Positions 1-64,000 are shown, counted from the stretch's first letter. The stretch is 64,000 nucleotides of DNA from Leptonemataceae bacterium (GCA_965227295.1 OZ245742.1:2208001-2272000); one strand, 5' to 3'. Notes: generated by a model from the letters alone, not told the origin. Numbers and translations are program-made.

Positions 1-2274
1 TTTTGTCGGAGGGTCTGAGAGTTCCCCACTGCTCTGCGGCAGTTCTATTCCCGTTTCCTCTGCCAGCAATGCTGCGCCTTTGAGTGCGTATTCGACCGTC
101 TTGCTGAGAATCCGAAATTGATTTACGTCAAAGAACTCGCTCTGTGCTTCGAAGATGTGATCAAAAATTTTCTGATAGCGAGGCCCGCCCGAGGTCTTGC
201 CTTCCTTTATGATTTTGTAGCGGATGAACGCGGCGACCGGCATCGTAAAGCCGGTGTCCGTTCGGGTTCCTTTTTTACTGGCCTTGACCTCGCGGAACGC
301 AGCCATGAGCGCCTCGTATGTTGCATCTGCCGTGAGGTAACTTCTGGAAAGCAGTTGCGTTTCATTGTTGAATAGATACGCGGTGGTCCGCAATTCGTAA
401 ACGCCGGTCGCGTAATATGTACTCAGTCGCTGGCCGCTTTCGATGGCCAGTTGCTCGGTGTTGCAATCGTAGCTGCCGCTTACAAAATTTCCCAGGCGTT
501 CATCGCCGCCGTCTCCGTGTCCTTTCAAATGACACCATTCCTGGCGCGGCAGTTCGGTCGCGGTGGTTTGCTTGAGGTGTTGCCATTCGCCGCGAACGTC
601 GCCGTTGTTCCGTGCTAACGTCCAGCTCGCCAGGTTGTTCGCGGACAGTGCGTTGTGGGCAATTTTGTTGTCAATGGAGCGGTCCGCGACAAGCGGCGCA
701 ATGTGCCGCATGACGGACCCCGCGTTGATGCGGACCCCACGCGGATGACCAAGATCGGTGCCTTTGTTTTTCAGGGTGGGACCGGCCTGGCTCTTGATTG
801 TCTGAAGATTCTGCTGATTCCGAAAGGTGATCGGCAGGCTGAGTCCCGTGCTCTCATCTCGGATGACCTTGCCGTTTCGAACGGGACTACCGTCCGGCTC
901 TATTCTGATCTTTCGGTAGTAGTTTATGCTGAAGATTTGGAGGATCTCGGAATCCGTAAGCGAGTTGCCGGAATTACCTATTGCGAACGCGGCAAGATTT
1001 TGAAATATTCCCGGCCGGGGCGTATTGGTTAATACGTAAGTGCCGCAGACGTCATCTTGCTCTGTACGGCTTTTGAGAGTAATTGCTTCGTACGTAAAGT
1101 TGGGAGTATCTTTGACTTGTGTATACTCATAAGACCGCCCGTTCACCATCGGAGTTGTGTCTTTGACACTGATCCGGCGCTTCGGATCAAGTCCCAGTAC
1201 TTCGGCAAGTTTTTCAATTGCAGTATCTTCGAGACTGCCCTTATACTCCCAGAGATACCGCCCGGGTGCTACCTTCTGCGCCCGTCCGTATCCGTGCCCG
1301 CCGGAGGAAGTCCACAACAAGTGCGGGATCGGAGTCTTGCGTTGTAGATCCGCGTCTGCCCCCGTAAGATGATCGGGGAAAAGCAGGGAGCCGATTTCGT
1401 AGATCACATGTTTTCCGATACGGCCGGACCACTGCGTACTTTCATGTACGCTATTGAGAAATTGCTTTCCGCTCTTCGTTGAGGGCGGCGCATTCCCAAT
1501 ATGAACCGTCCTGTCGCGAAGGTTGAGGCAGGCATCTTTCGGATTTGAATTCCGTGAGTCGTGCCAACCGCTCCAGTATTCTAATCTCGATTCCTTTTTT
1601 ACCCGGACGGCAGGTATCCGCACAGAAGATGAATGATCGCGTTCTTCAAAATAGAAGGAGGATAACCCTGCGTTTACCCATTCAATCGATGCACCGATCC
1701 TGTAACATGGTCGATAGAATTTTTTCTCCTCTCTGTCGGGTTCAAGGGAGCCCGTCTTTATGGTCCTGTAAGATTCAGACGGATCTTCCGTTGGAATGAC
1801 GCCGGGGGATTCCGCCACTGCTGTAATTCCAAGGTCGTCGAAATTTTCGAAGGCGAATAAATGTACGCCGGCCCATTCAAAGCTGGAAGATATCTGTTCG
1901 GCCCTTAACTTGAGAGGTATTCCTCGAATGATTCGAGCGGTTTCGGCCAGTGTTGCTGCCTGGTCGGTGCTGCCGGCTATGCTGATGAACTGCTCCGAAA
2001 ATAGTTTCTCAAATCCTGCGTGCAAGTTTGAATAATCGATGGCGGCTAAAGCCCTGTAAACGAGTTCATGGCAGGCGCGGGAACTGGTAGCATTTTCTAT
2101 CACTGTGAACCACTGGTAGTAGAAGTCGCGAGCAATTCTGACATTGCCGGTCAATGCGCCGGAAAGGGGCGATGCGATCGCCGACCCGGTACTTTGTGTC
2201 TCCAATTCCCCGAAGTAGTCTTCGTCAAATTCGAAATACGTTCCCAATGTGGCTGCTGTGGTTGAAGTCGGCAT
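1..2274 (-). CDS. Large protein (>758 aa, 3' end outside window) with DNA/RNA non-specific (HNH/beta-beta-alpha-Me) endonuclease-like motif; candidate toxin
   Basis: Not in the ORF track. Manual translation from ATG at 2274 (MPTSTTAATLGTYFEF...) has no stop down to base 1. Motif EWCHLKGHGDGGDERLGNFVSGSYDCNTEQLAIE at 439-540. Starts 27 bp after the upstream stop. Confidence 0.8.
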   Translation of the reverse strand, partial: MPTSTTAATLGTYFEFDEDYFGELETQSTGSAIASPLSGALTGNVRIARDFYYQWFTVIENATSSRACHELVYRALAAIDYSNLHAGFEKLFSEQFISIAGSTDQAATLAETARIIRGIPLKLRAEQISSSFEWAGVHLFAFENFDDLGITAVAESPGVIPTEDPSESYRTIKTGSLEPDREEKKFYRPCYRIGASIEWVNAGLSSFYFEERDHSSSVRIPAVRVKKESRLEYWSGWHDSRNSNPKDACLNLRDRTVHIGNAPPSTKSGKQFLNSVHESTQWSGRIGKHVIYEIGSLLFPDHLTGADADLQRKTPIPHLLWTSSGGHGYGRAQKVAPGRYLWEYKGSLEDTAIEKLAEVLGLDPKRRISVKDTTPMVNGRSYEYTQVKDTPNFTYEAITLKSRTEQDDVCGTYVLTNTPRPGIFQNLAAFAIGNSGNSLTDSEILQIFSINYYRKIRIEPDGSPVRNGKVIRDESTGLSLPITFRNQQNLQTIKSQAGPTLKNKGTDLGHPRGVRINAGSVMRHIAPLVADRSIDNKIAHNALSANNLASWTLARNNGDVRGEWQHLKQTTATELPRQEWCHLKGHGDGGDERLGNFVSGSYDCNTEQLAIESGQRLSTYYATGVYELRTTAYLFNNETQLLSRSYLTADATYEALMAAFREVKASKKGTRTDTGFTMPVAAFIRYKIIKEGKTSGGPRYQKIFDHIFEAQSEFFDVNQFRILSKTVEYALKGAALLAEETGIELPQSSGELSDPPTK

Positions 2275-2301
2275 ACGTGTTCCGTTTATCGCTGGTTGAT
2301 T

Positions 2302-5300
2302 TCAGCATTTAATGATATAGACAATTTCAATCGGAGCCGGGCCTTTTGAAATCGAAGGCCCACTGGAACCAAACGGGTCCAACGGATTGAAGCCGCCGGA
2401 AGAACTGCCGACGTAGGCCAGATGCGCTCCGGGGCTATTTTGACGCGCCGAGAGGTTGTCGCTCCCCATAAGGATTCTCCCGCGCAGGTCCGGAGTCCGT
2501 GCTCCGATGGTATTGATCAGATCCTCACATTCACCTGGCACATAGCTTCCATCACACTTGATCCAGCCCTCCGGAATGGAGCGGCCCGCAAACGCCAGGA
2601 CCGTGCCCGTGGGCATAACATCACCGGCCTTATCCCGATAACGTCCGCGGGCAGCGTGAATGCCGCCTTCGTTGTCCACGCGAAGCCGGCCGCCGGAGTG
2701 TCCTGGTGCATCGACCCGGAATTCACCCTGGCCGGCGAGGCTCAGTGCGACTTCCTCCTCGTTACTTTCGATGCGCACCATGCGATCTACATGCAGGTTT
2801 GCGTTACGAACCTTCACCGGATGACTGGGTTTACCGCGTAAATTGAGGCCCCAGTTTTCCTCGATGCAGACTTCCGCGCGCCCACCGGACTCACCGCTCG
2901 ACAGGAAATCGATGCGGGAGCCGTCGCCGAAGTGACCGCTGTTCGTTGCGTTACGAAGCCCCAATTCGCCGCGAATCATCGTGCTGCCGTTGACGTCGAG
3001 TTTGCGTTCCGGATCGCCTCTGCCGATGCCGACGTTGCCGTCGTTCTTCACAATGAAACGTCCGCCGTGGACGAATGGTGCATCGACGCTCAATTCACCT
3101 TCGCCTGCGAGGCTCAGGATTGCATCGGAGTCGGCCCCGCTACCTTCGATGCGTACCGTGCGCTCAACATGCAGACTCCTGTCCAGATTCAGATCCGCGT
3201 TGCGCACTTTCACCGGGCGGGACTCATCGCCGACGAGATTCAATCCCCAGTTTTCTTCGATGGCAACCCTTGCGCGGTTCGTGTTCTCAATCTTGCCGCT
3301 GCTGAACAAATCAATGCGCGAACCCGTTCCGAGATGACCTTCGGTCCGCGCATTGTCCAGACCTACATCACCGCGGAGAACTGTGTTGCCGATCACGTCG
3401 AGCTTGTGCTGCGGGTCTGCGTTTCCGATGCCGACGTTGCCGTCGTTCTTCACAATGAAACGTCCGCCGTGGACGAATGGTGCATCGACGCTCAATTCAC
3501 CTTCGCCTGCGAGGCTCAGGATTGCATCGGAGTCGGCCCCGCTACCTTCGATGCGTACCGTGCGCTCAACGTGCAGATCCGCGTTGCGCACTTTCACCGG
3601 GCGGGACTCATCGCCGACGAGATTCAATCCCCAGTTTTCTTCGATGGCAACCCTTGCGCGGTTCGTGTTCTCAATCTTGCCGCTGCTGAACAAATCAATG
3701 CGCGAACCCGTTCCGAGATGACCTTCGGTCCGCGCATTGTCCAGACCTACATCACCGCGGAGAACTGTGTTGCCGATCACGTCGAGCTTGTGCTGCGGGT
3801 CTGCGTTTCCGATGCCGACGTTGCCGTCGTTCTTCACAATGAAACGTCCGCCGTGGACGAATGGTGCATCGACGCTCAATTCACCTTCGCCTGCGAGGCT
3901 CAGGATTGCATCGGAGTCGGCCCCGCTACCTTCGATGCGTACCGTGCGCTCAACGTGCAGATCCGCGTTGCGCACTTTCACCGGGCGGGACTCATCGCCG
4001 ACGAGATTCAATCCCCAGTTCTCTTCGATGGCGACCCTTGCGCGGTTCGTGTTCTCAATCTTGCCGCTGCTGAACAAATCAATGCGCGAACCCGTTCCGA
4101 GATGACCTTCGGTCCGCGCATTGTCCAGACCTACATCACCGCGGAGAACCGTGTTTCCGATCACGTCGAGCTTGTGTTGCGGGTCTGCGTTGCCGATGCC
4201 GACGTTGCCGTCGTTCTTTACGACGAATCGTCCGGCGACGACACCCGGCCCATCGACACGGAAGTCGCCGTGGCCGCCGAGACTCAGAACGGGATGGTCT
4301 TCCCCGGCTCCGTGAATGCGGGCCGAGCCATGGAGCAATGCATCGCCGATCACCTCAAGACCGGTTTGTTTCGTTACCGGGACCTGGAACTCCGTATCCC
4401 ATTGATCCCTCAGGTTGCGCACCGTGACGTGCACAAACGCAACGCCGTCTTCGCCGGAGATCGCCATGTTCGAAAATGAAAATCTTCGAAAGGCCAGATC
4501 CCTCGTTTCTCCCGCTGCGGCGAAACCCGTCACGGTAAATACGCGCAACACATCGTCGCCCGCTGAATGATTCGCGACCGCAACATTCAGGTCGTCCGCA
4601 TTCAGTGCGATGGCCTCGACTTCGGCTTGAGTTCCAAAGTTCATGGGGCCGGAAGTTTGGGGGCCGGCACGAAAAGTGAAATCGATTTCCGTGTCGGCTC
4701 CGAAGGTGACCGGCCGATCTCCCAGCCCTTGCAGAAACATCTCCAGCGTATTCGTATGACCGGCGCGATTCCAGAGTACATTGCTGCCGTACACGCCGAA
4801 GTGCAGGGGCGCATAGCCGAGCCCGTGATTCTGGAGAATGTCAAGGTGTGCGGTGCGGCGAAAGCCCAACTGCGGCCCGTCGGCATCCAGGCACAGGTTG
4901 CCGAATGTAACCTCGACCTGGGTACTGCGTGAGCCTGCACCCGGCGCGGCGGTGACACCCCTCAGGCGAAACGCGAGCTGCCAGGCCTGGCCGGCCGCGG
5001 GCGGCGTGATTGTAAGCTCTTTCGAAAACGCGCACGACCAGACCAGGGCTCCGTCCGTCCGACGCTCGATGGGGCCGCGGACCATCACCTCGTTGCCCGG
5101 CAGTGCCGTGCTCAGGCCTTCGCGGATGATCTCGTTCATGCCGGTGCGCAGATCGTCGCGCAAAGTGCCGGGCCGGAAAGCGAGGGCCAGGTTAAAGCCG
5201 CCGGGGCCGTTCGCGGCAAAGAGGCCGCTCGTTTTCGTGCCGACAAAGAGCTTAGCATCGAACGGGAGCAAGCCTGTGATATGCAGATCCTGAACGGCGT

Positions 5301-6381
5301 CGAGGTCGACGCGCTGCCAGCCGTGATCGTCAAGATAGTACAGTCCGCGATCCTGCGTTCCGGCGAAGATCGAATTCCCAAAGATTCCGAGAGTGGAAAC
5401 TAAGATCGAGGAGGGTTCGAGGTCTTGCGGCTCGCCGGCCGCGTCATGCGCGCGAAAGCGGTACAGGCCGTGGCCGCGACCGTTTGTGCCCACGTAGAGG
5501 TCGTCGCCGTAGCCGAGAATGCACGCGACGTTGGGATTCGCCACACCGGCCGCGTCCATCTGACGCCAGGTTCCGTCGATCTTATGAAAGAGGCCGAAAT
5601 CAAACGTACCCAGATACAACACACCGTTGTGTTCGTGCAGGACTGTAGTTTGTTTGGGATCAAACGGCACCGCTTCGACCTCGCCGACACTACCGCCGGC
5701 GGGAAAACGATAGAGTCCGTCACCGCGGCCGTTCGTGCCGACGTAGATGTCGTCGTTATGGCCGAGGATGCACGCGACGTTGGGATTCGCCAGGCCGGCC
5801 GGGTCCATCTGTTGCCAGGCGCCGTCGACCTTGCGAAAGATTCCGTAATCGAAGGTGCCCATGTAAAGCACGTCGTTGTACGCATATAACGCCGTGATCT
5901 GTTTCGGATCGAACGGAACGGCTTCGAGTTCGCCCTGGTCACTGCCGGCAGGAAAACGATAAAGGCCGTCGCCGCGGCCGTTCGTGCCGACGTAGATGTC
6001 GCCGCGATAGTCGATGATGCACGATACGTTGGGATTCGCCAGGCCGGCGGGGTTCATTTGCTGATACGATTCGCCGATTTTGCGATATACGCCGCGGTCA
6101 AAGGTCCCGACATACAGTACGCCGTTGAATGCGTGGAGCGCCGTAACGTCCTGCGGATCGAAGACGATGGACTGCGGTTCCGCGGCCGCCAGGACCGCCT
6201 TCCAGGTGTAGGTGTTCCGGTCCGTTTGCGTAAGCCGGACCTCGATCTGTTGTTCCGGCGCGGCCGCGTCGATCTGGTTCACGATGTAGAGGACCGGGAC
6301 CTGGTCGTCGAACTGATTGCGGATGTCCACTGCGAGGGGGAACGCGGTGTGAAAATTTTCGGTGTTTGTGAGATGATTCAT
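2302..6381 (-). CDS. Tail-fibre-like protein: N-terminal domain with inserted beta-propeller, 128-aa repeats, C-terminal phage tail collar domain
   Basis: 1359 aa. Blade repeats (LYVGT/IYVGTNGRG), GNVGIGxxxPxxKLDVxG fibre-type repeats, collar motif MPTGTVLAFAG..PEGWIKCDG..TPDLRGR..YIIKC. Confidence 0.8.
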   Translation of the reverse strand: MNHLTNTENFHTAFPLAVDIRNQFDDQVPVLYIVNQIDAAAPEQQIEVRLTQTDRNTYTWKAVLAAAEPQSIVFDPQDVTALHAFNGVLYVGTFDRGVYRKIGESYQQMNPAGLANPNVSCIIDYRGDIYVGTNGRGDGLYRFPAGSDQGELEAVPFDPKQITALYAYNDVLYMGTFDYGIFRKVDGAWQQMDPAGLANPNVACILGHNDDIYVGTNGRGDGLYRFPAGGSVGEVEAVPFDPKQTTVLHEHNGVLYLGTFDFGLFHKIDGTWRQMDAAGVANPNVACILGYGDDLYVGTNGRGHGLYRFRAHDAAGEPQDLEPSSILVSTLGIFGNSIFAGTQDRGLYYLDDHGWQRVDLDAVQDLHITGLLPFDAKLFVGTKTSGLFAANGPGGFNLALAFRPGTLRDDLRTGMNEIIREGLSTALPGNEVMVRGPIERRTDGALVWSCAFSKELTITPPAAGQAWQLAFRLRGVTAAPGAGSRSTQVEVTFGNLCLDADGPQLGFRRTAHLDILQNHGLGYAPLHFGVYGSNVLWNRAGHTNTLEMFLQGLGDRPVTFGADTEIDFTFRAGPQTSGPMNFGTQAEVEAIALNADDLNVAVANHSAGDDVLRVFTVTGFAAAGETRDLAFRRFSFSNMAISGEDGVAFVHVTVRNLRDQWDTEFQVPVTKQTGLEVIGDALLHGSARIHGAGEDHPVLSLGGHGDFRVDGPGVVAGRFVVKNDGNVGIGNADPQHKLDVIGNTVLRGDVGLDNARTEGHLGTGSRIDLFSSGKIENTNRARVAIEENWGLNLVGDESRPVKVRNADLHVERTVRIEGSGADSDAILSLAGEGELSVDAPFVHGGRFIVKNDGNVGIGNADPQHKLDVIGNTVLRGDVGLDNARTEGHLGTGSRIDLFSSGKIENTNRARVAIEENWGLNLVGDESRPVKVRNADLHVERTVRIEGSGADSDAILSLAGEGELSVDAPFVHGGRFIVKNDGNVGIGNADPQHKLDVIGNTVLRGDVGLDNARTEGHLGTGSRIDLFSSGKIENTNRARVAIEENWGLNLVGDESRPVKVRNADLNLDRSLHVERTVRIEGSGADSDAILSLAGEGELSVDAPFVHGGRFIVKNDGNVGIGRGDPERKLDVNGSTMIRGELGLRNATNSGHFGDGSRIDFLSSGESGGRAEVCIEENWGLNLRGKPSHPVKVRNANLHVDRMVRIESNEEEVALSLAGQGEFRVDAPGHSGGRLRVDNEGGIHAARGRYRDKAGDVMPTGTVLAFAGRSIPEGWIKCDGSYVPGECEDLINTIGARTPDLRGRILMGSDNLSARQNSPGAHLAYVGSSSGGFNPLDPFGSSGPSISKGPAPIEIVYIIKC
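3023..4218. repeat. Three near-identical in-frame tandem repeats (402, 384, 384 bp)
   Basis: ccgatgccgacgttgccgtcgttctt recurs at 3023, 3425, 3809 and 4193. The 3023 unit carries an 18-bp insertion (3175-3192, NLDRSL). Confidence 0.97.
5215..6165. repeat. Diverged 249-bp (83-aa, two-blade) beta-propeller repeats
   Basis: gttgggattcgcc at 5530, 5779 and 6028, encoding ANPNV(S/A)CI three times, plus a degenerate fourth unit. Confidence 0.9.
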
Positions 6382-6406
6382 GGAGTATGCCTTAGCTTAC
6401 TGTGAC

Positions 6407-8470
6407 TTAGTATTTGATAATGTAGACGAGGGCGTAGTACGGCGGCCGGTTCTCGTGGGGCTGATTGCCGCCGGTATCCGTGGTTCCGTAGAGGCGATTA
6501 TCGTCGTCGGTATCGCCGGAGCCGCGGTAGTTGCTGCCTTGTGTGCCGAATGGCCAACCATCGAAGGCCTCGCCCCAGCCATAGTGTTTATGCGAAGGCA
6601 TTTCGGATTCCGTTAGCGTTACCTGCGCTGCGCCGCCCGTCGCATTTCTGTGATAGCTTCTCCCCGCACCGACGACAAAACGATCCCGCAAATCGGGGGT
6701 ATGCGCTCCGACAATGCTCTTAAGCTCCGCGTACTTCACATCTCCAAGCCGGGTCCCGTCGCATAGCACCCAGCCTTCCGGAGCCCGGTCGCCGCCGTAC
6801 GCGATGATGCTGCCGACGGGCATCACGTAGCCGGATTTGTCAAAGACGCGGCCTTCCAGAACCCTAAGATCCGTTTCGCGAATCTTTACAGGACGTTCGT
6901 CAGTGCCGTATAAGTTCAGTCCGAAGTTTTCTTCAATAGAGGTGTAGACCTGCCCGTGCTTGTCTTTCCCTGTTAGAAAATCGATGCGCGAACCCGTTTC
7001 CAGTCGACCCTGATTCGATCTTCCCAGGGCCAACTCTTTGTTGATCGTTACTGTATTGTGGAAGGTCGTATTGCCGGAGACCTCCAGGGCGTTCTTCAGC
7101 TTCGCGTCGGATCCGACGGTCAGATTTCCGTCCAGTAATGTATCACCATCGACGGTTAGCCTTTTGTCGCCGTCGGCTTGCCGGCCGTCCGCGGGCAAGT
7201 CGCAACCGATCTGCACCTGACCTTCGGGGATCAGCAGGTCCGTGTTGCGAACCTTAACGGGATGTGTGGAATCCCCGCGGAGGTTCATGCCCCAGGCCTC
7301 TTCGATGGTGAGAACCGGTCGGTCCGAATCGCTAAGTCCCGCGCTCAAAAAGTCGATGCGAGAACAGTGGCCGTAATGACCTTCTGCTTTCGCCGGGCCC
7401 AGGCGCAGTTCACCCGTCAGCGTAGACGTCTCTTTGATTACGGGAATATGAAACTCGCTGTCCCAGTAGCCGGGAATGTTGCGTACTTGAACAGCGAGCA
7501 TCACGACGCCGTTTTCACCGGAGATCTGCACGTTCGAGAAGGGAAACAGAAGTTCGGTGAGGCTCTCGGATTCCTGAAAACCGGAAACGATGAACGCTAA
7601 GGTTCCGGCGTTATCATCTACGGGGCCTCGCACCAAATAACGGCGGCCTGCCGGACTCCCGTCGTCCATGTTCAACTGGTAGCCCCGGACTTCGGCGGAC
7701 TTTCCGAAGTGCATGCGCTTCGATGCGCTGGAAGCGTAGCGAAACGCGAGGACAATCTCCGTATGTTCGTTGAATCGGATCGGGACCCGTCCCTGTGTTT
7801 CGAAGTACGGCGTCAGTCGATTGTGCTCGCCCTGGCGATTCAAGAGTACGTTGCGGCCGTGGATGCCGAAAAAGAGCGGCGCGTAGCTGTGGCCGCGATG
7901 ATTGATGATGTCCATAGGCACGATGCGATTGAAGCCGAGGGCCGTCCCGGCAGCGTCCGCGTGGAGATTGCCGAAACCAAATTCGATCTGTGTACCGCGC
8001 GAACCGGCGCCCGGCTCGGCGGATACGCCTGCGAGTGTGAAGACGAAACTCCAGGGCGTCTCGCCGGACGCCGCTACATCGATATCGTTTGCGAACGAGC
8101 AGTAATACACGCGAACGCCGTCACTGGTGCGTTCCGCTGCCGTAACAGCGCATGGGCCCGCGCCGGTTTGACTTAAGGCGTTTCGGAGAATCGTCGCGAA
8201 GTTGTCCGCGACACTCTTGCGTAACGTGCCGGGTCGAAACGCCATCGCCAGATTGAAGTTCGATGCATCGGGCGCGTCACCGGCGGCCCTCCAGGTGTAC
8301 TTGCGTTCATCCGCACTCGTAATGCGAATCGTAAGGTTTTGCTCCGGCCCGGCGCTGTCGGGTGTGTCGACGATGTAGAGGATGGGCAGATCCTTCCCCT
8401 GAAACTGATTCTGGATTGCGACGTCGAACGGGTACACCGTACGAAAGCTGTGAATACTGGCGGTCATCAT
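6407..8470 (-). CDS. Tail-fibre-like protein with C-terminal phage tail collar domain; paralog of 2302-6381
   Basis: Likely ATG at 8470 with GGAGA RBS (track starts at 8524). MPVGSIIAYGG..APEGWVLCDG..TPDLRDRFVVGAG..HENRPPYYALVYIIKY. Shares FNLAxAFRPGTLR, APGAGSRxTQ and YAPLxFG with the paralog. Confidence 0.85.
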   Translation of the reverse strand: MMTASIHSFRTVYPFDVAIQNQFQGKDLPILYIVDTPDSAGPEQNLTIRITSADERKYTWRAAGDAPDASNFNLAMAFRPGTLRKSVADNFATILRNALSQTGAGPCAVTAAERTSDGVRVYYCSFANDIDVAASGETPWSFVFTLAGVSAEPGAGSRGTQIEFGFGNLHADAAGTALGFNRIVPMDIINHRGHSYAPLFFGIHGRNVLLNRQGEHNRLTPYFETQGRVPIRFNEHTEIVLAFRYASSASKRMHFGKSAEVRGYQLNMDDGSPAGRRYLVRGPVDDNAGTLAFIVSGFQESESLTELLFPFSNVQISGENGVVMLAVQVRNIPGYWDSEFHIPVIKETSTLTGELRLGPAKAEGHYGHCSRIDFLSAGLSDSDRPVLTIEEAWGMNLRGDSTHPVKVRNTDLLIPEGQVQIGCDLPADGRQADGDKRLTVDGDTLLDGNLTVGSDAKLKNALEVSGNTTFHNTVTINKELALGRSNQGRLETGSRIDFLTGKDKHGQVYTSIEENFGLNLYGTDERPVKIRETDLRVLEGRVFDKSGYVMPVGSIIAYGGDRAPEGWVLCDGTRLGDVKYAELKSIVGAHTPDLRDRFVVGAGRSYHRNATGGAAQVTLTESEMPSHKHYGWGEAFDGWPFGTQGSNYRGSGDTDDDNRLYGTTDTGGNQPHENRPPYYALVYIIKY

Positions 8471-8493
8471 GTTCTCCCGGGTCCGGTCGGTGA

Positions 8494-11400
8494 CTACTGC
8501 CGATCTTGTGTCAGTAACAACCATCCGCCGACAAGTTCTGATTCCAGGTGGTTGTGTTCCTTTTCGTCGTCCGTGCGCAGGTCTCGCACGCCGTACCGCG
8601 GATCAAACCATTGCCAGCGAAAACCGGAAACCGCCGGCGTGTTCAGAACCAGGGGGCCGGGGGCCACGGCATTCGGGAGCGGTGCCGGTTGTAACAACGG
8701 CGTCGTTCGGAACCACAGTCCGAACTTTCGCAAGACGGGCAGATAGTGCGAGGCCGGAATCGAAATAACCTTCGTCGGCAATAAACCGGTGGTCGCGTGT
8801 ACGACACCACGCGGGTCCACCAGCATCGTTACGTTCAGAGGTGCGTCATCCGGAGAGCGCCACCGGGTCTGATGACCGGTGGCATCGATGCGCGGATCCT
8901 CTCCGGCGATAGCGCTCGTTTCCGGCGCGAAGAAGGGATCGCCGAGTCCGCCGTAGGCGTCTTCGATCCAGTAACCGACCAGTCCGTCGTTCAGTTGCGC
9001 GTGTTCACCGAGACGAATCGGAAACTTCACGGCGGTCCAGTTCCTGCGATAGCGCTTTGCGTACGTCCAGGGCGCGCCGGCATCGCAATTGTGTAAATCT
9101 GCGAGCAGTGCCGGCCAGCTCTGATCCATGGCGGGCAGGCCGCAGAGTTCGAAGGAGATCGTCGCCCGGACCACGGCCATGGGGCGACCCATGAGAATCC
9201 ATTTCGTATCGAAGAGATGGGCGTTCGTCGGGGCGATGTGTTCGAGGGCGTTCTGGGTTGCGGACAGGAAGGCCTCTAAGAATGTTTTGCTGCCTGTTAA
9301 GCGTGAGACCGTGTTGAAGAGATACGGATTCGTGATGTCGCCGGCCAGGTCGGGCGCTCTCTCCGACCAGGGCGGCGTATCCCAGGTGCCGTCCGCCTTG
9401 ATCGAACCCAGAGCGGTGCCCGCGGCGGAGAAAACGGCGACGCTGTTGTCGAGGTAGTCCGCCATCAACCAGCCGCACACGGGCGACGTATCCGGATGAT
9501 CATTCGTGGTGTGGAAGTCGACGTGGTCCGCGTATTCGTCGACGTCCGCGGACACGGGATGTGCCGATAGCCATCGAAAGTTCAGGCGCGCGGGTTGGGA
9601 GAGACGCGGAGGGAGAAACGGTTTATCACGCTTGCTTCCGTCGCGCAGGGTTTCCGCGGCCACCAGTCCGGTGACGGTCGGGTCGATGTCGTGGATCAAT
9701 CCGAAGTTATCGATCAATCTCAGTCGATTCAGCTTCAGCCCGCCGCTCCGAATCGGATTAAAGTCGAATGCCGGAAGCGGCGAGGAATCGCGTCGGTTCG
9801 CGACGAGTTCCCTGACCTGCCCGGTGAACGCTTTCGCCGCGGCAAAGCCGATGGGTTCTTCGACGGGCAGTTGTGCAACTTTCTTTAGCATGATGCAGGC
9901 GTGATGAAAACCGTTCAGGGTTTGCGACACGACATGCATTTCATCGAGTTTCTGGTACGCGAGGCGTGCGGTTTCCAGGGGGTTGCGGGTCGGATCGGCC
10001 TCCCAGAGGACGTCGGGATGGAGAAGCGCGGGAACATCTTCGGACCGCGCCCGCAAGAAATCGTCGATGCCGTGATGATCCGTAAACTTTATGTGATCTT
10101 TCTTCAGGGAGATTTCGATCAACGAACGGATGTGTCGACGCAGGGATTGCCGCGCATGGGAACTCATGATCACCGATCCGGAAAAGACCGACAGCCGTCC
10201 GGCGACGTATTCGGGCCGTTGTTCGAAATCCGGGCCACGCTCGGCTAATGCGACGTTACGCTTCAGTCCGTCCGGTTCAAAGGCTCCGCCGGCGTGCCGC
10301 AGGTCCGTATCAACGAGGTCCATCTCCCAATCGAGAAGAAACGGATTCCAGGCCTGCTGCGAGAGTTGAGATGGCTGAATCCGGTGACGGACTTTCTCTC
10401 GCAGATCCGCGATATCGGCGGGCACGGGATCCGCCTCGCCGACAAAGGCTATGATGGGACATGTTAAATACTGATCACCCGGCGGGCCGTCTGATTCTGC
10501 GTTCGCCGGGTCCAGACCTGCAATCATCAAGACCGGTGCCCGCGGTTCCCAGTAGCGCGGGCCGTCGATCATGGTGAGCGCGAGGAAACTTGATGCCTTG
10601 TGGTGGCGGCGTCGCTCATTTTCGAGGGATATTAGATCAGAAACTCTCTGCCAGGCATTCAGGACCGCGTTCGCTCGATCGGCTTTGCCTGTTTTATCGA
10701 TCCGCGGGCGAAAGTTGTTCGTTTCATCGTATCCGTTAATGATACCGGTGGATTCGATCGTCGCTTCCAGTTCGGCGAAGGAATGCGTTTCGATAAAATA
10801 CTGAATATGATCGGCGTCGGGAAAAACACCGCGGCCTTCGATACCAGGATAGCGGGCGTGCATGTATCGATACCAGTCCGCATAGAGCTGATGTCGCAGG
10901 GTGATCAGTTTCCGCTCGCTTCGGTCAAACATCATCTGCGCCATGTTCAGGCTTTGTAACGGGCCGGCCAGTTCCGACGGCAGCTCCGGTTGATCTGCTG
11001 CGGGAGCGTCGATATGATCCGGGTGGTGCGTCGTGATCTTCCACAGTTGGCCGGCCGTTACGGCCCGAAAGCCCTGTCGGTGTCTCGCCTCGTGAAATTT
11101 TGGCCCGACATCGATCGTGTGATGCTCCAGTCCGGAGTGCAGTAGTATTGACTCGAGTTGGCTTTCGAACAGGTTCTTATGTGTAGAACGCTCCGGTTTT
11201 CCGTTGCTCATTTTGTCGGCAAGCAACGCCGAGAGTGCTTCCGTGCCGGTATTCCCGACGGAGACCTGGAGCTTCGATCTTTCCGTTGGCGGAGAGGCGT
11301 CGGCCTGGATCTCGCCGAAGAACAGAGTTCTGAACTTCCGGAGCGGCCAGGGCTCGGCGTCCGGAACTTCCAACTGCAACTTAAAGAGGTTGCGGAGTTT

Positions 11401-12138
11401 ACCGTTAAGTTTTTCCCGCGACATGCTGGTGTCGGAGGAAGTGAGTTCAGGGATAATCGTGCGGAGCAGGTCATCTTCCTGCTCGGAATTCCAGCCAATC
11501 ACCGAATATTTGAGATCATCACCTGCCTGGCCTTCCGGGTCGTAAAAACCAAAAACGCCGGCGCAATTCGGATAGAACGAAGAAAAGTTAATACCACCGT
11601 AACCCAATACGGTGAGGGGTTTGCCGTTGTTAAGTTTCTTGAAGCTATCGCCGGGTTGCGTGCCAGGATGACCGTATGCAGTTTTGCGACCCATGTACCT
11701 GTACGGCCGTTGCTTTGCCCCCGCGTGCGGAATGACACAGACCGGCTCGTCCGGGTCCACCTCTTCGGCGTGGACGAAGTCGCTTTCAATCAGCCATTGT
11801 TGTTCGGCCAGGCCACCGCCGTTGCGCGCTACCAGCCATCTGTTCGGAGCCGCCGGATACGTACCGGGATGCGTTTGCAAATTGTTCGGGCCCGGTCTCC
11901 CGAGAAAGTGAGGAACGATGAAGTGCAAGTGCATACCCGGATGGAGTGGGAAGCCGGGATTCGCAAACGGGGCATGCACGATTCCGCGGCTGACAAAAGG
12001 CTGCTCGAAGAAAAAGTCCGTGGACGAATCGCTCCAGGGGAGGCGCGAGTAATCTCCGAGGGGCGGCGCGGCCTGCCGCAGAGTCTTTAAGCAGAGTCCT
12101 TCGATTCGAAGGGGAACAATAATCCTGGATTCTTGCAT
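8494..12138 (-). CDS. Large uncharacterised protein (HLH..PNRWLV..ESD..YPNCxxVFGFxD motif string)
   Basis: 1214-aa ORF, first gene of a tightly spaced minus-strand operon; no signal peptide or TM segment evident. Confidence 0.85.
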   Translation of the reverse strand: MQESRIIVPLRIEGLCLKTLRQAAPPLGDYSRLPWSDSSTDFFFEQPFVSRGIVHAPFANPGFPLHPGMHLHFIVPHFLGRPGPNNLQTHPGTYPAAPNRWLVARNGGGLAEQQWLIESDFVHAEEVDPDEPVCVIPHAGAKQRPYRYMGRKTAYGHPGTQPGDSFKKLNNGKPLTVLGYGGINFSSFYPNCAGVFGFYDPEGQAGDDLKYSVIGWNSEQEDDLLRTIIPELTSSDTSMSREKLNGKLRNLFKLQLEVPDAEPWPLRKFRTLFFGEIQADASPPTERSKLQVSVGNTGTEALSALLADKMSNGKPERSTHKNLFESQLESILLHSGLEHHTIDVGPKFHEARHRQGFRAVTAGQLWKITTHHPDHIDAPAADQPELPSELAGPLQSLNMAQMMFDRSERKLITLRHQLYADWYRYMHARYPGIEGRGVFPDADHIQYFIETHSFAELEATIESTGIINGYDETNNFRPRIDKTGKADRANAVLNAWQRVSDLISLENERRRHHKASSFLALTMIDGPRYWEPRAPVLMIAGLDPANAESDGPPGDQYLTCPIIAFVGEADPVPADIADLREKVRHRIQPSQLSQQAWNPFLLDWEMDLVDTDLRHAGGAFEPDGLKRNVALAERGPDFEQRPEYVAGRLSVFSGSVIMSSHARQSLRRHIRSLIEISLKKDHIKFTDHHGIDDFLRARSEDVPALLHPDVLWEADPTRNPLETARLAYQKLDEMHVVSQTLNGFHHACIMLKKVAQLPVEEPIGFAAAKAFTGQVRELVANRRDSSPLPAFDFNPIRSGGLKLNRLRLIDNFGLIHDIDPTVTGLVAAETLRDGSKRDKPFLPPRLSQPARLNFRWLSAHPVSADVDEYADHVDFHTTNDHPDTSPVCGWLMADYLDNSVAVFSAAGTALGSIKADGTWDTPPWSERAPDLAGDITNPYLFNTVSRLTGSKTFLEAFLSATQNALEHIAPTNAHLFDTKWILMGRPMAVVRATISFELCGLPAMDQSWPALLADLHNCDAGAPWTYAKRYRRNWTAVKFPIRLGEHAQLNDGLVGYWIEDAYGGLGDPFFAPETSAIAGEDPRIDATGHQTRWRSPDDAPLNVTMLVDPRGVVHATTGLLPTKVISIPASHYLPVLRKFGLWFRTTPLLQPAPLPNAVAPGPLVLNTPAVSGFRWQWFDPRYGVRDLRTDDEKEHNHLESELVGGWLLLTQDRQ

Positions 12139-12337
12139 GCGGCCGCCCGGGTTTCAAACCTGCTAATATGTTTCTATGTGAAATTAGCCCGAGCGCAATT
12201 ATTTTCTAACGTTGAGAGTCTGAAATTGAGTGATTATCGGGCGGCTGCTTCAGTATCATCCGGGGTTTCGCGGCGGGTGTAACTCAGGACAGCGGCGACG
12301 GCCATGCCCGTGTTCGTACGAGTCTTCGTCCGGGCAC

Positions 12338-12370
12338 AAAAAACCCCGGGCTGTATGAGCAACCCGGGGC
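12338..12370 (-). terminator. Rho-independent terminator of glnA
   Basis: Minus strand gccccgggttg-ctcata-cagcccgggg followed by a T run, about 45 bp after the glnA stop. Confidence 0.85.
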
Positions 12371-12413
12371 TTCTCGACGGCCGCTAACTCACGGCATCGT
12401 GTGTTTGTAAAGA

Positions 12414-13853
12414 TCAGCAGTCGTAGTAGAGGACGAACTCATACGGGTGCGGCCGCATGTTGTTCATTTCCACGTACTCGCCCATCTTGTAGTCGGCATA
12501 GGCTTCGAGCATGTCTTTCGTGAAGACGTTGCCCTGCGACAGAAAGTCGTTGTCTTTGCCGAGTTCTTCGAGAACCTCTTTGAGAGACGTCGGTACCTGC
12601 TTGATGTTCGCCATCTGCTCTTCGGAGGCTTCGTAGAGATCGAAGTCGGCCGGGGGACCCGGATCGATCTTCTTTTGTACGCCGTCCAGGCCGGCCATGA
12701 TCATGGCGGCGAAGGCGAGGTACGAACAAGACGAAGCGTCCGCCGTGCGGAATTCGATGCGGCGTGCTTTGTCGCTGTTGACCGCGATCGGGATCCGAAT
12801 GGAAGCCGAACGGTTCCGTGCGGAGTACACCAGGGTTACCGGTGCTTCGAAGCCCGGGACCAGACGTTTGTAGGAGTTCGTGGTCGGGTTCGAGAACGCC
12901 AGCACGGACGCACCGTGTTCCAGGATGCCGCCGATGTAGTTCATGGCGAGTTCGGACATGTTCGCGTAGCCGCTGCCGGCGAAGAGGTTCTTGCCGTCTT
13001 TCCAGAGTGACTGGTGCGTGTGCATACCGGTGCCGTTGTCATTGTAAACGGGTTTCGGCATGAAGGTTACGCTGTAGCCGTACTTCTTCGCGACGTTCTT
13101 CAGAACGTACTTGTACTTGATCATGTTGTCGGCCATCGTCAACGCGTCGGCCACAACCAGGTTGATCTCGCCCTGACCGGCGGAAGCCACCTCGTGGTGA
13201 TGCTTCTCGACCTTCACGCCGACGGTTTCGAGGATCGAAAGTACTTCCGAACGCAGATCCTGGTAGAGATCGTTCGGCGGGGTCGGGAAGTAACCGCCCT
13301 TCGGACGCATCTTGTGGCCGAGGTTCTGGCCGTTGCCGTCGATGCCTTCGGTGCCCATGTTCCAGGACGCGTCGGTGGCATCTACATAGTAGAAACCGTG
13401 CTGCATTTCGCTGGAGAAGCGCACGTCGCGGAAGATGAAGAATTCCGCTTCCGGTCCGAGAAACGCGGTGTCCGCGATGCCGGTGCTTTTCATGTACTCG
13501 AGGCAACGCTTGAGGATCGTGCGCGGGTCACGATCGTAGGCTTCGCCGGTAATCGGATCGTAAATGTCCGAGAAACAGACGAGGGTTTTCTTTTCGAAGA
13601 ACGGATCGATGAACGCGCCGACGGTGTCGAGACGGTTCAACATGTCCGACTCCTGGATGCCTTTCCATCCCCGTACCGAAGAACCGTCGAATCCGAGACC
13701 GAACGTAAAACAATCTTCGTCGATCTGGCTCAGCGGCATGGTGTAGTGATGGGTCAGGCCGAACTGATCGGTGAACCGGATGTCGACGTACTCGACTTTT
13801 TCAGACTCGGCCCACTTCAATAATTCCTTGGGGTCCTGCGGTAATTGGGACAT
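12414..13853 (-). CDS. glnA: Glutamine synthetase type I
   Basis: FDGSSVRGW, HHHEVA, TFMPKP..DNGTGMHTHQS, NSYKRLVPGFEAP, RNRSASIRIP, RIEFR; DLYE adenylylation-type Tyr. Confidence 0.98.
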   Translation of the reverse strand: MSQLPQDPKELLKWAESEKVEYVDIRFTDQFGLTHHYTMPLSQIDEDCFTFGLGFDGSSVRGWKGIQESDMLNRLDTVGAFIDPFFEKKTLVCFSDIYDPITGEAYDRDPRTILKRCLEYMKSTGIADTAFLGPEAEFFIFRDVRFSSEMQHGFYYVDATDASWNMGTEGIDGNGQNLGHKMRPKGGYFPTPPNDLYQDLRSEVLSILETVGVKVEKHHHEVASAGQGEINLVVADALTMADNMIKYKYVLKNVAKKYGYSVTFMPKPVYNDNGTGMHTHQSLWKDGKNLFAGSGYANMSELAMNYIGGILEHGASVLAFSNPTTNSYKRLVPGFEAPVTLVYSARNRSASIRIPIAVNSDKARRIEFRTADASSCSYLAFAAMIMAGLDGVQKKIDPGPPADFDLYEASEEQMANIKQVPTSLKEVLEELGKDNDFLSQGNVFTKDMLEAYADYKMGEYVEMNNMRPHPYEFVLYYDC

Positions 13854-13898
13854 AATCTAACTGACTCCTTCCTGAGGGTATATTTGCTCATTGTGCGG

Positions 13899-13914
13899 TG
13901 CAACTTTCGTACCG
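13899..13914 (-). promoter_or_regulatory. Sigma54 (-24/-12) promoter of glnA
   Basis: Minus strand CGGTACGAAAGTTGCA = GG-N10-GC, close to TGGCACG-N4-TTGCA, 45 bp upstream of the ATG. Confidence 0.75.
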
Positions 13915-14231
13915 GCCAAAAAATGGGCAAATTCCGGAAAAATCTGCGAGTGCGCTGCTTGAATGTGTGCATGCTGCCTTTTGAGTGATCAATTTGCCCC
14001 TTGGATATGCGGATTGTTGCTTTTCAGGCTGTCCATTGTGACTGGACGTCGTTCAGCGCTCGCTCAATCACTGCAAAAACCACGTATTATCCACGGAAAA
14101 ATGTGAATAGGCACGGATTTTTGTATTGAGTCGCGTCCAGGGCCCGTGATTCGCCAAAAAAATGGCTTCCGCTATGAAGCCCGGTACGTAACTTGAACTT
14201 GATGAACCCGGGCCTCTATAGCTCCGGTCAG

Positions 14232-15806
14232 ATGATGCGAATCTTCTCCAAATCCTCAGGCCGCCGCCAAGCGCGATGGCGCCTTTTGTTTTCGCTCGTG
14301 CCTGCTCTATTTTTTGCGCAGTGCCTGGCCTTCAGCCAGGCCACGACGGACCTTTCGCGGGTGGAGAATCAGGTTCTGCTGTTCAGCCTTCTGAGTTCGC
14401 CGGCCTTTACCAGTTCGAACGGTGAAGGCAGTACTACGGACGATGACGAAAGCGAAGAAACGACCATGCCCCCCGCTCCGATCTGTCCGGATACCTCCGC
14501 GCTGGCCTCCGGAACGTATCTCTTTCTCGATATCAATCCGGGCGCGACGGGCGGCGAGCCGCAGGATTTGATTTGCATGGGCGGCGCCATCTACTTCAAC
14601 GCCGACGACGGCACGAGTGGCCGGGAACTCTGGCGTTCCGACGGTACCGTGGCCGGGACTGCCATGCTGACCGACCTGAATCCCGGTGCCGGCGACGGCA
14701 TTTTGGCGAACCGCGATTTCGTAACCCTTGGCGGCATGCTCTATTTCGAGGGCAATGATAGCATCACCGGTCGGGAGCTGTATCGATCCGACGGTACCGC
14801 CGGGGGCACGCTCAACGTCGCCGATCTGAATGCCGGGGCTGGCAACGGGCAGGCGGGCGCCCTGGTGGTGCTTCAAAACAGGCTCTGGTTCCAGTGTAAT
14901 ACCGGCGCGACCGGCCTCGAACCCTGCGTCTCGGACGGGACCATGGCCGGCACCCTGCAGATCGTGGATCTCAATCCCGGTGCCGGCAATAGCTTCTTCA
15001 CGCGCCGGGCCGCGGTGGGCAGCACGCAGGTGGTCTTTCAAGGAACCGACGGTACTAATGGTAACGAACTTTATGTTACCGACGGCACCGGGGGCGGCAC
15101 GAGCCTCGTCGCCGATATCCAGGCCGGCGCGGCGAGCGGGAATCCGGACCAGTTCGCGAGTCTCGGCACGAGCGCCCTCTTCACCGCGGACGACGGCACC
15201 AATGGTACGGAAGTCTGGATTACGGACGGCACCGGTGGCGGCACCATGCTCCTGGCCGATATCGATGCAGGGGCCGGTGGTGCCGCCTCGGACCTGGCTG
15301 CTGCCGGTGGCTTCGTCTACTTTCGCCAGAATACCGCCGCCGGAAACGAGCTCTGTCGATCCGACGGCACGCCGGGCGGCACCGCGCTCTTCGCGGACCT
15401 CGATGCCGGCGCCGGCAGCTTTCCTCAGGGCTTCACCGAGTCCGGCAGTTTCGTCTACTTTCAGGCGGACGGCGCGACGAACGGTGTCGAGCCCTGGGTT
15501 ACCGACGGTACTGTGCCCGGTTCTATCGAACTGGCTGACATCAACACTGCCGGCAACAGCGATCCGCAGTTCTTCGTAGCGGCCGGTGGCGGAAGCGCGT
15601 TCTTCATCGCCAGCGATCCGGCCTCCGTGGGGCGAGAACTCTATCAGAGCGACGGCACTCCCGGGGGGACGGCCCTTGTGTTCGACACGAATACCGGGAC
15701 GGCGAACGGCGTGGACCCGGAGACGATGCTCTGGACCGGCAGTGTGCTCTTTTTCGCCGCGGACGACGGTGCGAACGGTGTCGAACTCTGGGTGCACGTG
15801 CCGTAA
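14232..15806 (+). CDS. ELWxxDGT repeat (beta-propeller) protein, probable lipoprotein
   Basis: Repeated G(R/N)EL(W/Y)xSDGT motifs; hydrophobic stretch ending FFAQC; start uncertain. Confidence 0.88.
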   Translation: MMRIFSKSSGRRQARWRLLFSLVPALFFAQCLAFSQATTDLSRVENQVLLFSLLSSPAFTSSNGEGSTTDDDESEETTMPPAPICPDTSALASGTYLFLDINPGATGGEPQDLICMGGAIYFNADDGTSGRELWRSDGTVAGTAMLTDLNPGAGDGILANRDFVTLGGMLYFEGNDSITGRELYRSDGTAGGTLNVADLNAGAGNGQAGALVVLQNRLWFQCNTGATGLEPCVSDGTMAGTLQIVDLNPGAGNSFFTRRAAVGSTQVVFQGTDGTNGNELYVTDGTGGGTSLVADIQAGAASGNPDQFASLGTSALFTADDGTNGTEVWITDGTGGGTMLLADIDAGAGGAASDLAAAGGFVYFRQNTAAGNELCRSDGTPGGTALFADLDAGAGSFPQGFTESGSFVYFQADGATNGVEPWVTDGTVPGSIELADINTAGNSDPQFFVAAGGGSAFFIASDPASVGRELYQSDGTPGGTALVFDTNTGTANGVDPETMLWTGSVLFFAADDGANGVELWVHVP

Positions 15807-15858
15807 ACAAGCCCGGGCCGAAAACTCAAGTTCCTTTTGCTTCGTCCGATCATACAAC

Positions 15859-16689
15859 ATGCGTCGCCTGATCTTTCCGCTCATCCTTGCTGTCGTCATT
15901 GCCGTTCTGCTCAGCGGATCGTTTCTGTTTGCCCAGCCGCAACTGGATCACAAGTTCCTGCCCCAGGGAGTATTGAATTACTCCAGTGACGGCGGCTCGC
16001 ACTTTTTGTGGGACAACGGCCGGGAGCGGTCGAGCTTCATGCTCAAGATGGTTTCGGAGCTGATTACGCCGGCGCCGGATTACTGCATCGATCGTCTGCA
16101 CAAGGAACTGGAGCGGGAGACGTCCTTCGTGCCGCGCTCCGAAAAGCGGGACGCGGTTGCTAATCGTAACTCACCGTACTTTATGAGCGGCGAGCATCTG
16201 CGGCTGACCCAGGGCGGTCAGGTTACGAACCCGGCGAACCCGACGGGCGAAGAAGGCGATCCCTGCGAGCATGCCCTGGCCTCGTGCGGGAACTGCCATC
16301 TGCCGCGGAAAAACAACTGCAACTACGAGATCACATACGGAGACGCGGCGAATCCGAAGACGGTCTTCGCCCAGGTCGTCGCGGACGGGGCGCAGGGCAT
16401 CACGGTCAAAGGTTTGAGCAATGCCGGAACGACGGTTAACATCAAACGAGATGAGATTTACAAGACCGTGTGGATCAACGGCGCCGATCCCCTGGTCACC
16501 TGGTGGAACTTTCAATCGTTTACACGACGCGGCGAACAGGCGCAGAAGATGATGAAGATCGCCCACGAAAACGACGTGGCCTGCACGAACTGCCATCTTC
16601 GCCACGGCGACTTCCGGCTGACTCCCGAGGGCGAGGCCTTCGCGAAAGACGGCACGGTGATTCGCAAAATTCCTTTGAGTGATTTTTGA
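15859..16689 (+). CDS. Exported putative diheme cytochrome c
   Basis: Signal peptide MRRLIFPLILAVV..FA; two CxxCH motifs (CGNCH, CTNCH). ATG at 15859 is in frame with the track ORF. Confidence 0.72.
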   Translation: MRRLIFPLILAVVIAVLLSGSFLFAQPQLDHKFLPQGVLNYSSDGGSHFLWDNGRERSSFMLKMVSELITPAPDYCIDRLHKELERETSFVPRSEKRDAVANRNSPYFMSGEHLRLTQGGQVTNPANPTGEEGDPCEHALASCGNCHLPRKNNCNYEITYGDAANPKTVFAQVVADGAQGITVKGLSNAGTTVNIKRDEIYKTVWINGADPLVTWWNFQSFTRRGEQAQKMMKIAHENDVACTNCHLRHGDFRLTPEGEAFAKDGTVIRKIPLSDF

Positions 16690-16857
16690 ACTCCGAGGAC
16701 CAAGGGGCCGAGGTCACTGGAGGGCTTCGTCGGGTGCAAGTATTCGGTCAAAGAATGTTTATCTTTTTGAAAAGGCCAGGGCAATTGTCGTAGCCTGCAA
16801 CCGTGCCGGTCCAGCCCATCTCCATCATCTTCCCTCGCGACCTCGGTCCTCGAAGTT
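16689..16857. repeat. REP/MITE-like element bounded by inverted ACTCCGAGGACCGAG-type arms
   Basis: aactccgaggaccaagg at 16689 and cctcggtcctcgaagtt ending 16857, between two convergent stop codons. Confidence 0.75.
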
Positions 16858-17459
16858 TAACCTGCCTTGATGTACATAAACCGCAGGGACTTCTTATCCG
16901 GCGCGGATTTGCGGGCCCGGGTTTCCAGCCAGTCACGCGGATACTGGACGAAGGCGCCGTTTTGATTGCGGTAGCCGGAGAGCGCGTTGCCCCAGGGGTC
17001 GTGGCAGATCCAGTGATCGCTATCGTAGCCGACCACGCAGATGTAGTGGCCGCTATTGGTGATCATCGTCGACAGCATGGCCGGGCTGCCCTGATCGATG
17101 GCCGCGGCGAGTTGCTCCGGAGTGCCGCCGGTCGGATGCCATTGAATTTTCGCGGTGGCGCCGCGTTCCTCCAGGATTTTCTGACAGACCACGGCGTATG
17201 CGTCGCCGAACATACCCAGGCGCATGCCGCGCGCCCAGGGGATTTTATCGAGGATCATGTCCGCCATGGATGCGGCACCGTACTTCGGCTCCATGCGATC
17301 GATGAGCGAAGCGACGAACTCGTCGGTGGATGCATCGGGCAGAAAAGCGGAAAGCATCATGGACGCGGAGGTGTAGCCGCATTGGGAGCTACCGCGCAGC
17401 CCCCGGATGTTTGCATTGTCTCGTTGTGAATTGTAGACGACGTTGATAGGATTGGCCAT
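16857..17459 (-). CDS. C39-like (papain-fold) peptidase
   Basis: SQRDN..QCGYTSASM..GHYICVVGYD..WICHDPWG Cys/His/Asp pattern. Confidence 0.85.
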   Translation of the reverse strand: MANPINVVYNSQRDNANIRGLRGSSQCGYTSASMMLSAFLPDASTDEFVASLIDRMEPKYGAASMADMILDKIPWARGMRLGMFGDAYAVVCQKILEERGATAKIQWHPTGGTPEQLAAAIDQGSPAMLSTMITNSGHYICVVGYDSDHWICHDPWGNALSGYRNQNGAFVQYPRDWLETRARKSAPDKKSLRFMYIKAG

Positions 17460-17676
17460 GCTGAAGTTTAGGCCGTGGAGGTTCGCCGGTCAACGCTCGT
17501 AGAGCTGTTCAGTGGGTCCCGCGCAGATTTTCCGAATCATTCGTGCACATAGTTTCGCTGATATCAAGAACGTGTAGGTTCGTGCAGGGTTATGAGTCTT
17601 GCGTTAGCGATCCGGAGCGCGAAGTGCATTGGTAGTTGGGTGATCCCCGGGGATAAGCCAATGACTTAATGCATTG

Positions 17677-19455
17677 CTAACTGTTCCGCCGAAACGCCAC
17701 GCCGCAGATCGCCAGCACGAACAGGAATACGTACACCGGTACGTCACCCAGCATCAAGTACAGCGTGTTCGCCTCCGGTCGCCGCGGAATGCTCGCGATG
17801 CGAATGCCCGCGGAACGGAGCGGAATGCGCGGGACCACCGAACGACCGAGGGGATCGTAGAGGTGCGAAGGCCCCGTGAGTGTTACGCGGAGCATGTAGC
17901 GATCGGCCTCGATGGCCCGCATGCGCGCCGCCGCGGCGTGCTGGAAGTTTTCGAGATAATCGCCGAACCAGGCGTCGTTGGAGACGTTCACGAGAAAGTC
18001 CGGCGGGGTGCCGGCGGCGGCACCGGCCGCCACGGTGGAACGCACCAGGTCCGGAAAGAGTCCTTCGTAACATATGAGCGGTAACAAATAGCCGGTAGAT
18101 GTTTGTACTTCCGGGGCCGGCCAATCCTGCAACACGGCGTCGACGTCTTCGAGGATCGCCAGATCGTCCTGAGTGAGTTCCGGAAGATTGCGGCGCAGGC
18201 GACCGGGAATGTAATGATACTCCAACAGGTCGGCGGTGTCGCCGGGTACGTAACGCGCCGTCTCGGGAAAATAATCGCGCAGCCAGGGCAGGCTCGTTTC
18301 CCCCGGAAGATACTCGCCGAAAGGAACCAGGCGGCGTTTCGCGTAGATCGAGCGGCGCTCGCCCTCGCGACCGAAGATCGTCGCGGCGTTGTAGTACGAC
18401 GGCGAGCCGGGGGCGTCGGCGACGAGTTCGTTGTAAAGCACGTCGACGTTGCCGTAGCGCGCCAGGTAGGCGACGACGGCGTGGTAAGTGTCCGAGTAGA
18501 GTCCCTGGTTGCCCGGCGCGGAATCGGTGCCGTAAAAGGGAACGGCGCTCTCGGGGGCGATCAACAGATCCGTGCGGCCTTCGTTTTCGCGGAGCACCGC
18601 ATAGCCGGCGTTGAAAAAGATGTTCAGCGCGTCCCGGGCGAACTGCGCGTCGCCGCGATCCTCGGCGTAGCCCTTTTCGGTGTTCGTCTGCATGTAAGCG
18701 ACGTTCACGGTCGAAGATGCCGTCGTGTCGTCGGCGATAACGCGGAAGAGTCCGTAGACATAGACGGCGATCAAACATACGAGCGGCAGCACGAAGGCCG
18801 CGGCGTAACGCCGCAGTCCGCGGTCGCCGAAAATCGAAAACGGTAGCAGTTGCAGCGACTGCGCGTCGAAGTAAGAACGGTGCCGGCCCTTAACTTTCGC
18901 GCGCCGAATCTTACGCAGTAGACGCCACGCTCCGTAGATCAGGGCCGCTTCGAGAAAGACGATCGCCGACAGGCCGTAGACCCCGCCCACCGCGGCGAAT
19001 TGACGGACGATCAGCCCGCCGCCGACCAGGTTGCCGAAGTGCCAGGGGAAGAGTTGATAGAGAAACAGATCCCCGGCCGCGGCGAGGCCGGCCGCCGTCC
19101 AGATCAACGGCAGGCGAGTGCGGCGCTGCAACCAGACCGCGCCGGCGATCAGAAACGGCAGCTTTGCTCCGAAGAACAGTGACTGCAGCAGCAGCGCGGG
19201 AACGGCGACGTAAGCCGGCGCCGCGGCGATGTTCATGAGTCCGACGGCGATCCATTGAAAGGCGAAGACGTAGATGGAGACCGCGGCGGCGAAGCCCCAG
19301 AGAACGGCGCGGCTTACGGAAGCACGGCGCAGGCTGCGCGTCAGGGCGAGCAGGCAGACGCAGGCGCAGACCCCCGCCAGGTGAAACTCGAAGGGCCCGA
19401 GTGCCGCCAGGGTGCCCGCGCCGGCGCCGATGCAGTACAGGATGCGCCGGTACAA
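17677..19455 (-). CDS. lnt: Apolipoprotein N-acyltransferase
   Basis: N-terminal TMs; PESA, YAKRRLVPFGEY, PLICYE, NVSNDAWFG motifs. Confidence 0.93.
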   Translation of the reverse strand: MYRRILYCIGAGAGTLAALGPFEFHLAGVCACVCLLALTRSLRRASVSRAVLWGFAAAVSIYVFAFQWIAVGLMNIAAAPAYVAVPALLLQSLFFGAKLPFLIAGAVWLQRRTRLPLIWTAAGLAAAGDLFLYQLFPWHFGNLVGGGLIVRQFAAVGGVYGLSAIVFLEAALIYGAWRLLRKIRRAKVKGRHRSYFDAQSLQLLPFSIFGDRGLRRYAAAFVLPLVCLIAVYVYGLFRVIADDTTASSTVNVAYMQTNTEKGYAEDRGDAQFARDALNIFFNAGYAVLRENEGRTDLLIAPESAVPFYGTDSAPGNQGLYSDTYHAVVAYLARYGNVDVLYNELVADAPGSPSYYNAATIFGREGERRSIYAKRRLVPFGEYLPGETSLPWLRDYFPETARYVPGDTADLLEYHYIPGRLRRNLPELTQDDLAILEDVDAVLQDWPAPEVQTSTGYLLPLICYEGLFPDLVRSTVAAGAAAGTPPDFLVNVSNDAWFGDYLENFQHAAAARMRAIEADRYMLRVTLTGPSHLYDPLGRSVVPRIPLRSAGIRIASIPRRPEANTLYLMLGDVPVYVFLFVLAICGVAFRRNS

Positions 19456-19473
19456 AGTTACGTTAGCCGCGAC

Positions 19474-20514
19474 TTAGCGATTGGCCCGGAGTTCTTCCAT
19501 GGCCTTTTGGTAGTTCTCGCGGCGCGTGTAGGCCTCGGCCTCTTCCTGGCCGAAGTATTTGACCCGCAGTTCCATGAGTTTCTTCGCGCGTTCCTCGTCG
19601 TTCAATTCGGCGTTGTTCTTGAGAAATTCGCTTTCGGCCTTCTGGTAGTCGGCCTCGTTTTGGTCCCGCTGCGCGATCTGAGCGTCCACGGCGGCCATGC
19701 GGTCGGCGCCGTCTTTGCCGAAGTACTTCTCGCGCATTTCGCGAATGTTCGCGCTGCGCTGGCTGCTGTCGAGGCCGTTCAAATCCGCGCTGCGCAGGTC
19801 CACCTCGGTTTCGTACTTCGTAAACTTCGGTTCGCGGGAAACTACGGTGTCGTAGTAATCGCCGTAGACATTCTTGCGCAACTCTTCGTACTTCGCCAGG
19901 CGTTGGTCGCCGGACATGCCTTTGGTCTCTTCCTGGAAGTCCGCGTAGGCCACGGCGAAGTCGGCTTTGGCTTCCTCGTAACCGAAGATGAGTTTTGCGT
20001 CCTCGGTGCCGAAGAACTCGCGTCGCTTCTGGCGGATGAGTTCGTACTGCTTGCGCAGCGGCAGGTCCCGGGGCATTTCGAACGTGGTCATTTCTTCTTC
20101 GTACTGAAGGTACTTCGTAAAGAGTTCGACCAGGCGTTCGTTGCCCGGCGGCAGGAATTTTTCGAGCAGGAACTCGCGAATGCGTACGTTGCATTCGTAG
20201 CGGTCGAGTTCTTCCGGACAACGCCGACGCAGGGCCCACAGCTCGGAGACGAGGCGAATCTCGCCGCTCTGCGCCGCCCGGATGAGGTCTTCGTAGCTTA
20301 ACATACCTTCCTGATCGAAGAGCGAGAAGGCCTCGCGACGGAGCGCCTCGGGATCGCCGATGGGGGCGTTCCAGTCTTCGAACTTGTGGTCGGGCAGGGT
20401 GACCGGTTTTTGTCCGGGCCCGCTGCCGCCGCCGGATGACAGCATAAAGACCAGAACGATCAGAAGCAGGGCGATCGCCGTCCCCCCGACGATCAGCAGT
20501 AAATTTTTATTCAT
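19474..20514 (-). CDS. Membrane-anchored lipase-chaperone-like helical protein
   Basis: N-terminal TM; repeated RxxxFG helical units. Confidence 0.6.
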   Translation of the reverse strand: MNKNLLLIVGGTAIALLLIVLVFMLSSGGGSGPGQKPVTLPDHKFEDWNAPIGDPEALRREAFSLFDQEGMLSYEDLIRAAQSGEIRLVSELWALRRRCPEELDRYECNVRIREFLLEKFLPPGNERLVELFTKYLQYEEEMTTFEMPRDLPLRKQYELIRQKRREFFGTEDAKLIFGYEEAKADFAVAYADFQEETKGMSGDQRLAKYEELRKNVYGDYYDTVVSREPKFTKYETEVDLRSADLNGLDSSQRSANIREMREKYFGKDGADRMAAVDAQIAQRDQNEADYQKAESEFLKNNAELNDEERAKKLMELRVKYFGQEEAEAYTRRENYQKAMEELRANR

Positions 20515-20678
20515 GACTTATCTCCGCAGAACACTGAATGTTTGTATGTAAGCGCGCACGTTGCGCTGCTGTTTAAGGGTGTGTAGAATTCCCGCGGCAA
20601 GTGCGCAATCACAATTTGCGGCCGATGTGGATGGGCCGGTCACTATGATGCAGCGCGTCATAAAGCGAATATCGCGTT

Positions 20679-21241
20679 GTCTTTGCCGTGGTGTTCGTCG
20701 CCGGAGCTGAGTCGCAAACCGACGTCCGGTGTCGGCAAGGCCCCACTTGTTGGGGCCGCGGCAGTTGGTTCCCCACTGACAGCATTCTTAACAATACGAA
20801 ACTCCACAACTCCCGCTCAGCTGTAGCCATAAAACCCTTCACCATTGCGCAACGTACCTTGAGTGTCTCACGGCAAGGTGCGCGAACCGCTACTCTTGAA
20901 CTTCCGGCAACGTTCAGGTGATTCGTAAGCGCTCCGAATTGTGGTGTAAGTGGCGGCCAGTTTGTATTAGGACTTTTTTGGGTACGGCTGGTTCCAGCAG
21001 ATGAACGGAGGTCATGCCGGGGAATGTGGTAAGGCGCACCGGAACGGCGTCTTCGTCGTAAGTACCGCGGCGGGAACAGAGTCACAAACCGACGTCCGGG
21101 TCGAACGCAACATCCGCGAGCAAAACGACTATCCACAACTCCCGCTTCGCCGTAGCCAAATGAATCCCTTCACCATTGCGCAACTTACCTTATGATTCTC
21201 ACGGCAAACGCCGCGAACCGCAGCTCTTGAACTGCCGGCAA
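20679..21241. repeat. Two diverged direct copies of a ~190-230 bp intergenic element
   Basis: Copies at 20679-20910 and 21049-21241 share gagtcRcaaaccgacgtccgg and a ~110-bp block (tccacaactcccgct..cccttcaccattgcgcaac..tctcacggcaa..cgcgaaccgc..ctcttgaact.ccggcaa). Confidence 0.85.
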
Positions 21242-21244
21242 TGG

Positions 21245-22024
21245 CTACTTCAACTCAATGCCCACGGGACAATGATCACTGCCTTCTACGTTTGAAAGGA
21301 TGAACGCCTTCTTAACGCGCGGGCGCAGTTTTTCCGATGCCAGGAAGTAATCGATGCGCCAGCCCACGTTGCGTTTGCGCGCGCCCATGCGATAGCTCCA
21401 GTACGAGTAGGCGCCTTCGAGGTTCGGATGCGCGTCGCGGAACGTATCGAAGTAACCGGCCTTCAGAATGTTGCGCAGGCCGTCGCGTTCTTCGTCGGTG
21501 AAGCCCGCGGTCTTGTTGCGGTTCGTATCCGGTCGCGCGAGATCGATGTCCTCGTGCGCGACGTTGAGGTCTCCGCAAACGATCACGGGTTTGCGCTTTT
21601 CGAGTTTCTTCATGAACGCCAGGAAGGCCGCGTCCCAGCGTTGCCGGTACTCGAGGCGCTTGAGTCCGTCGCCGGAGTTCGGCGTGTACACGGTAACGAG
21701 AAAGAAGTCATCGTACTCCGCCGTGAGGACGCGGCCCTCCTGATCGTGCTCTTTCTTACCGATGTGTGCGTTGACTGCGACGGGCGCCAGGGCCTTCGCA
21801 CCGCGGCCCTTCGTACGATAAAAGATCGCCGTGCCGGCATAACCTTTCTTCTCGGCGTGGACCCAGTGTTTGTCGTAGTCGGGGAGGAGCGTTTCGATCT
21901 CGTCGGTATAACCGCGGGTTTCCTGCAAGCAGAGGATGTCCGGTTTGTGTTCGGACATAAAATCACCGAACGTCTTTTTCATAACGGAGCGAATGCCGTT
22001 TACATTCCAGCTTAGTATTTTCAC
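21245..22024 (-). CDS. xth: Exodeoxyribonuclease III
   Basis: SWNVNGIR, LCLQET, YTPNS, GDLNVAH, GWRIDYFL, SDHCPV. Confidence 0.96.
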   Translation of the reverse strand: MKILSWNVNGIRSVMKKTFGDFMSEHKPDILCLQETRGYTDEIETLLPDYDKHWVHAEKKGYAGTAIFYRTKGRGAKALAPVAVNAHIGKKEHDQEGRVLTAEYDDFFLVTVYTPNSGDGLKRLEYRQRWDAAFLAFMKKLEKRKPVIVCGDLNVAHEDIDLARPDTNRNKTAGFTDEERDGLRNILKAGYFDTFRDAHPNLEGAYSYWSYRMGARKRNVGWRIDYFLASEKLRPRVKKAFILSNVEGSDHCPVGIELK

Positions 22025-22037
22025 GAATATGGATGGA

Positions 22038-22070
22038 ACTCCGAGGACTCGGCGCCTCGGTCCTCGGAGT
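22038..22070. repeat. REP-like hairpin
   Basis: actccgaggac-tcggcgcctcg-gtcctcggagt: perfect 11-bp stem of the same family as the 16689 and 40889 arms. Confidence 0.85.
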
Positions 22071-22086
22071 GAAAGTTTTTATGATC

Positions 22087-22500
22087 TTACTCGACGGTGA
22101 TGTTCACACTCGCGGCCATCTCCGGCCCGTAGGACTGGTGGGCGCCGTCGGCGAATTGCAGCGTGAGTTTGTACTCGCCGGGCTCCAGTTCCAGTTCGGT
22201 TTCCGTCTGGCCTTTGCCGAAGTGGCGATGGGTTTCATCGTTAGGGATGACCTTGCCGGTTTCGAACGAGCCCATGTTAATGAGGATGTGATGATGACCG
22301 GTGCCTTCGACGATTTCGCCGGCGGGTTGTACGGTCATGCCTTTGACGCCCATCTCCACTTTTACGGGGCTTGTGACGGTGTCGCCGTTTTTGAGATTCT
22401 TGAAGAAGACTCCGCGTTCTTCACCGGAACTCCGACCGCCGCAGGCGACTGCGAGCGAAAGGAGCGCGGTGGCGCAGAAAAAGAAAAGCTTTGATTTCAT
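22087..22500 (-). CDS. DUF4399 family lipoprotein
   Basis: ATG at 22500, lipobox LAVAC; GHHHILI, HFGKGQTE, LQFADGAH. Confidence 0.88.
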   Translation of the reverse strand: MKSKLFFFCATALLSLAVACGGRSSGEERGVFFKNLKNGDTVTSPVKVEMGVKGMTVQPAGEIVEGTGHHHILINMGSFETGKVIPNDETHRHFGKGQTETELELEPGEYKLTLQFADGAHQSYGPEMAASVNITVE

Positions 22501-22541
22501 GCGGACAGTTAAGAAGCAATCCGCGCTTGCGTCCACTGAAT

Positions 22542-24569
22542 TCAGCTCGCCCCGCCACCGCCGCGGACTACAAAATCCCGGGAGCGCTCCAGGTAAGCGT
22601 GCACCGCGCGACAGCGGCCGAGCTGGTCTTTGCCGGCGGCGTCGAGCAGCCCCGCGCGTTCGCGTGCTTCCAGGCCGTTCCGCAGTTCTTCGACGCAACG
22701 GCGGAGTTTGTTCATCTTCGCGGGATATTCCCCGTTCTTCGGAAAGAGCAGGATGCCGTCACCGTCCATCGTTCCGCCGGGGGCCGGCACTTCGGAACGT
22801 TTTGCATCCTCCGGAACCTCGTAGGGCAACACCTTAAAGTTAGCGTTTTTCAGTACGCGCTGCTGTTCGTCCCGGCCCACCGGCAGAAAGGCCAGCGCTT
22901 CCGATACCAGCGGGACCTGCCCGACTTCGAAGTAGCGGCGTTCGAGTTCGTGGATGATCTCGTTCGTCAGGGACGTGTCGCGCAGGCCCAATACCAGCTT
23001 GCGGCGTTTGTCACGTTCGCTGTGCACGAAGCGTTCGAACTTCGAAGCGTTGCGTTTGGCCAGCAAGGCCTGCTCCCTGCGAACGCGTTCCCGGGCCTGA
23101 TCAAAAAAGTAATCCAGCAACGAACGAATGCCCGAGTACAGTAAGATGCGCAGATAGACCGGCATGTAATCGATGTATGCCTTGCGCAACAGACGACCGT
23201 AATCGCGGACGAAGTCCTCGTCGCTGAACAGCGAACGGAACTCCGGTTCGTGGGCTTCGATCAACGCGCGCAGTGCCGTAATGCGCCAGCGTTCTTTCGC
23301 GGGCAGGCTCACCATGCCGCGAACGAGTTTGCGAAACGCCTGGAAATCGCGCGGGGCGAAGATGTGCACGGATTCCGTCGGCATCTCCCAGTGCACGTGC
23401 AGGATGTCCGCGTGATGGCAGACGCCCGTCCAGATGTCCGGATGAAAGTTCGCCACTTCTTTGGTGTACACGTAGCGCAGCATGCGTTTCCAGTCGCCGC
23501 GATGATCGAATAACTTCTCGCGAAATTTTTCTACGGCTTCGGCGGCCTCGATCTTCCAGCGATCGGTATACTTCTGTTCGGCGTGCACGCCCAGGCGCAG
23601 GACGATCTCCGCGGCCAGGCGGCCCGGCGGGTGTTTGCCCGGGCCGGCATCGGCGAAGGCGTGTTGCTTGAGCACCTCGGCCCGCATCACCAGGAAGCGG
23701 CCGGTGGGCGTGTGCGTGGTTTCAATGTCGTAGAGGGCTTCTTCCAGAGAAACGCGGTCCAGGGCGCGTTTGACGTCGCGGTCTTCGAGATGCAACGGCA
23801 CCACATGTTCATCCAGAAATTCTCCGGCGGACTCAAAAATCGTCAGGAGCTGATCGTCCCGGAGCGGCAGGAAGCCGCTGCCCTCGATCAATACGGCCGC
23901 TTTCTGGCCGCTGCTGAGGAGACGCCGCCGCTGTTCTTCCCCGAAGACCCGCAGCACGTCGTCGCGGGGACGCATCACCGGATACGTGGCGTGCATCAGC
24001 GTACGCAGCGGATCGAAGACGGCCTCGGGGCCGCCGCCGGTCTGATCGACGTGGAGTGTCGGCGTCTGCGTGTCGATCGCCGTGAGACCGAGGTCGCGTT
24101 CCAGATCCGCTCGCAGCGCGTCCGGCACGTTCACGAGCGAAAGCATCCAGGCGACGATGGCCTCGTGCGCCAGGTCACACACTTCCTCGAAGATCTTTAC
24201 CACGTCCGCCGGATCATTGCGCCGGGCCACCAGGTAGGTGCGCGCCTGGAGCTCGCCGCTGTCGGCCTGGAACTCGAAGCCCGGCAGCGCCAGGATCAAA
24301 CGCTTCGCCGTGAGTTCCGTTATAATAGAAGGAAGATCGCCGCCGTCGAAGAGGGATGTCTCAAAGCGCGCCGCGTCGGGCCGGAAGAGAATATTGTTCA
24401 CGGTGTTGCCCGGCAGCGAAAGCGCCGCGATCTTTTTGTATACGATCTCCTGCGCGCGATCGATGATCCCGTCGCCGCGGTTCGCCGCTTCGTGCTCCGT
24501 GGAGAGCAGCAACAGCCGACGCAGGCCGGCCGTGTCGGTGGTCAGTGTTCCCGAGTACTGCGCAGACAT
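22542..24569 (-). CDS. Hypothetical protein (675 aa)
   Basis: Long ORF fitting the minus-strand gene run; no recognised motif. Confidence 0.75.
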   Translation of the reverse strand: MSAQYSGTLTTDTAGLRRLLLLSTEHEAANRGDGIIDRAQEIVYKKIAALSLPGNTVNNILFRPDAARFETSLFDGGDLPSIITELTAKRLILALPGFEFQADSGELQARTYLVARRNDPADVVKIFEEVCDLAHEAIVAWMLSLVNVPDALRADLERDLGLTAIDTQTPTLHVDQTGGGPEAVFDPLRTLMHATYPVMRPRDDVLRVFGEEQRRRLLSSGQKAAVLIEGSGFLPLRDDQLLTIFESAGEFLDEHVVPLHLEDRDVKRALDRVSLEEALYDIETTHTPTGRFLVMRAEVLKQHAFADAGPGKHPPGRLAAEIVLRLGVHAEQKYTDRWKIEAAEAVEKFREKLFDHRGDWKRMLRYVYTKEVANFHPDIWTGVCHHADILHVHWEMPTESVHIFAPRDFQAFRKLVRGMVSLPAKERWRITALRALIEAHEPEFRSLFSDEDFVRDYGRLLRKAYIDYMPVYLRILLYSGIRSLLDYFFDQARERVRREQALLAKRNASKFERFVHSERDKRRKLVLGLRDTSLTNEIIHELERRYFEVGQVPLVSEALAFLPVGRDEQQRVLKNANFKVLPYEVPEDAKRSEVPAPGGTMDGDGILLFPKNGEYPAKMNKLRRCVEELRNGLEARERAGLLDAAGKDQLGRCRAVHAYLERSRDFVVRGGGGAS

Positions 24570-24688
24570 ATGACTTCAGAGTCGCATATGTACAGGAATC
24601 AGCAATAGTACCGCGGGGTTATTCACGTAGTACGTTGGGACTATTTTAACGATTTTCTAACAAAGCTGTGAGAACTACAAGTAGGTGT

Positions 24689-25603
24689 TCACGCATCGGA
24701 AAAGGCGCCTGCGAAGAACTCCGCCACGGTTCGCACGTATCGATCGCGATCGACGAAGTACGTTCCGCAGTGCTCCGTCTCCGCCTCGATCCACAAACGT
24801 ACACTGCCTGGATCTTTAGCAACGGACCGGGCCGCTTCGTAGAGTTGTTTTGCATGATGCACCGGCACCGTGGAATCGTGTGCGCCGTGGATCAACAACA
24901 CCGGGCGCGGCGGAATTCTCGCAACGACGCCCAGGGGCCGACGCTCGCGCAGATCGTAGCCGTAGACGGCGGCGTTCATGAGGTTCGCGAGCGGGGTGAG
25001 CCAGCGTCCCGGCAATCGCAACGCCGCGAACGACGAGGCAAGGACGTCGTCCAGGCCGGTGAACGCCGAGTCCGCCATTACCGCGCGGATGCCCGCGTCT
25101 TCGGCGGCGGCGCAGATGGCGAGCGCGCCGCCCATGCTGAATCCGAAGAGGCCGATCTTCGCTTGCGGCCGGCGTTCACGCACGAAACGAATCGCCGCGC
25201 GCACGTCCGCTAACTCATGATGGCCGACACTTTGCGGGCCGGACTGGGACTCCCCGCGCCCGCGGAAGTCGAACACCAATACATGGTTGCCCGCGCGCCA
25301 CAGTCCGGTGCCGATGCCGATCAAACTATCTTTTGCCACCCGCCGCCCCGTGAGGCCGATCAACACGCGCTCCGTCGGCTGCTCTGACTCGAACCACCAG
25401 CCGCGCAGATGCAGGCCGTCGTCGGAGTGAAAGTCCACGTCCTCGTGTTTTACGCGCAGCTCGAACGGCGAGACGTAGTAGTCGTCCATGAGATCGCGCC
25501 GGCGCGATGAATTGATGCTGTAAGCCGCGAAGGCGGCGACACCGGTGGCGGCTGCCGCGAGGCCGGCGGCGAGTTTTAAGAAGAGAGATAGCCAACGAAG
25601 CAT
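24689..25603 (-). CDS. Alpha/beta hydrolase, N-terminally anchored
   Basis: FDFRGRGES, GFSMGG, LLIHGAHDSTVP, C-terminal His. Confidence 0.9.
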   Translation of the reverse strand: MLRWLSLFLKLAAGLAAAATGVAAFAAYSINSSRRRDLMDDYYVSPFELRVKHEDVDFHSDDGLHLRGWWFESEQPTERVLIGLTGRRVAKDSLIGIGTGLWRAGNHVLVFDFRGRGESQSGPQSVGHHELADVRAAIRFVRERRPQAKIGLFGFSMGGALAICAAAEDAGIRAVMADSAFTGLDDVLASSFAALRLPGRWLTPLANLMNAAVYGYDLRERRPLGVVARIPPRPVLLIHGAHDSTVPVHHAKQLYEAARSVAKDPGSVRLWIEAETEHCGTYFVDRDRYVRTVAEFFAGAFSDA

Positions 25604-25709
25604 GCTTTGCGAAGAAAATGCCCGATGGAGAATGCGTCCACGTCTTTCTGTTGCGATTGGTGCCCGGAGTCCTTGACACGCAAAAAGATGTGGTTAAAGT
25701 TCGGCCTCT

Positions 25710-26411
25710 ATGAAAGTCATCCTGCGCTGTGTTCTCGTGTCCGTCCTGTTGTTGAACGTCGGCTGCTGGTATCAATATCAGAAGCAGCCGCTGCCGAACC
25801 ATCGCGTGGCCCCGCCGATTGAAGACGTATTCGGACAACCGCGAATGATTTATCTCATCAAAGGCGAGCCCTGTTTGCAACCGGCCGGGGCCCAGTGCGA
25901 CGCGTATGCCCCGGAAGACTACTATCCACTGGAACTCCTGCTGGGACCGAATGCCCCCGCCGTGGTTTCGATTTACGAAGATAACGAGGGCGAGCTTCCG
26001 AAGTTCATGGAGTTAATGGCCGTCGGCTATCCGCGCGGAGAAGCGACGTCCGTGTACTGGCAGCCCTTCGCTTCGTTACGGGAATACGAAACGTTCCGTA
26101 AACGCAAACCGAAGAACGTGGTCTTCGTTCAGGTGGATAGCATCACGCAGCGTGTCAATCTGATCAATGTTACTCTGATTACGCTCGGCCTGGTTCCGAG
26201 CAACTACAGCATTTCCATCAACTACGCCGTGGAAGCCTTCGATCCCGACGGCGCGAAGATAGTGGAGTTTGAAGACGAACAGGCGTATCAAGGCGGCTGG
26301 TTCGGTCTCGTCTTCCTGTTCTGGGGGCCGGCGATTTCCGATGAACAGAACGAACGTTATCTGTTGCGCCATCTCCAGGATGCACTCCGCGCCGGTTATG
26401 AAACGGAGTAG
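25710..26411 (+). CDS. Hypothetical lipoprotein
   Basis: MK-hydrophobic-LNVGC lipobox. Confidence 0.7.
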   Translation: MKVILRCVLVSVLLLNVGCWYQYQKQPLPNHRVAPPIEDVFGQPRMIYLIKGEPCLQPAGAQCDAYAPEDYYPLELLLGPNAPAVVSIYEDNEGELPKFMELMAVGYPRGEATSVYWQPFASLREYETFRKRKPKNVVFVQVDSITQRVNLINVTLITLGLVPSNYSISINYAVEAFDPDGAKIVEFEDEQAYQGGWFGLVFLFWGPAISDEQNERYLLRHLQDALRAGYETE

Positions 26412-26529
26412 CCGTAAAGCGTGGTGCGCACCGTAAAAAATGTGCAACGATCGCAACGCTTTCTTACCTCCCGAATATAAGTAGTTGACCCACTGGAAAT
26501 GCGGGGTAAGATTTTTCATGCTCGCCACC

Positions 26530-27102
26530 ATGCGTACACCGACCTCACTTCCGGCGTATGACGGCCGGCATGTCCTCGCAACGGAGTACTTCCGGCTTCC
26601 GGACGACGGGTTCCGCTATGAACTCATCGACGGAGTAATGCGTGTGACCCCGAGCCCGCTCTTTTCTCACGGGGGCCGCGTCCTCCGGTTTGGCCGCTTG
26701 CTGGTAGACTTCCTCGACGAACATCCCATCGGCGATGTCACCACGGAGACGGACATCCGTTTCGATGAACACACGGTGCTGCGCCCCGACATTGCGTTCG
26801 TTCGTGCGGAAAACTACGCCATCATCCGCGGGCACATCTACGGCGTGCCGGACCTCGTTTGCGAAGTTCTCTCGGACGCCACCCGCCGCCACGATCTCGG
26901 TCGCAAGGCGGAGTTGTATCTACGCTTCGGTGTACGGGAGTACTGGGTCGTGGATCCGAAGCGCCGTAAGTTCGAGCGAAGACATGTTAAGGACGGGGTC
27001 TGGGTTTTGGAGCACGGCGCGGCGCGGGCAAAGATGGAAAGCGCCGTCCTGCCGGGGTTCGTCGTCGACGGCGAGCGGTTGTTCGGCGGCGGGCTTGCTT
27101 AA
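26530..27102 (+). CDS. Uma2 family endonuclease
   Basis: RYELIDG, PSP..H, RPDI, PDLVCEVLS, K..LY..GVREYWVVDP; start at 26518 or 26530. Confidence 0.92.
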   Translation: MRTPTSLPAYDGRHVLATEYFRLPDDGFRYELIDGVMRVTPSPLFSHGGRVLRFGRLLVDFLDEHPIGDVTTETDIRFDEHTVLRPDIAFVRAENYAIIRGHIYGVPDLVCEVLSDATRRHDLGRKAELYLRFGVREYWVVDPKRRKFERRHVKDGVWVLEHGAARAKMESAVLPGFVVDGERLFGGGLA

Positions 27103-27119
27103 GCGACGGCGAGGGGCCC

Positions 27120-27596
27120 TTAAGCAGCACCGGCCGCGGCGGTCATTCCCAATAGCAGCGCAATGCCCAGACACAACGGCGAGTAGATCTTACGATTGAG
27201 CGCTTCGAACGGCGTGTCCCGACTCGCCGGGATCAGCGCGGACCAGAAGAATCCCGCCAGGCCGCGGACGGCAAACACACCCGCGAGAAACCACACTAGA
27301 TACTGCGCCGCGATGCTGATTGTTGCGTGTGTATCTGCCGCTAATATGCCGGCCAGCCATCCGCGTACGATCAACGGCAACAGCGCCCCGCCGGCCATAA
27401 AGATCGCCACGGCCCAGGACATGTGCGCCGGCGGCATGCGATTCAGGCTGCCGACGACGGTGCGCGCCAGGCTTTGATCGTCGTGCCCGGGCCAGAAGCC
27501 GCCGAGGGCCCAGTAGACGTGCAGCAGGGCGATGGCGAACAAGAGCGCGGCAGCGAACACAGCCGTAACGGCGGCGACGGCGAGGAGGGGCGACAT
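27120..27596 (-). CDS. DUF3995 membrane protein
   Basis: LHVYWALGG.W, RG..G, F..LNRKIYSPLCL. Confidence 0.85.
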   Translation of the reverse strand: MSPLLAVAAVTAVFAAALLFAIALLHVYWALGGFWPGHDDQSLARTVVGSLNRMPPAHMSWAVAIFMAGGALLPLIVRGWLAGILAADTHATISIAAQYLVWFLAGVFAVRGLAGFFWSALIPASRDTPFEALNRKIYSPLCLGIALLLGMTAAAGAA

Positions 27597-27708
27597 GGGA
27601 TGACGGTAAAGTTGTGCGCGGCGATGTCGTGTATATTTCGGAAAATTTGTCGAGCGGAGTTCTCGCTGACCGGCTTGACTCAGTAAGCCGGAAGCTGCCT
27701 ATAGCACT

Positions 27709-29340
27709 GTGCATTTTCGAATCTCCGTCTTCGTTTATATGATTCTCCTTCTGGCCCCGGGCTGCGGTTCGCGTCTGGGCGATGTCTCTCGCATCGCCGC
27801 CATTGAGCTTAACGGCCGATCGTACACAGCCGTCATTGCGAAAGGCAGTCCGGACGGATCTCGCTACTTTGTATTCTTCAGCCCCGATGACAATTGTTCC
27901 TGCCGCGGAAACTCCGGCGAACAATTTCGCATGCCAGCGGATAACTGCATACTGCAAATTCGCGCAGCGAAGGATAATCGTGTTCTCACAGAATTTTCGT
28001 CCGGTAAGGAATACTGCCAGGCGTTGCGCTGGCATCATACGGTCGGCTGGTTCGATGATCTGCGCTTGTTGACCGTCGATAATTATCACGGTGCCGCCGA
28101 AGCACAAATCGCATACTACGCCCTGGACTATGCCACAGGAACCAGCCATAGTGTGTACTATTGGTCGGAACCCTCCGCGCTCGAACCGGGAAAAGACATG
28201 GGCTCCGTCCGACTATTGGGGCGCAGCTTTTCGTTTCGGTATTCGGGGAATTTACTTATAGTATTCGAAAAAGATCGTTGGGGGAATCGGACACAGAAAG
28301 CACGAATCGAGCTGAGTGAACGGCCTGAGATTGTACCCACCTCCGAGGGCATAGTGATAAAGGCCCAGGGAAAAGAACTGAGATATCTTCCGGGTCCGCG
28401 AAAGTTCGTCGAGTCCGGTTCGGTTCCGCCGGCAATTCCGCTTGCGTCTGCGCGTGATTTTCTTTTTGCGGATCATTTCTACACGGGACGAAACCTGGTC
28501 GCCAGTCCCGGAGAACGAAAGATTGCCGCAGAGGAGTTCGTTCGGGGTCGGCGCCTCTACAGAAACGAAGCGCGACTGAGTGATGCGCAGGCGTCGTTCG
28601 GTCGTGCAATACATTTTCACCCACGCCCGGAGTACTACTACGAACTCGGCAACATTTCGATCGATCTTCGGCAATATGCACGCGCTCAATCGGCTTACGC
28701 TGCCGCCGTTGCGCTGAATCATCCGGAGCCCGGCAAAGTTTATTACAACGCGGCGTGTGCGGCTTCCCTGAATAACGAGATCGACGCGGCCCTGCAACTG
28801 CTCGAAAATGCCTTTCGCAGCGGCTACAATCACTTCGCTCATGCTGGAAAGGATTCCGATCTGGCTGCGGTCCGAGCTGGTTCGCGATTCCCCGACTTAA
28901 TCCAAAAATACGTTAAGCTCGGCCAACTTGCGAGGCCGGCTGAATTACAGGAAAAATCCGTCGTTACGGCGGACCCAAACGGCGGTCACAGTACGAAATT
29001 GTGTGCCGACGGATCGTATGTTCGCACGCACTCATATCCTTCGATGGATGAAGAAGTAGACGTCGACTATATATGTGTGCAAATCTCACGGGGCATCTGG
29101 GGAGTAGATGAAAGCGGTGCGCTTATGATTCTGCCGCGGATGCAATGCGAGAACGGGGCCGTACGCAAAGACGAGTGTCTGCCGGTGAACTGTCGCGCAT
29201 CCGTCGCGGAAGCGGTAGAGCGTGTGGCTACCCGGGCCGAGCTCGAGAAGTTGCAGAGCGGTGAAAGGATCTCTCGCGGGGCTGGTTATGAGCAAAGGCT
29301 GTACGACGGCGTAGCCCCGTGTAAGGCCGCGGCCCCGTAG
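27709..29340 (+). CDS. TPR-containing lipoprotein
   Basis: LLLAPGC lipobox; TPRs with YYNAACAASL..A...GY..DSDL. Confidence 0.75.
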   Translation: MHFRISVFVYMILLLAPGCGSRLGDVSRIAAIELNGRSYTAVIAKGSPDGSRYFVFFSPDDNCSCRGNSGEQFRMPADNCILQIRAAKDNRVLTEFSSGKEYCQALRWHHTVGWFDDLRLLTVDNYHGAAEAQIAYYALDYATGTSHSVYYWSEPSALEPGKDMGSVRLLGRSFSFRYSGNLLIVFEKDRWGNRTQKARIELSERPEIVPTSEGIVIKAQGKELRYLPGPRKFVESGSVPPAIPLASARDFLFADHFYTGRNLVASPGERKIAAEEFVRGRRLYRNEARLSDAQASFGRAIHFHPRPEYYYELGNISIDLRQYARAQSAYAAAVALNHPEPGKVYYNAACAASLNNEIDAALQLLENAFRSGYNHFAHAGKDSDLAAVRAGSRFPDLIQKYVKLGQLARPAELQEKSVVTADPNGGHSTKLCADGSYVRTHSYPSMDEEVDVDYICVQISRGIWGVDESGALMILPRMQCENGAVRKDECLPVNCRASVAEAVERVATRAELEKLQSGERISRGAGYEQRLYDGVAPCKAAAP

Positions 29341-29344
29341 GTCC

Positions 29345-30205
29345 TCACGTCACCGCCACCCCGGAGTCCCCGGCGTCTCCGAGGTGCATTGTTTTCCCGC
29401 GCTCCCGCCGTTCCACCACCGCATCGAAGTATTCGTCGTACCTGGGATGGTTCGTGCCCATCACCCGATCCCAGAAGTTGAAGTACAACGAATAGTTGCA
29501 GTTCACGTGCGAGTGATGCATGTTATGATGCGTGGACGTGTTGATCCACTTCGTGAACGTACCGCGGGTCCAGCCTTTCGGAAAAAACTCGTAGCCGCCG
29601 TGCCAGAGGATGTTCAGGATCATGGCGTAGAACGTGTGCAGGATCAAAACAATCGGGTGCATCGGCACGACGAGCACGAACAAAAAGAGATAGATGCCTT
29701 CCAGAAACGCTTCGTACGGATGAAACGAGTACGCCGCCATGGGCGAGGGGTTCGTCGACTTATGATGATTCAAATGCACCAGACGAAACCAGGGGCGCCG
29801 GTGCACCAGCCGATGCATCCAGTAGAAGTACGTCTCGTGCCACATGGTAATCAACGCGAACGAAGCCGGCAGGTACCAGTAACCGTAGGCTCCCGGATCG
29901 AAGTACATCGCGGTGAGGCCGGCGCGGGAGAGCCCCAGGGACATCGTGCCGATCAGTACAAAAATCACCAGCGTTGCAAACGAATGTCCGAACTCGTACC
30001 AGATTCGCTCGGCCTTCGGGAATCGTTCCTGAATTCTCCAGGGCAGCCAGGCTTCTTTGCGCCAGACCCAGAGGATCAGCAAGAACAGTCCGGCCAGCGG
30101 GAAATACCGGATCGAGTTCATAAAGAACATGTAACCGGAAATCTGTCCCAGGCAGCCCCAGGCCTCCCACGTAAGTAAAGATGATGTAATGTTACAGCCG
30201 GTCAT
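29345..30205 (-). CDS. Sterol desaturase/fatty acid hydroxylase family protein
   Basis: His boxes YWMHRLVH, HLNHH, HHNMHH; NYSLYFNFWDRVMGT. Confidence 0.92.
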   Translation of the reverse strand: MTGCNITSSLLTWEAWGCLGQISGYMFFMNSIRYFPLAGLFLLILWVWRKEAWLPWRIQERFPKAERIWYEFGHSFATLVIFVLIGTMSLGLSRAGLTAMYFDPGAYGYWYLPASFALITMWHETYFYWMHRLVHRRPWFRLVHLNHHKSTNPSPMAAYSFHPYEAFLEGIYLFLFVLVVPMHPIVLILHTFYAMILNILWHGGYEFFPKGWTRGTFTKWINTSTHHNMHHSHVNCNYSLYFNFWDRVMGTNHPRYDEYFDAVVERRERGKTMHLGDAGDSGVAVT

Positions 30206-30296
30206 TTCAGCTCCTCCTTAAGTGGAGCGAGCATAGCACGGCCGTGATCCACGATCGCCCGGGTTGATAAAACCGGCGCAAAAAAATCGTTCGGGA

Positions 30297-31376
30297 TTAT
30301 AAACTCGAACGCGACTTGCGATACTGCGACGGGCTCATGCCGGTTTCTTTCGCGAAGGCCGTGTTGAACGTGGTTTTGCTGTTGAAGCCGACCTCGTAGG
30401 CGATGGACAGCACCGTGCGCTGCGGCTGCTGCGTGAGCAATTCGCGCGCCCGGGCAATGCGCCGGCCGTTGACGTAGGCCGGGAAACTCAAACCCAGATG
30501 CGCGTTGAAGAACTCCGAAAGCTGATGCTGGCTGAGCCCCAGACGTTCGGCCAGGCCTTGCAGGCTCAGCGATTCCCCGGCGTAGACGCGCTCCGCGTCC
30601 ATTAAGTGCTCGAGTCGGCGGCGCAGGTCCGCCAGGTCCACGCCGCCGAGCTGGCTTCGGCGGTACTTCTCTTCCTGCACGGCAATCTCCAGGTTCTGAA
30701 AGAACGCCGGATGCCGGCGGCGAATGAGATACAGGGCCGGGGCGAGCAGCGACATGATCGTCACCGAAACGCGCAGAAACTCCGGCGTACGGCTCAGGAG
30801 CGCGCCGATGGCAAAGGCACAGATGGCGCCGCAGGCGGTCAGGATGAACAACGCCACCCGGATGACCGGCTCTTCGCGCAGGTGTTTCACGTTCAAAAGC
30901 GGCAGCAGCGGTACGGTCGCGAGTCCGACGTAGATCGCAAAGTGGACGATGCCCGCGGCGAAAAGCAACGTGCTTAACTGTGCGGTGCCGCTCAAGAATT
31001 GAGCGATGACTTCACGTTTTGCCTGCGCGGTCTCGAAGTAAAACGGCAGCATCACCGCAAGCACGATCAGGGCGGGGACAAAATGCCGGGCAATGCGTCC
31101 CCGCGGACGCTCCGGTTCCAGGACGCGCCGGAAGAATTGCAGAAAGAGCGGCCCGATGCAGAAGACGAACGGCAGCTGGATTTGAAAGAGATGCGGGTAC
31201 TGGAAGATGCGGCCGGACAGAGTCATGCCCGCGTGGAAGAGCACCAGGGAGAACGCGGCAAAGAGGGCCGTAAGCAAACGATTGCGTTCATCGGCCTGCT
31301 TCACGCACAGTTCGCCCGCGGCATAGAGGGCGCACAGGGCGGCGCCGTAGAGCGGGAGTTCTTCAAAAAACTGCAT
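30297..31376 (-). CDS. Membrane-bound AraC family regulator
   Basis: Multiple TMs, then IAYEVGFNSKTTFNTAF..TGMSPSQYR; start placed at ATG 31376. Confidence 0.9.
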   Translation of the reverse strand: MQFFEELPLYGAALCALYAAGELCVKQADERNRLLTALFAAFSLVLFHAGMTLSGRIFQYPHLFQIQLPFVFCIGPLFLQFFRRVLEPERPRGRIARHFVPALIVLAVMLPFYFETAQAKREVIAQFLSGTAQLSTLLFAAGIVHFAIYVGLATVPLLPLLNVKHLREEPVIRVALFILTACGAICAFAIGALLSRTPEFLRVSVTIMSLLAPALYLIRRRHPAFFQNLEIAVQEEKYRRSQLGGVDLADLRRRLEHLMDAERVYAGESLSLQGLAERLGLSQHQLSEFFNAHLGLSFPAYVNGRRIARARELLTQQPQRTVLSIAYEVGFNSKTTFNTAFAKETGMSPSQYRKSRSSL

Positions 31377-31419
31377 GAAAAAGCTGTATGATTCCGGCGT
31401 TCTGTTGTTCATTGCAAGC

Positions 31420-33678
31420 ATGCACTCCGTCGCAAGCCTTTTGTTTCGCCCGGTCGCGGGCATCGTACTCATCGTCGCCGCTTTCCTCTTAAACGCTGCG
31501 GCCGTGCGTGCCGTTCCCTCCGTCGATGTGCCCGGAGGTACGGCCGTGCGCGGCGCCGGACCGGCCGTGGCCGCAAGCATGCGCGAAGTTTACGATGAGC
31601 CCGCCGTGCGAACGGCCGTGCCGGATCGTGTGCGTTCGGAATACGGTACGGCCCGCATGTTCGCCGCGCCCGCGGACGGCGGCGATGTTGTCATCGGCCT
31701 GCATCTGAGCCTGGATCCGGCGTGGCACAGTTACTGGAAGAACCCCGGCGACTCCGGCATGGCGACGCGCATAGACTGGGAGTTGCCGCCGGGTTTCACC
31801 GCCGGGCCGATCCAGTGGCCCGTGCCCCGCCGCATCTTTTTGCCGCCGCTCATGTCCTACGGTTTCGAAGGCGACGTCGTACTGCTCAGTCGAATCACTC
31901 CACCGCAGTCCTTTTTGGATGATGCGAATGCGAGCGTGCCATTGGAGGCGCGCGTGGAGTGGCTGGAGTGCAAAGAGATCTGCCTGCCCGGCGAGGGCCG
32001 CTTTGCGTTCGAACTTACGCCGGAGATGTTTCGCGGAGAAAGCCCCGCCGTGGATCGGTTGCGGCGCTTTTTGCCGCGGGAGTTTCGCGGGAGTGACGGC
32101 GCGTCCCCCGTGCTGCGGACAACGGAAGCAGCCCTCACTGTGCGCGCGCCGCTGCCGCCCGGCCTGAACGCCGACGTCCTGGATCCGGAGCAGATCTACT
32201 TTTTCGCCGAGGCCGAAGGTCTCGCCGCCCACGCCGAAGCGCAAAGCGTTAACCTTTCCGAAACAGAAGTTACGCTCACAATTCCCCTGGACGGCAACGC
32301 CGCACTCCAGGCCGAAACGGATCCGAACGAACTCCGCGGCGTGTTGATGTTCGGGGCGACGCCGGGCACGGACGACGTGCTCGCCTGGCGGATCGACGGC
32401 GGGAAAAAACGCGGCGGCTTTGCAAACATCTTACTGATGATGCTCTTTGCGTTTGCGGGCGGACTCATTCTGAATCTCATGCCCTGCGTGTTGCCGGTGC
32501 TGTCATTGAAAGTCCTGTCGTTGCTCGAACACCGCGGTGACGGCGGCAATCTGCGGAGCGGCCTCTGGTTTACGTTCGGGGTGCTGGTCTCGTTCTGGGC
32601 CCTGGCCGGCGTTCTGTTACTGTTGAAGGCCGGCGGCGAGGCCGTGGGCTGGGGCTATCAGTTGCAATCGCCGGGTTTCGTGTTCGGGTTGGGGCTCGTG
32701 CTCTTCGGCTTCGCGTTGAATCTGCTCGGCGTCTTCGAAGTCGCCGTGCCCGGGGGCGCGTTTGTAGGAACTCTTACGGACGGTGTGAAAACGAGCGGCG
32801 CCGGGCGGCATTTTTTTACCGGGGTGCTTGCGACGATCGTCGCCACGCCGTGCACGGCGCCGTTCATGGGTACGGCCATGGGCTTCGCGTTCACCCAGGG
32901 AACGTTTACGGCCCTGGGTATTTTCACGTTTCTCGGCGCGGGCATGGCCACCCCGGTCCTGCTGCTCACGGCGTTTCCGGCGGCGCTGGCCTATCTTCCG
33001 AAACCCGGTCGGTGGATGGAGAGCCTGAAGCAGTTCTTCGGTTTCCTGCTGCTGGCCACGGTCCTCTGGTTGCTCTGGCTGCTTGGCCGCCTGAGCGGGG
33101 CGGATGCCGTCGTTGCGGCCCTGGCCGGATTGCTGCTCGCCGGCGTCGCCGCCTGGATCTTCGGTCGCTGGGCCTCGCCGCTGCAATCATCCGGCACGCG
33201 TCGTCTGGCCGGGGTCCTCGCCGTTGGGCTCGCCGTGGTTTCGCTGCTCGGAACGTACTATTTAATAGAAAGATTCGCCGGAACTCCGGCGCAACGTCCG
33301 GCGGCAGGGGCGAGCTTTCAAAAGTGGGAAGAGTTTTCACCGGGCCGACTCGCCGAACTGCGGGCCGACGGCACACCGGTCTTCATCGATTTCACGGCGG
33401 ATTGGTGTCTGAGCTGCAAGGTCAACGAGGCGCTCACGTTCGAATCGCCGGCGGTCTGGGAGGCCATGGCCGAGCGCGGCCTGGTCGCCCTCAAGGCCGA
33501 CTGGACCCGCCGGGACCCGGAGATCAGCCGGGCGCTGGAATCCTACGGGCGGAGCGGGGTGCCGGTCTACGTCCTCTACCGTGGCGACCCCGGTGCGGAA
33601 CCGCGGTTGTTGCCGGAGGTCTTGACGGAGAGCCTGTTTCTGGCCGCACTGGAACGCCTGCCGGTGCTCGACAAATGA
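31420..33678 (+). CDS. dsbD: Thiol:disulfide interchange protein DsbD family
   Basis: WHSYWKNPGDSG, CKEIC, NLMPCVLPVL, ATPCTAPFM, FTADWCLSCK. Confidence 0.92.
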   Translation: MHSVASLLFRPVAGIVLIVAAFLLNAAAVRAVPSVDVPGGTAVRGAGPAVAASMREVYDEPAVRTAVPDRVRSEYGTARMFAAPADGGDVVIGLHLSLDPAWHSYWKNPGDSGMATRIDWELPPGFTAGPIQWPVPRRIFLPPLMSYGFEGDVVLLSRITPPQSFLDDANASVPLEARVEWLECKEICLPGEGRFAFELTPEMFRGESPAVDRLRRFLPREFRGSDGASPVLRTTEAALTVRAPLPPGLNADVLDPEQIYFFAEAEGLAAHAEAQSVNLSETEVTLTIPLDGNAALQAETDPNELRGVLMFGATPGTDDVLAWRIDGGKKRGGFANILLMMLFAFAGGLILNLMPCVLPVLSLKVLSLLEHRGDGGNLRSGLWFTFGVLVSFWALAGVLLLLKAGGEAVGWGYQLQSPGFVFGLGLVLFGFALNLLGVFEVAVPGGAFVGTLTDGVKTSGAGRHFFTGVLATIVATPCTAPFMGTAMGFAFTQGTFTALGIFTFLGAGMATPVLLLTAFPAALAYLPKPGRWMESLKQFFGFLLLATVLWLLWLLGRLSGADAVVAALAGLLLAGVAAWIFGRWASPLQSSGTRRLAGVLAVGLAVVSLLGTYYLIERFAGTPAQRPAAGASFQKWEEFSPGRLAELRADGTPVFIDFTADWCLSCKVNEALTFESPAVWEAMAERGLVALKADWTRRDPEISRALESYGRSGVPVYVLYRGDPGAEPRLLPEVLTESLFLAALERLPVLDK

Positions 33679-33727
33679 GGCGTCAGTGCTTAACTTGCAA
33701 GGACACAGGAACCAGGAGAGGAATCTT

Positions 33728-34360
33728 ATGAACTATCGCATTGCTTTCGCCGCGCTGCTCGCCGCCGCCGTGGCCATGACCGGCGCCTGCCGCGACCCCG
33801 AGCTGGACGCGCGTTCCGCCGGACTCGTGGGCGAGGCCGCCCCGGACTTCACGTTGCCTTCCCACGACGGCAAGTCCTACAGCTTCGGCGATCTCAAAGG
33901 CAAGTACGTCGTGCTGGAGTGGATCAACTTCGACTGCCCCTTCGTGCGCAAGCACTACAACAACAGCGACAACATGGTTTCGTTGCAAAAGAAGTTCATC
34001 GAGAAAGGCGTGGTCTGGTTTTCCGTGAACTCCAGCGCGCAGGGCAAGCAGGGTCACTTTGCTCCCGCGGAAATCAACAAACGCATGCAACAGGTGAACT
34101 GGGCCGGTAGCGCGTACCTGCTCGATACCGACGGCAAGGTCGGCCGGGCCTACGGCGCGCAGACGACGCCGCACATGTACATCATCGATCCCGAAGGCAC
34201 GCTCGTCTACGCCGGCGCCATCGATGACAATTCTTCGTCCAGCGCGAGCAGCATCGAAGGCGCGACGAACTATGTGGACGTCGCCCTGGGCGAGGCCATG
34301 AACGGCGAGGCGGTGAGCACGCCGTCGACGAAATCCTACGGCTGTTCGGTGAAATACTGA
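33728..34360 (+). CDS. AhpC/TSA redoxin family lipoprotein
   Basis: AGGAG RBS; TGAC lipobox; APDFTL, LEWINFDCPFV, TTPHMY, YGCSVKY. Confidence 0.9.
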   Translation: MNYRIAFAALLAAAVAMTGACRDPELDARSAGLVGEAAPDFTLPSHDGKSYSFGDLKGKYVVLEWINFDCPFVRKHYNNSDNMVSLQKKFIEKGVVWFSVNSSAQGKQGHFAPAEINKRMQQVNWAGSAYLLDTDGKVGRAYGAQTTPHMYIIDPEGTLVYAGAIDDNSSSSASSIEGATNYVDVALGEAMNGEAVSTPSTKSYGCSVKY

Positions 34361-34419
34361 GAGCGGTCGCGTCTGGGTGATTTGGCTGGACAGGCCGTGC
34401 TTTCAATCGATGATGCCCC

Positions 34420-35109
34420 ATGTCCATCCTGGGAAGTTTGAATAAGATTATCGAACCTGCGCTGGGCTTCTCGCTCCACGCGCAGGTCGGTAATCCGAAA
34501 GAGCGGGCCGGTCAGCTCACCGAGTCGACGCTGCGCCGCATGCTGCACTTCTATACGCTCGTGCTTCAGGCTCCGGCGGCAGGCACGATTGTCGAGTGCG
34601 GTGTCGGCTGGGGGCGTTCGTTGTTTTATCTTGCGGCCATCCAGCGTACCCTGGGACGCGACGGCACGCTGTACGGTTTCGATTCTTTCGAAGGATTTCC
34701 GGAACCGACCGATGGAGACGCCGGCAGCAGTATCAAGATCGAAAAGGGCCGCTATCGTACGAGTGAAGCGGCTGTACGCGCGCACCTTGTCAATAGCGGC
34801 ATTCCGCAGGACTTTATCGCGGAGAAGATTCGACTCGTACCGGGTTTCTTCGAGGACAGCCTGCAACACTACGACGGCGGCCCGGTGTCACTGTTGCACC
34901 TGGACGTGGACCTCTACGAATCCTACGTGCAAACGCTGGAGTTCTTTTATCCGCGCGTGGCGAGCGGCGGGGTCATCGCCTTCGACGAATACCACGACAA
35001 AAACAAGTTCCCCGGGGCGCGCCGCGCCATTGACGCCTTCCTGGCCGATAAACCCGAGGAAGTTCGTCGTTCCGAATTTCTGGATCGTTACTATCTAATC
35101 AAAGCTTGA
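34420..35109 (+). CDS. TylF/MycF/NovP-like O-methyltransferase
   Basis: IVECGV..G.S, FDSFEGFP, GFFEDSL, LHLDVDLYES, FDEY. Confidence 0.9.
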   Translation: MSILGSLNKIIEPALGFSLHAQVGNPKERAGQLTESTLRRMLHFYTLVLQAPAAGTIVECGVGWGRSLFYLAAIQRTLGRDGTLYGFDSFEGFPEPTDGDAGSSIKIEKGRYRTSEAAVRAHLVNSGIPQDFIAEKIRLVPGFFEDSLQHYDGGPVSLLHLDVDLYESYVQTLEFFYPRVASGGVIAFDEYHDKNKFPGARRAIDAFLADKPEEVRRSEFLDRYYLIKA

Positions 35110-35160
35110 TTCGCCGAAAACGGTGGGCGTTTTGTTTTCATACTTTAGATTGTAGCTCAG

Positions 35161-36282
35161 ATGAACGGTGCGGACATTGCGGAACACAACCCTCGCAACA
35201 GCTTTCTGGATCGCGTGCTCTGGAGCACGAAGTACGGGAACTTTACCGTAGAAAACATCCCGTACTTTCTGCTGCACCTCTCGCCCATCGCGGCGCTTTT
35301 CGTTCCGTTCACCTGGGATCTCGTCATGCTGTGCGCCGCTCTCTACTTCGCGCGCATGTTCGCGATTACGGGCTTCTATCATCGTTACTTCAGTCACCGC
35401 GGCTATCGGGTGCCCTCGCGTTTCGTTCAGTTTCTTATGGCGTTCTGGGGTTGCACGGCTCTGCAACAGGGGCCGTTGTGGTGGGCGAATCATCATCGCT
35501 ATCATCATCGCCATTCCGACACGGAGAAGGACCTGCACTCGCCCGCGCGCTCCGGCTTTTTGTACTCGCATACGCTCTGGTTCTTGTTTCTGAAACACCA
35601 CTCCGAATTTGCGGGACACACGCAAGAACACGATGCGCCGAAAGACCTGGCGCGTTTTCCCGAACTACGCTGGCTGGATCGTTTTCACATTGTGCCGCCG
35701 GTGATTCTCGCCGTGGTCCTGTTCTGGATCGGCGGCCGGACGTACGTCGTGTGGGGTTTCGGCATCAGCACGGTCTTGTTGTATCACGGCACGTTTACCA
35801 TCAACTCGTTGTCGCACATGTACGGCCGGCGTCGCTTCGATACGAACGACACCTCGCGCAATAACTTCTGGCTGGCGATGATTACGCTGGGGGAAGGCTG
35901 GCACAACAATCATCACGCCTTCTGCGGCGGGGCTCAGGCCGGTTTTTACGCGCGCGAGCTGGACGTTACGTATCTGGGTCTGCGTCTCCTGGCGTTTTTC
36001 GGCCTGGTCCGCGACCTCGGCGCGCCGCCGAAGCGTCTGCTCGCCAGAGGACGTCGCGCGGATCGTTTGCGCAAACGCCTGCATGGCTACGTGCGCAAGG
36101 GCGTGGCGTCCCGGTTGTCGGTGAGGGAGATTCAGCTTTTGCTCGAAGCCGGGAATTGCTGTGTCGAACGCGCGGTGATGCGGCGCCTCCCGCTCGCGGA
36201 TTTGCGGGATTTGATTGAACGTTACCGCCGCACGAAAGAGCGACTGCTCCGCATCGAAGCGAATGCGCCCGTGATGGGGTAG
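35161..36282 (+). CDS. Acyl-CoA (delta-9-like) desaturase
   Basis: YHRYFSH, HRYHH, GEGWHNNHH. Confidence 0.93.
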   Translation: MNGADIAEHNPRNSFLDRVLWSTKYGNFTVENIPYFLLHLSPIAALFVPFTWDLVMLCAALYFARMFAITGFYHRYFSHRGYRVPSRFVQFLMAFWGCTALQQGPLWWANHHRYHHRHSDTEKDLHSPARSGFLYSHTLWFLFLKHHSEFAGHTQEHDAPKDLARFPELRWLDRFHIVPPVILAVVLFWIGGRTYVVWGFGISTVLLYHGTFTINSLSHMYGRRRFDTNDTSRNNFWLAMITLGEGWHNNHHAFCGGAQAGFYARELDVTYLGLRLLAFFGLVRDLGAPPKRLLARGRRADRLRKRLHGYVRKGVASRLSVREIQLLLEAGNCCVERAVMRRLPLADLRDLIERYRRTKERLLRIEANAPVMG

Positions 36283-36512
36283 AGTTGCCGTGATCCGTGG
36301 GCTCGCTGCGAATGACACGCAGTCAGTGACGCAACGTCAGTCGGACGCGATGAACGGTGTTCGTGCCATCGGATTTTCCCCGGCACCATCCGTTTTTAAT
36401 GGAGATTTGAGGGCGGGCGATTTATTACGGTTTTTTCGTAATTCTGCAACAATCTTCCGCCCGGGCTTTCGTATACTCAAAGCTCCCATTTCCCTTTGGA
36501 GTTCCTTTCATC

Positions 36513-37853
36513 ATGATCGATACGATTCTCTCTGTCATCGAACAGGTCGAATTCGACGGCGACTTCGTCGTTAAGTTTCCCGACGGCCGCACCTATCGCC
36601 GCGGGGTTTCCGAGCCGCTCTTTACGGTGCACATCAAGACCGAACGCGCGCTGCGTGAAATTCTGCGCAACCCGTCCATGGGCCTTGGTGAATCCTATAT
36701 GGCCGAAGAAGTGGACATCGACGGCGACATGCAACAGTTCTGCCGCTTCGGTTTCATTCTCAAAGACTCGCACTTCGATACGTCGTGGCTCGAAAAGATC
36801 CGTTTCGCCATCGGTTATTTTCTTCGTCGCAATACCCTCGAAGGATCGCGCAAGAACATCGCCGCGCACTACGATCTCGGCAACGAATTCTACTCGCTGT
36901 GGCTGGACCGCGAGGCCATGCAGTACACCTGCGCCTACTTCGAAAACGAAACCGACACCATTGAACAGGCGCAGATCCAAAAGATCGACCTCGTTTGCCG
37001 TAAGTTGCGCCTGCAACCCGGCGAGTCCGTCGTCGAGGCCGGCTGCGGCTGGGGCGGTTTCGCGTTGTATGCGGCTCAGAAGTACGGCGTTAAGATGCGT
37101 TCGTTCAACATTTCGAAAGAACAGATCGCCTTCGCCCAGGAAAAGGCCGCGCGCCTCGGCGTTACAAACGTCGAATACGTCCTCGACGATTACCGCAACA
37201 TCGGCAGCGACCGCCGTCAGTACGACAAGTTCGTAAGCATCGGCATGCTCGAGCACGTCGGCGTCGAGAACTACGGCACGCTCTACGACATCATTCACCG
37301 GGCCGTGAAACCCCGGGGCCTGGCCATGGTTCACAGCATCAGCCGCAACGCCCCGCAAAAGACGGACGCCTGGCTGGAAAAGTACATCTTCCCGGGCAGC
37401 CTCATGCCGTCGCTCTCCGAGATGTGCGGTCCCGTGGAACAAAGCGATCGCCCGCTCTTCGTCCAGGACGTCGAGAACCTGCGCTACCACTACGCGCTGA
37501 CTCTCGATCACTGGGTCGGTCGGCTGGAGGATCACGCCGATCTCATTCGTTCGAAGTACGGCGAGGCCTTCTATCGCATGTTCCGTTTTTATCTGCACGC
37601 ATCCGCCGCGGGTTTTCGTTGGGGCGGGATCTTACTCTATCAAATGCTGCTTTCGAACGGCTACGACAATGTCGCGCCGCTTACCCGCCGCCACTTCTTC
37701 GCGGAAAAAAAGGTGACCGGCCTGAACGGCAAGGTCGGTGTGAACGGGCGAGCGCGGAGCAACGGCAAAACGAGTGCTAACGGACGGGCCGCGTCCAACG
37801 GTAAGCGGACTGCAAAGAAAAAGAAAGCGAAAGCCACGGCAAAGCGCCGTTAA
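36513..37853 (+). CDS. cfa: Cyclopropane-fatty-acyl-phospholipid synthase family methyltransferase
   Basis: NIAAHYDLGNEFY, MQYTCAYF, GCGWGG, SIGMLEHVG, KYIFPG, HYALTL. Confidence 0.88.
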   Translation: MIDTILSVIEQVEFDGDFVVKFPDGRTYRRGVSEPLFTVHIKTERALREILRNPSMGLGESYMAEEVDIDGDMQQFCRFGFILKDSHFDTSWLEKIRFAIGYFLRRNTLEGSRKNIAAHYDLGNEFYSLWLDREAMQYTCAYFENETDTIEQAQIQKIDLVCRKLRLQPGESVVEAGCGWGGFALYAAQKYGVKMRSFNISKEQIAFAQEKAARLGVTNVEYVLDDYRNIGSDRRQYDKFVSIGMLEHVGVENYGTLYDIIHRAVKPRGLAMVHSISRNAPQKTDAWLEKYIFPGSLMPSLSEMCGPVEQSDRPLFVQDVENLRYHYALTLDHWVGRLEDHADLIRSKYGEAFYRMFRFYLHASAAGFRWGGILLYQMLLSNGYDNVAPLTRRHFFAEKKVTGLNGKVGVNGRARSNGKTSANGRAASNGKRTAKKKKAKATAKRR

Positions 37854-37885
37854 GTGCGTTCGCGTAATTATTAACGAGTACATCT

Positions 37886-39004
37886 ATGGAAAACTACGAC
37901 GTAATCATCATCGGCGGGGGGCCCGGCGGCTCCACCGTCGCCTGGAAGCTTGCCCGGTACGGCCTGCGGCCGCTGGTCTTGGACAAGGACGCGTTCCCGC
38001 GGTTGAAGCTCTGCGCCGGCTGGATTACGCCGGAGGTGGTCCGGGATCTGGAGATCGATCCGGCGACGTATCCGCATCGCTTCGTAACATTCAACGGCAT
38101 TAAGGCGCAGTACTTCTCCTCGTTCGGTACGCACAGCCTTACGTTCTCCGATACCCAGCACAGCATCAGCCGTACGGAGTTCGACGCCTGGTTGCTCGAA
38201 CGCAGCGGGGCCGAGGTGCGCAAGCATACGGTGCGCAGCATTCAAAAAGACGGCGACGAGTTCGTCATCGACAACGCGTATCGCGCGAAGTACCTGGTGG
38301 GTGCCGGCGGCACGCATTGCCCGGTTTTTCGCACGCTCTTCGCGGACCTGAATCCGCGCACGAAAGAGTATCAGATCGGCGCGCTGGAACAGGAGTTCGA
38401 GTACAACTACGAAGACGATACGTGCCGGTTGTGGTTCGGGGAGAACGGCATCGTCGGTTATTCCTGGTATGTTCCGAAGGGCAAAAACCTCATCAACGTC
38501 GGCATCGGCGGATTTTCCGAGTACATCGGCAACGGCCAGATCACTCTGCGCGAGCACTGGGATCTGTTCACGCGCCGCCTGGCGGACGAGGGCCTGGTCA
38601 CCGGTCACACCTACAAACCCAAGGGGCACACCTACTTCGTGCGCGAACCGGTGAAGGTCGGCCAGTTCGGTAACGCCTTCATCGTCGGCGACAGCGCGGG
38701 CCTGGCCACCCGGGACCTGGCCGAGGGCATCGGCCCGGCCGTGGAAAGCGCGTTGCGTTGCGCCGAGTCCATCGCCGAGAAGAAACCGTACTCCCTGGAA
38801 GGCCTCACCGAATACAGCGCCTTCCTGAAAGACAGCTTCGGCAATTCCTTCATGGATCGTTTCCTGGATCGGCGGGGCACGTTCTTCCGGGACTGGATCT
38901 ACGGCACCGGCTGGAAACGCAAGGAGGCCCGGGGCAAGAAGAAACTCGCGGACCTGCGCTCGTCGGAAACGGAATCCTCTAAAGAACCGGCGGGCGTAAG
39001 TTAA
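37886..39004 (+). CDS. FAD-dependent oxidoreductase, geranylgeranyl reductase family
   Basis: GGGPGGS, FPRLKLCAG, RTEFDAWL, GYSWYVPK, VGDSAGL..EGIGPA. Confidence 0.88.
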   Translation: MENYDVIIIGGGPGGSTVAWKLARYGLRPLVLDKDAFPRLKLCAGWITPEVVRDLEIDPATYPHRFVTFNGIKAQYFSSFGTHSLTFSDTQHSISRTEFDAWLLERSGAEVRKHTVRSIQKDGDEFVIDNAYRAKYLVGAGGTHCPVFRTLFADLNPRTKEYQIGALEQEFEYNYEDDTCRLWFGENGIVGYSWYVPKGKNLINVGIGGFSEYIGNGQITLREHWDLFTRRLADEGLVTGHTYKPKGHTYFVREPVKVGQFGNAFIVGDSAGLATRDLAEGIGPAVESALRCAESIAEKKPYSLEGLTEYSAFLKDSFGNSFMDRFLDRRGTFFRDWIYGTGWKRKEARGKKKLADLRSSETESSKEPAGVS

Positions 39005-39019
39005 GCCGGCGCCGTCCCT

Positions 39020-39907
39020 GTGCGTAAGATTCTCTACGCCGTCCTCGGAACCGCGGTCGTCACTGCCGCGGTTCTTTATTATCTGCACGTCGAACGTCTG
39101 CGCGCGCACGACCGTGCGGCCGCCGCCATGATCGCGGAGTACACGCGCTACGCCTACCGCACGGAGCGGCTGTTCATCGAGAGCCTGCCGATTTACGAGG
39201 ACTACAGCACGCCGGCCAGGGAAGCGGAGCTGCGTCGGTATCTGTTGCAGGATCATCTCGCCGCCGCCGCGAAGTACGGAATCGTGCCGCCGGTGGAAAG
39301 CGAGGACGCGATCGAAGGCCTGGCGGAGGCGGGGCGCCTGGTCTCCGTGCCGAATACGGCGGAGACGTCGTTCTTCTATTACAACGTAAAGAGCGAACAT
39401 CGTTATCTTACGCCCGGCGCGAAACTCGGCCTGGAAAAAATCGGCGAGCGATTTAACGCGATCCTGCGCGAGCGCGTGGAACGCAAAGTGAAAGCCGACC
39501 GGAGCGCGGAGCTGCCCCTCGTGAAGTTTGCGGTCTCCTCGGCCCTGCGTCCGGTGAGTTACCAGGCCGGGCTGCGCGGGCGCAACGCCAACGCTTCGTA
39601 TTTATCGTCGCACAGCGCCGGCGTGAGCTTCGATCTTTTCTACGATGAGTACTACGTGAGCCTCGATGATCCGAACATAGACGCACTGCCCGCGGAAATC
39701 GGCTTTGATCCGGCGTCCCAGGCCGAACTGCACAAGAGCAGCGCCGACAAATTGCGCCGCCGATTGGGCTATCTTCAGGGCGCTGCGCTGCGGCGACAGT
39801 TTCGGGCGATTCTCACCGAGACCCTGCTCCAGCTCCAGAACGAGGGCTGGATCTACGCCATCCTCGAACGCAACCAGCGTTGCTATCACGTCACCGTGCT
39901 GCGCTGA
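39020..39907 (+). CDS. DUF5715-like (DD-peptidase/Hedgehog fold) protein
   Basis: N-terminal anchor; SSALR, SSHSAGVSFD, ERNQRCYHVTV. Confidence 0.7.
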   Translation: MRKILYAVLGTAVVTAAVLYYLHVERLRAHDRAAAAMIAEYTRYAYRTERLFIESLPIYEDYSTPAREAELRRYLLQDHLAAAAKYGIVPPVESEDAIEGLAEAGRLVSVPNTAETSFFYYNVKSEHRYLTPGAKLGLEKIGERFNAILRERVERKVKADRSAELPLVKFAVSSALRPVSYQAGLRGRNANASYLSSHSAGVSFDLFYDEYYVSLDDPNIDALPAEIGFDPASQAELHKSSADKLRRRLGYLQGAALRRQFRAILTETLLQLQNEGWIYAILERNQRCYHVTVLR

Positions 39908-40021
39908 GCCGGGCCGATCGCTCCCCGGGATCGAAAAAATCGCGAAAGCCGGTTTACCGTCGAACCCTGCTGTCGATATTAGTGTCTAAGTATCGCACTA
40001 ACTTTCTCACAGGAACCCTAC

Positions 40022-40879
40022 ATGAAACTCTCTTCCTCTTTTCGGCGCCGGGCGGCGCGCTACTCCGTCATCCTGGCATTGCCTTTCGTTTTCACATCGT
40101 GCTTTAACATTCTGCATTACATCGACATCGGCAAAGACGGCAGCCTCAGCATTCGCTGGCGCATGGGCGTCAGTGCGGCGCTGGCGGAAATGTCGGAACA
40201 GAACGCCGAGCCGGGCAAAAAAAGCATGACCGAAAGTCTCGCCGAGGCGGAGCAGGAAATCAAAGCGGCCTTCGGCAGCATCGCGCAGAACATCAAGGTC
40301 ATGCAGTTCAAGAACCCGCAGGCCAGCGGTCTCGACGTGCAGTTGAACGTGAAGGACCCGAAGAAGCTCAAGCAGGACGCATTACCCGAGGACGAAATGC
40401 CGATCCTGCCGGCCTACGACGCCGGCAAAAAGAAGCTCACGTTTCGATTCACGCAGAGCAACACGTCTTCGCTCCAGGGCGAAGAAGAGCAGAGCCCCAC
40501 GAAACCCATGGGCCCGAAGGATGACGGCGCGGGCGAGATGGACGACGCGGAAGATTCCGCGGGCGGCGAGGGCGAAGCCGAAGGCGGCATGGCCGAGGAC
40601 GACGGCATCGAAGAAAACCCGTACGGCCCCGGCGCCGAGGACGGCATGGCGGCCATGAGTGAACGCCTGGGAGCGCTCTTCGGATCCATGGCGACGTACG
40701 ACATCTTTTTAGGTCCCGGTGTCAAACCGAAGGCCGTCTACATTCAAACGCTGGCAGGGGAGAAGGTCGACGACCTGGAAATCCTGAAGCTCGGAGAACA
40801 ACACCTGGTGCGCTTCCCGCTCCTGGGCATGATGATGCAGTTCGAGGACGGCTTTGAGTTAGTGGTGGAGATGAAGTAG
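40022..40879 (+). CDS. Hypothetical lipoprotein with acidic loop
   Basis: FVFTSC lipobox; D/E/G-rich segment. Confidence 0.75.
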   Translation: MKLSSSFRRRAARYSVILALPFVFTSCFNILHYIDIGKDGSLSIRWRMGVSAALAEMSEQNAEPGKKSMTESLAEAEQEIKAAFGSIAQNIKVMQFKNPQASGLDVQLNVKDPKKLKQDALPEDEMPILPAYDAGKKKLTFRFTQSNTSSLQGEEEQSPTKPMGPKDDGAGEMDDAEDSAGGEGEAEGGMAEDDGIEENPYGPGAEDGMAAMSERLGALFGSMATYDIFLGPGVKPKAVYIQTLAGEKVDDLEILKLGEQHLVRFPLLGMMMQFEDGFELVVEMK

Positions 40880-40888
40880 GCTAATTCC

Positions 40889-40999
40889 ACTCCGAGGACC
40901 GAGACACCGAGTTCAAGCGACGAGGGTTTGCATAACCCGATTGCGTTCAGCTTACGAACGCCTCCACGTGCTTCTCCTCGGCACCTCGGTCCTCGGAGT
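40889..40999. repeat. REP/MITE-like element with inverted arms
   Basis: actccgaggaccgag at 40889 and ctcggtcctcggagt ending 40999 (perfect 15-bp inverted repeat), between convergent genes. Confidence 0.88.
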
Positions 41000-41001
41000 T
41001 C

Positions 41002-41976
41002 TTAATTCTTCTCGCTGCCTTTTTTCATTTTGCGAGCCTGCATCAGGAAGCGCAGCGCCTTGTCGGTGTCGCCGTTGAACAGGTGCAGGAAACTCAAATC
41101 CACCATGTCTTTCAAATCGTTCTGAAGATCACCGGCGTCTTCACCGGCCGCGGCTTTGCCCTGCGCCAATCGCGCCTTGCGTTGTTCGATCTTCTTCCGT
41201 AAGCGTGTCGTGCGTTCGCGGATTTTGTTGTCGATGCCTTCGAACATTTCCGCGTACTCGCTTTCGCGTTCCGCGCGCGCCGCTTCTAAGTGTTGCGTAA
41301 ACGAAACGTATTTTTCCGAGGATTGCGTGAGCTTTCGGTACTCGTTCAGCGAGTCCTCGTAGCGATCCAGCTTCAGTAAGAGGCCGGCGCGCAGGTTTTC
41401 CAGGAACGCGTCGCCGCCTTTTTGTGCGCGGGCCTGGTAGCTCTCAATGACCTTCAGCGCTTCTTCGAAACGTTCCTGATCGCTCAGCGAAACGGCGAGG
41501 CCCAGGGCCGCGGGGCGGGAGCCGGCGTCGATCTTGAGCGCGTTCGTGAAGTAGATGGCGGCCTTGTCGTAGCGCTTTTGTTTGTCGTAGACGTAGGCCA
41601 GTAAGATGTGCGCTTTCAGCAGACGTTTGTCCGTCCGCAGCGCGGACTTGAGGTACTGCTCGCACTCCGGCAGCCGGCCGAGTTTGTAACATTCACTGCC
41701 CAGGTTGAAGTACACGGCCGCGTCCTCGCCGAGTTCTAAGGCGCGCCGGAAGAAACCTAACGCCAGGTCCGGCCGCCGCGCGCGGGAATAGATGGCGCCC
41801 AGGTTCACGAAGGCCTGGCGGAAGTTCATGTCCTCCCGGGCCGCCGCCTTGTAGAGTCGCAACGCCTCGGGGATCTTGCCCGCCTGTTCGGCCCGGAGAG
41901 CCGCCGTGTAGTATTCTTTTGCTTTGCCTGCCATTTGATCGATGTTTGCCGGAAGTTCTAACGTCGCCGCGCCCAT
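41002..41976 (-). CDS. TPR repeat protein
   Basis: Successive TPRs (AFVNLGAIY, VYFNLGSECY, AHILLAYVY); start uncertain. Confidence 0.88.
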   Translation of the reverse strand: MGAATLELPANIDQMAGKAKEYYTAALRAEQAGKIPEALRLYKAAAREDMNFRQAFVNLGAIYSRARRPDLALGFFRRALELGEDAAVYFNLGSECYKLGRLPECEQYLKSALRTDKRLLKAHILLAYVYDKQKRYDKAAIYFTNALKIDAGSRPAALGLAVSLSDQERFEEALKVIESYQARAQKGGDAFLENLRAGLLLKLDRYEDSLNEYRKLTQSSEKYVSFTQHLEAARAERESEYAEMFEGIDNKIRERTTRLRKKIEQRKARLAQGKAAAGEDAGDLQNDLKDMVDLSFLHLFNGDTDKALRFLMQARKMKKGSEKN

Positions 41977-42161
41977 GTCACCATTGTCGGCAACAAAAGG
42001 GGAATGCGAAGGCAAAGATCTTTTGGGCGTTCCGGACGGCGCCAGGCCCAGGCGCCGTCCGGCGGGCCACTCCGGGCTCCGCTTCGCTTCGGTCCTTCGG
42101 ACTCGCGCTACGCGCGACCCTGCGTGTCCCTAACGCGAAGAAAAATCTTTTCTTCTTCTAT

Positions 42162-42185
42162 CCTCGGTATCTCGGTCCTCGGAGT
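42162..42185 (-). repeat. Single REP-like arm directly after the nadC stop
   Basis: Minus strand TAG-actccgaggaccgagataccgagg. Confidence 0.8.
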
Positions 42186-43097
42186 CTATTCATCCATCTC
42201 CAATGACAAATCCAAAAACCGCGTCGTATGCGTGAGATAGCCCATGCTCACACCGAGTTTGCCGAGGCCGTGCAGTTCCGAAAGTTGTTCCGGTTTCCAG
42301 CCGCCGCTGACCTCGATGAACGGCGCGCGTTTGCCCCGGGCGGTGGCCTGTTGCACCAGTTTGACGGCCTCGCCCACCTGCTGCGCGTTCATATTGTCCA
42401 GCAGCACCACCTCCGGTTCCAGTTCCAGCGCTTCTTTGAGTTGCTCCAGTCGATCCACTTCGACGTCCAGCGGCAGGCCGGGTTTGTGTTCGCGAATGCG
42501 CCGGATGGCCGCGCTTACGCTGCCTGCCGCGGCGACGTGATTGTCCTTGATCATGGCCATGTCGCTCAAATGAATGCGATGGTTCGTGCCGCCGCCGCAG
42601 TAGACCGCGTACTTCGCCAGGCGGCGATAACCGGGCAGGGTCTTGCGCGTATCCAGCACGGCAATGTCCGCGCCGGCCCGGGAGACCGCGGCGGCCGTGC
42701 TGGTGCTGATGCCGCTCAAATATTGTAAAAAGTTCAACATGGGCCGTTCGAGGCGCAGGATGGCGCGCAGGGTGCCGGAGAGTTCCAGCAGGGCGTCGCC
42801 TCTGTCAAAGGTCTCGCCGTCGTTCCGGTGTGGTTGGATCTTCGGAGCCTCCGTCCCCGTGGTTTCCGCGTAGACCGCGCAGAGGCTGTCCACGACGGGA
42901 AGACCGCAGAGCACGCCGGACTCTCGCGCGACGATGCGAGCGCTGCGCCGCTCGGACTCCGGAAAGACGGCCTCGGAGGTCGGATCGCCGTCGGGGGTGT
43001 CCTCGGCCAGGGCGAGGCGGACCAGAGGCTCGCAATCGGCCTGGCTCAGGCTGCGAACGGGTTGCGTGTAGTGCGGGCGAGGGTCCTCGGGAATCAT
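42186..43097 (-). CDS. nadC: Nicotinate-nucleotide diphosphorylase (quinolinate phosphoribosyltransferase)
   Basis: ALAED..D.TS, LDTRKTLPG, NHR..LSD..MIKDNH, VEV, LLDNM, EVSGG. Confidence 0.95.
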   Translation of the reverse strand: MIPEDPRPHYTQPVRSLSQADCEPLVRLALAEDTPDGDPTSEAVFPESERRSARIVARESGVLCGLPVVDSLCAVYAETTGTEAPKIQPHRNDGETFDRGDALLELSGTLRAILRLERPMLNFLQYLSGISTSTAAAVSRAGADIAVLDTRKTLPGYRRLAKYAVYCGGGTNHRIHLSDMAMIKDNHVAAAGSVSAAIRRIREHKPGLPLDVEVDRLEQLKEALELEPEVVLLDNMNAQQVGEAVKLVQQATARGKRAPFIEVSGGWKPEQLSELHGLGKLGVSMGYLTHTTRFLDLSLEMDE

Positions 43098-43224
43098 CGT
43101 AAATGTACTATATTTTTTGGTTGTGCGATTCTGCAAATCCTATACGCTTCGTATGAATGGGAGCAGACGCTCTCAGTAAAACACACACACTTGCTATTAC
43201 GCAACGTCAGCGGGGACACACATT

Positions 43225-43926
43225 ATGTCGGGTCGTTCACAGTTAATTCGGGCCAAATACGTGAAGGGCGAGGCAACCCTGGAGAAAATCCGGGAAGCCT
43301 GTCTGGAAGAGATCATCGCCTTCGGGTATCAGCGCACGAGCGTTTGCGAAATCGTACGTCGCGCGAACCTTACGCGGGGAGCCTTCTATAACTACTGGAC
43401 CTCGCTGGACGACTGCCTGGCCGATCTCATCTCCAACATTCGCGAACTTGTGCAAACCGACGAGGACGCTGTCGAGTTCAGCAAAACCATCGCCGACGAT
43501 CCTTCGGCCACCGTGCGAAAAATCCGCCTGGCGTTCTACAGCTTCGAAGAGAAGCAGTCTCGTTTTCTGCTGCTGCCCCTGGCGTTGTTGCAGGAAAAGA
43601 ACATCGCCAACGAAGAACTCAAGAACATTCTCCGCGACTATCTCATGCGCGTAAAGGGCGAATACGTCGAAGTCATCCAGGCGGATCAGGAAGCGGGCAT
43701 CATCGATCCGGAGCTGGAAGCCGACGTCCTGGCCGTAGCGCTCATGAACTTCTTCAAAGGTATCTTTGAAAAGAACGTGCTCGCCTTCGACGAATTTCGG
43801 GTGCCCATCCGCAAGGCCATGATGCTCTTCCTGGAAAGCTCTCTGTCCACGGACTATCTCAAGGACCACCCCATCCAGGACGTCTTCGAGTTGAAGCAGG
43901 ACACGCAGCCGGCCGCTCCGGCCTGA
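43225..43926 (+). CDS. TetR/AcrR family regulator
   Basis: GYQRTSVCEIVRRANLTRGAFYNYW HTH. Confidence 0.9.
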   Translation: MSGRSQLIRAKYVKGEATLEKIREACLEEIIAFGYQRTSVCEIVRRANLTRGAFYNYWTSLDDCLADLISNIRELVQTDEDAVEFSKTIADDPSATVRKIRLAFYSFEEKQSRFLLLPLALLQEKNIANEELKNILRDYLMRVKGEYVEVIQADQEAGIIDPELEADVLAVALMNFFKGIFEKNVLAFDEFRVPIRKAMMLFLESSLSTDYLKDHPIQDVFELKQDTQPAAPA

Positions 43927-43930
43927 GCGA

Positions 43931-44368
43931 TCAGTAGCGTAGCGTGCTCGCGCGTTCCTGTGGAAGTTCGTCGAGTTGCGCTTCCACAAAGCGCCGTTGC
44001 CCGTCCGGCCGGCGCACAATCAGCTCCAGGGCATCGCCCGGCCGCATGGATCGGATGCGACGTTGCAGTCCGGTTCCGTCGTAGACCGGCTCACCGCCGG
44101 CCATGGTAATCACGTCGCCCACCTGCAGGCCGGCCCGCTCCGCCGGACTTTGCGGCAGGACTTCAATGACCCGCGCGCCCATGCCCCGGGCGTCACCGCT
44201 GACGTAGAGTATTCCCAGATAAGCCGGTCCGCGGCGCACGGGACTGTGCTCCACCGCAGGTTCGGCCGGCGGAGGCGCGCTCCGGCACGCGCCGGCGCAG
44301 AGCAATGCCGTGAGCAGGGCCGCTGCCAGGCCCGACCAGGGAAGAGATTTGTACGATGAGACGGCCAC
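43931..44368 (-). CDS. PDZ domain lipoprotein
   Basis: CAGAC lipobox; YLGI, SPAERAGLQVGDVI. Confidence 0.85.
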   Translation of the reverse strand: MAVSSYKSLPWSGLAAALLTALLCAGACRSAPPPAEPAVEHSPVRRGPAYLGILYVSGDARGMGARVIEVLPQSPAERAGLQVGDVITMAGGEPVYDGTGLQRRIRSMRPGDALELIVRRPDGQRRFVEAQLDELPQERASTLRY

Positions 44369-44447
44369 GAGTCGATCCTCCGGAAGACCGCGGTGCGTGC
44401 GGCCTGCTGGAGGTAGGATCGTCCGAACGGCCAGGGAGCTTTACGAC

Positions 44448-44702
44448 TCAGCGCCGCTGCGCGCGGGCTTTTTTCTTCTTTTTTGCGGCTTTCTTTTTGG
44501 CCGTTTTCTTTTTCGCGACGGCCGGTTTACGCTTCAGTGGTCGCCGGCGCGGCTTCGGCCAATTCTTGCGGTGGGCCTGGTCGGAAATGGCTTTCGGGGT
44601 AACGCCGTAGCGGGGTGCGATTTCCGCCGGCTCCGACCCGGATCGATAGGCCTTTTCGATCGCCTGTTTTTGTTGCGGGGTAAGATCTGCCCAGTATTTC
44701 AC
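44448..44702 (-). CDS. Small basic protein: HTH-like core plus Lys/Ala-rich tail
   Basis: AYRSG..EIAPRYGVTPKAISDQAHRKNW followed by AKKKTAKKKAAKKKKK. Confidence 0.7.
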   Translation of the reverse strand: MKYWADLTPQQKQAIEKAYRSGSEPAEIAPRYGVTPKAISDQAHRKNWPKPRRRPLKRKPAVAKKKTAKKKAAKKKKKARAQRR

Positions 44703-44893
44703 TTTCGCTTGCTCCGATGGTTCTTGTTTGTCGCTGGACCGCTAAGTTATAGTGCTTTGTGATTAGTTTATGTTGCGCTAACTAAATGTTAACAAAAAGC
44801 AATTCTTGACTGCGGATTTCACTTTCAGTAGACGAAAAATCCCTGCGTTCCCCGCGTTTTCGGCGGCGGAATTCCGCTGGAAATTCTACGGCC

Positions 44894-46435
44894 GTGTCGC
44901 AGCCTGTGTCCGTGCCAGATGCCAGGACCATCCAGACCGTTCTCATTGCAAACCGCGGCGAGATCGCCGTGCGTGTCATCCGTACCTGCCGCAGCCTGGG
45001 CCTGCGTACGGTCGCAGTGTACTCGGACGCCGACCGCGACATGCCCCATGTCCGCCTCGCCGACGAATCCGTACACATCGGCCCCCCGGAGGCGGGGCAG
45101 TCCTATCTCGACGTGGAGCGTATTCTGCAAGCGTGCCGCAGTTCCGGGGCGGATGCGGTGCATCCCGGCTACGGTTTTCTGTCGGAGAACGCCGGTTTCG
45201 CCCGGGCCCTGGACGAGGCCGGCATCGTATTCATTGGTCCGCGGCCGGATACCATCGAACGCATGGGGGACAAGATCCGCGCGCGGCAGATTATGGAGGC
45301 GAGCGGCGTGCCGGTGGTCCCGGGGTATCACGACGGCGCGCAGGACGAGGCCGCCCTGGTGAAGGAAGCCGAGCGTATCGGATATCCGGTGATGATCAAG
45401 GCGTCGGCGGGCGGCGGCGGCCGCGGCATGCGCGTGGTGCAGAACGCCGGCGACTTTGGTGCGGCTCTCGAGAGCGCGCGCCGCGAAGCGCAGAACGCCT
45501 TCGGCGACGACCGGGTCTTCCTGGAAAAGTTCGTCACCGCGCCGCGGCACATCGAGATCCAGGTCTTCGGCGACAGTCACGGGAACATCGTGCATCTCTT
45601 CGAGCGCGAGTGTTCCATCCAGCGGCGGCACCAGAAGGTCATCGAAGAGAGCCCGAGCCCGGCCCTGGACGAGGCCTCGCGTGAGGCGATGGCGAAGGCC
45701 GCGGTGGAAGCGGCCCGGGCCGTGGACTACCTCGGCGCCGGGACGGTGGAGTTCATTTACTCGGACGAAAGCCGCAGCTTTTATTTTCTCGAGATGAATA
45801 CGCGCCTGCAGGTGGAGCATCCCGTTACGGAACTCGTGACCGGTACGGATCTCGTGGCGGAACAGATTCGCGCGGCCGCGGGTCTGCCGCTTTCGTTTAC
45901 GCAAGCGGATCTCAGCCAGAGCGGTCACGCCATCGAAGCGCGGTTGTACGCGGAGGACCCGGCGAAGAACTTCCTGCCCTCCACGGGCCGCGTCCACGTC
46001 TTTGATCCTGCCGCGGGGGAGGGCGTGCGTGTGGACGGCGGTGTGGAGAGCGGGGACGAGATTTCGATTTATTATGATCCCATGGCCGCGAAGATCATCG
46101 CCCACGGCGCGAACCGCGCGGAGGCGATCGATCGTTTGTTGCGGGCGCTGCGCGAGACGGTGTTCTTCGGGCCGGCGAACAACTTAACCTTTCTTCAGGA
46201 AGTGTTAGCGCACCGGGATTTTCGGGCCGGCAAGTTTACCACGGGTTTCCTGGATCAGCACTTCGCCGGCTGGCGCGGCCCGGTGCTCTCGCCGGCGCAA
46301 CGCGAGACGGCGCGACTCGCGGCGGGTTTGTTGTTCTTTGAAGGCGCGGCCAATGAACCGGCGGCGAGTGTGGCGAACACCGGCGGCGACGTGGCGCCGT
46401 GGCACGATCTGGAAGGTTTTGCGTTGTGGTCTTGA
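44894..46435 (+). CDS. Biotin carboxylase subunit of an acyl-CoA carboxylase (no biotinyl domain)
   Basis: IANRGEIA, HPGYGFLSEN, GGGGRGMR, ERECSIQRRHQK, EMNTRLQVEH; no AMKM. Confidence 0.93.
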   Translation: MSQPVSVPDARTIQTVLIANRGEIAVRVIRTCRSLGLRTVAVYSDADRDMPHVRLADESVHIGPPEAGQSYLDVERILQACRSSGADAVHPGYGFLSENAGFARALDEAGIVFIGPRPDTIERMGDKIRARQIMEASGVPVVPGYHDGAQDEAALVKEAERIGYPVMIKASAGGGGRGMRVVQNAGDFGAALESARREAQNAFGDDRVFLEKFVTAPRHIEIQVFGDSHGNIVHLFERECSIQRRHQKVIEESPSPALDEASREAMAKAAVEAARAVDYLGAGTVEFIYSDESRSFYFLEMNTRLQVEHPVTELVTGTDLVAEQIRAAAGLPLSFTQADLSQSGHAIEARLYAEDPAKNFLPSTGRVHVFDPAAGEGVRVDGGVESGDEISIYYDPMAAKIIAHGANRAEAIDRLLRALRETVFFGPANNLTFLQEVLAHRDFRAGKFTTGFLDQHFAGWRGPVLSPAQRETARLAAGLLFFEGAANEPAASVANTGGDVAPWHDLEGFALWS

Positions 46436-46466
46436 TGTTTGTCTTCGGCACTGCCTGAGTGCGAAG

Positions 46467-49109
46467 TTACCCGCGTGTTTCTTCGCAAAGATCGCGGAGG
46501 CGGCGCAGGTTTTCGTTGAGGGGATGAACAGACAGGCCGTACTCAAGGAGAGCGACGGCCCGGTCCGTGTTGCCCTGGAGTCGATACGCATCCGCCAGGT
46601 TCAGTAAATTGCGCAGATCATCCGGTTGTCGCAGGCGGAGGCGTTCGCCCTGGTCCACAGCCTCTGCGAACTTGTGCGTATGCTTCAGGGCCCGGGACAG
46701 GGCGTAGAGACTCCGGTTGTCGGCGGGGGCCGCGGTGATGCGACGCAGCAGTACCGGCACGGCTTCCTCGTAACGCTTGAGTCGCAGTAGCAAGCGACCG
46801 TAGAGACCGTCGGTTTCGCCGCCCGACGCGATATTTTTTACTTCCTTGCGGATCAGCTCCGCGGCTTCGGCCGTGCGGCCGGCGTCCAGGTATTCCTTCG
46901 CCTGACGGCGGAGTTCGCCTTCCCGGTCGGGCACGGAATCAGGACCCATTGGCTTTTCTTGCGTGTACTCCAGTCGCAGGAGTGACAGATCGTCCGTAAG
47001 TTCACCGGCCTTATGCAGGGCCTCCCGGACGGCGTGCAGGGAGGCCCCGGAGGCTTCGACGTGACGGAGGAAGGCCTGTTCATCTTCGTTCATGATTCGA
47101 AGGCCGGCGTCGTCGTGGCCGAGCGCGAGGTCGTCCCGGCCGTCCGAGCCGGCGATCAGTACATCCCCGCTGTGCAGGGCGCAGAGGTTTACGCAGCATA
47201 CGAAGGATTGCAGGCCCTCGGCCATGCCGACCTTCCAGAGGATGCGTTCCTCCGGGAGGAAGCTCGCGTGTCCCTCGCGATACAAAACGAGGCGCGGGTG
47301 CTCAGAATTTACGTAGTACGTAAGACCGGTCGAGTGTTCCGCGAGGCCGAAGAGCATCGAGACCATCATATGTCCGTCGAAGGAAGTGAACACGCTCTGT
47401 AGTTCGGTGTAGCAGTCGCGCAGCCACTGTTCGGGATAGCGATCCCTGGCCGCTGCGGATAGTTGCGTGCGGGTGACGACGGCCTTAAAGACCGTACCCA
47501 GGACCAGCGCCCCGCCCGCGCCCTGCACGGATTTTCCCATGGCGTCGCCGTTCAGGAAGACCGTATACGCGCGATCCTTGAGATGGATCGTGTAGACCGC
47601 GCAGAGATCGCCGCCCAGCTCGGACTTCCACTTCCGAAAGCGGAACTTCTTTTTTTGCTCTGTGAGCAGATCGATGCGCACGGAGGACGTCGTGTTGCGC
47701 GCGTGATTGCCACCGAGCGGTTGCACGAGGAGCGATGTGAGAAAGTAGTCCCCGTCCTGCTGAACCTTAAGCGTGCGAATCTCCTCCAGGGAGTCGTTCA
47801 GACGGCGAGTGCGTTCCTCGACCTTCTCTTCGAGATTCTGGTTCAGGTCCTCCACGGTTTCATGGAGACGGACGAAACGATTCGCCAGGATGCTCGCCAA
47901 CGAGATGAAGAACCCCAGGAAAAAGTAGCTCATCAGATCCGGCAAATTCAGTACGCCGTGAGACGTTAAGTTTTCCAGAACAAAACCTACGACGATCAAC
48001 AAAAATCCGCCGAGCATGTAAAGGGCGTCGCGGTCCCCCTGGAAAGCCCGGCGGAGCAGGATCGCCGCGATACCGCTGAGATAGAGGAGCCACAGAGGCA
48101 GGATGAAGCGGGATTGCAGCAGCCACCACGTCGCCGCGGATTCACTGATGTACAGCACGGCGGTGAATATCGCGATCAGTGCCGTCACAGCCAGGATGAA
48201 ACGGTCCCAGACGCGAACGTCCCGGCTTGCACGTAAGCGAAAAAAGAAGCGTACGAAATAATAAAAGAGCGGAACGAGTGAGAAGAGCAGCGTGTATTCC
48301 AGGCGCTTGGAAGTCGCAAAGTCCAGGCCGATCTCGTACTTGATCTGGGTACGTAAAAGTTGGTAGCATGCGTAGGCCAGGGTGAAGCCGCCGAAAAACA
48401 GATTTTCTCGACCCCGCCGCCGACGCAAAAAGAGAAAGAGAAAGTAACCGCCCGCGGTGAGGTATACGGCCTGGAGGACGAGGGCAGTAAAGTCCTCCCG
48501 TGTTTGCGAACGATGCAGCACGGACGTCGGACCGATACCGGTGGTGTCATGGATAATACCCGCCTGCCGGCGAGTGTAGGCGCGGACGTGGACGAGCAGT
48601 ATGTTCACGTCCGCGCGCAGAAGTTCCTGCGGGGGATCGTAGACGCGCCGGCGATCGTAAGCTTCGGCGGTACTCGCATCCCATCGCCCGGTACTTCCTA
48701 TCAGCCGGCCGTTGAGATAGGTGCGATCCCGGTCGTCGATCTCACCGAGGCGAATGGACACCGGTCGCCGCGGATTGGACGTGAGTCGAAAGAGCTTCAG
48801 ATACCAGAATTCCCGCCGGGTTCCCAGGTCCACCGGGGCAGGGACAGACACGCGTTCCCATCCCGGCCCGGGAGTCTTGCCGGTTCTCAGTCGTTCGCGG
48901 ATTGCGGCGGAGAGTTTTGCGGCGTCGGTGTCCGCGGCCAGGTCGCGGTGATACCACCAGGTATGCGGCGGGGCGTTGAACGAAACCATGGATGATTCCA
49001 CTCGCTCGTCCACGACCTGGACGGCCGTCGCTTCCTGGGCCGCGATGTTTGTCGACGGGATGGCGATGCCGAGCATTGCCGGCAGCAGGATTTGCAAGTG
49101 TGTCTTCAA
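46467..49109 (-). CDS. Membrane sensor PP2C/SpoIIE phosphatase with carbohydrate-binding-like domain and C-terminal TPRs
   Basis: LGEIDDRDRTYLNG domain, about 7 TMs, GGD, GDAMGKS, SDG..D, TDD. Confidence 0.88.
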   Translation of the reverse strand: MKTHLQILLPAMLGIAIPSTNIAAQEATAVQVVDERVESSMVSFNAPPHTWWYHRDLAADTDAAKLSAAIRERLRTGKTPGPGWERVSVPAPVDLGTRREFWYLKLFRLTSNPRRPVSIRLGEIDDRDRTYLNGRLIGSTGRWDASTAEAYDRRRVYDPPQELLRADVNILLVHVRAYTRRQAGIIHDTTGIGPTSVLHRSQTREDFTALVLQAVYLTAGGYFLFLFLRRRRGRENLFFGGFTLAYACYQLLRTQIKYEIGLDFATSKRLEYTLLFSLVPLFYYFVRFFFRLRASRDVRVWDRFILAVTALIAIFTAVLYISESAATWWLLQSRFILPLWLLYLSGIAAILLRRAFQGDRDALYMLGGFLLIVVGFVLENLTSHGVLNLPDLMSYFFLGFFISLASILANRFVRLHETVEDLNQNLEEKVEERTRRLNDSLEEIRTLKVQQDGDYFLTSLLVQPLGGNHARNTTSSVRIDLLTEQKKKFRFRKWKSELGGDLCAVYTIHLKDRAYTVFLNGDAMGKSVQGAGGALVLGTVFKAVVTRTQLSAAARDRYPEQWLRDCYTELQSVFTSFDGHMMVSMLFGLAEHSTGLTYYVNSEHPRLVLYREGHASFLPEERILWKVGMAEGLQSFVCCVNLCALHSGDVLIAGSDGRDDLALGHDDAGLRIMNEDEQAFLRHVEASGASLHAVREALHKAGELTDDLSLLRLEYTQEKPMGPDSVPDREGELRRQAKEYLDAGRTAEAAELIRKEVKNIASGGETDGLYGRLLLRLKRYEEAVPVLLRRITAAPADNRSLYALSRALKHTHKFAEAVDQGERLRLRQPDDLRNLLNLADAYRLQGNTDRAVALLEYGLSVHPLNENLRRLRDLCEETRG

Positions 49110-51253
49110 CTGAAGTACTTCACCAGCGTAACCTGATTCCCTTTATCGTTGTAGCGCACCACGTCGAAGATGTTGCGCGTCATGGTTACGCCGCGGCCGT
49201 GGGCGAGGCCTTCTTTGTTGGGATCGTCGGGGCTCTTGTGAAACAGGCCCTGGTGATCGAAGCCGTCGCCCTCGTCGGTGATGCGATAAAACACGCGTCG
49301 CCGATTTAACGAGTAGAGCACCGTGATCTTACGATCGCGGAAGCGCGGGTCCTTCTGCCGTTCCAGCAAGAACTTCACGTACTGCTCGCGATCCGTAAGG
49401 GCCGTCTTCTCTTCGTACGAAACGGCGAGGTTGCCGTGTTCGACGGCGTTGATGAGCATCTCGCGCAGGCAGATGTGCACGCCCATGATGTTCGAGCCGT
49501 CGGTGTACTTCGAAAGGTTTTTGGTGAGACGTTCACTGAGCAGGTCGACGATGTTCAGGAAGTTGCCGATGACGTGCTGCTGCCGTTCGGCTTCGATGAA
49601 ACGTATGAGACTATCGTCCAGGATCGTGCCGGCCTTGCCGAAGACCACGGTACTGCCGTCGGATTCTCCGGCGTCGACGCGTTCCAGACGCACCTCCAGT
49701 TGTCGCGGTTCGCCCAGGTGCGTCGCGAACTCGGCCTTGAAGTTCGCGCTCTTGCCGGAGCGCCGCACGTTTTCAAATTCCTGGCGAATGAGATCGCGCT
49801 GAAAATCGGTGCCGGGCAGGATCTCCTCCAGCTCCGGCGATCGATACAGTAAATCGAAGAACGGCCGGCCGATGAGGTCCGCGGGTTTGATGCCCAGTTG
49901 CGTGCGGATGGCGCGGTTCGCCGTAAGAAAGAGGCCGTCGCCGTTGAGTGAAAATATGATGTCGCCGGTGGACTCGACCAGGTGTTTGTACTTGCGTTCG
50001 GAACGACGAACGTCCTGGCCGGCGTGGCGCAGATCTTCCAGGCGTTTCTTAAGATCCAGGCGGAGTACGTTAATGCGGTCGGCGATGCCCAGGGAGAGCA
50101 GCACGATCTGCGCCAGCACGCCGATGTGCATGCCCCAGGTACTCAAGAATCCGTCCGGCAGTAGCGCGAAGGTCTTGAGGCTGTAGAGCAGGATGCCCGT
50201 GAGCAGGGCGAACCAGGAAATCGTATAAAAGATCGCCGTTCGCCGGCGATGATAGACGTTCACGAGGGCCGCCGCGAGGATCGCCATGGCTCCGAATACC
50301 GCGAGGGCCGTGGACGCGATGATGCTCCAGGCGTACGGCACGAACAACGAAACGGGAGCGGCCACGAGGGTTATGCGCCACAACCAGAGGATCAGCGTGT
50401 TCAAACGCGGCGTGCGCCGGAGCCGTTCGAGGTACGTCCACGCAAACAGCAGGCCGGTGACGTAACCCAGGTGAATGAAAAACGGCAACGAACGATTGGC
50501 CCAGACGACCCAGTCCGGCCAGAGATACTGAAACGCGAGGCCGTCCAGCGTGAAGAGAAACAGATAGATCGCCGCCAGGTACAGGACGTAGTAAATGATC
50601 GCGCGTTCGCGGACCGAAAGAAACAGCAGCAGATTGAAGACGAACATGACCAGGATGATCGAATAAAACGTCGTGAAGAAGCGGTTCTCGCGTTCCGCGT
50701 GCCGGCGAAAGCCGTCCTCGCTCCACAGTCGCAGCGGTAGCAGGACCGCGCTGTCCGTACTCACACGGACGTAGTACTCCGCCGATGCGCCGGCCGGAAT
50801 CCGCAGAGGAAAGACCACGTTGCGATGCTGCACCGAACGTTCGCGAAACGGCAGCAGGTCGCCGCCGCGTTGCACGGAACCGTCCGGGGCGTGGAGTTCG
50901 ATGCTGTCGAGCATGGGATACGCGAACTCCAGGAGCAGGCGTCGTTCCACATTCGGCGCGGGGTTTTGAATCGTGAAGCGCGCCCAGTACGGCGACGTGC
51001 TGAATCCGAAGGACGGCCGTTTTTCTTGCGGCCGGCGAAACCACTGCGACGGCGGGAGGTTTTGCACGTCCGCGAGAGTTGCCGTGCCGCGGACGTCCTC
51101 GTGGATTTCCAGGTGCGGGCCGAGGATCAGCGGGTTTTGCTGCTCCGCCGACGGGGCGGTGAGGGCCTGCGCGAAAACGCCGCCGCTCGATACACTGCTG
51201 CATGCAAGAACTGCGAAAAAGAGCGTGCTTCCTGTAAGGTTCCGGCGTCTCAT
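49106..51253 (-). CDS. 7TM-DISM/PAS sensor with RsbW-like HATPase (Ser kinase) domain
   Basis: DISMED2-like domain, 7 TMs, PAS, EMLINAVEHGN, ITDEGDGFD, GRG..YNDKGN. Confidence 0.88.
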   Translation of the reverse strand: MRRRNLTGSTLFFAVLACSSVSSGGVFAQALTAPSAEQQNPLILGPHLEIHEDVRGTATLADVQNLPPSQWFRRPQEKRPSFGFSTSPYWARFTIQNPAPNVERRLLLEFAYPMLDSIELHAPDGSVQRGGDLLPFRERSVQHRNVVFPLRIPAGASAEYYVRVSTDSAVLLPLRLWSEDGFRRHAERENRFFTTFYSIILVMFVFNLLLFLSVRERAIIYYVLYLAAIYLFLFTLDGLAFQYLWPDWVVWANRSLPFFIHLGYVTGLLFAWTYLERLRRTPRLNTLILWLWRITLVAAPVSLFVPYAWSIIASTALAVFGAMAILAAALVNVYHRRRTAIFYTISWFALLTGILLYSLKTFALLPDGFLSTWGMHIGVLAQIVLLSLGIADRINVLRLDLKKRLEDLRHAGQDVRRSERKYKHLVESTGDIIFSLNGDGLFLTANRAIRTQLGIKPADLIGRPFFDLLYRSPELEEILPGTDFQRDLIRQEFENVRRSGKSANFKAEFATHLGEPRQLEVRLERVDAGESDGSTVVFGKAGTILDDSLIRFIEAERQQHVIGNFLNIVDLLSERLTKNLSKYTDGSNIMGVHICLREMLINAVEHGNLAVSYEEKTALTDREQYVKFLLERQKDPRFRDRKITVLYSLNRRRVFYRITDEGDGFDHQGLFHKSPDDPNKEGLAHGRGVTMTRNIFDVVRYNDKGNQVTLVKYFS

Positions 51254-51350
51254 TGGCGGCGGTGGGTGCGAGTTGTAACGGCCGGCAAATCATCCTACAA
51301 GATATTTTTCCGCGCCGCGGATGATTTTCCCGTCGATATTGGGAGTATCG

Positions 51351-52478
51351 GTGAGTGGTCTGAAGAATGTATTACTCATCGGCGGTGCGCTGGCATTGAA
51401 TGCCTGTCTCGCAGCCGCCTCCGTGCCCTGCGGAGAAACCAACGCCTGCGATAATCTTTCTTTCGCGGCGGCCTACTACATCGCCGCCACCGCGCCCTAC
51501 GAAACGCCGGACTGCGGTACTTACGATCCCGCCGAACAACTGCAAAGCGGGGAGATTCTGAACTCCGCCCTGGAACAGGCCGGCATCGACTCCCGGCGGC
51601 TCGCTTCCAGTCTGGACGACTCCGTGCTGATGCGACCGCTGCATCTTGTCGGTTGCCGGGCGCTTACGTCCACGCGCAATACCGTCATCAACGGCGTCGC
51701 CCAGAGTGAGATCGTACACCGCCGAACCTTTCACGCGAACGGACTGACCGAAACACTGTCACAGTTTACGAACGGCAGCACGGATCAGATTGACGACGTG
51801 GTGGTGATTGATCCGGCGACGGGATTGATGACCTACCGAACGACGAGCTGCCCGAATACGAACGTCGGTCATGTGATTGTTGAGATCCGTTACGATTCGC
51901 GCCGGCGCGTTTCGATCTTTCGCACCGTGCAGCCCGAGTTTTGCTTTAACGCCGCGACGACTTCCACTTCGACGTACGTTACGACGGAGTACCGGGACAG
52001 CGACGCCCTGCCGGATCGGATTACGTTTGCGTCGCGGGTGGTGGACAGCGACGTTTCGGACATCACCGTCAACGCGACGGTGGACTTCGCCTACACGCGG
52101 GACGCCTGGAATCGCGTTACGGCCTCGGCGAAACAGAACTCCTTCGACGTGTCGATCTTCGTGGTGTCTACGTCGAGCACCGTCGCGAGCAGTGACAGCG
52201 AATCCTGGAATTTCGCTTACAGCTATGAGGATTCCGGTCTCCTCGCGTCGCAGTCGATTTCCAGGTTCGTGAATTCCACGGGGATCACCACCACGGGGGA
52301 TGTGGTCTTTGAGTATGCGGACGGCGGGCGGGTGAAGAAGATCTCGGCGGTTTCCTCGAACGGGACGAGCCTTACGGATTCCTACACTTACAACAGCGAC
52401 GGTAACGTTACGCGGCGCGATGTTTCCGGGGAAAGCACGGGCACCGTCTCCTCGGCCACGGTCACGTATACGTACTGA
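51351..52478 (+). CDS. Thr/Ser-rich lipoprotein with YD-like beta repeats
   Basis: GTG at 51351 with GGAG RBS; LALNAC lipobox; YDSRRRV, YTRDAWNRV, YEDSGLL, YNSDGNV. Confidence 0.65.
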   Translation: MSGLKNVLLIGGALALNACLAAASVPCGETNACDNLSFAAAYYIAATAPYETPDCGTYDPAEQLQSGEILNSALEQAGIDSRRLASSLDDSVLMRPLHLVGCRALTSTRNTVINGVAQSEIVHRRTFHANGLTETLSQFTNGSTDQIDDVVVIDPATGLMTYRTTSCPNTNVGHVIVEIRYDSRRRVSIFRTVQPEFCFNAATTSTSTYVTTEYRDSDALPDRITFASRVVDSDVSDITVNATVDFAYTRDAWNRVTASAKQNSFDVSIFVVSTSSTVASSDSESWNFAYSYEDSGLLASQSISRFVNSTGITTTGDVVFEYADGGRVKKISAVSSNGTSLTDSYTYNSDGNVTRRDVSGESTGTVSSATVTYTY

Positions 52479-52488
52479 TTCATTTATT

Positions 52489-53835
52489 TTACTGAAAACG
52501 CCCGGCGTCGAGGTACAAAAAGCGCCGGTAGTAACTTTTCCCCGTACCATCTTTAAGGCGCAATTCACCGGGCAGATAGCCCCGCCCGGATGTGCGCAGC
52601 ACGTTTTGTTCGACGACACCGCGATAGACGTCCCCCTGTTGTTCCAGGCGCACGGTGTTGCCGTTCAGTTTGAGGTGTACACTTTCCCCGCGGGCCTCCG
52701 GTAGATACAGGATCAACGACTGACCGGCCCGGACGTGAGAGCCGTCGGCGGGTTGCAGGGTCATCTTATGCGGCCCGCGCAGCTTCAGGTGCGCGGCGAA
52801 GCGGGCCGGGGTGTGACTGCGCACGACCATGTAGCGGTTCAGCGCCAGGGGATCGTCGCCGGGTTGCACGACACCGGTGTTGATGGTGAAGGCCGTGGTA
52901 AAACCGCTGCGCCGCACGGCCTCCATGACCCGCCGATCGTAGACGCCGAAGGGATAGGCGAAGGCCGTAATGCGCACGTCGAACTTGCGTTCTAATATGC
53001 TTTTAGATGATGTTAACCGGCGCTCCAGTTCGCTGTCACCGAGGCGGGGCAGGTAGTCGTGGTACACGCCGTGGGCGCCGAGTTCCACGAGACCGGAGCG
53101 CAACAGTTCGCGAACCTGGTCTTCGTTCATGTAATGCTCCGACGTGCCGCGCAGGACGACGGGATACAGAAACAATACCGCGCGAAAGCCGTAACGTTCG
53201 AGCAGGGGGCGGACGATCGTGTAGTTCGAGAGCAGGCCGTCGTCGAAGGTGAGCAGCACCGGTTTTTTCGGCAGGCCGCGGCGGTCGCCGGTGAGGGCCC
53301 GCTGAAACTCGGCCAGGCTGATGGATGCGTAGCCGTTGGTTTTAAGATAGGCGAGTTGCTGCTCGAAGGCCTTCGGGGGGACGTTGTATCCGGCGAAGGC
53401 TCCGGGCGGGGCGTCGAAATTTTGATGATAGCAGAGCACGGGAATCGCGAAGTCCGTGGGTTCGGCCGTTTCCGTTTTCGCTGTTTGTTGATTCGTGGCG
53501 GCCGGTTGTCCGTGCCAGCGCGGGTCCTCCCACACCGAAGCGCCGATGTCCCGGCTGGTTTCGGTTCGGTTGTCGGCCGGTGTCGGCTCCGCGCCCGTGT
53601 CCGTGCCGGCCTCGGGATGATACGTCGATAGTCCCAGGGCAAGACTGTCCGCTTCAAAGTTTTGTTCGCCACTCCGATCTTCCAGGGCGTCGATCTTCAG
53701 GGGCGGCGTCCGGCGTTCCGTCGTGCCGCCGTCCGTTACCGGACGCGAGGCGTTCGTCGAACATGTGATTCCCGCCACGGCGAGCAGGAGGAGCGCCGCC
53801 GGCGGGAGGAGCCGGGTTGCTGATTTTCCAGGCAT
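52489..53835 (-). CDS. Polysaccharide deacetylase (CE4) lipoprotein
   Basis: PVLCYH, LTFDDG, HGVYH, FAYPFG; AGITC lipobox. Confidence 0.9.
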   Translation of the reverse strand: MPGKSATRLLPPAALLLLAVAGITCSTNASRPVTDGGTTERRTPPLKIDALEDRSGEQNFEADSLALGLSTYHPEAGTDTGAEPTPADNRTETSRDIGASVWEDPRWHGQPAATNQQTAKTETAEPTDFAIPVLCYHQNFDAPPGAFAGYNVPPKAFEQQLAYLKTNGYASISLAEFQRALTGDRRGLPKKPVLLTFDDGLLSNYTIVRPLLERYGFRAVLFLYPVVLRGTSEHYMNEDQVRELLRSGLVELGAHGVYHDYLPRLGDSELERRLTSSKSILERKFDVRITAFAYPFGVYDRRVMEAVRRSGFTTAFTINTGVVQPGDDPLALNRYMVVRSHTPARFAAHLKLRGPHKMTLQPADGSHVRAGQSLILYLPEARGESVHLKLNGNTVRLEQQGDVYRGVVEQNVLRTSGRGYLPGELRLKDGTGKSYYRRFLYLDAGRFQ

Positions 53836-53932
53836 GTTCTTATGATTGTCGGAAGCCCGAGGCCCTGCGCTGAAGACGCGAATGCCTTGACCGCGGATTC
53901 CGGAGCGGCTGTGTTGACTTCGCATTGTAATT

Positions 53933-55555
53933 ATGAAGCAACCGCACGATTCTTCTTCGCCGGCGCCGGTTCAGCGGGAACGCTGGGGCTCGCGCATCGG
54001 CGTGATCTTCGCGGTGATGGGCAGCGCCATCGGCCTCGGAAACTTCATCCGTTTTCCCGGCCTCGCGGCGCAGTTCGGCGGCGGTCATTTTATGATCCCG
54101 TATGTCATCGCCTTTCTCCTGCTGGGCCTGCCCATCGCCTGGGCGGAGTGGTCCATGGGCCGGCTGGGCGGTCGCCGCGGTCACTCGTCGTCGCCGGGCA
54201 TCTTCTACGTACTCTGGGAAAACCGAGCGTCCCCGTACTTCGGCGTGCTGGGTTTGATCATTCCCATCGGCATCTACATGTACTACGTCTACATCGAGGC
54301 GTGGTGTCTCTACTACGCCTACAAGTACTTAACGGGCGGCATCTCCCTCGGTCAGGATCCGGACGCTTACGTGCAGTTCTTCGCGAACTTTACGGGCATG
54401 GCCCAGGACGGCGCCATCTTCGCCCTGCAAGACGGTTCGCCGGCGCCGGCGCTGGTCTTTCTCGCGATTTGTTTTACGTTGAACTTCATCGTCATTTACC
54501 TGGGGCTCAGTCGCGGCATTGAACTCGTTTCGAAGATCGCCATTCCGGTTTTGTTCGTGTGCGCCATCGGCGTGTTGATTCGTGTTTTGACCCTGGGAAC
54601 GCCGGACCCGGCGCTGCCGGAACGCGACGTACTGAACGGCCTGGGCTACATGTGGAATCCCACCCTGGATTGGGCGACGTTGAGTCCGGTGAGTAACTCC
54701 GGCATGTGGCTCGCCGCGGCGGGGCAGATCTTCTTTTCGTTGTCGGTGGGCTTCGGCATCATCATCACTTACGCGAGCTACGTCGACCAGCGTGAGGACG
54801 TGATCCTGTCCGGCACCACTTCGGCGGCCGGCAACATCTTCGCGGAAGTGGCCCTGGGCGGCATGATCACCATTCCCGCCGCGTTCATCTTTCTCGGCCC
54901 CGGCTTCGGTACCGGCACGTTTTCGCTGGGCTTCTTTACGTTGCCGAACGTTTTCGCGAACATGCAGTTCGGCGCGGTGGCCGGCTTTCTGTGGTTCTTT
55001 TTACTCTTCGTGGCGGCTCTTACCTCGTCGCTGTCCATGCTGCAACCGGCCATCGCCTTTCTGGAAGAGGGCCTGGGGCTGCACCGCAAGGCCTCGGTCA
55101 CCTTCCTCGGGCTCTTAACCTTGTGCGGTACCATGTTTATCGCCTACTTCTCGCAGGACGTCAAAGCCCTGGACCTCATGGACTTCTGGATCGGCCAGTT
55201 CTTGATCTACATCCTGGCCACGGTGTTGATCATCCTTTTCGGTTGGGGCGTGGGGGTGGACCGCGGCCTGGCGGAGGCCCACAAGGGTTCGCTCATGACG
55301 GTGCCGCGCATCTTTCGTTTTATTATTAAGTACGTCTCGCCGGTGTACCTGATCCTCGTGTTCATCTTCTTTATGCTCGACAAAGAGAACGGGATTCGCA
55401 AGTACATCGGCGAGATGCAGACGAACGCGGCGGCTTTCTTTACCGTGGTATTCATCGTCGTAATGTCGATCTTTTTGACATTACTGGTAAGCGCGGCGGT
55501 GCGCCGCTGGCAGCGCATGAATGTTCAACGCGGTCTGGACGGAGGCGAAGAATGA
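53933..55555 (+). CDS. Sodium-dependent transporter, NSS/SNF family
   Basis: RERW, GSAIGLGNFIRFP, GGGHFMIPY, QIFFSLSVGFG. Confidence 0.94.
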   Translation: MKQPHDSSSPAPVQRERWGSRIGVIFAVMGSAIGLGNFIRFPGLAAQFGGGHFMIPYVIAFLLLGLPIAWAEWSMGRLGGRRGHSSSPGIFYVLWENRASPYFGVLGLIIPIGIYMYYVYIEAWCLYYAYKYLTGGISLGQDPDAYVQFFANFTGMAQDGAIFALQDGSPAPALVFLAICFTLNFIVIYLGLSRGIELVSKIAIPVLFVCAIGVLIRVLTLGTPDPALPERDVLNGLGYMWNPTLDWATLSPVSNSGMWLAAAGQIFFSLSVGFGIIITYASYVDQREDVILSGTTSAAGNIFAEVALGGMITIPAAFIFLGPGFGTGTFSLGFFTLPNVFANMQFGAVAGFLWFFLLFVAALTSSLSMLQPAIAFLEEGLGLHRKASVTFLGLLTLCGTMFIAYFSQDVKALDLMDFWIGQFLIYILATVLIILFGWGVGVDRGLAEAHKGSLMTVPRIFRFIIKYVSPVYLILVFIFFMLDKENGIRKYIGEMQTNAAAFFTVVFIVVMSIFLTLLVSAAVRRWQRMNVQRGLDGGEE

Positions 55556-55704
55556 CGATCGGTGGTTGGGTGATCATGACGGTTTGCGTCGGTGGCGTGA
55601 GCGTCTTTTTCGTGTGGACGTTGGCCATGGTCCTTTCAAAACAGGAAGATCGCGGACTGCATTCCACCCGGGATGAGACCCCGGACGTCCACGACAGAGG
55701 CTGA
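55552..55704 (+). CDS. 50-aa single-TM protein, possible NSS transporter small subunit
   Basis: MTIGGWVIMTVCVGGVSVFFVWTLAMVLSKQEDRGLHSTRDETPDVHDRG; ATGA overlap upstream, TGATG overlap downstream, GGAGG RBS. Confidence 0.75.
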   Translation: MTIGGWVIMTVCVGGVSVFFVWTLAMVLSKQEDRGLHSTRDETPDVHDRG

Positions 55705-56561
55705 TGAACGCAGGCATTCCCGACAACGAGTCCGGTGGGCCGGACGGCAACGGCGGCGATCGCGGCCGCAAGAACATTCACGTGGAGATGCGCAATGCCG
55801 CGGCGGGCGGTCGCATTGCCGTGCTCTCCCTCGATAACGCGGCGACGCGAAACTCCATGACCCTCGAAATGGGCATGGCCTTTCACGGCGAGATCCATCG
55901 TCTGGCCGCCGAAGATCCGCTGCTGCGTGCACTTATCATCACCGGTAAGAACGGTGTGTTCTCCAGCGGCGGCGACTTTGCGTTGCTCAAGAGTTTCTCG
56001 GAGAAGGACCCCGAGGAAAACCAGGCCTACATGGGTTCGTTCTACCGGCTCTTCCTGGACGTGCGCAGCCTGCCGTTCCCGGTGATCGCCGCGGTAAACG
56101 GCCACGCGGTGGGCGCGTCGTTGGCGCTGGCCCTGGCGTGCGACCTGCGTTACTTCGTACCGGACGGCAAGTACGCTTTTAACTTCGTGAAGATCGGCAT
56201 TCATCCCGGCATGGGTTCTTCGTTTCTCGTGAAAGAAGTCGCCGGTTTGCCCCAGGCCCAGGATTTATTGTTAACCGGGCGGTTTATCTCCGGCGAAGAC
56301 GCCCTGCGGCGCGGTCTCTGTCATGCGGTGTATCCGCGCGAAGAGATTCTCGACCGCGCGCTGGAGCTGGCCGAAGAGATCGCGGCGGCGGCGCCCCTCG
56401 CCGTGCGCCTTACGAAACAGGGCCTGTATCGCAATCATACTCTCGACGACGCCCTGGCCTACGAGGCCGAAAGCCAGGCGCGCAACTACGCCACCGCCGA
56501 CTTTCGCGAGGCGTTGCAGGCCATCGAAGAGAAGCGCAAGCCTTCTTTTCGCGATGAATAA
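55704..56561 (+). CDS. Enoyl-CoA hydratase/isomerase family protein
   Basis: FSSGGD, PVIAAVNGHAVG, ACDLR, EKRKPSF. Confidence 0.93.
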   Translation: MNAGIPDNESGGPDGNGGDRGRKNIHVEMRNAAAGGRIAVLSLDNAATRNSMTLEMGMAFHGEIHRLAAEDPLLRALIITGKNGVFSSGGDFALLKSFSEKDPEENQAYMGSFYRLFLDVRSLPFPVIAAVNGHAVGASLALALACDLRYFVPDGKYAFNFVKIGIHPGMGSSFLVKEVAGLPQAQDLLLTGRFISGEDALRRGLCHAVYPREEILDRALELAEEIAAAAPLAVRLTKQGLYRNHTLDDALAYEAESQARNYATADFREALQAIEEKRKPSFRDE

Positions 56562-56594
56562 AAGAGAAGCGCAAGCCTTCATTTCGCGATGAAT
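56527..56594. repeat. 33-bp direct duplication of the enoyl-CoA hydratase 3' end
   Basis: aagagaagcgcaagccttc(t/a)tttcgcgatgaat at 56527-56559 and 56562-56594, 32/33 identical. Confidence 0.95.
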
Positions 56595-56598
56595 GATT

Positions 56599-57609
56599 CT
56601 ACAGCCAGCCGAAGCCGGCGTAGAGATAGACCTTCGTTTCGATGATGTTAGCCGCACCGTTTCGAATTTCGAACACGCACTTGATGTGACTGATGCGCCG
56701 TACCAGCAGCGGGCGACGATCGTCCTCCGGTACGCGCAGGGAGATACCCGCGGGCACGCCGCCGGAAAACTCCGGACTCGCGCCCGGCCACTGGGCCCAA
56801 TCGCGGGCACGCCGGGTGTTGATGATGCCCGCGGACGCCAGGGCTTCGAGGCACGGCCACCATTCATTCTGTCGCCCTGCCTGAAGCTCCAGGCCGAAGC
56901 GCCGGTTGTCACCGACATCCGTATTCCAGGTCAGTGCGGCCCGGAACTCATCGGCGATTTTCATGAGCGCGGTGAGGATGGGACCGGGCCGGGCGTCGGC
57001 CGCGCGCATGAACGCGGGAAGTTCCGGCAGCGTTACGGAAAAGGTGATGCGGGGCGTCGCAATGTCGCGGGCGTAGCGGTAACCGATCCAGTGCAGCCGT
57101 CCCGCGGGTATGCTCCGGAGCGTGCTCCGGATGGCGGTTTCCGTACACACCGTCGCCGGCCGGCCGGCCAGCAGCGAGTCGATCTTTAAGATCATCTCAA
57201 GTGAACTTTGTGAAAAACGACGTGCGTTCACGAATACCAGCGGCGGGGGCGTCGCAATGCCGTAGACGGCGGCGTCGAACTCCAGCCACAGGTTCTCGAT
57301 GCCCGCGTACTCCGTATTTTCGTTCGCGCCAATCCAGCGTTCGAGCAAGGTCGATACGCCGCGCCAGAGTGGGTGCTGATCGAAGCTATGCTCTCGAATG
57401 TGCTCCAGCCAGCGCTCCGGTTCGCCGTGTTCTCTTAAGATACGCAGACTGAGATCTAAGGGGCCGCCGGAAGAGCGGCCCTCGAAGATAAGGCCGGAGA
57501 CGGGAGGAAAGACCCGGGCCGCGTCCGTAAGTTGTTGCAGATCGGCGTTGCTGACGAGGCCCGGGAGAAGATGTTCCGCGCATGCACGGACGAGTTCTGC
57601 CGCCGTCAT
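56599..57609 (-). CDS. Uncharacterised WLEFD/SHIK/KxYL protein, putative ABBA-type prenyltransferase fold
   Basis: ENLWLEFD..PPPLVF, WAQWPG, RRISHIK, TKVYL. The ORF is solid; the fold assignment is inference. Confidence 0.5.
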   Translation of the reverse strand: MTAAELVRACAEHLLPGLVSNADLQQLTDAARVFPPVSGLIFEGRSSGGPLDLSLRILREHGEPERWLEHIREHSFDQHPLWRGVSTLLERWIGANENTEYAGIENLWLEFDAAVYGIATPPPLVFVNARRFSQSSLEMILKIDSLLAGRPATVCTETAIRSTLRSIPAGRLHWIGYRYARDIATPRITFSVTLPELPAFMRAADARPGPILTALMKIADEFRAALTWNTDVGDNRRFGLELQAGRQNEWWPCLEALASAGIINTRRARDWAQWPGASPEFSGGVPAGISLRVPEDDRRPLLVRRISHIKCVFEIRNGAANIIETKVYLYAGFGWL

Positions 57610-57621
57610 GCGCGGACGCTC

Positions 57622-57837
57622 TCAATCGTCTTTGTTCCAGCCCAGGTCCGGCAGGGCGCCGCGGCCCTTAAAGAAACCTTCCGGCACGGCCTTCTTGAGG
57701 CTGTCGACATCGATGTCGTGGCCCAGGGACTTCGCCACGTCCACGACCTGGTCCCAGGCGCCCTCGGCGACTTCGGTGAGTTTCTGTCGCGCCTCTTCGC
57801 TCTGCTTTAACTTCTCGAAAAATGATTCTACGCTCAT
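57622..57837 (-). CDS. 71-aa Nif11-leader-like protein
   Basis: AGGAGG RBS; MSVESFFEKLKQSEEARQKL..VVDVAKSLGHDIDVDSL resembles the Nif11 pattern; no double-Gly site. Confidence 0.65.
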   Translation of the reverse strand: MSVESFFEKLKQSEEARQKLTEVAEGAWDQVVDVAKSLGHDIDVDSLKKAVPEGFFKGRGALPDLGWNKDD

Positions 57838-57849
57838 GTGTTGGTCCTC

Positions 57850-58530
57850 CTACCATTTCGACGGGTTGAATGTATCGGCGACTTTGTCGGCCGCCTTCTT
57901 TGCGCCGTCCGCCACGTCGCCCGCGGCTCCACCGGCCCAGTCACCGACGTCGTTCGCGGCCCCGCTGGTCCAGTCACCGACATCGCCGGCGGCGCCGGTG
58001 GTCCAGTTGCCCACGTCATTCGCCGCGCCGGTGGTCCAGCCGGCCACGTCGTTCCCCGCTCCGATGCTCCAGGTAATGGGTGCGGTCCAGGCGGGTGGCG
58101 TGGGTTGGGCCGGCGGTTTGATTTTGCCTTCGGGGTCCACGACGGAGCGCAACTCCGCGCCGCTGAATTGAAACGGGGCGTTGTTTTCTTTGAGCAGGCG
58201 GGCGATGTCGTCCCACTGGGCCTGGCTCATCATCTTTTCCATGTTCGTTTTCAATTCGGCCGGGCACTTCGGATTCTCTTTCAGAAAGATGAGAAAGCGC
58301 CACACCTGTCGCACGCCGTCGCTCATGGCGAAGACGGCTTCGAGGGCGGAGGCTTTCACGTCTTTGAACGGACTCTGGCTGAGGAAACTCACCAGACCGT
58401 TCCAGTCTTTTTTGGCGGCCAGTTCCCGGCAGCGATCGGCGACGGCCTTGTTCGGTTTGTCCTCCGCGATGACGCTGACAAACTGCAGGGCGAACTTCTG
58501 ATCGGCCGGCATATCCGGTATTATGCTCAT
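57850..58530 (-). CDS. 226-aa protein: two helical (Nif11-like) units, Pro-rich linker, five Trp 11-mer repeats
   Basis: AGGAGA RBS; W(T/S/A)xGA(A/G)xDVxx five times; ends FNPSKW. Confidence 0.8.
   Translation of the reverse strand: MSIIPDMPADQKFALQFVSVIAEDKPNKAVADRCRELAAKKDWNGLVSFLSQSPFKDVKASALEAVFAMSDGVRQVWRFLIFLKENPKCPAELKTNMEKMMSQAQWDDIARLLKENNAPFQFSGAELRSVVDPEGKIKPPAQPTPPAWTAPITWSIGAGNDVAGWTTGAANDVGNWTTGAAGDVGDWTSGAANDVGDWAGGAAGDVADGAKKAADKVADTFNPSKW
57907..58071. repeat. Five 33-bp coding repeats (Trp 11-mers)
   Basis: WSIGAGNDVAG WTTGAANDVGN WTTGAAGDVGD WTSGAANDVGD WAGGAAGDVAD. Confidence 0.93.
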
Positions 58531-58554
58531 GTTATTTCTCCTAATATTTAGTGC

Positions 58555-61500
58555 TTACCACTTAGTGGGATTGTACGTGTCCGGATTGCTGACGGCGTCG
58601 GCGACGTCTTCGGCGGCGCCGCTGGTCCAGTCGGCCACGTCGTTCGCGGCGCCGGTGGTCCAGCCGGCGACATCGTCGGCGGCGCCGGTGGTCCAGTCGG
58701 CCGTGTCGCCGGCGGCGCCGGTGGTCCAATCGGCGACGTCGTTGCCGGCCCCTTCCATCCAGTCGACGGCCACGCCGGCCGAGCGAAACGTGCTGCGCAC
58801 CTGGTCCTTCGAGAAGCCGTAGACTTCTTCGACGGCCGCGCCGATTTTTTCCGGGACGTAGCCGGCCTGGTGCATCAGCTCTACGACCCGGGCGGCGTCT
58901 TGTTCCAGGTCGCGGAGGATGTGCGCGGCCTCTTTCTCCGCGAGGGCGTAGCCGTTTTTCAGGACCCGCGCCGTGTTTTCGATGCCGGTAAGTACGCCGG
59001 CTTTGACCAGGTCGGCCCAGGCCTCCGCCGCATCCAGGAGCGGGCGGAAGAGGTCGGCGGCGTTGTCCTCGATGAGACGCAGGAGTTCCGCGCCGAGATC
59101 CTCCAGCTTTTCCGGCGGGACGCTTGCGCGCAGCGTCGGAACTTTGAAGTGCATGGATTGAAAATCGAAGCTTGCGTTAATGTTCGCTGAAAAACGATTA
59201 GCGGATATGTGTAACCGCACCTCGCCGTTCAGCAGGGCCTTGAGGCGCAGCGTACCGAAGTTCACGCCGAGGATTTTGATGGGCCCCACGTTCAGATCCA
59301 GGCCCATACGCAGGCTGCCGCTCGCGTTGAAGCCCGAGGAAAGCAGCGTGCAGGCCAGGTCGAGTTCGGCGATGAGCGTGAGGCGGGTAATCAAACGAAA
59401 CGTGAGGCCGGAGGTACCCAGACTCACGTCCACTTTCTGCAAACGCACTTCAAAGAGTGCGATATCCCAGGCGGCCCGGAAAAACGGGCTGCCCGTGGTG
59501 TTTACGAGAAAGACCGGGCCGCCGGGAGAAACCACGTAGACCTCGCGGCTTTCCACTTCGCTTTCGTTTCGGCTGATGTCCCGGTTGTCCACGCGGACCC
59601 ACTTGCCGTTGCGTTTCTCTTCGCGGCGCTGAACGCCCCGGCCGTCCCCGCTGACTTCCAGAACACCACGCAGCCGGATCGCTTCCATCTCCGCGTGACC
59701 GTGGATGCCGCTCGTGGGATCGACGCGAAAGTCGCCGTGGGCGCCGAAGCCGAACAGGTCCAGGGTCGAACTGAAACCCAGACCGGGTTGCGCGGCGGTT
59801 CCGTCGGGCAGTACGACGGGGCTGTCGGCCCAGTAGAAAGAAACTTTGCCTGTATCTATTAACTGTAACTCACGAGATATTTGCGTCGCATCGACATCGG
59901 TGAAGAGCGCCAGGATTTCCGGGAGCGTGATCTGCCGCATGTAGAACGACAGCAGCATAGGGCGCGGTACGCTCTGGACGATCTGCAACACCAGCGCGAA
60001 ACGATCATCCTCTTCGCGACGATCGCCGATGGAGTAGCGGCCCTGGAGGCCGAGGTCCAGGGCGGGCGGTGCGAAGCGAACGCCCATGAGCATGCCGATC
60101 TCGCGCAGGTGCAGGCCGCGGATTCCGGGCGGAGGCGGTAGAGTTCCGTCGTTGCCCTTGAGCACGGCCGTGACCGCCGCGCCGGTTGTGGAAAGGATCA
60201 ACCGGAGCATGGCGTCGAAGTCTTTGCCGTTGACGGTGAAGTTCATTTCGGTTCCGAGTTCGAAGAGCGGTTGCGGCAGTACGGTAATTTTCAGCGAAGG
60301 ATTTTCGAGTTGCAGCCAGGGATCGCGGACCGAGGGAATCGCCAGGGTGCCGTTCAGTCGCGTGAAGGCGTACAGGGAATTGCGCGCGAAGGAGAGCTGG
60401 ACCGTTAACCGCGCCGCGGGCAACATTGCCGCCAGGTTCTTCGCGCGCGCATCACCTTCGGCGAGATCGACGACCGCGGCCAGTGAGAGACCGGGGCTCA
60501 GTTCCAGGTTCGCGCCGCCGCCCACGGGTTGCACCGGACGGGTGCCGCCGGTACTGCTCGCGGTTTCATCCACGGTGAGCGGCGGGAGTTGCGGCACGCG
60601 ATAGTTGCTAAAGTTTCCCCCGCTGATCATTAAGGCCGCACGCTGAAAGTTCAGAAAGTTCGCCGCGCGAAAGTGGCGACCCACGACGGGGAGATCGGAC
60701 AGACGGCTGTTCGGCGGAAAGTCCAGGCCGAAGACGAAGGCCGTACGACCCGCATCGTCGGTGCCGACCGTGAGAAAGGCGTCGCCGTAGCTCCGCGATG
60801 CCGCCGAGAATGTGAAGCGTCGGTGCGCGGGTTCGTATTCGAAGCCGGCTCGAATGAGTTGCACGTCCAGTTCTTCGGGAACGTCCAGGCCGTCGCGGAT
60901 GCCGAGGGCCCGGAGGACGTCCAGGGGAGAGAGGCTTTCGTCGCCGACGGTGCGCCACTCGCCGCGATACAACTTCGCCTGCGGGCCGAATTCATAGCGC
61001 ACCAGGAACAGGGCGTCGCCGATGTTCAGATCCGATTCGAAGTGCCCGCTGAGTTGTTTGCGTCGACTCTGCGGATCGCGACGGCTGTCGAGATAGATGC
61101 GGGTCTTCGATTCGGCATCGCCTCCGAACGGAAGTTTCGCGGCGTTGACGGTGGCGCGCAGGGATAACTCGCGGCTCTTCGTGTTGAAGTTGATCTCCAC
61201 GGATTCGGCGCTGATGTCGGGCAGGGCGTCGGGGAGATCTACGCCGAAGAGTTCGGCAAACTCTCGCACAATGGAAGTTAGTCGGATGTCGCCCTGTAGC
61301 GTGGCGGCCTCGAGGTCCCAGCCCTGGTCGCGGCCGGCGGATTGTCCGGAAATGAAAAACGCCGTGCCGCCGGACTCGAACCGTCCGTAGATGCGGCCGC
61401 GAGAGCCCAGGCCGTTCTGCGCGCGGAGCTCCAGATTGGTGAGGGTGAGGGAGCCCACCCCGCAATCGATGGTCCAGTCCGTCTGAAATCGACAGGCGAG

Positions 61501-62898
61501 GGAGAATGTGCGACGACGCAGATCCGCGTTTAATATAAACTGAGTACAGGTTAGATCGGGGAGATCGATGTCCGTATCGAGAATCTCTTCGAGGATGCCG
61601 GCGACGTCGATGACGTCCTCCGGGCCCAACACAACGCTCAGGTTCAGATCCGGCAGGCTGACGAAAACGTCGAAGTCCGTGCCGGCCACGCTGGTACGTC
61701 CGGTTACGCTTGCTCCGAGAAAGCGATTTTGATCGAGGGGATTGCCGGTAAAAAATCGCAGCTTGAGCCGGGATATGACCAGGCCGCTCTTGCCGAAGAC
61801 GTCGGCGAGCACCGGCCACTCCCCGGGGATTGCGAGCACGGCGTAACAGCCGGTGAGTTTGCGCCGGAACGGTTGAATATCGAAGCCGATGCGTTCCAGC
61901 TCCACGGTGTTGAGGATCGGCAGATCGTTTGGTAATAGTTCACCGCCGTCAGTTAAGCCGATGAGTTCCGCGAGATCGCCGAGAGATGCACCGGCACTGC
62001 GTGCATTCGCCGTGGCGCTTTCGATTTGCCGGAACATGGCGGAGAAATCCATGAAGACCATGGCGCTGTTGTAAAACTCACCGCTGAACGTAACCGTGAG
62101 CGGGCCGTCGCTGAGATCGCGCGTGGAGCGGGATACGATGCGGCCGAAGGTCCGCGGTCGCACGCGGCGATCGGCTTCCCGGGGGACGTCGAGGATCGAG
62201 GCAAACTCCAGTTCCAGGGGGAGCGTCTTGCCGATCAGTTCAAAGTCGGCGACGGGCGCGGCGCTGCGAAACCAGAGCTTCGGCAAGAACGTGTCGGTCC
62301 CGGGCTGACGCCGCAGCTCAATGGGGCCGGCCACTTCCACGGTTTCACCGGCGGAGTTGTAGAACCAGGCGAGGGCCGGTGGTAGCTCGCGGATGAGCAG
62401 TTGGCCGCGAAAGTGCAGGCCGCCGTGGAGTTCGTCGTCCTGTACGGGGAGATCCGGAAAGTAACCGAAGTCCAACTGGAAGTCCCGGCGCAGGGCCAGG
62501 CGTCGTTCGGAGTCCAGGGTAACTTCCGGCAAATGCCAGTTAAGTTCGTCCAGAATCGTGCCGCGCAGGGGTTCCAGGCCGTCGGAGAATTTCCAGCCGT
62601 CAAGAAAGTTCGTGAATTGCAAGTGCAGGGCCGGCACGCCTCCTTCCAGGCGGAGCGTGAGAACGGTCTTCAGGTTCGTGCGTCCGAAGAACTCGGTGCG
62701 GAGGTAGCCCGTCACGACGGCCGCGGCCTCTTCGCTCCCGTCCAGGATTTCGGCGCCGCTGAGTTCGATGCGCCCGTCCGGAAAGAAATCCTTGAACAGG
62801 CGGCGCAGATTCGGCGCCGGCCAGTCGGCCTCTCTTAAGTAAAACTCGCGACCGGTTAAGGACCATGCGACCAGAGACTGCAGTTCCGTGAGGATCAT
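58555..62898 (-). CDS. 1447-aa beta-strand-rich protein with helical C-terminal region and Trp 11-mer tail
   Basis: Long run of alternating-hydrophobic strands, no signal peptide; ends with five repeats plus YNPTKW; ATGA overlap with the upstream gene. Confidence 0.85.
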   Translation of the reverse strand: MILTELQSLVAWSLTGREFYLREADWPAPNLRRLFKDFFPDGRIELSGAEILDGSEEAAAVVTGYLRTEFFGRTNLKTVLTLRLEGGVPALHLQFTNFLDGWKFSDGLEPLRGTILDELNWHLPEVTLDSERRLALRRDFQLDFGYFPDLPVQDDELHGGLHFRGQLLIRELPPALAWFYNSAGETVEVAGPIELRRQPGTDTFLPKLWFRSAAPVADFELIGKTLPLELEFASILDVPREADRRVRPRTFGRIVSRSTRDLSDGPLTVTFSGEFYNSAMVFMDFSAMFRQIESATANARSAGASLGDLAELIGLTDGGELLPNDLPILNTVELERIGFDIQPFRRKLTGCYAVLAIPGEWPVLADVFGKSGLVISRLKLRFFTGNPLDQNRFLGASVTGRTSVAGTDFDVFVSLPDLNLSVVLGPEDVIDVAGILEEILDTDIDLPDLTCTQFILNADLRRRTFSLACRFQTDWTIDCGVGSLTLTNLELRAQNGLGSRGRIYGRFESGGTAFFISGQSAGRDQGWDLEAATLQGDIRLTSIVREFAELFGVDLPDALPDISAESVEINFNTKSRELSLRATVNAAKLPFGGDAESKTRIYLDSRRDPQSRRKQLSGHFESDLNIGDALFLVRYEFGPQAKLYRGEWRTVGDESLSPLDVLRALGIRDGLDVPEELDVQLIRAGFEYEPAHRRFTFSAASRSYGDAFLTVGTDDAGRTAFVFGLDFPPNSRLSDLPVVGRHFRAANFLNFQRAALMISGGNFSNYRVPQLPPLTVDETASSTGGTRPVQPVGGGANLELSPGLSLAAVVDLAEGDARAKNLAAMLPAARLTVQLSFARNSLYAFTRLNGTLAIPSVRDPWLQLENPSLKITVLPQPLFELGTEMNFTVNGKDFDAMLRLILSTTGAAVTAVLKGNDGTLPPPPGIRGLHLREIGMLMGVRFAPPALDLGLQGRYSIGDRREEDDRFALVLQIVQSVPRPMLLSFYMRQITLPEILALFTDVDATQISRELQLIDTGKVSFYWADSPVVLPDGTAAQPGLGFSSTLDLFGFGAHGDFRVDPTSGIHGHAEMEAIRLRGVLEVSGDGRGVQRREEKRNGKWVRVDNRDISRNESEVESREVYVVSPGGPVFLVNTTGSPFFRAAWDIALFEVRLQKVDVSLGTSGLTFRLITRLTLIAELDLACTLLSSGFNASGSLRMGLDLNVGPIKILGVNFGTLRLKALLNGEVRLHISANRFSANINASFDFQSMHFKVPTLRASVPPEKLEDLGAELLRLIEDNAADLFRPLLDAAEAWADLVKAGVLTGIENTARVLKNGYALAEKEAAHILRDLEQDAARVVELMHQAGYVPEKIGAAVEEVYGFSKDQVRSTFRSAGVAVDWMEGAGNDVADWTTGAAGDTADWTTGAADDVAGWTTGAANDVADWTSGAAEDVADAVSNPDTYNPTKW
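58597..58761. repeat. Five 33-bp coding repeats (Trp 11-mers)
   Basis: WMEGAGNDVAD WTTGAAGDTAD WTTGAADDVAG WTTGAANDVAD WTSGAAEDVAD. Confidence 0.93.
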
Positions 62899-64000
62899 TT
62901 GGCATCCTCATCGGCGGCCGGCTTTAACTTTTTGCCGGCGCTGCCACCGTCAGCGGCCGCGCCGGACTCTCCGATCTCTCCGATGTTGAAGGCGATGGGA
63001 AAGTGATCGCTGATGCTGTACTCGAAGAGGATGCGGCGGAGTTCGGCATCACCGAAGTCGCCGCCAGTCTTTGCCTGGATGTATTGGATGGCCGCAATGA
63101 CGGAGAAACGGGCTTTGCGGGCGTAGTCCCGGACGTCATCCAGCGTGCCTTGCGTCATCTGACAGTCGCTTGCAATCCACGCTGTCATTGTTTCGGCGAA
63201 GCCTTTCAGTTGAGAGACGAGACGGGCCCAAATCCGGGCGCCGTCTACGGGGCTGCGTTCCAGGTCGTCTTTCGAGGCAGCGCAAATGTTGAGAAGATCT
63301 ACCACGGCAATCGCCATGGCATCGTCCGGTGTTACCGGGATCGTGCGGCGCGCGCTCTGGCGCCGGGCCTGTGACCAGCGCTCGTCGAGTTCGCGGGTAC
63401 AGGTTTGCAGGGAGTCGGTGATGGACGCTGCAAAGGAAGCCTCGACGACCGGCGGGGCGGTAACGTTGTCCAGGACGGCGCAGAGTTCAACGCTTACGTT
63501 CCGGGTCCAGCATTGATCGTACGGTTGGCTGTCGTCCTGGTTCGTACCCAGGGCCTGAAGATACGTGGTATATCGGCGCAGTGAAGTATCCATGCGACCG
63601 GCGGTGCCGGAAGGGCCGGCATGGACGAAGCCTTGTTCCGTGCAGGCCTCGTCCAGGTGATCCTGCTCCAATCGTTTGAAGTTCAGGTCGCCGCAGAATA
63701 CGATGGGCGCGTCGTGCGGGAGTGCCGCATTCGCAAGTACTCCTGCCAGTGCCGCCTGGCGTGTATCGACGGCGGCCGAGGGGGACGGCGCATGGAATAC
63801 CAGAAAGTGGATGATACGGTCCGCGATTTGAAGGGGAAGATACCAGGCGCTTCGGTACGGACGTACGGAAGGAATCAGGGCCGGGGCCCCGGCCGGTCCG
63901 GCCGAGCCGTCCTCGATTATCAGAATGTATTTTTCTCTGCCGGCATCGTCGGACGGCAAGACTGAATAGCTGTGCTCGCCGCCGTTCAGTCTCGTCTTCA
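62895..64000 (-). CDS. Endonuclease/exonuclease/phosphatase (EEP) family protein, 5' end outside window
   Basis: Frame is open upstream of the track's TTG to the window edge (KTRLNGGEHSYSVLP); GREKY, FHAP, GDLN, PYDQ, SDHFPI. Confidence 0.85.
   Translation of the reverse strand, partial: KTRLNGGEHSYSVLPSDDAGREKYILIIEDGSAGPAGAPALIPSVRPYRSAWYLPLQIADRIIHFLVFHAPSPSAAVDTRQAALAGVLANAALPHDAPIVFCGDLNFKRLEQDHLDEACTEQGFVHAGPSGTAGRMDTSLRRYTTYLQALGTNQDDSQPYDQCWTRNVSVELCAVLDNVTAPPVVEASFAASITDSLQTCTRELDERWSQARRQSARRTIPVTPDDAMAIAVVDLLNICAASKDDLERSPVDGARIWARLVSQLKGFAETMTAWIASDCQMTQGTLDDVRDYARKARFSVIAAIQYIQAKTGGDFGDAELRRILFEYSISDHFPIAFNIGEIGESGAAADGGSAGKKLKPAADEDAK

Follow-up and report, generated by a model that had tools for sequence, protein, structure and literature searches.

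A seven-gene operon behind glnA

Within the window, i.e., the whole 64,000-nt stretch of DNA from a Leptonemataceae bacterium that was analyzed, four co-oriented minus-strand genes (g1 to g4) follow the glnA terminator. Their coordinates give intergenic gaps of 23, 25 and 27 nt, as stated in the original prediction, which had been made from the window alone. The four-gene operon that it described was too short, however: in the whole-genome sequence the operon comprises seven genes and extends 8 kb beyond the window's left edge, where a DUF6603 giant (g5) and its 659-aa partner (g6) are located. The features are listed below, with positions counted in the window unless they are preceded by L001 or L002.

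12414..13853, minus: glnA (glutamine synthetase type I), upstream neighbour in a separate transcription unit; TIGR00653 at E 1.3e-181, Pfam Gln-synt_C/N
about 12337..12370, minus: intrinsic terminator of glnA; 8-bp GC stem, 12-nt loop and T-run, read directly in the sequence
8494..12138, minus: g1, core protein of 1214 aa; ORF with no Pfam, NCBIfam, PHROG or PADLOC family
6407..8470, minus: g2, arm (fibre) 1, 687 aa from the ATG at 8470; arm base of ~340 aa, short stalk, tail-collar tip
2302..6381, minus: g3, arm (fibre) 2, 1359 aa; paralogue of g2 with a propeller in the base, a long repeat stalk and a tail-collar tip
5454..6162, no strand: diverged 249-bp tandem repeat, 2.4-2.8 copies, 75-78% matches (Tandem Repeats Finder; Reg_prop); propeller blades of g3
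3190..4234, no strand: 128-aa stalk modules of g3, a 384-bp tandem repeat with 2.7 copies and 98% matches (score 2020 in Tandem Repeats Finder)
1..2274, continuing off the window (whole gene L002:968-3274), minus: g4, slot enzyme, 768 aa; putative His-Me-finger core, Endonuclease_NS_2-like, at residues ~578-612
L001:12957-18029 (5' end at window 1..29 if a GTG start is used), minus: g5, 1690 aa; DUF6603 by Pfam match
L001:10956-12953, minus: g6, 665/659 aa; ORF left of the window
L001:10057-10959, minus: g7, 300 aa; ORF at the operon end, left of the window
about L001:9807-10040, near g7: ~70-aa relic of a g4-family C-terminus

The glnA terminator was absent from our consensus terminator scan because its loop exceeds the limit of the scan. 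For g2, an alternative upstream ATG at 8524 would give 705 aa. Gene g4 ends 32 nt left of the window, with its last 10 codons and the stop codon outside. The g5, g6 and g7 junctions are coupled or overlapping, and operon-wide all junctions measure 1-27 nt or overlap. GC contents are 52.5% in g4 and 50.5% in g7, 58-61% in the other five operon genes and 59.8% in the genome. Unrelated repeat proteins (FG-GAP, DUF5122 propeller, Lcl_C) abound in the flanking region.

Pfam searches returned no phage or contractile family in the 39 ORFs of window positions 13.9-64 kb, in accordance with the original prediction that no capsid, sheath, tube or baseplate gene lies in the window. The same held for the left flank (10 ORFs in 18 kb), i.e., the side on which a prophage or eCIS module had been considered; neither was present. 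PHROG matches were confined to the fibre parts of operon proteins, and sheath, tube, baseplate, spike, capsid and terminase genes were missing from the operon and both scanned flanks. We hence rejected a contractile injection system (tailocin, eCIS or T6SS).

In a crude Kyte-Doolittle scan, no operon protein had a signal-peptide-like or transmembrane stretch, and the absence of signal peptides claimed earlier for g1 to g4 was thereby reproduced. Windows above 1.6 occurred solely in g5 (n = 3, all internal). With Pfam, we found no secretion or lysis gene in or beside the operon on either flank, and no ATPase, helicase or nucleotide-signalling domain in any component. Moreover, each of the seven proteins had zero matches to families of PADLOC-DB v2.0.0 (2023 library) at E ≤ 0.01. 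No immunity gene follows g4 and no small ORF lies between g4 and g5; the g4 stop is 1 nt from the g5 start or overlapped by it. A polymorphic toxin-immunity module was therefore rejected.

Core proteins

The cassette core is formed by g1, g5 and g6, large proteins that have no known family (apart from DUF6603 in g5) or fold. g5 is a clear member of Pfam DUF6603 (PF20248), matched by residues 1038-1532 with E 3.6e-115 and 385.8 bits (cut-off 27). In RefSeq, plasmid homologues carry the label 'DUF6603 domain-containing protein', and the 'hypothetical protein' genes after them are ordered as in our operon. Since the family has no assigned function, DUF6603 membership names the cassette without explaining it. 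Our literature search found DUF6603, PF20248 or IPR046538 in no paper of the searched library; this gene set is widespread yet unpublished.

g1 has at least 611 relatives at E ≤ 1e-10, none of which bears a functional name. Its AF2 model (pLDDT 87.4, pTM 0.87) matched no PDB fold, with a best Foldseek E of 0.11 and a best VIA Z of 5.3; the structure search advised in the original prediction hence yielded no identification. Fold searches with the g1 and g6 models gave no hint of a pore, translocon or cage, and no Tc chain stood above background. The original prediction had assigned g1 the role of a hub, for which we found no support.

Arms with exchangeable tips

The arm family consists of a common base of ~340 aa, a repeat stalk and exchangeable phage-fibre tips, i.e., tail collar, LamG lectin, S74 chaperone or propeller. 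Near the C-terminus of both g2 and g3 lies a Collar domain (PF07484, gathering cut-off 24) with 33.9 and 27.8 bits, respectively. PHROG tail collar fibre families matched g2 (5e-22) and g3 (4.3e-11), the 'tail collar fiber' match covering the last ~140 aa. In total, g2 matched 19 PHROG families, 15 of them in the tail category, with phrog_1800 as the best. The two tail-collar fibres of the original prediction were thus confirmed, as phage-fibre-like arms on a common base domain.

g3 is 36% identical to g2 over 477 aa (E 1e-65), and its β-propeller (Reg_prop, 23 bits) is inserted within the base domain. The g2 base could be aligned with arms of nine other loci, and this domain is specific to the DUF6603 cassette. 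Tips found in other loci were LamG_3, Collar and Peptidase_S74. In three plasmid cassettes, the arm profile did not find an arm gene. Multi-receptor phages build their fibres by the same logic, joining a conserved N-terminal part to tips that can be exchanged.

The enzyme slot

Immediately upstream of g5 lies a slot that different cassettes fill with unrelated enzymes. It is occupied by the g4 family in this cassette (cassette 1) and by an MBL fold in 6/6 Streptomyces loci and in a second cassette of the same genome (cassette 2). A Paenibacillus plasmid cassette contains a PLD-like protein, and a Cytophagales locus gave a weak ADP-ribosyltransferase-type match below the cut-off. Pairwise BLAST showed no similarity among three slot proteins. 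In g4-family metagenome loci, g5 was directly downstream in 14 of 23 cases, and six of the remaining nine had less than 1 kb of downstream DNA; relatives with the same gene order carry one or two tandem g4-family copies upstream of g5. We hence conclude that the g4 family belongs to the cassette.

g4 matched no Pfam family even at E ≤ 10. It was also rejected as a Pfam HNH member, since no HNH model was among the 19 families that 35 relatives matched at E ≤ 5. With 217 relatives, the domain sits in a cassette-specific family of ~1050 aa that has its own N- and C-terminal regions. Invariant in 35 g4-family sequences are W580, C581, H582, N596, G600, S601, C604, N605, E607, Q608, L609 and E612. 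The spacing of H582, G589-G590, N596 and N605 (offsets 0, +7/+8, +14 and +23) is identical in 10 domains of Endonuclease_NS_2 (PF13930). Aligned with hhalign, g4 and PF13930 domains fell into this motif register at E 0.13 and over 28 columns only, and two of 35 g4 relatives matched PF13930 weakly (best E 0.011). Among language-model neighbours of g4, PF13930 occurred in 19 of 30 (top clusters 0.92, 0.91 and 0.90).

From these sequence features, g4 is probably a His-Me-finger nuclease, an assignment that lies below formal thresholds. Its likeness to Endonuclease_NS_2 nucleases and toxin domains (e.g., Ntox4-linked clusters) consists in core motif spacing and language-model proximity; it differs from them in the missing Pfam match, the high profile-profile E and the cassette-specific flanking regions. 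Of the HNH nuclease in the original prediction, a His-Me-finger-like core with the Endonuclease_NS_2 motif remains, without a Pfam HNH match and in a protein that is N-terminally truncated: compared with full-length relatives, g4 lacks the first ~265-320 aa of its family. In addition, g7 is a 300-aa relic of a second copy of the nuclease gene at the operon end. The cargo arm of this cassette may therefore be impaired or split.

The N-terminal half of g5 varies in step with the slot enzyme. The g5 of cassette 2 aligned from residue ≤55 with 6/6 MBL-type loci but only from residue 238-810 with the others, and residues 25-730 of the cassette-1 g5 were alignable only with five g4-type loci. The DUF6603 half, by comparison, is about equally distant (27-33% identity) from all compared loci. 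This co-variation could stem from mere adjacency in recombination rather than from binding.

Distribution and synteny

The core genes are arranged as g1, arm, enzyme slot, g5 and g6, or in a cyclic permutation, and this arrangement is conserved in at least six phyla as well as on plasmids. It was seen in Streptomyces, Cytophagales, Anaerolineae, Saprospiraceae, cyanobacteria, metagenome loci, three plasmids and the second copy in this genome, which lies at 5.29 Mb in the order g6'-g1'-arm-MBL-g5'. Each of the 10 genome loci found to have g1 also has one or more further core genes, and in eight of them g5 lies within 10 kb. In Symploca g6 adjoins g1, a Saprospiraceae genome has g5-g6 on a contig other than that of g1, and one Paenibacillus locus is without g5. 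Within the phylum of the present genome, g6 and DUF6603 occur in the identical 6/401 genomes. Relatives of the cassette genes thus co-occur in other genomes, whereas homologs that do not co-occur would, according to the original prediction, have refuted it.

Because this synteny is conserved across phyla, the gene association exceeds chance. Unrelated large secreted or repeat proteins without a common function might have become co-oriented behind glnA by accident, and the surroundings, rich in unrelated repeat proteins, would suit such an origin; the gene order, however, recurs across phyla, on plasmids and in cassette 2, which contradicts it, as do the tight or overlapping junctions, and we consider it hardly credible.

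Sampling of three phyla showed the cassette in about 2% of the species (6/301, 6/301 and 6/401), with up to four copies in a genome, and cassette genes were found in 10 plasmid records. Plasmid cassettes adjoin transposases, a Fic toxin, helicases and a CHAT protein. The cassette is patchy across bacterial groups and may have spread by horizontal transfer.

The cassette was not found to be phage-borne: 50,697 phage genomes gave zero matches to the cassette and none was confirmed in IMG/VR. These numbers also argue against a relic or domesticated structural module of a virus-like or compartment-forming element, in which the giant proteins would build a shell of novel fold, the fibres would serve attachment and the enzyme would be packaged cargo. 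The fibres are clearly of phage type, the confident core models match no known fold, and the g5 N-terminal half goes with the type of cargo, as would be expected of a part that loads it; all of this would fit such a module. In the examined loci, however, the cassette was never accompanied by a replication, packaging, integrase or capsid-like gene, and we regard this origin as very improbable.

Proposed role

We favour, at somewhat less than an even chance, a complex of leaderless proteins that does not contract, is armed with fibres and brings an enzyme effector to other cells. The three core proteins, the arms and the enzyme would come together in the cytoplasm as a large particle, which would be non-contractile and would reach its target after release. 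The arms would act as trimeric fibres binding surface glycans of another cell. The slot enzyme, in this cassette probably a His-Me-finger nuclease, would act as effector and be held by the g5 N-terminal half that matches it, and we propose that an immunity gene would therefore not be needed. A cargo enzyme with receptor-binding fibres is a reasonable picture because g4 occupies an enzyme-swapping slot and has a His-Me-finger-like core. The fibre-targeted toxin complex of the original prediction is hence retained as far as the fibre-like arms and the swapping slot are concerned; an immunity gene or export signal was not found with it. Further points against the favoured complex are that secretion and lysis genes are missing, that the g1 and g6 models give no hint of a pore, translocon or cage, that the nuclease assignment stays below formal thresholds in a truncated g4, and that an arm gene was not found in three plasmid cassettes, nor g5 in one Paenibacillus locus.

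The main rival is a system that works inside the cell, in conflict or against phages. Its giant core would serve as a sensor scaffold, the arms would recognize incoming phage parts or altered cell components, and the slot enzyme would be a suicide or anti-phage effector released on triggering. Leaderless proteins throughout the operon and a nuclease gene not succeeded by an immunity gene are consistent with this, and so is the exchange of nuclease, MBL and PLD-type enzymes, as effector swapping is typical of defence systems. The patchy occurrence in several copies per genome and the company of transposases, Fic toxin, helicases and CHAT protein on plasmids point in the same direction. Nevertheless, none of the seven proteins matched PADLOC-DB, the components lack the ATPase, helicase or nucleotide-signalling domains mentioned above, and the tips found on arms, i.e., LamG lectin, tail collar and S74 chaperone, belong to kinds that bind surface glycans from outside. 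We judge an intracellular defence role to be unlikely.

Returning to the released fibre-armed particle, we tentatively suggest that the cassette may encode a new class of bacterial nanomachine, made of three giant proteins of unknown fold, aimed by fibres, with its enzyme held inactive by the g5 N-terminal half, and spread horizontally over at least six phyla. If true, it would have arisen independently of tailocins, Tc toxins and umbrella (Umb) particles and be analogous to them in function.

Comparison with known systems

With the fibres of phage tails, tailocins and eCIS, the arms share the collar domain, the PHROG tail collar match, stalk repeats and, in relatives, the S74 chaperone. The cassette differs from these systems in that genes for a sheath, tube, baseplate, spike, capsid or terminase are missing nearby, and its core proteins do not occur in the 50,697 phage genomes searched.

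Tc (ABC) toxins are built from giant leaderless proteins; a variable enzyme is kept harmless in or on the carrier without an immunity protein, and receptor-binding domains lie outside. By analogy, the cassette may resemble them in its giant leaderless proteins and a variable enzyme without an immunity gene. In contrast to Tc toxins, no component contains an RHS/YD, VRP1 or TcA-type Pfam family.

Mosaic adhesive trimer (MAT) fibres of Bdellovibrio are phage-like and trimeric, carry mosaic tips, some with S74 chaperones, and recognize glycans on other bacteria, according to the consulted part of PMC10769870. They are thus a non-phage bacterial use of phage-like trimeric fibres with mosaic tips, as proposed here. 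They differ in being displayed on the predator surface and, in that part of the source, are not described with a DUF6603-type giant core or an enzyme slot; details may differ (PMC10769870). As surface-displayed adhesins (PMC10769870), MAT fibres also suggest a surface or released apparatus for adhesion or handling in prey, substrate or kin contact, with the arms as adhesins and the enzymes processing bound material instead of delivering a toxin. With their swappable tips, some of the S74-chaperone type, the arms look like mosaic trimeric fibres, and hosts include gliding, filamentous and surface-associated groups (Cytophagales, Saprospiraceae, Streptomyces, filamentous cyanobacteria). However, no anchor, signal peptide or transmembrane segment was seen in the operon proteins, nuclease, MBL and PLD slot enzymes suit damage more than substrate use, and three giant core proteins would be left without a role. 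We hold such an apparatus to be rather improbable.

The Umb particles of Streptomyces consist of UmbC (an ALF-repeat toxin), UmbB and UmbA (a trypsin-like domain plus lectin); they are secreted, and immunity genes lie directly downstream (PMC11062931, as far as the consulted part describes). A trypsin-like family, as described there for UmbA, was found by Pfam in none of our operon proteins, and UmbB- or UmbC-type domains did not appear among their Pfam matches. Moreover, the cassette enzyme is a separate gene and not a scaffold C-terminus, and we saw no immunity gene and no signal. In the same part of PMC11062931, Umb particles are described as several lectin-tipped spokes with diversified tips around one polymorphic toxin; a genome encodes several particle types that differ in their toxin and lectin sets, and the target is chosen by glycan binding. 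The cassette would share this multi-protein particle logic of tip-diversified arms combined with one variable enzyme.

The operon extends to seven genes

The genes of interest lie behind glnA at the left end of the window:

12414-13853, minus strand: glnA (TIGR00653, E 1.3e-181)
8494-12138, minus strand: g1, ORF of 1214 aa
6407-8470 or 6407-8524, minus strand: g2, ORF of 687 or 705 aa, with two candidate starts
2302-6381, minus strand: g3, ORF of 1359 aa
1-2274, minus strand: g4, ORF open at the window edge; the whole gene encodes 768 aa and ends left of the window

If g2 starts at the ATG at 8470, successive genes are separated by 23, 25 and 27 nt, in agreement with the original description. 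Behind glnA, at about 12337-12370, the sequence reads as a GC-rich hairpin with a T-run after it, and the genes indeed start downstream of a glnA terminator. The source genome is a single contig of 5.94 Mb, in which the window is G000:C1:2208001-2272000. To its left follow g5, a 1690-aa ORF with a start that either overlaps the g4 stop or trails it by 1 nt, g6, an ORF of 665 or 659 aa located 3 or 21 nt beyond g5, and g7, a 300-aa ORF that overlaps g6 by 4 nt. The next gene is Lcl_C lipoprotein-like and has its own near-consensus promoter-like site. From the g4-g7 run and this separate site we conclude that g1-g7 form one seven-gene unit: the four ORFs of the original prediction stand, its operon size does not, and the rest lies left of the window. 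A sigma-70 consensus scan for promoters returned 5, compared with 6.2 expected from shuffles. Signal-peptide-like or membrane-spanning stretches were absent by hydropathy scan, in line with the lack of signal peptides claimed for the first four genes.

Neither the 18 kb left of the window (10 ORFs) nor the window from 13.9 to 64 kb (39 ORFs) contains a family of phages or contractile systems; the original prediction had recognised no gene of this kind in the window either. The left flank (L001:845-9770, in a stretch covering the region left of the window) holds a series of genes for repeat proteins, probably secreted or located at the surface, with DUF5122 beta-propeller, MRJP/NHL propeller, FG-GAP repeat and Lcl_C families, the last as a domain present twice, and an MgtC gene lies among them. 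Further features of the window are:

14193-15806, plus strand: ORF of 537 aa, rich in short repeats of the type G..G.ELW..DGT.(A/G)GT; no Pfam match at E ≤ 1e-5
14307-15899, minus strand: 530-aa ORF antisense to the former, probably a shadow of that repeat gene
46467-51253, minus strand: two adjoining 7TMR-DISM membrane sensors; the first of these types also has a SpoIIE phosphatase and TPR repeats, the second has PAS and HATPase_c_2
58555-62898 and 62895-63959, minus strand: 1447-aa ORF overlapping a 354-aa ORF; no Pfam match at E ≤ 1e-5

g2 and g3 are phage-type arms

The assignment of g2 and g3 as tail-collar fibres was confirmed: the tail collar domain scores 33.9 bits in g2 and 27.8 bits in g3 (gathering score 24), and the C-terminal parts of both match PHROG tail-fibre families. 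The two are paralogues with 36% identity over 477 aa. An alignment of both with arm genes from eight other loci resolves a common base domain of about 340 aa, stalk units opening with an NVGIGT-like motif, and diverse ends, i.e., tail collar, LamG_3 lectin with collar, or Peptidase_S74, the intramolecular chaperone of phage fibres. The base domain of g3 is interrupted after about 60 residues by a beta-propeller (Reg_prop match, diverged 249-bp repeats). The g3 stalk contains a 384-bp unit in 2.7 copies of 98% identity, and these near-identical repeats point to a recent length change. Wherever they could be placed, arm genes adjoin g1 on either side. With an arm-domain HMM, four plasmid loci and seven of the eight metagenome loci scanned came out without an arm gene; the sole match of this HMM was a sequence from its own building set.

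Beside these arms, g1, g4, g5, g6 and g7 gave no PHROGs matches. g1 was not found among 50,697 phage records, and a pattern scan of IMG/VR with the g1 alignment gave nine stretches, none of them confirmed. We regard it as very unlikely that the operon is a virus-like relic.

The core genes travel together

Scanning one genome per species with g1 yielded ten loci, namely six from Streptomyces, one each from a Cytophagales, an Anaerolineae and a Saprospiraceae MAG, and one from Symploca. g5 lies within 10 kb downstream of g1 in eight of them, and g6 is visible in seven of these eight. The eighth, the Cytophagales locus, ends inside g5 and revealed g6 once the stretch was extended. The Symploca contig, 4.4 kb long, has g6 directly upstream of g1; in the Saprospiraceae genome, g5-g6 are on a separate contig from g1. 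The genes follow one another as g1, arm, variable gene, g5, g6, or in a cyclic permutation of this series.

A diverged second cassette is present in the same genome at 5.29 Mb, flanked by a MoxR-type AAA gene and by rho (G000:C1:5286001-5306000; positions below are those of this stretch, L024):

3962-5755: g6'
5752-9546: g1'
9749-11728: arm
11772-13337: MBL-fold enzyme
13346-17896: g5'

Its order is g6'-g1'-arm-MBL-g5', with 27-32% identity to the window cassette. Three large plasmids (Paenibacillus polymyxa and two Streptomyces) carry a DUF6603 gene (849-1093 aa) with a g6-like, a g1-like and one or two more genes, labelled in RefSeq as 'DUF6603 domain-containing protein' or 'hypothetical protein'; on a Paenibacillus sonchi plasmid, g6-g1 are present and g5 is absent. 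Of 401 genomes sampled in the phylum of the source genome, 6 have g6, and exactly these 6 have DUF6603. DUF6603 was found in 6 of 301 genomes in each of two other phyla and in none of 14 control genomes. The maximum, four separate genes on four contigs, was seen in a 3.9-Mb genome (G411) of the phylum of the Streptomyces locus. A lack of co-occurrence elsewhere had been named beforehand as refuting the original prediction; g1 loci do carry other core genes. That they have no common function is hardly credible.

The slot between arm and g5 holds different enzymes

The gene between arm and g5 differs among cassettes. It is g4 in the window cassette, an MBL-fold protein in the second cassette and in all six Streptomyces loci, and an 831-aa protein with a sub-threshold ADP-ribosyltransferase-type match in the Cytophagales MAG; the Paenibacillus plasmid cassette includes a PLD-like protein. 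Pairwise BLAST among three slot proteins gave no similarity.

A word-based search with g4 returned g4 itself only. A full HMMER search gave 217 relatives, mostly of about 1000 aa and matched over g4 residues 310-760 approximately; 24 of 25 scanned had no Pfam family. In metagenomes, the g4-family alignment located 23 loci, 14 of which have g5 directly downstream, usually followed by g6 and with g1 upstream. Of the other nine, six have less than 1 kb of downstream DNA and three (L042, L043, L045) are without core genes. In relatives from the same taxonomic order, g5-g6-g1 are preceded by a single g4-family gene or by a tandem pair. Judged from these neighbourhoods, the g4 family is part of the cassette. 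Among these relatives, locus L063 has one such gene, and L064 (G392:C5:2305001-2325000) two in tandem (817 and 837 aa). In P0075, a 2507-aa relative, a g4-like core forms part of a fusion with a ubiquitin C-terminal hydrolase (UCH) domain and two Macro domains, so this core domain also travels outside DUF6603 cassettes.

Across 35 g4-family members, W580, C581, H582, N596, G600, S601, C604, N605, E607, Q608, L609 and E612 (g4 numbering) are invariant. Ten PF13930 (Endonuclease_NS_2) domains from the same phylum have His, GG, Asn and Asn at offsets 0, +7/+8, +14 and +23, and g4 has identical residues at equal offsets. The program hhalign puts both motifs in that register, with a weak score (E 0.13 over 28 columns). 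PF13930 clusters are language-model neighbours of g4 480-768 at 0.92, 0.91 and 0.90, and 19 of 30 matches are of this kind; PF13930 itself matches 2 of 35 g4 relatives, with a best E of 0.011. We propose that g4 is probably a His-Me-finger nuclease. The predicted nuclease is thus retained as a probable one, with a His-Me-finger, PF13930-like motif, but not as a Pfam HNH member, as g4, like g1 and g6, has no Pfam match at E ≤ 10.

Full-length g4 relatives have 1040-1120 aa. In one relative, P0055, residues 5-229 match g7 4-214 and residues 321-1042 match g4 56-735. g7 is matched by 14 g4-family relatives (best about 1e-14). Just downstream of g7, in another frame and about 8 kb left of the window (L001:9807-10040, minus strand), a fragment of about 70 aa shows 46% identity to g4 672-736 and fits the C-terminal consensus of the family. 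By these alignments, g4 is without the N-terminal domain of its family, and g7 with the fragment is what remains of a second, internally deleted g4-family copy. The stop of the fragment overlaps the -35 hexamer of the Lcl_C lipoprotein-like gene's promoter-like site. g4 and g7 are the GC outliers of the operon (52.5% and 50.5%; other five genes 58-61%; genome 59.8%).

The N-terminal half of g5 varies with the slot type. g5 of the second cassette aligns with all six MBL-type Streptomyces proteins from residue 55 or earlier to the end, compared with alignment from residues 238-810 only for loci not of MBL type. Residues 25-730 of the window g5 align only with the five loci bearing the closest g4 relatives and with three partial contigs, and not with MBL-type or other types. 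In the DUF6603 half, identity is much the same to all g5 types (27-33%), and plasmid DUF6603 proteins are shorter by 600-840 aa. This pattern fits an enzyme-specific holder in the N-terminal half of g5, but recombination adjacency alone could yield it as well.

Core proteins have no structural match

g5 is a strong DUF6603 (PF20248) member (E 3.6e-115); a literature search found no paper containing DUF6603, PF20248 or IPR046538. Its glycine-rich, hydrophobic residues 1165-1183 within DUF6603 were considered as a membrane-insertion element and set aside, since these residues, though conserved, might just as well form a buried strand. Relatives of g1 number at least 611 at E ≤ 1e-10; among the 120 listed, none has a functional name and two have a Pfam domain. 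Modelled over residues 1-1199 from a 63-sequence alignment (pLDDT 87.4, pTM 0.87), g1 gave no Foldseek match in the PDB at E ≤ 0.001 (best 0.11), none reaching Z 5.4 in VIA-align, and at best a generic helical hairpin (Z 5.3) in VIA-wide. The g6 model (pLDDT 77.7) resembles generic Ig-like domains only (VIA-wide best Z 5.6; Foldseek best E 0.036 in the PDB, and 5.1e-3 at TM 0.09 in BFVD). Searched against PDB sequences, the profiles built for g1, g6 and the g4 family gave nothing below E 0.18, and profile-profile comparison found no domain common to g6 and g1 (16 columns, probability 3.5).

Discussion

Our preferred reading, put forward tentatively and at slightly less than even chances, is that the cassette encodes a fibre-armed, non-contractile, effector-presenting particle. 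Trimeric fibres of phage type with lectin and collar tips would act on the outside of another cell, and the swappable slot enzyme would be the effector. A role in adhesion or handling is improbable in our estimate. An intracellular defence role draws on the main gap in our reading, the absence of a signal, a lysis gene and an immunity gene; PADLOC matched none of the seven operon proteins, and we consider such a role unlikely.

The core trio is large, confidently modelled and structurally unmatched, and would be worth solving even if its role were defence or adhesion. If the effector-presenting particle is correct, it would be a route by which bacteria act on other cells that has gone unrecognised, through a machine made of more than 5,000 residues without known fold. 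About 2% of the species sampled in three phyla have the cassette, with Streptomyces, filamentous cyanobacteria and Bacteroidota among the carriers. A function would be given to a Pfam DUF and to the g1 family. With fibres and enzymes both exchangeable, the modular design might provide a programmable scaffold. The particle would then be a fourth architecture of aimed protein delivery, beside contractile tails, Tc toxins and umbrella particles. The papers on umbrella particles (PMC11062931) and Bdellovibrio MAT fibres (PMC10769870) served for comparison.
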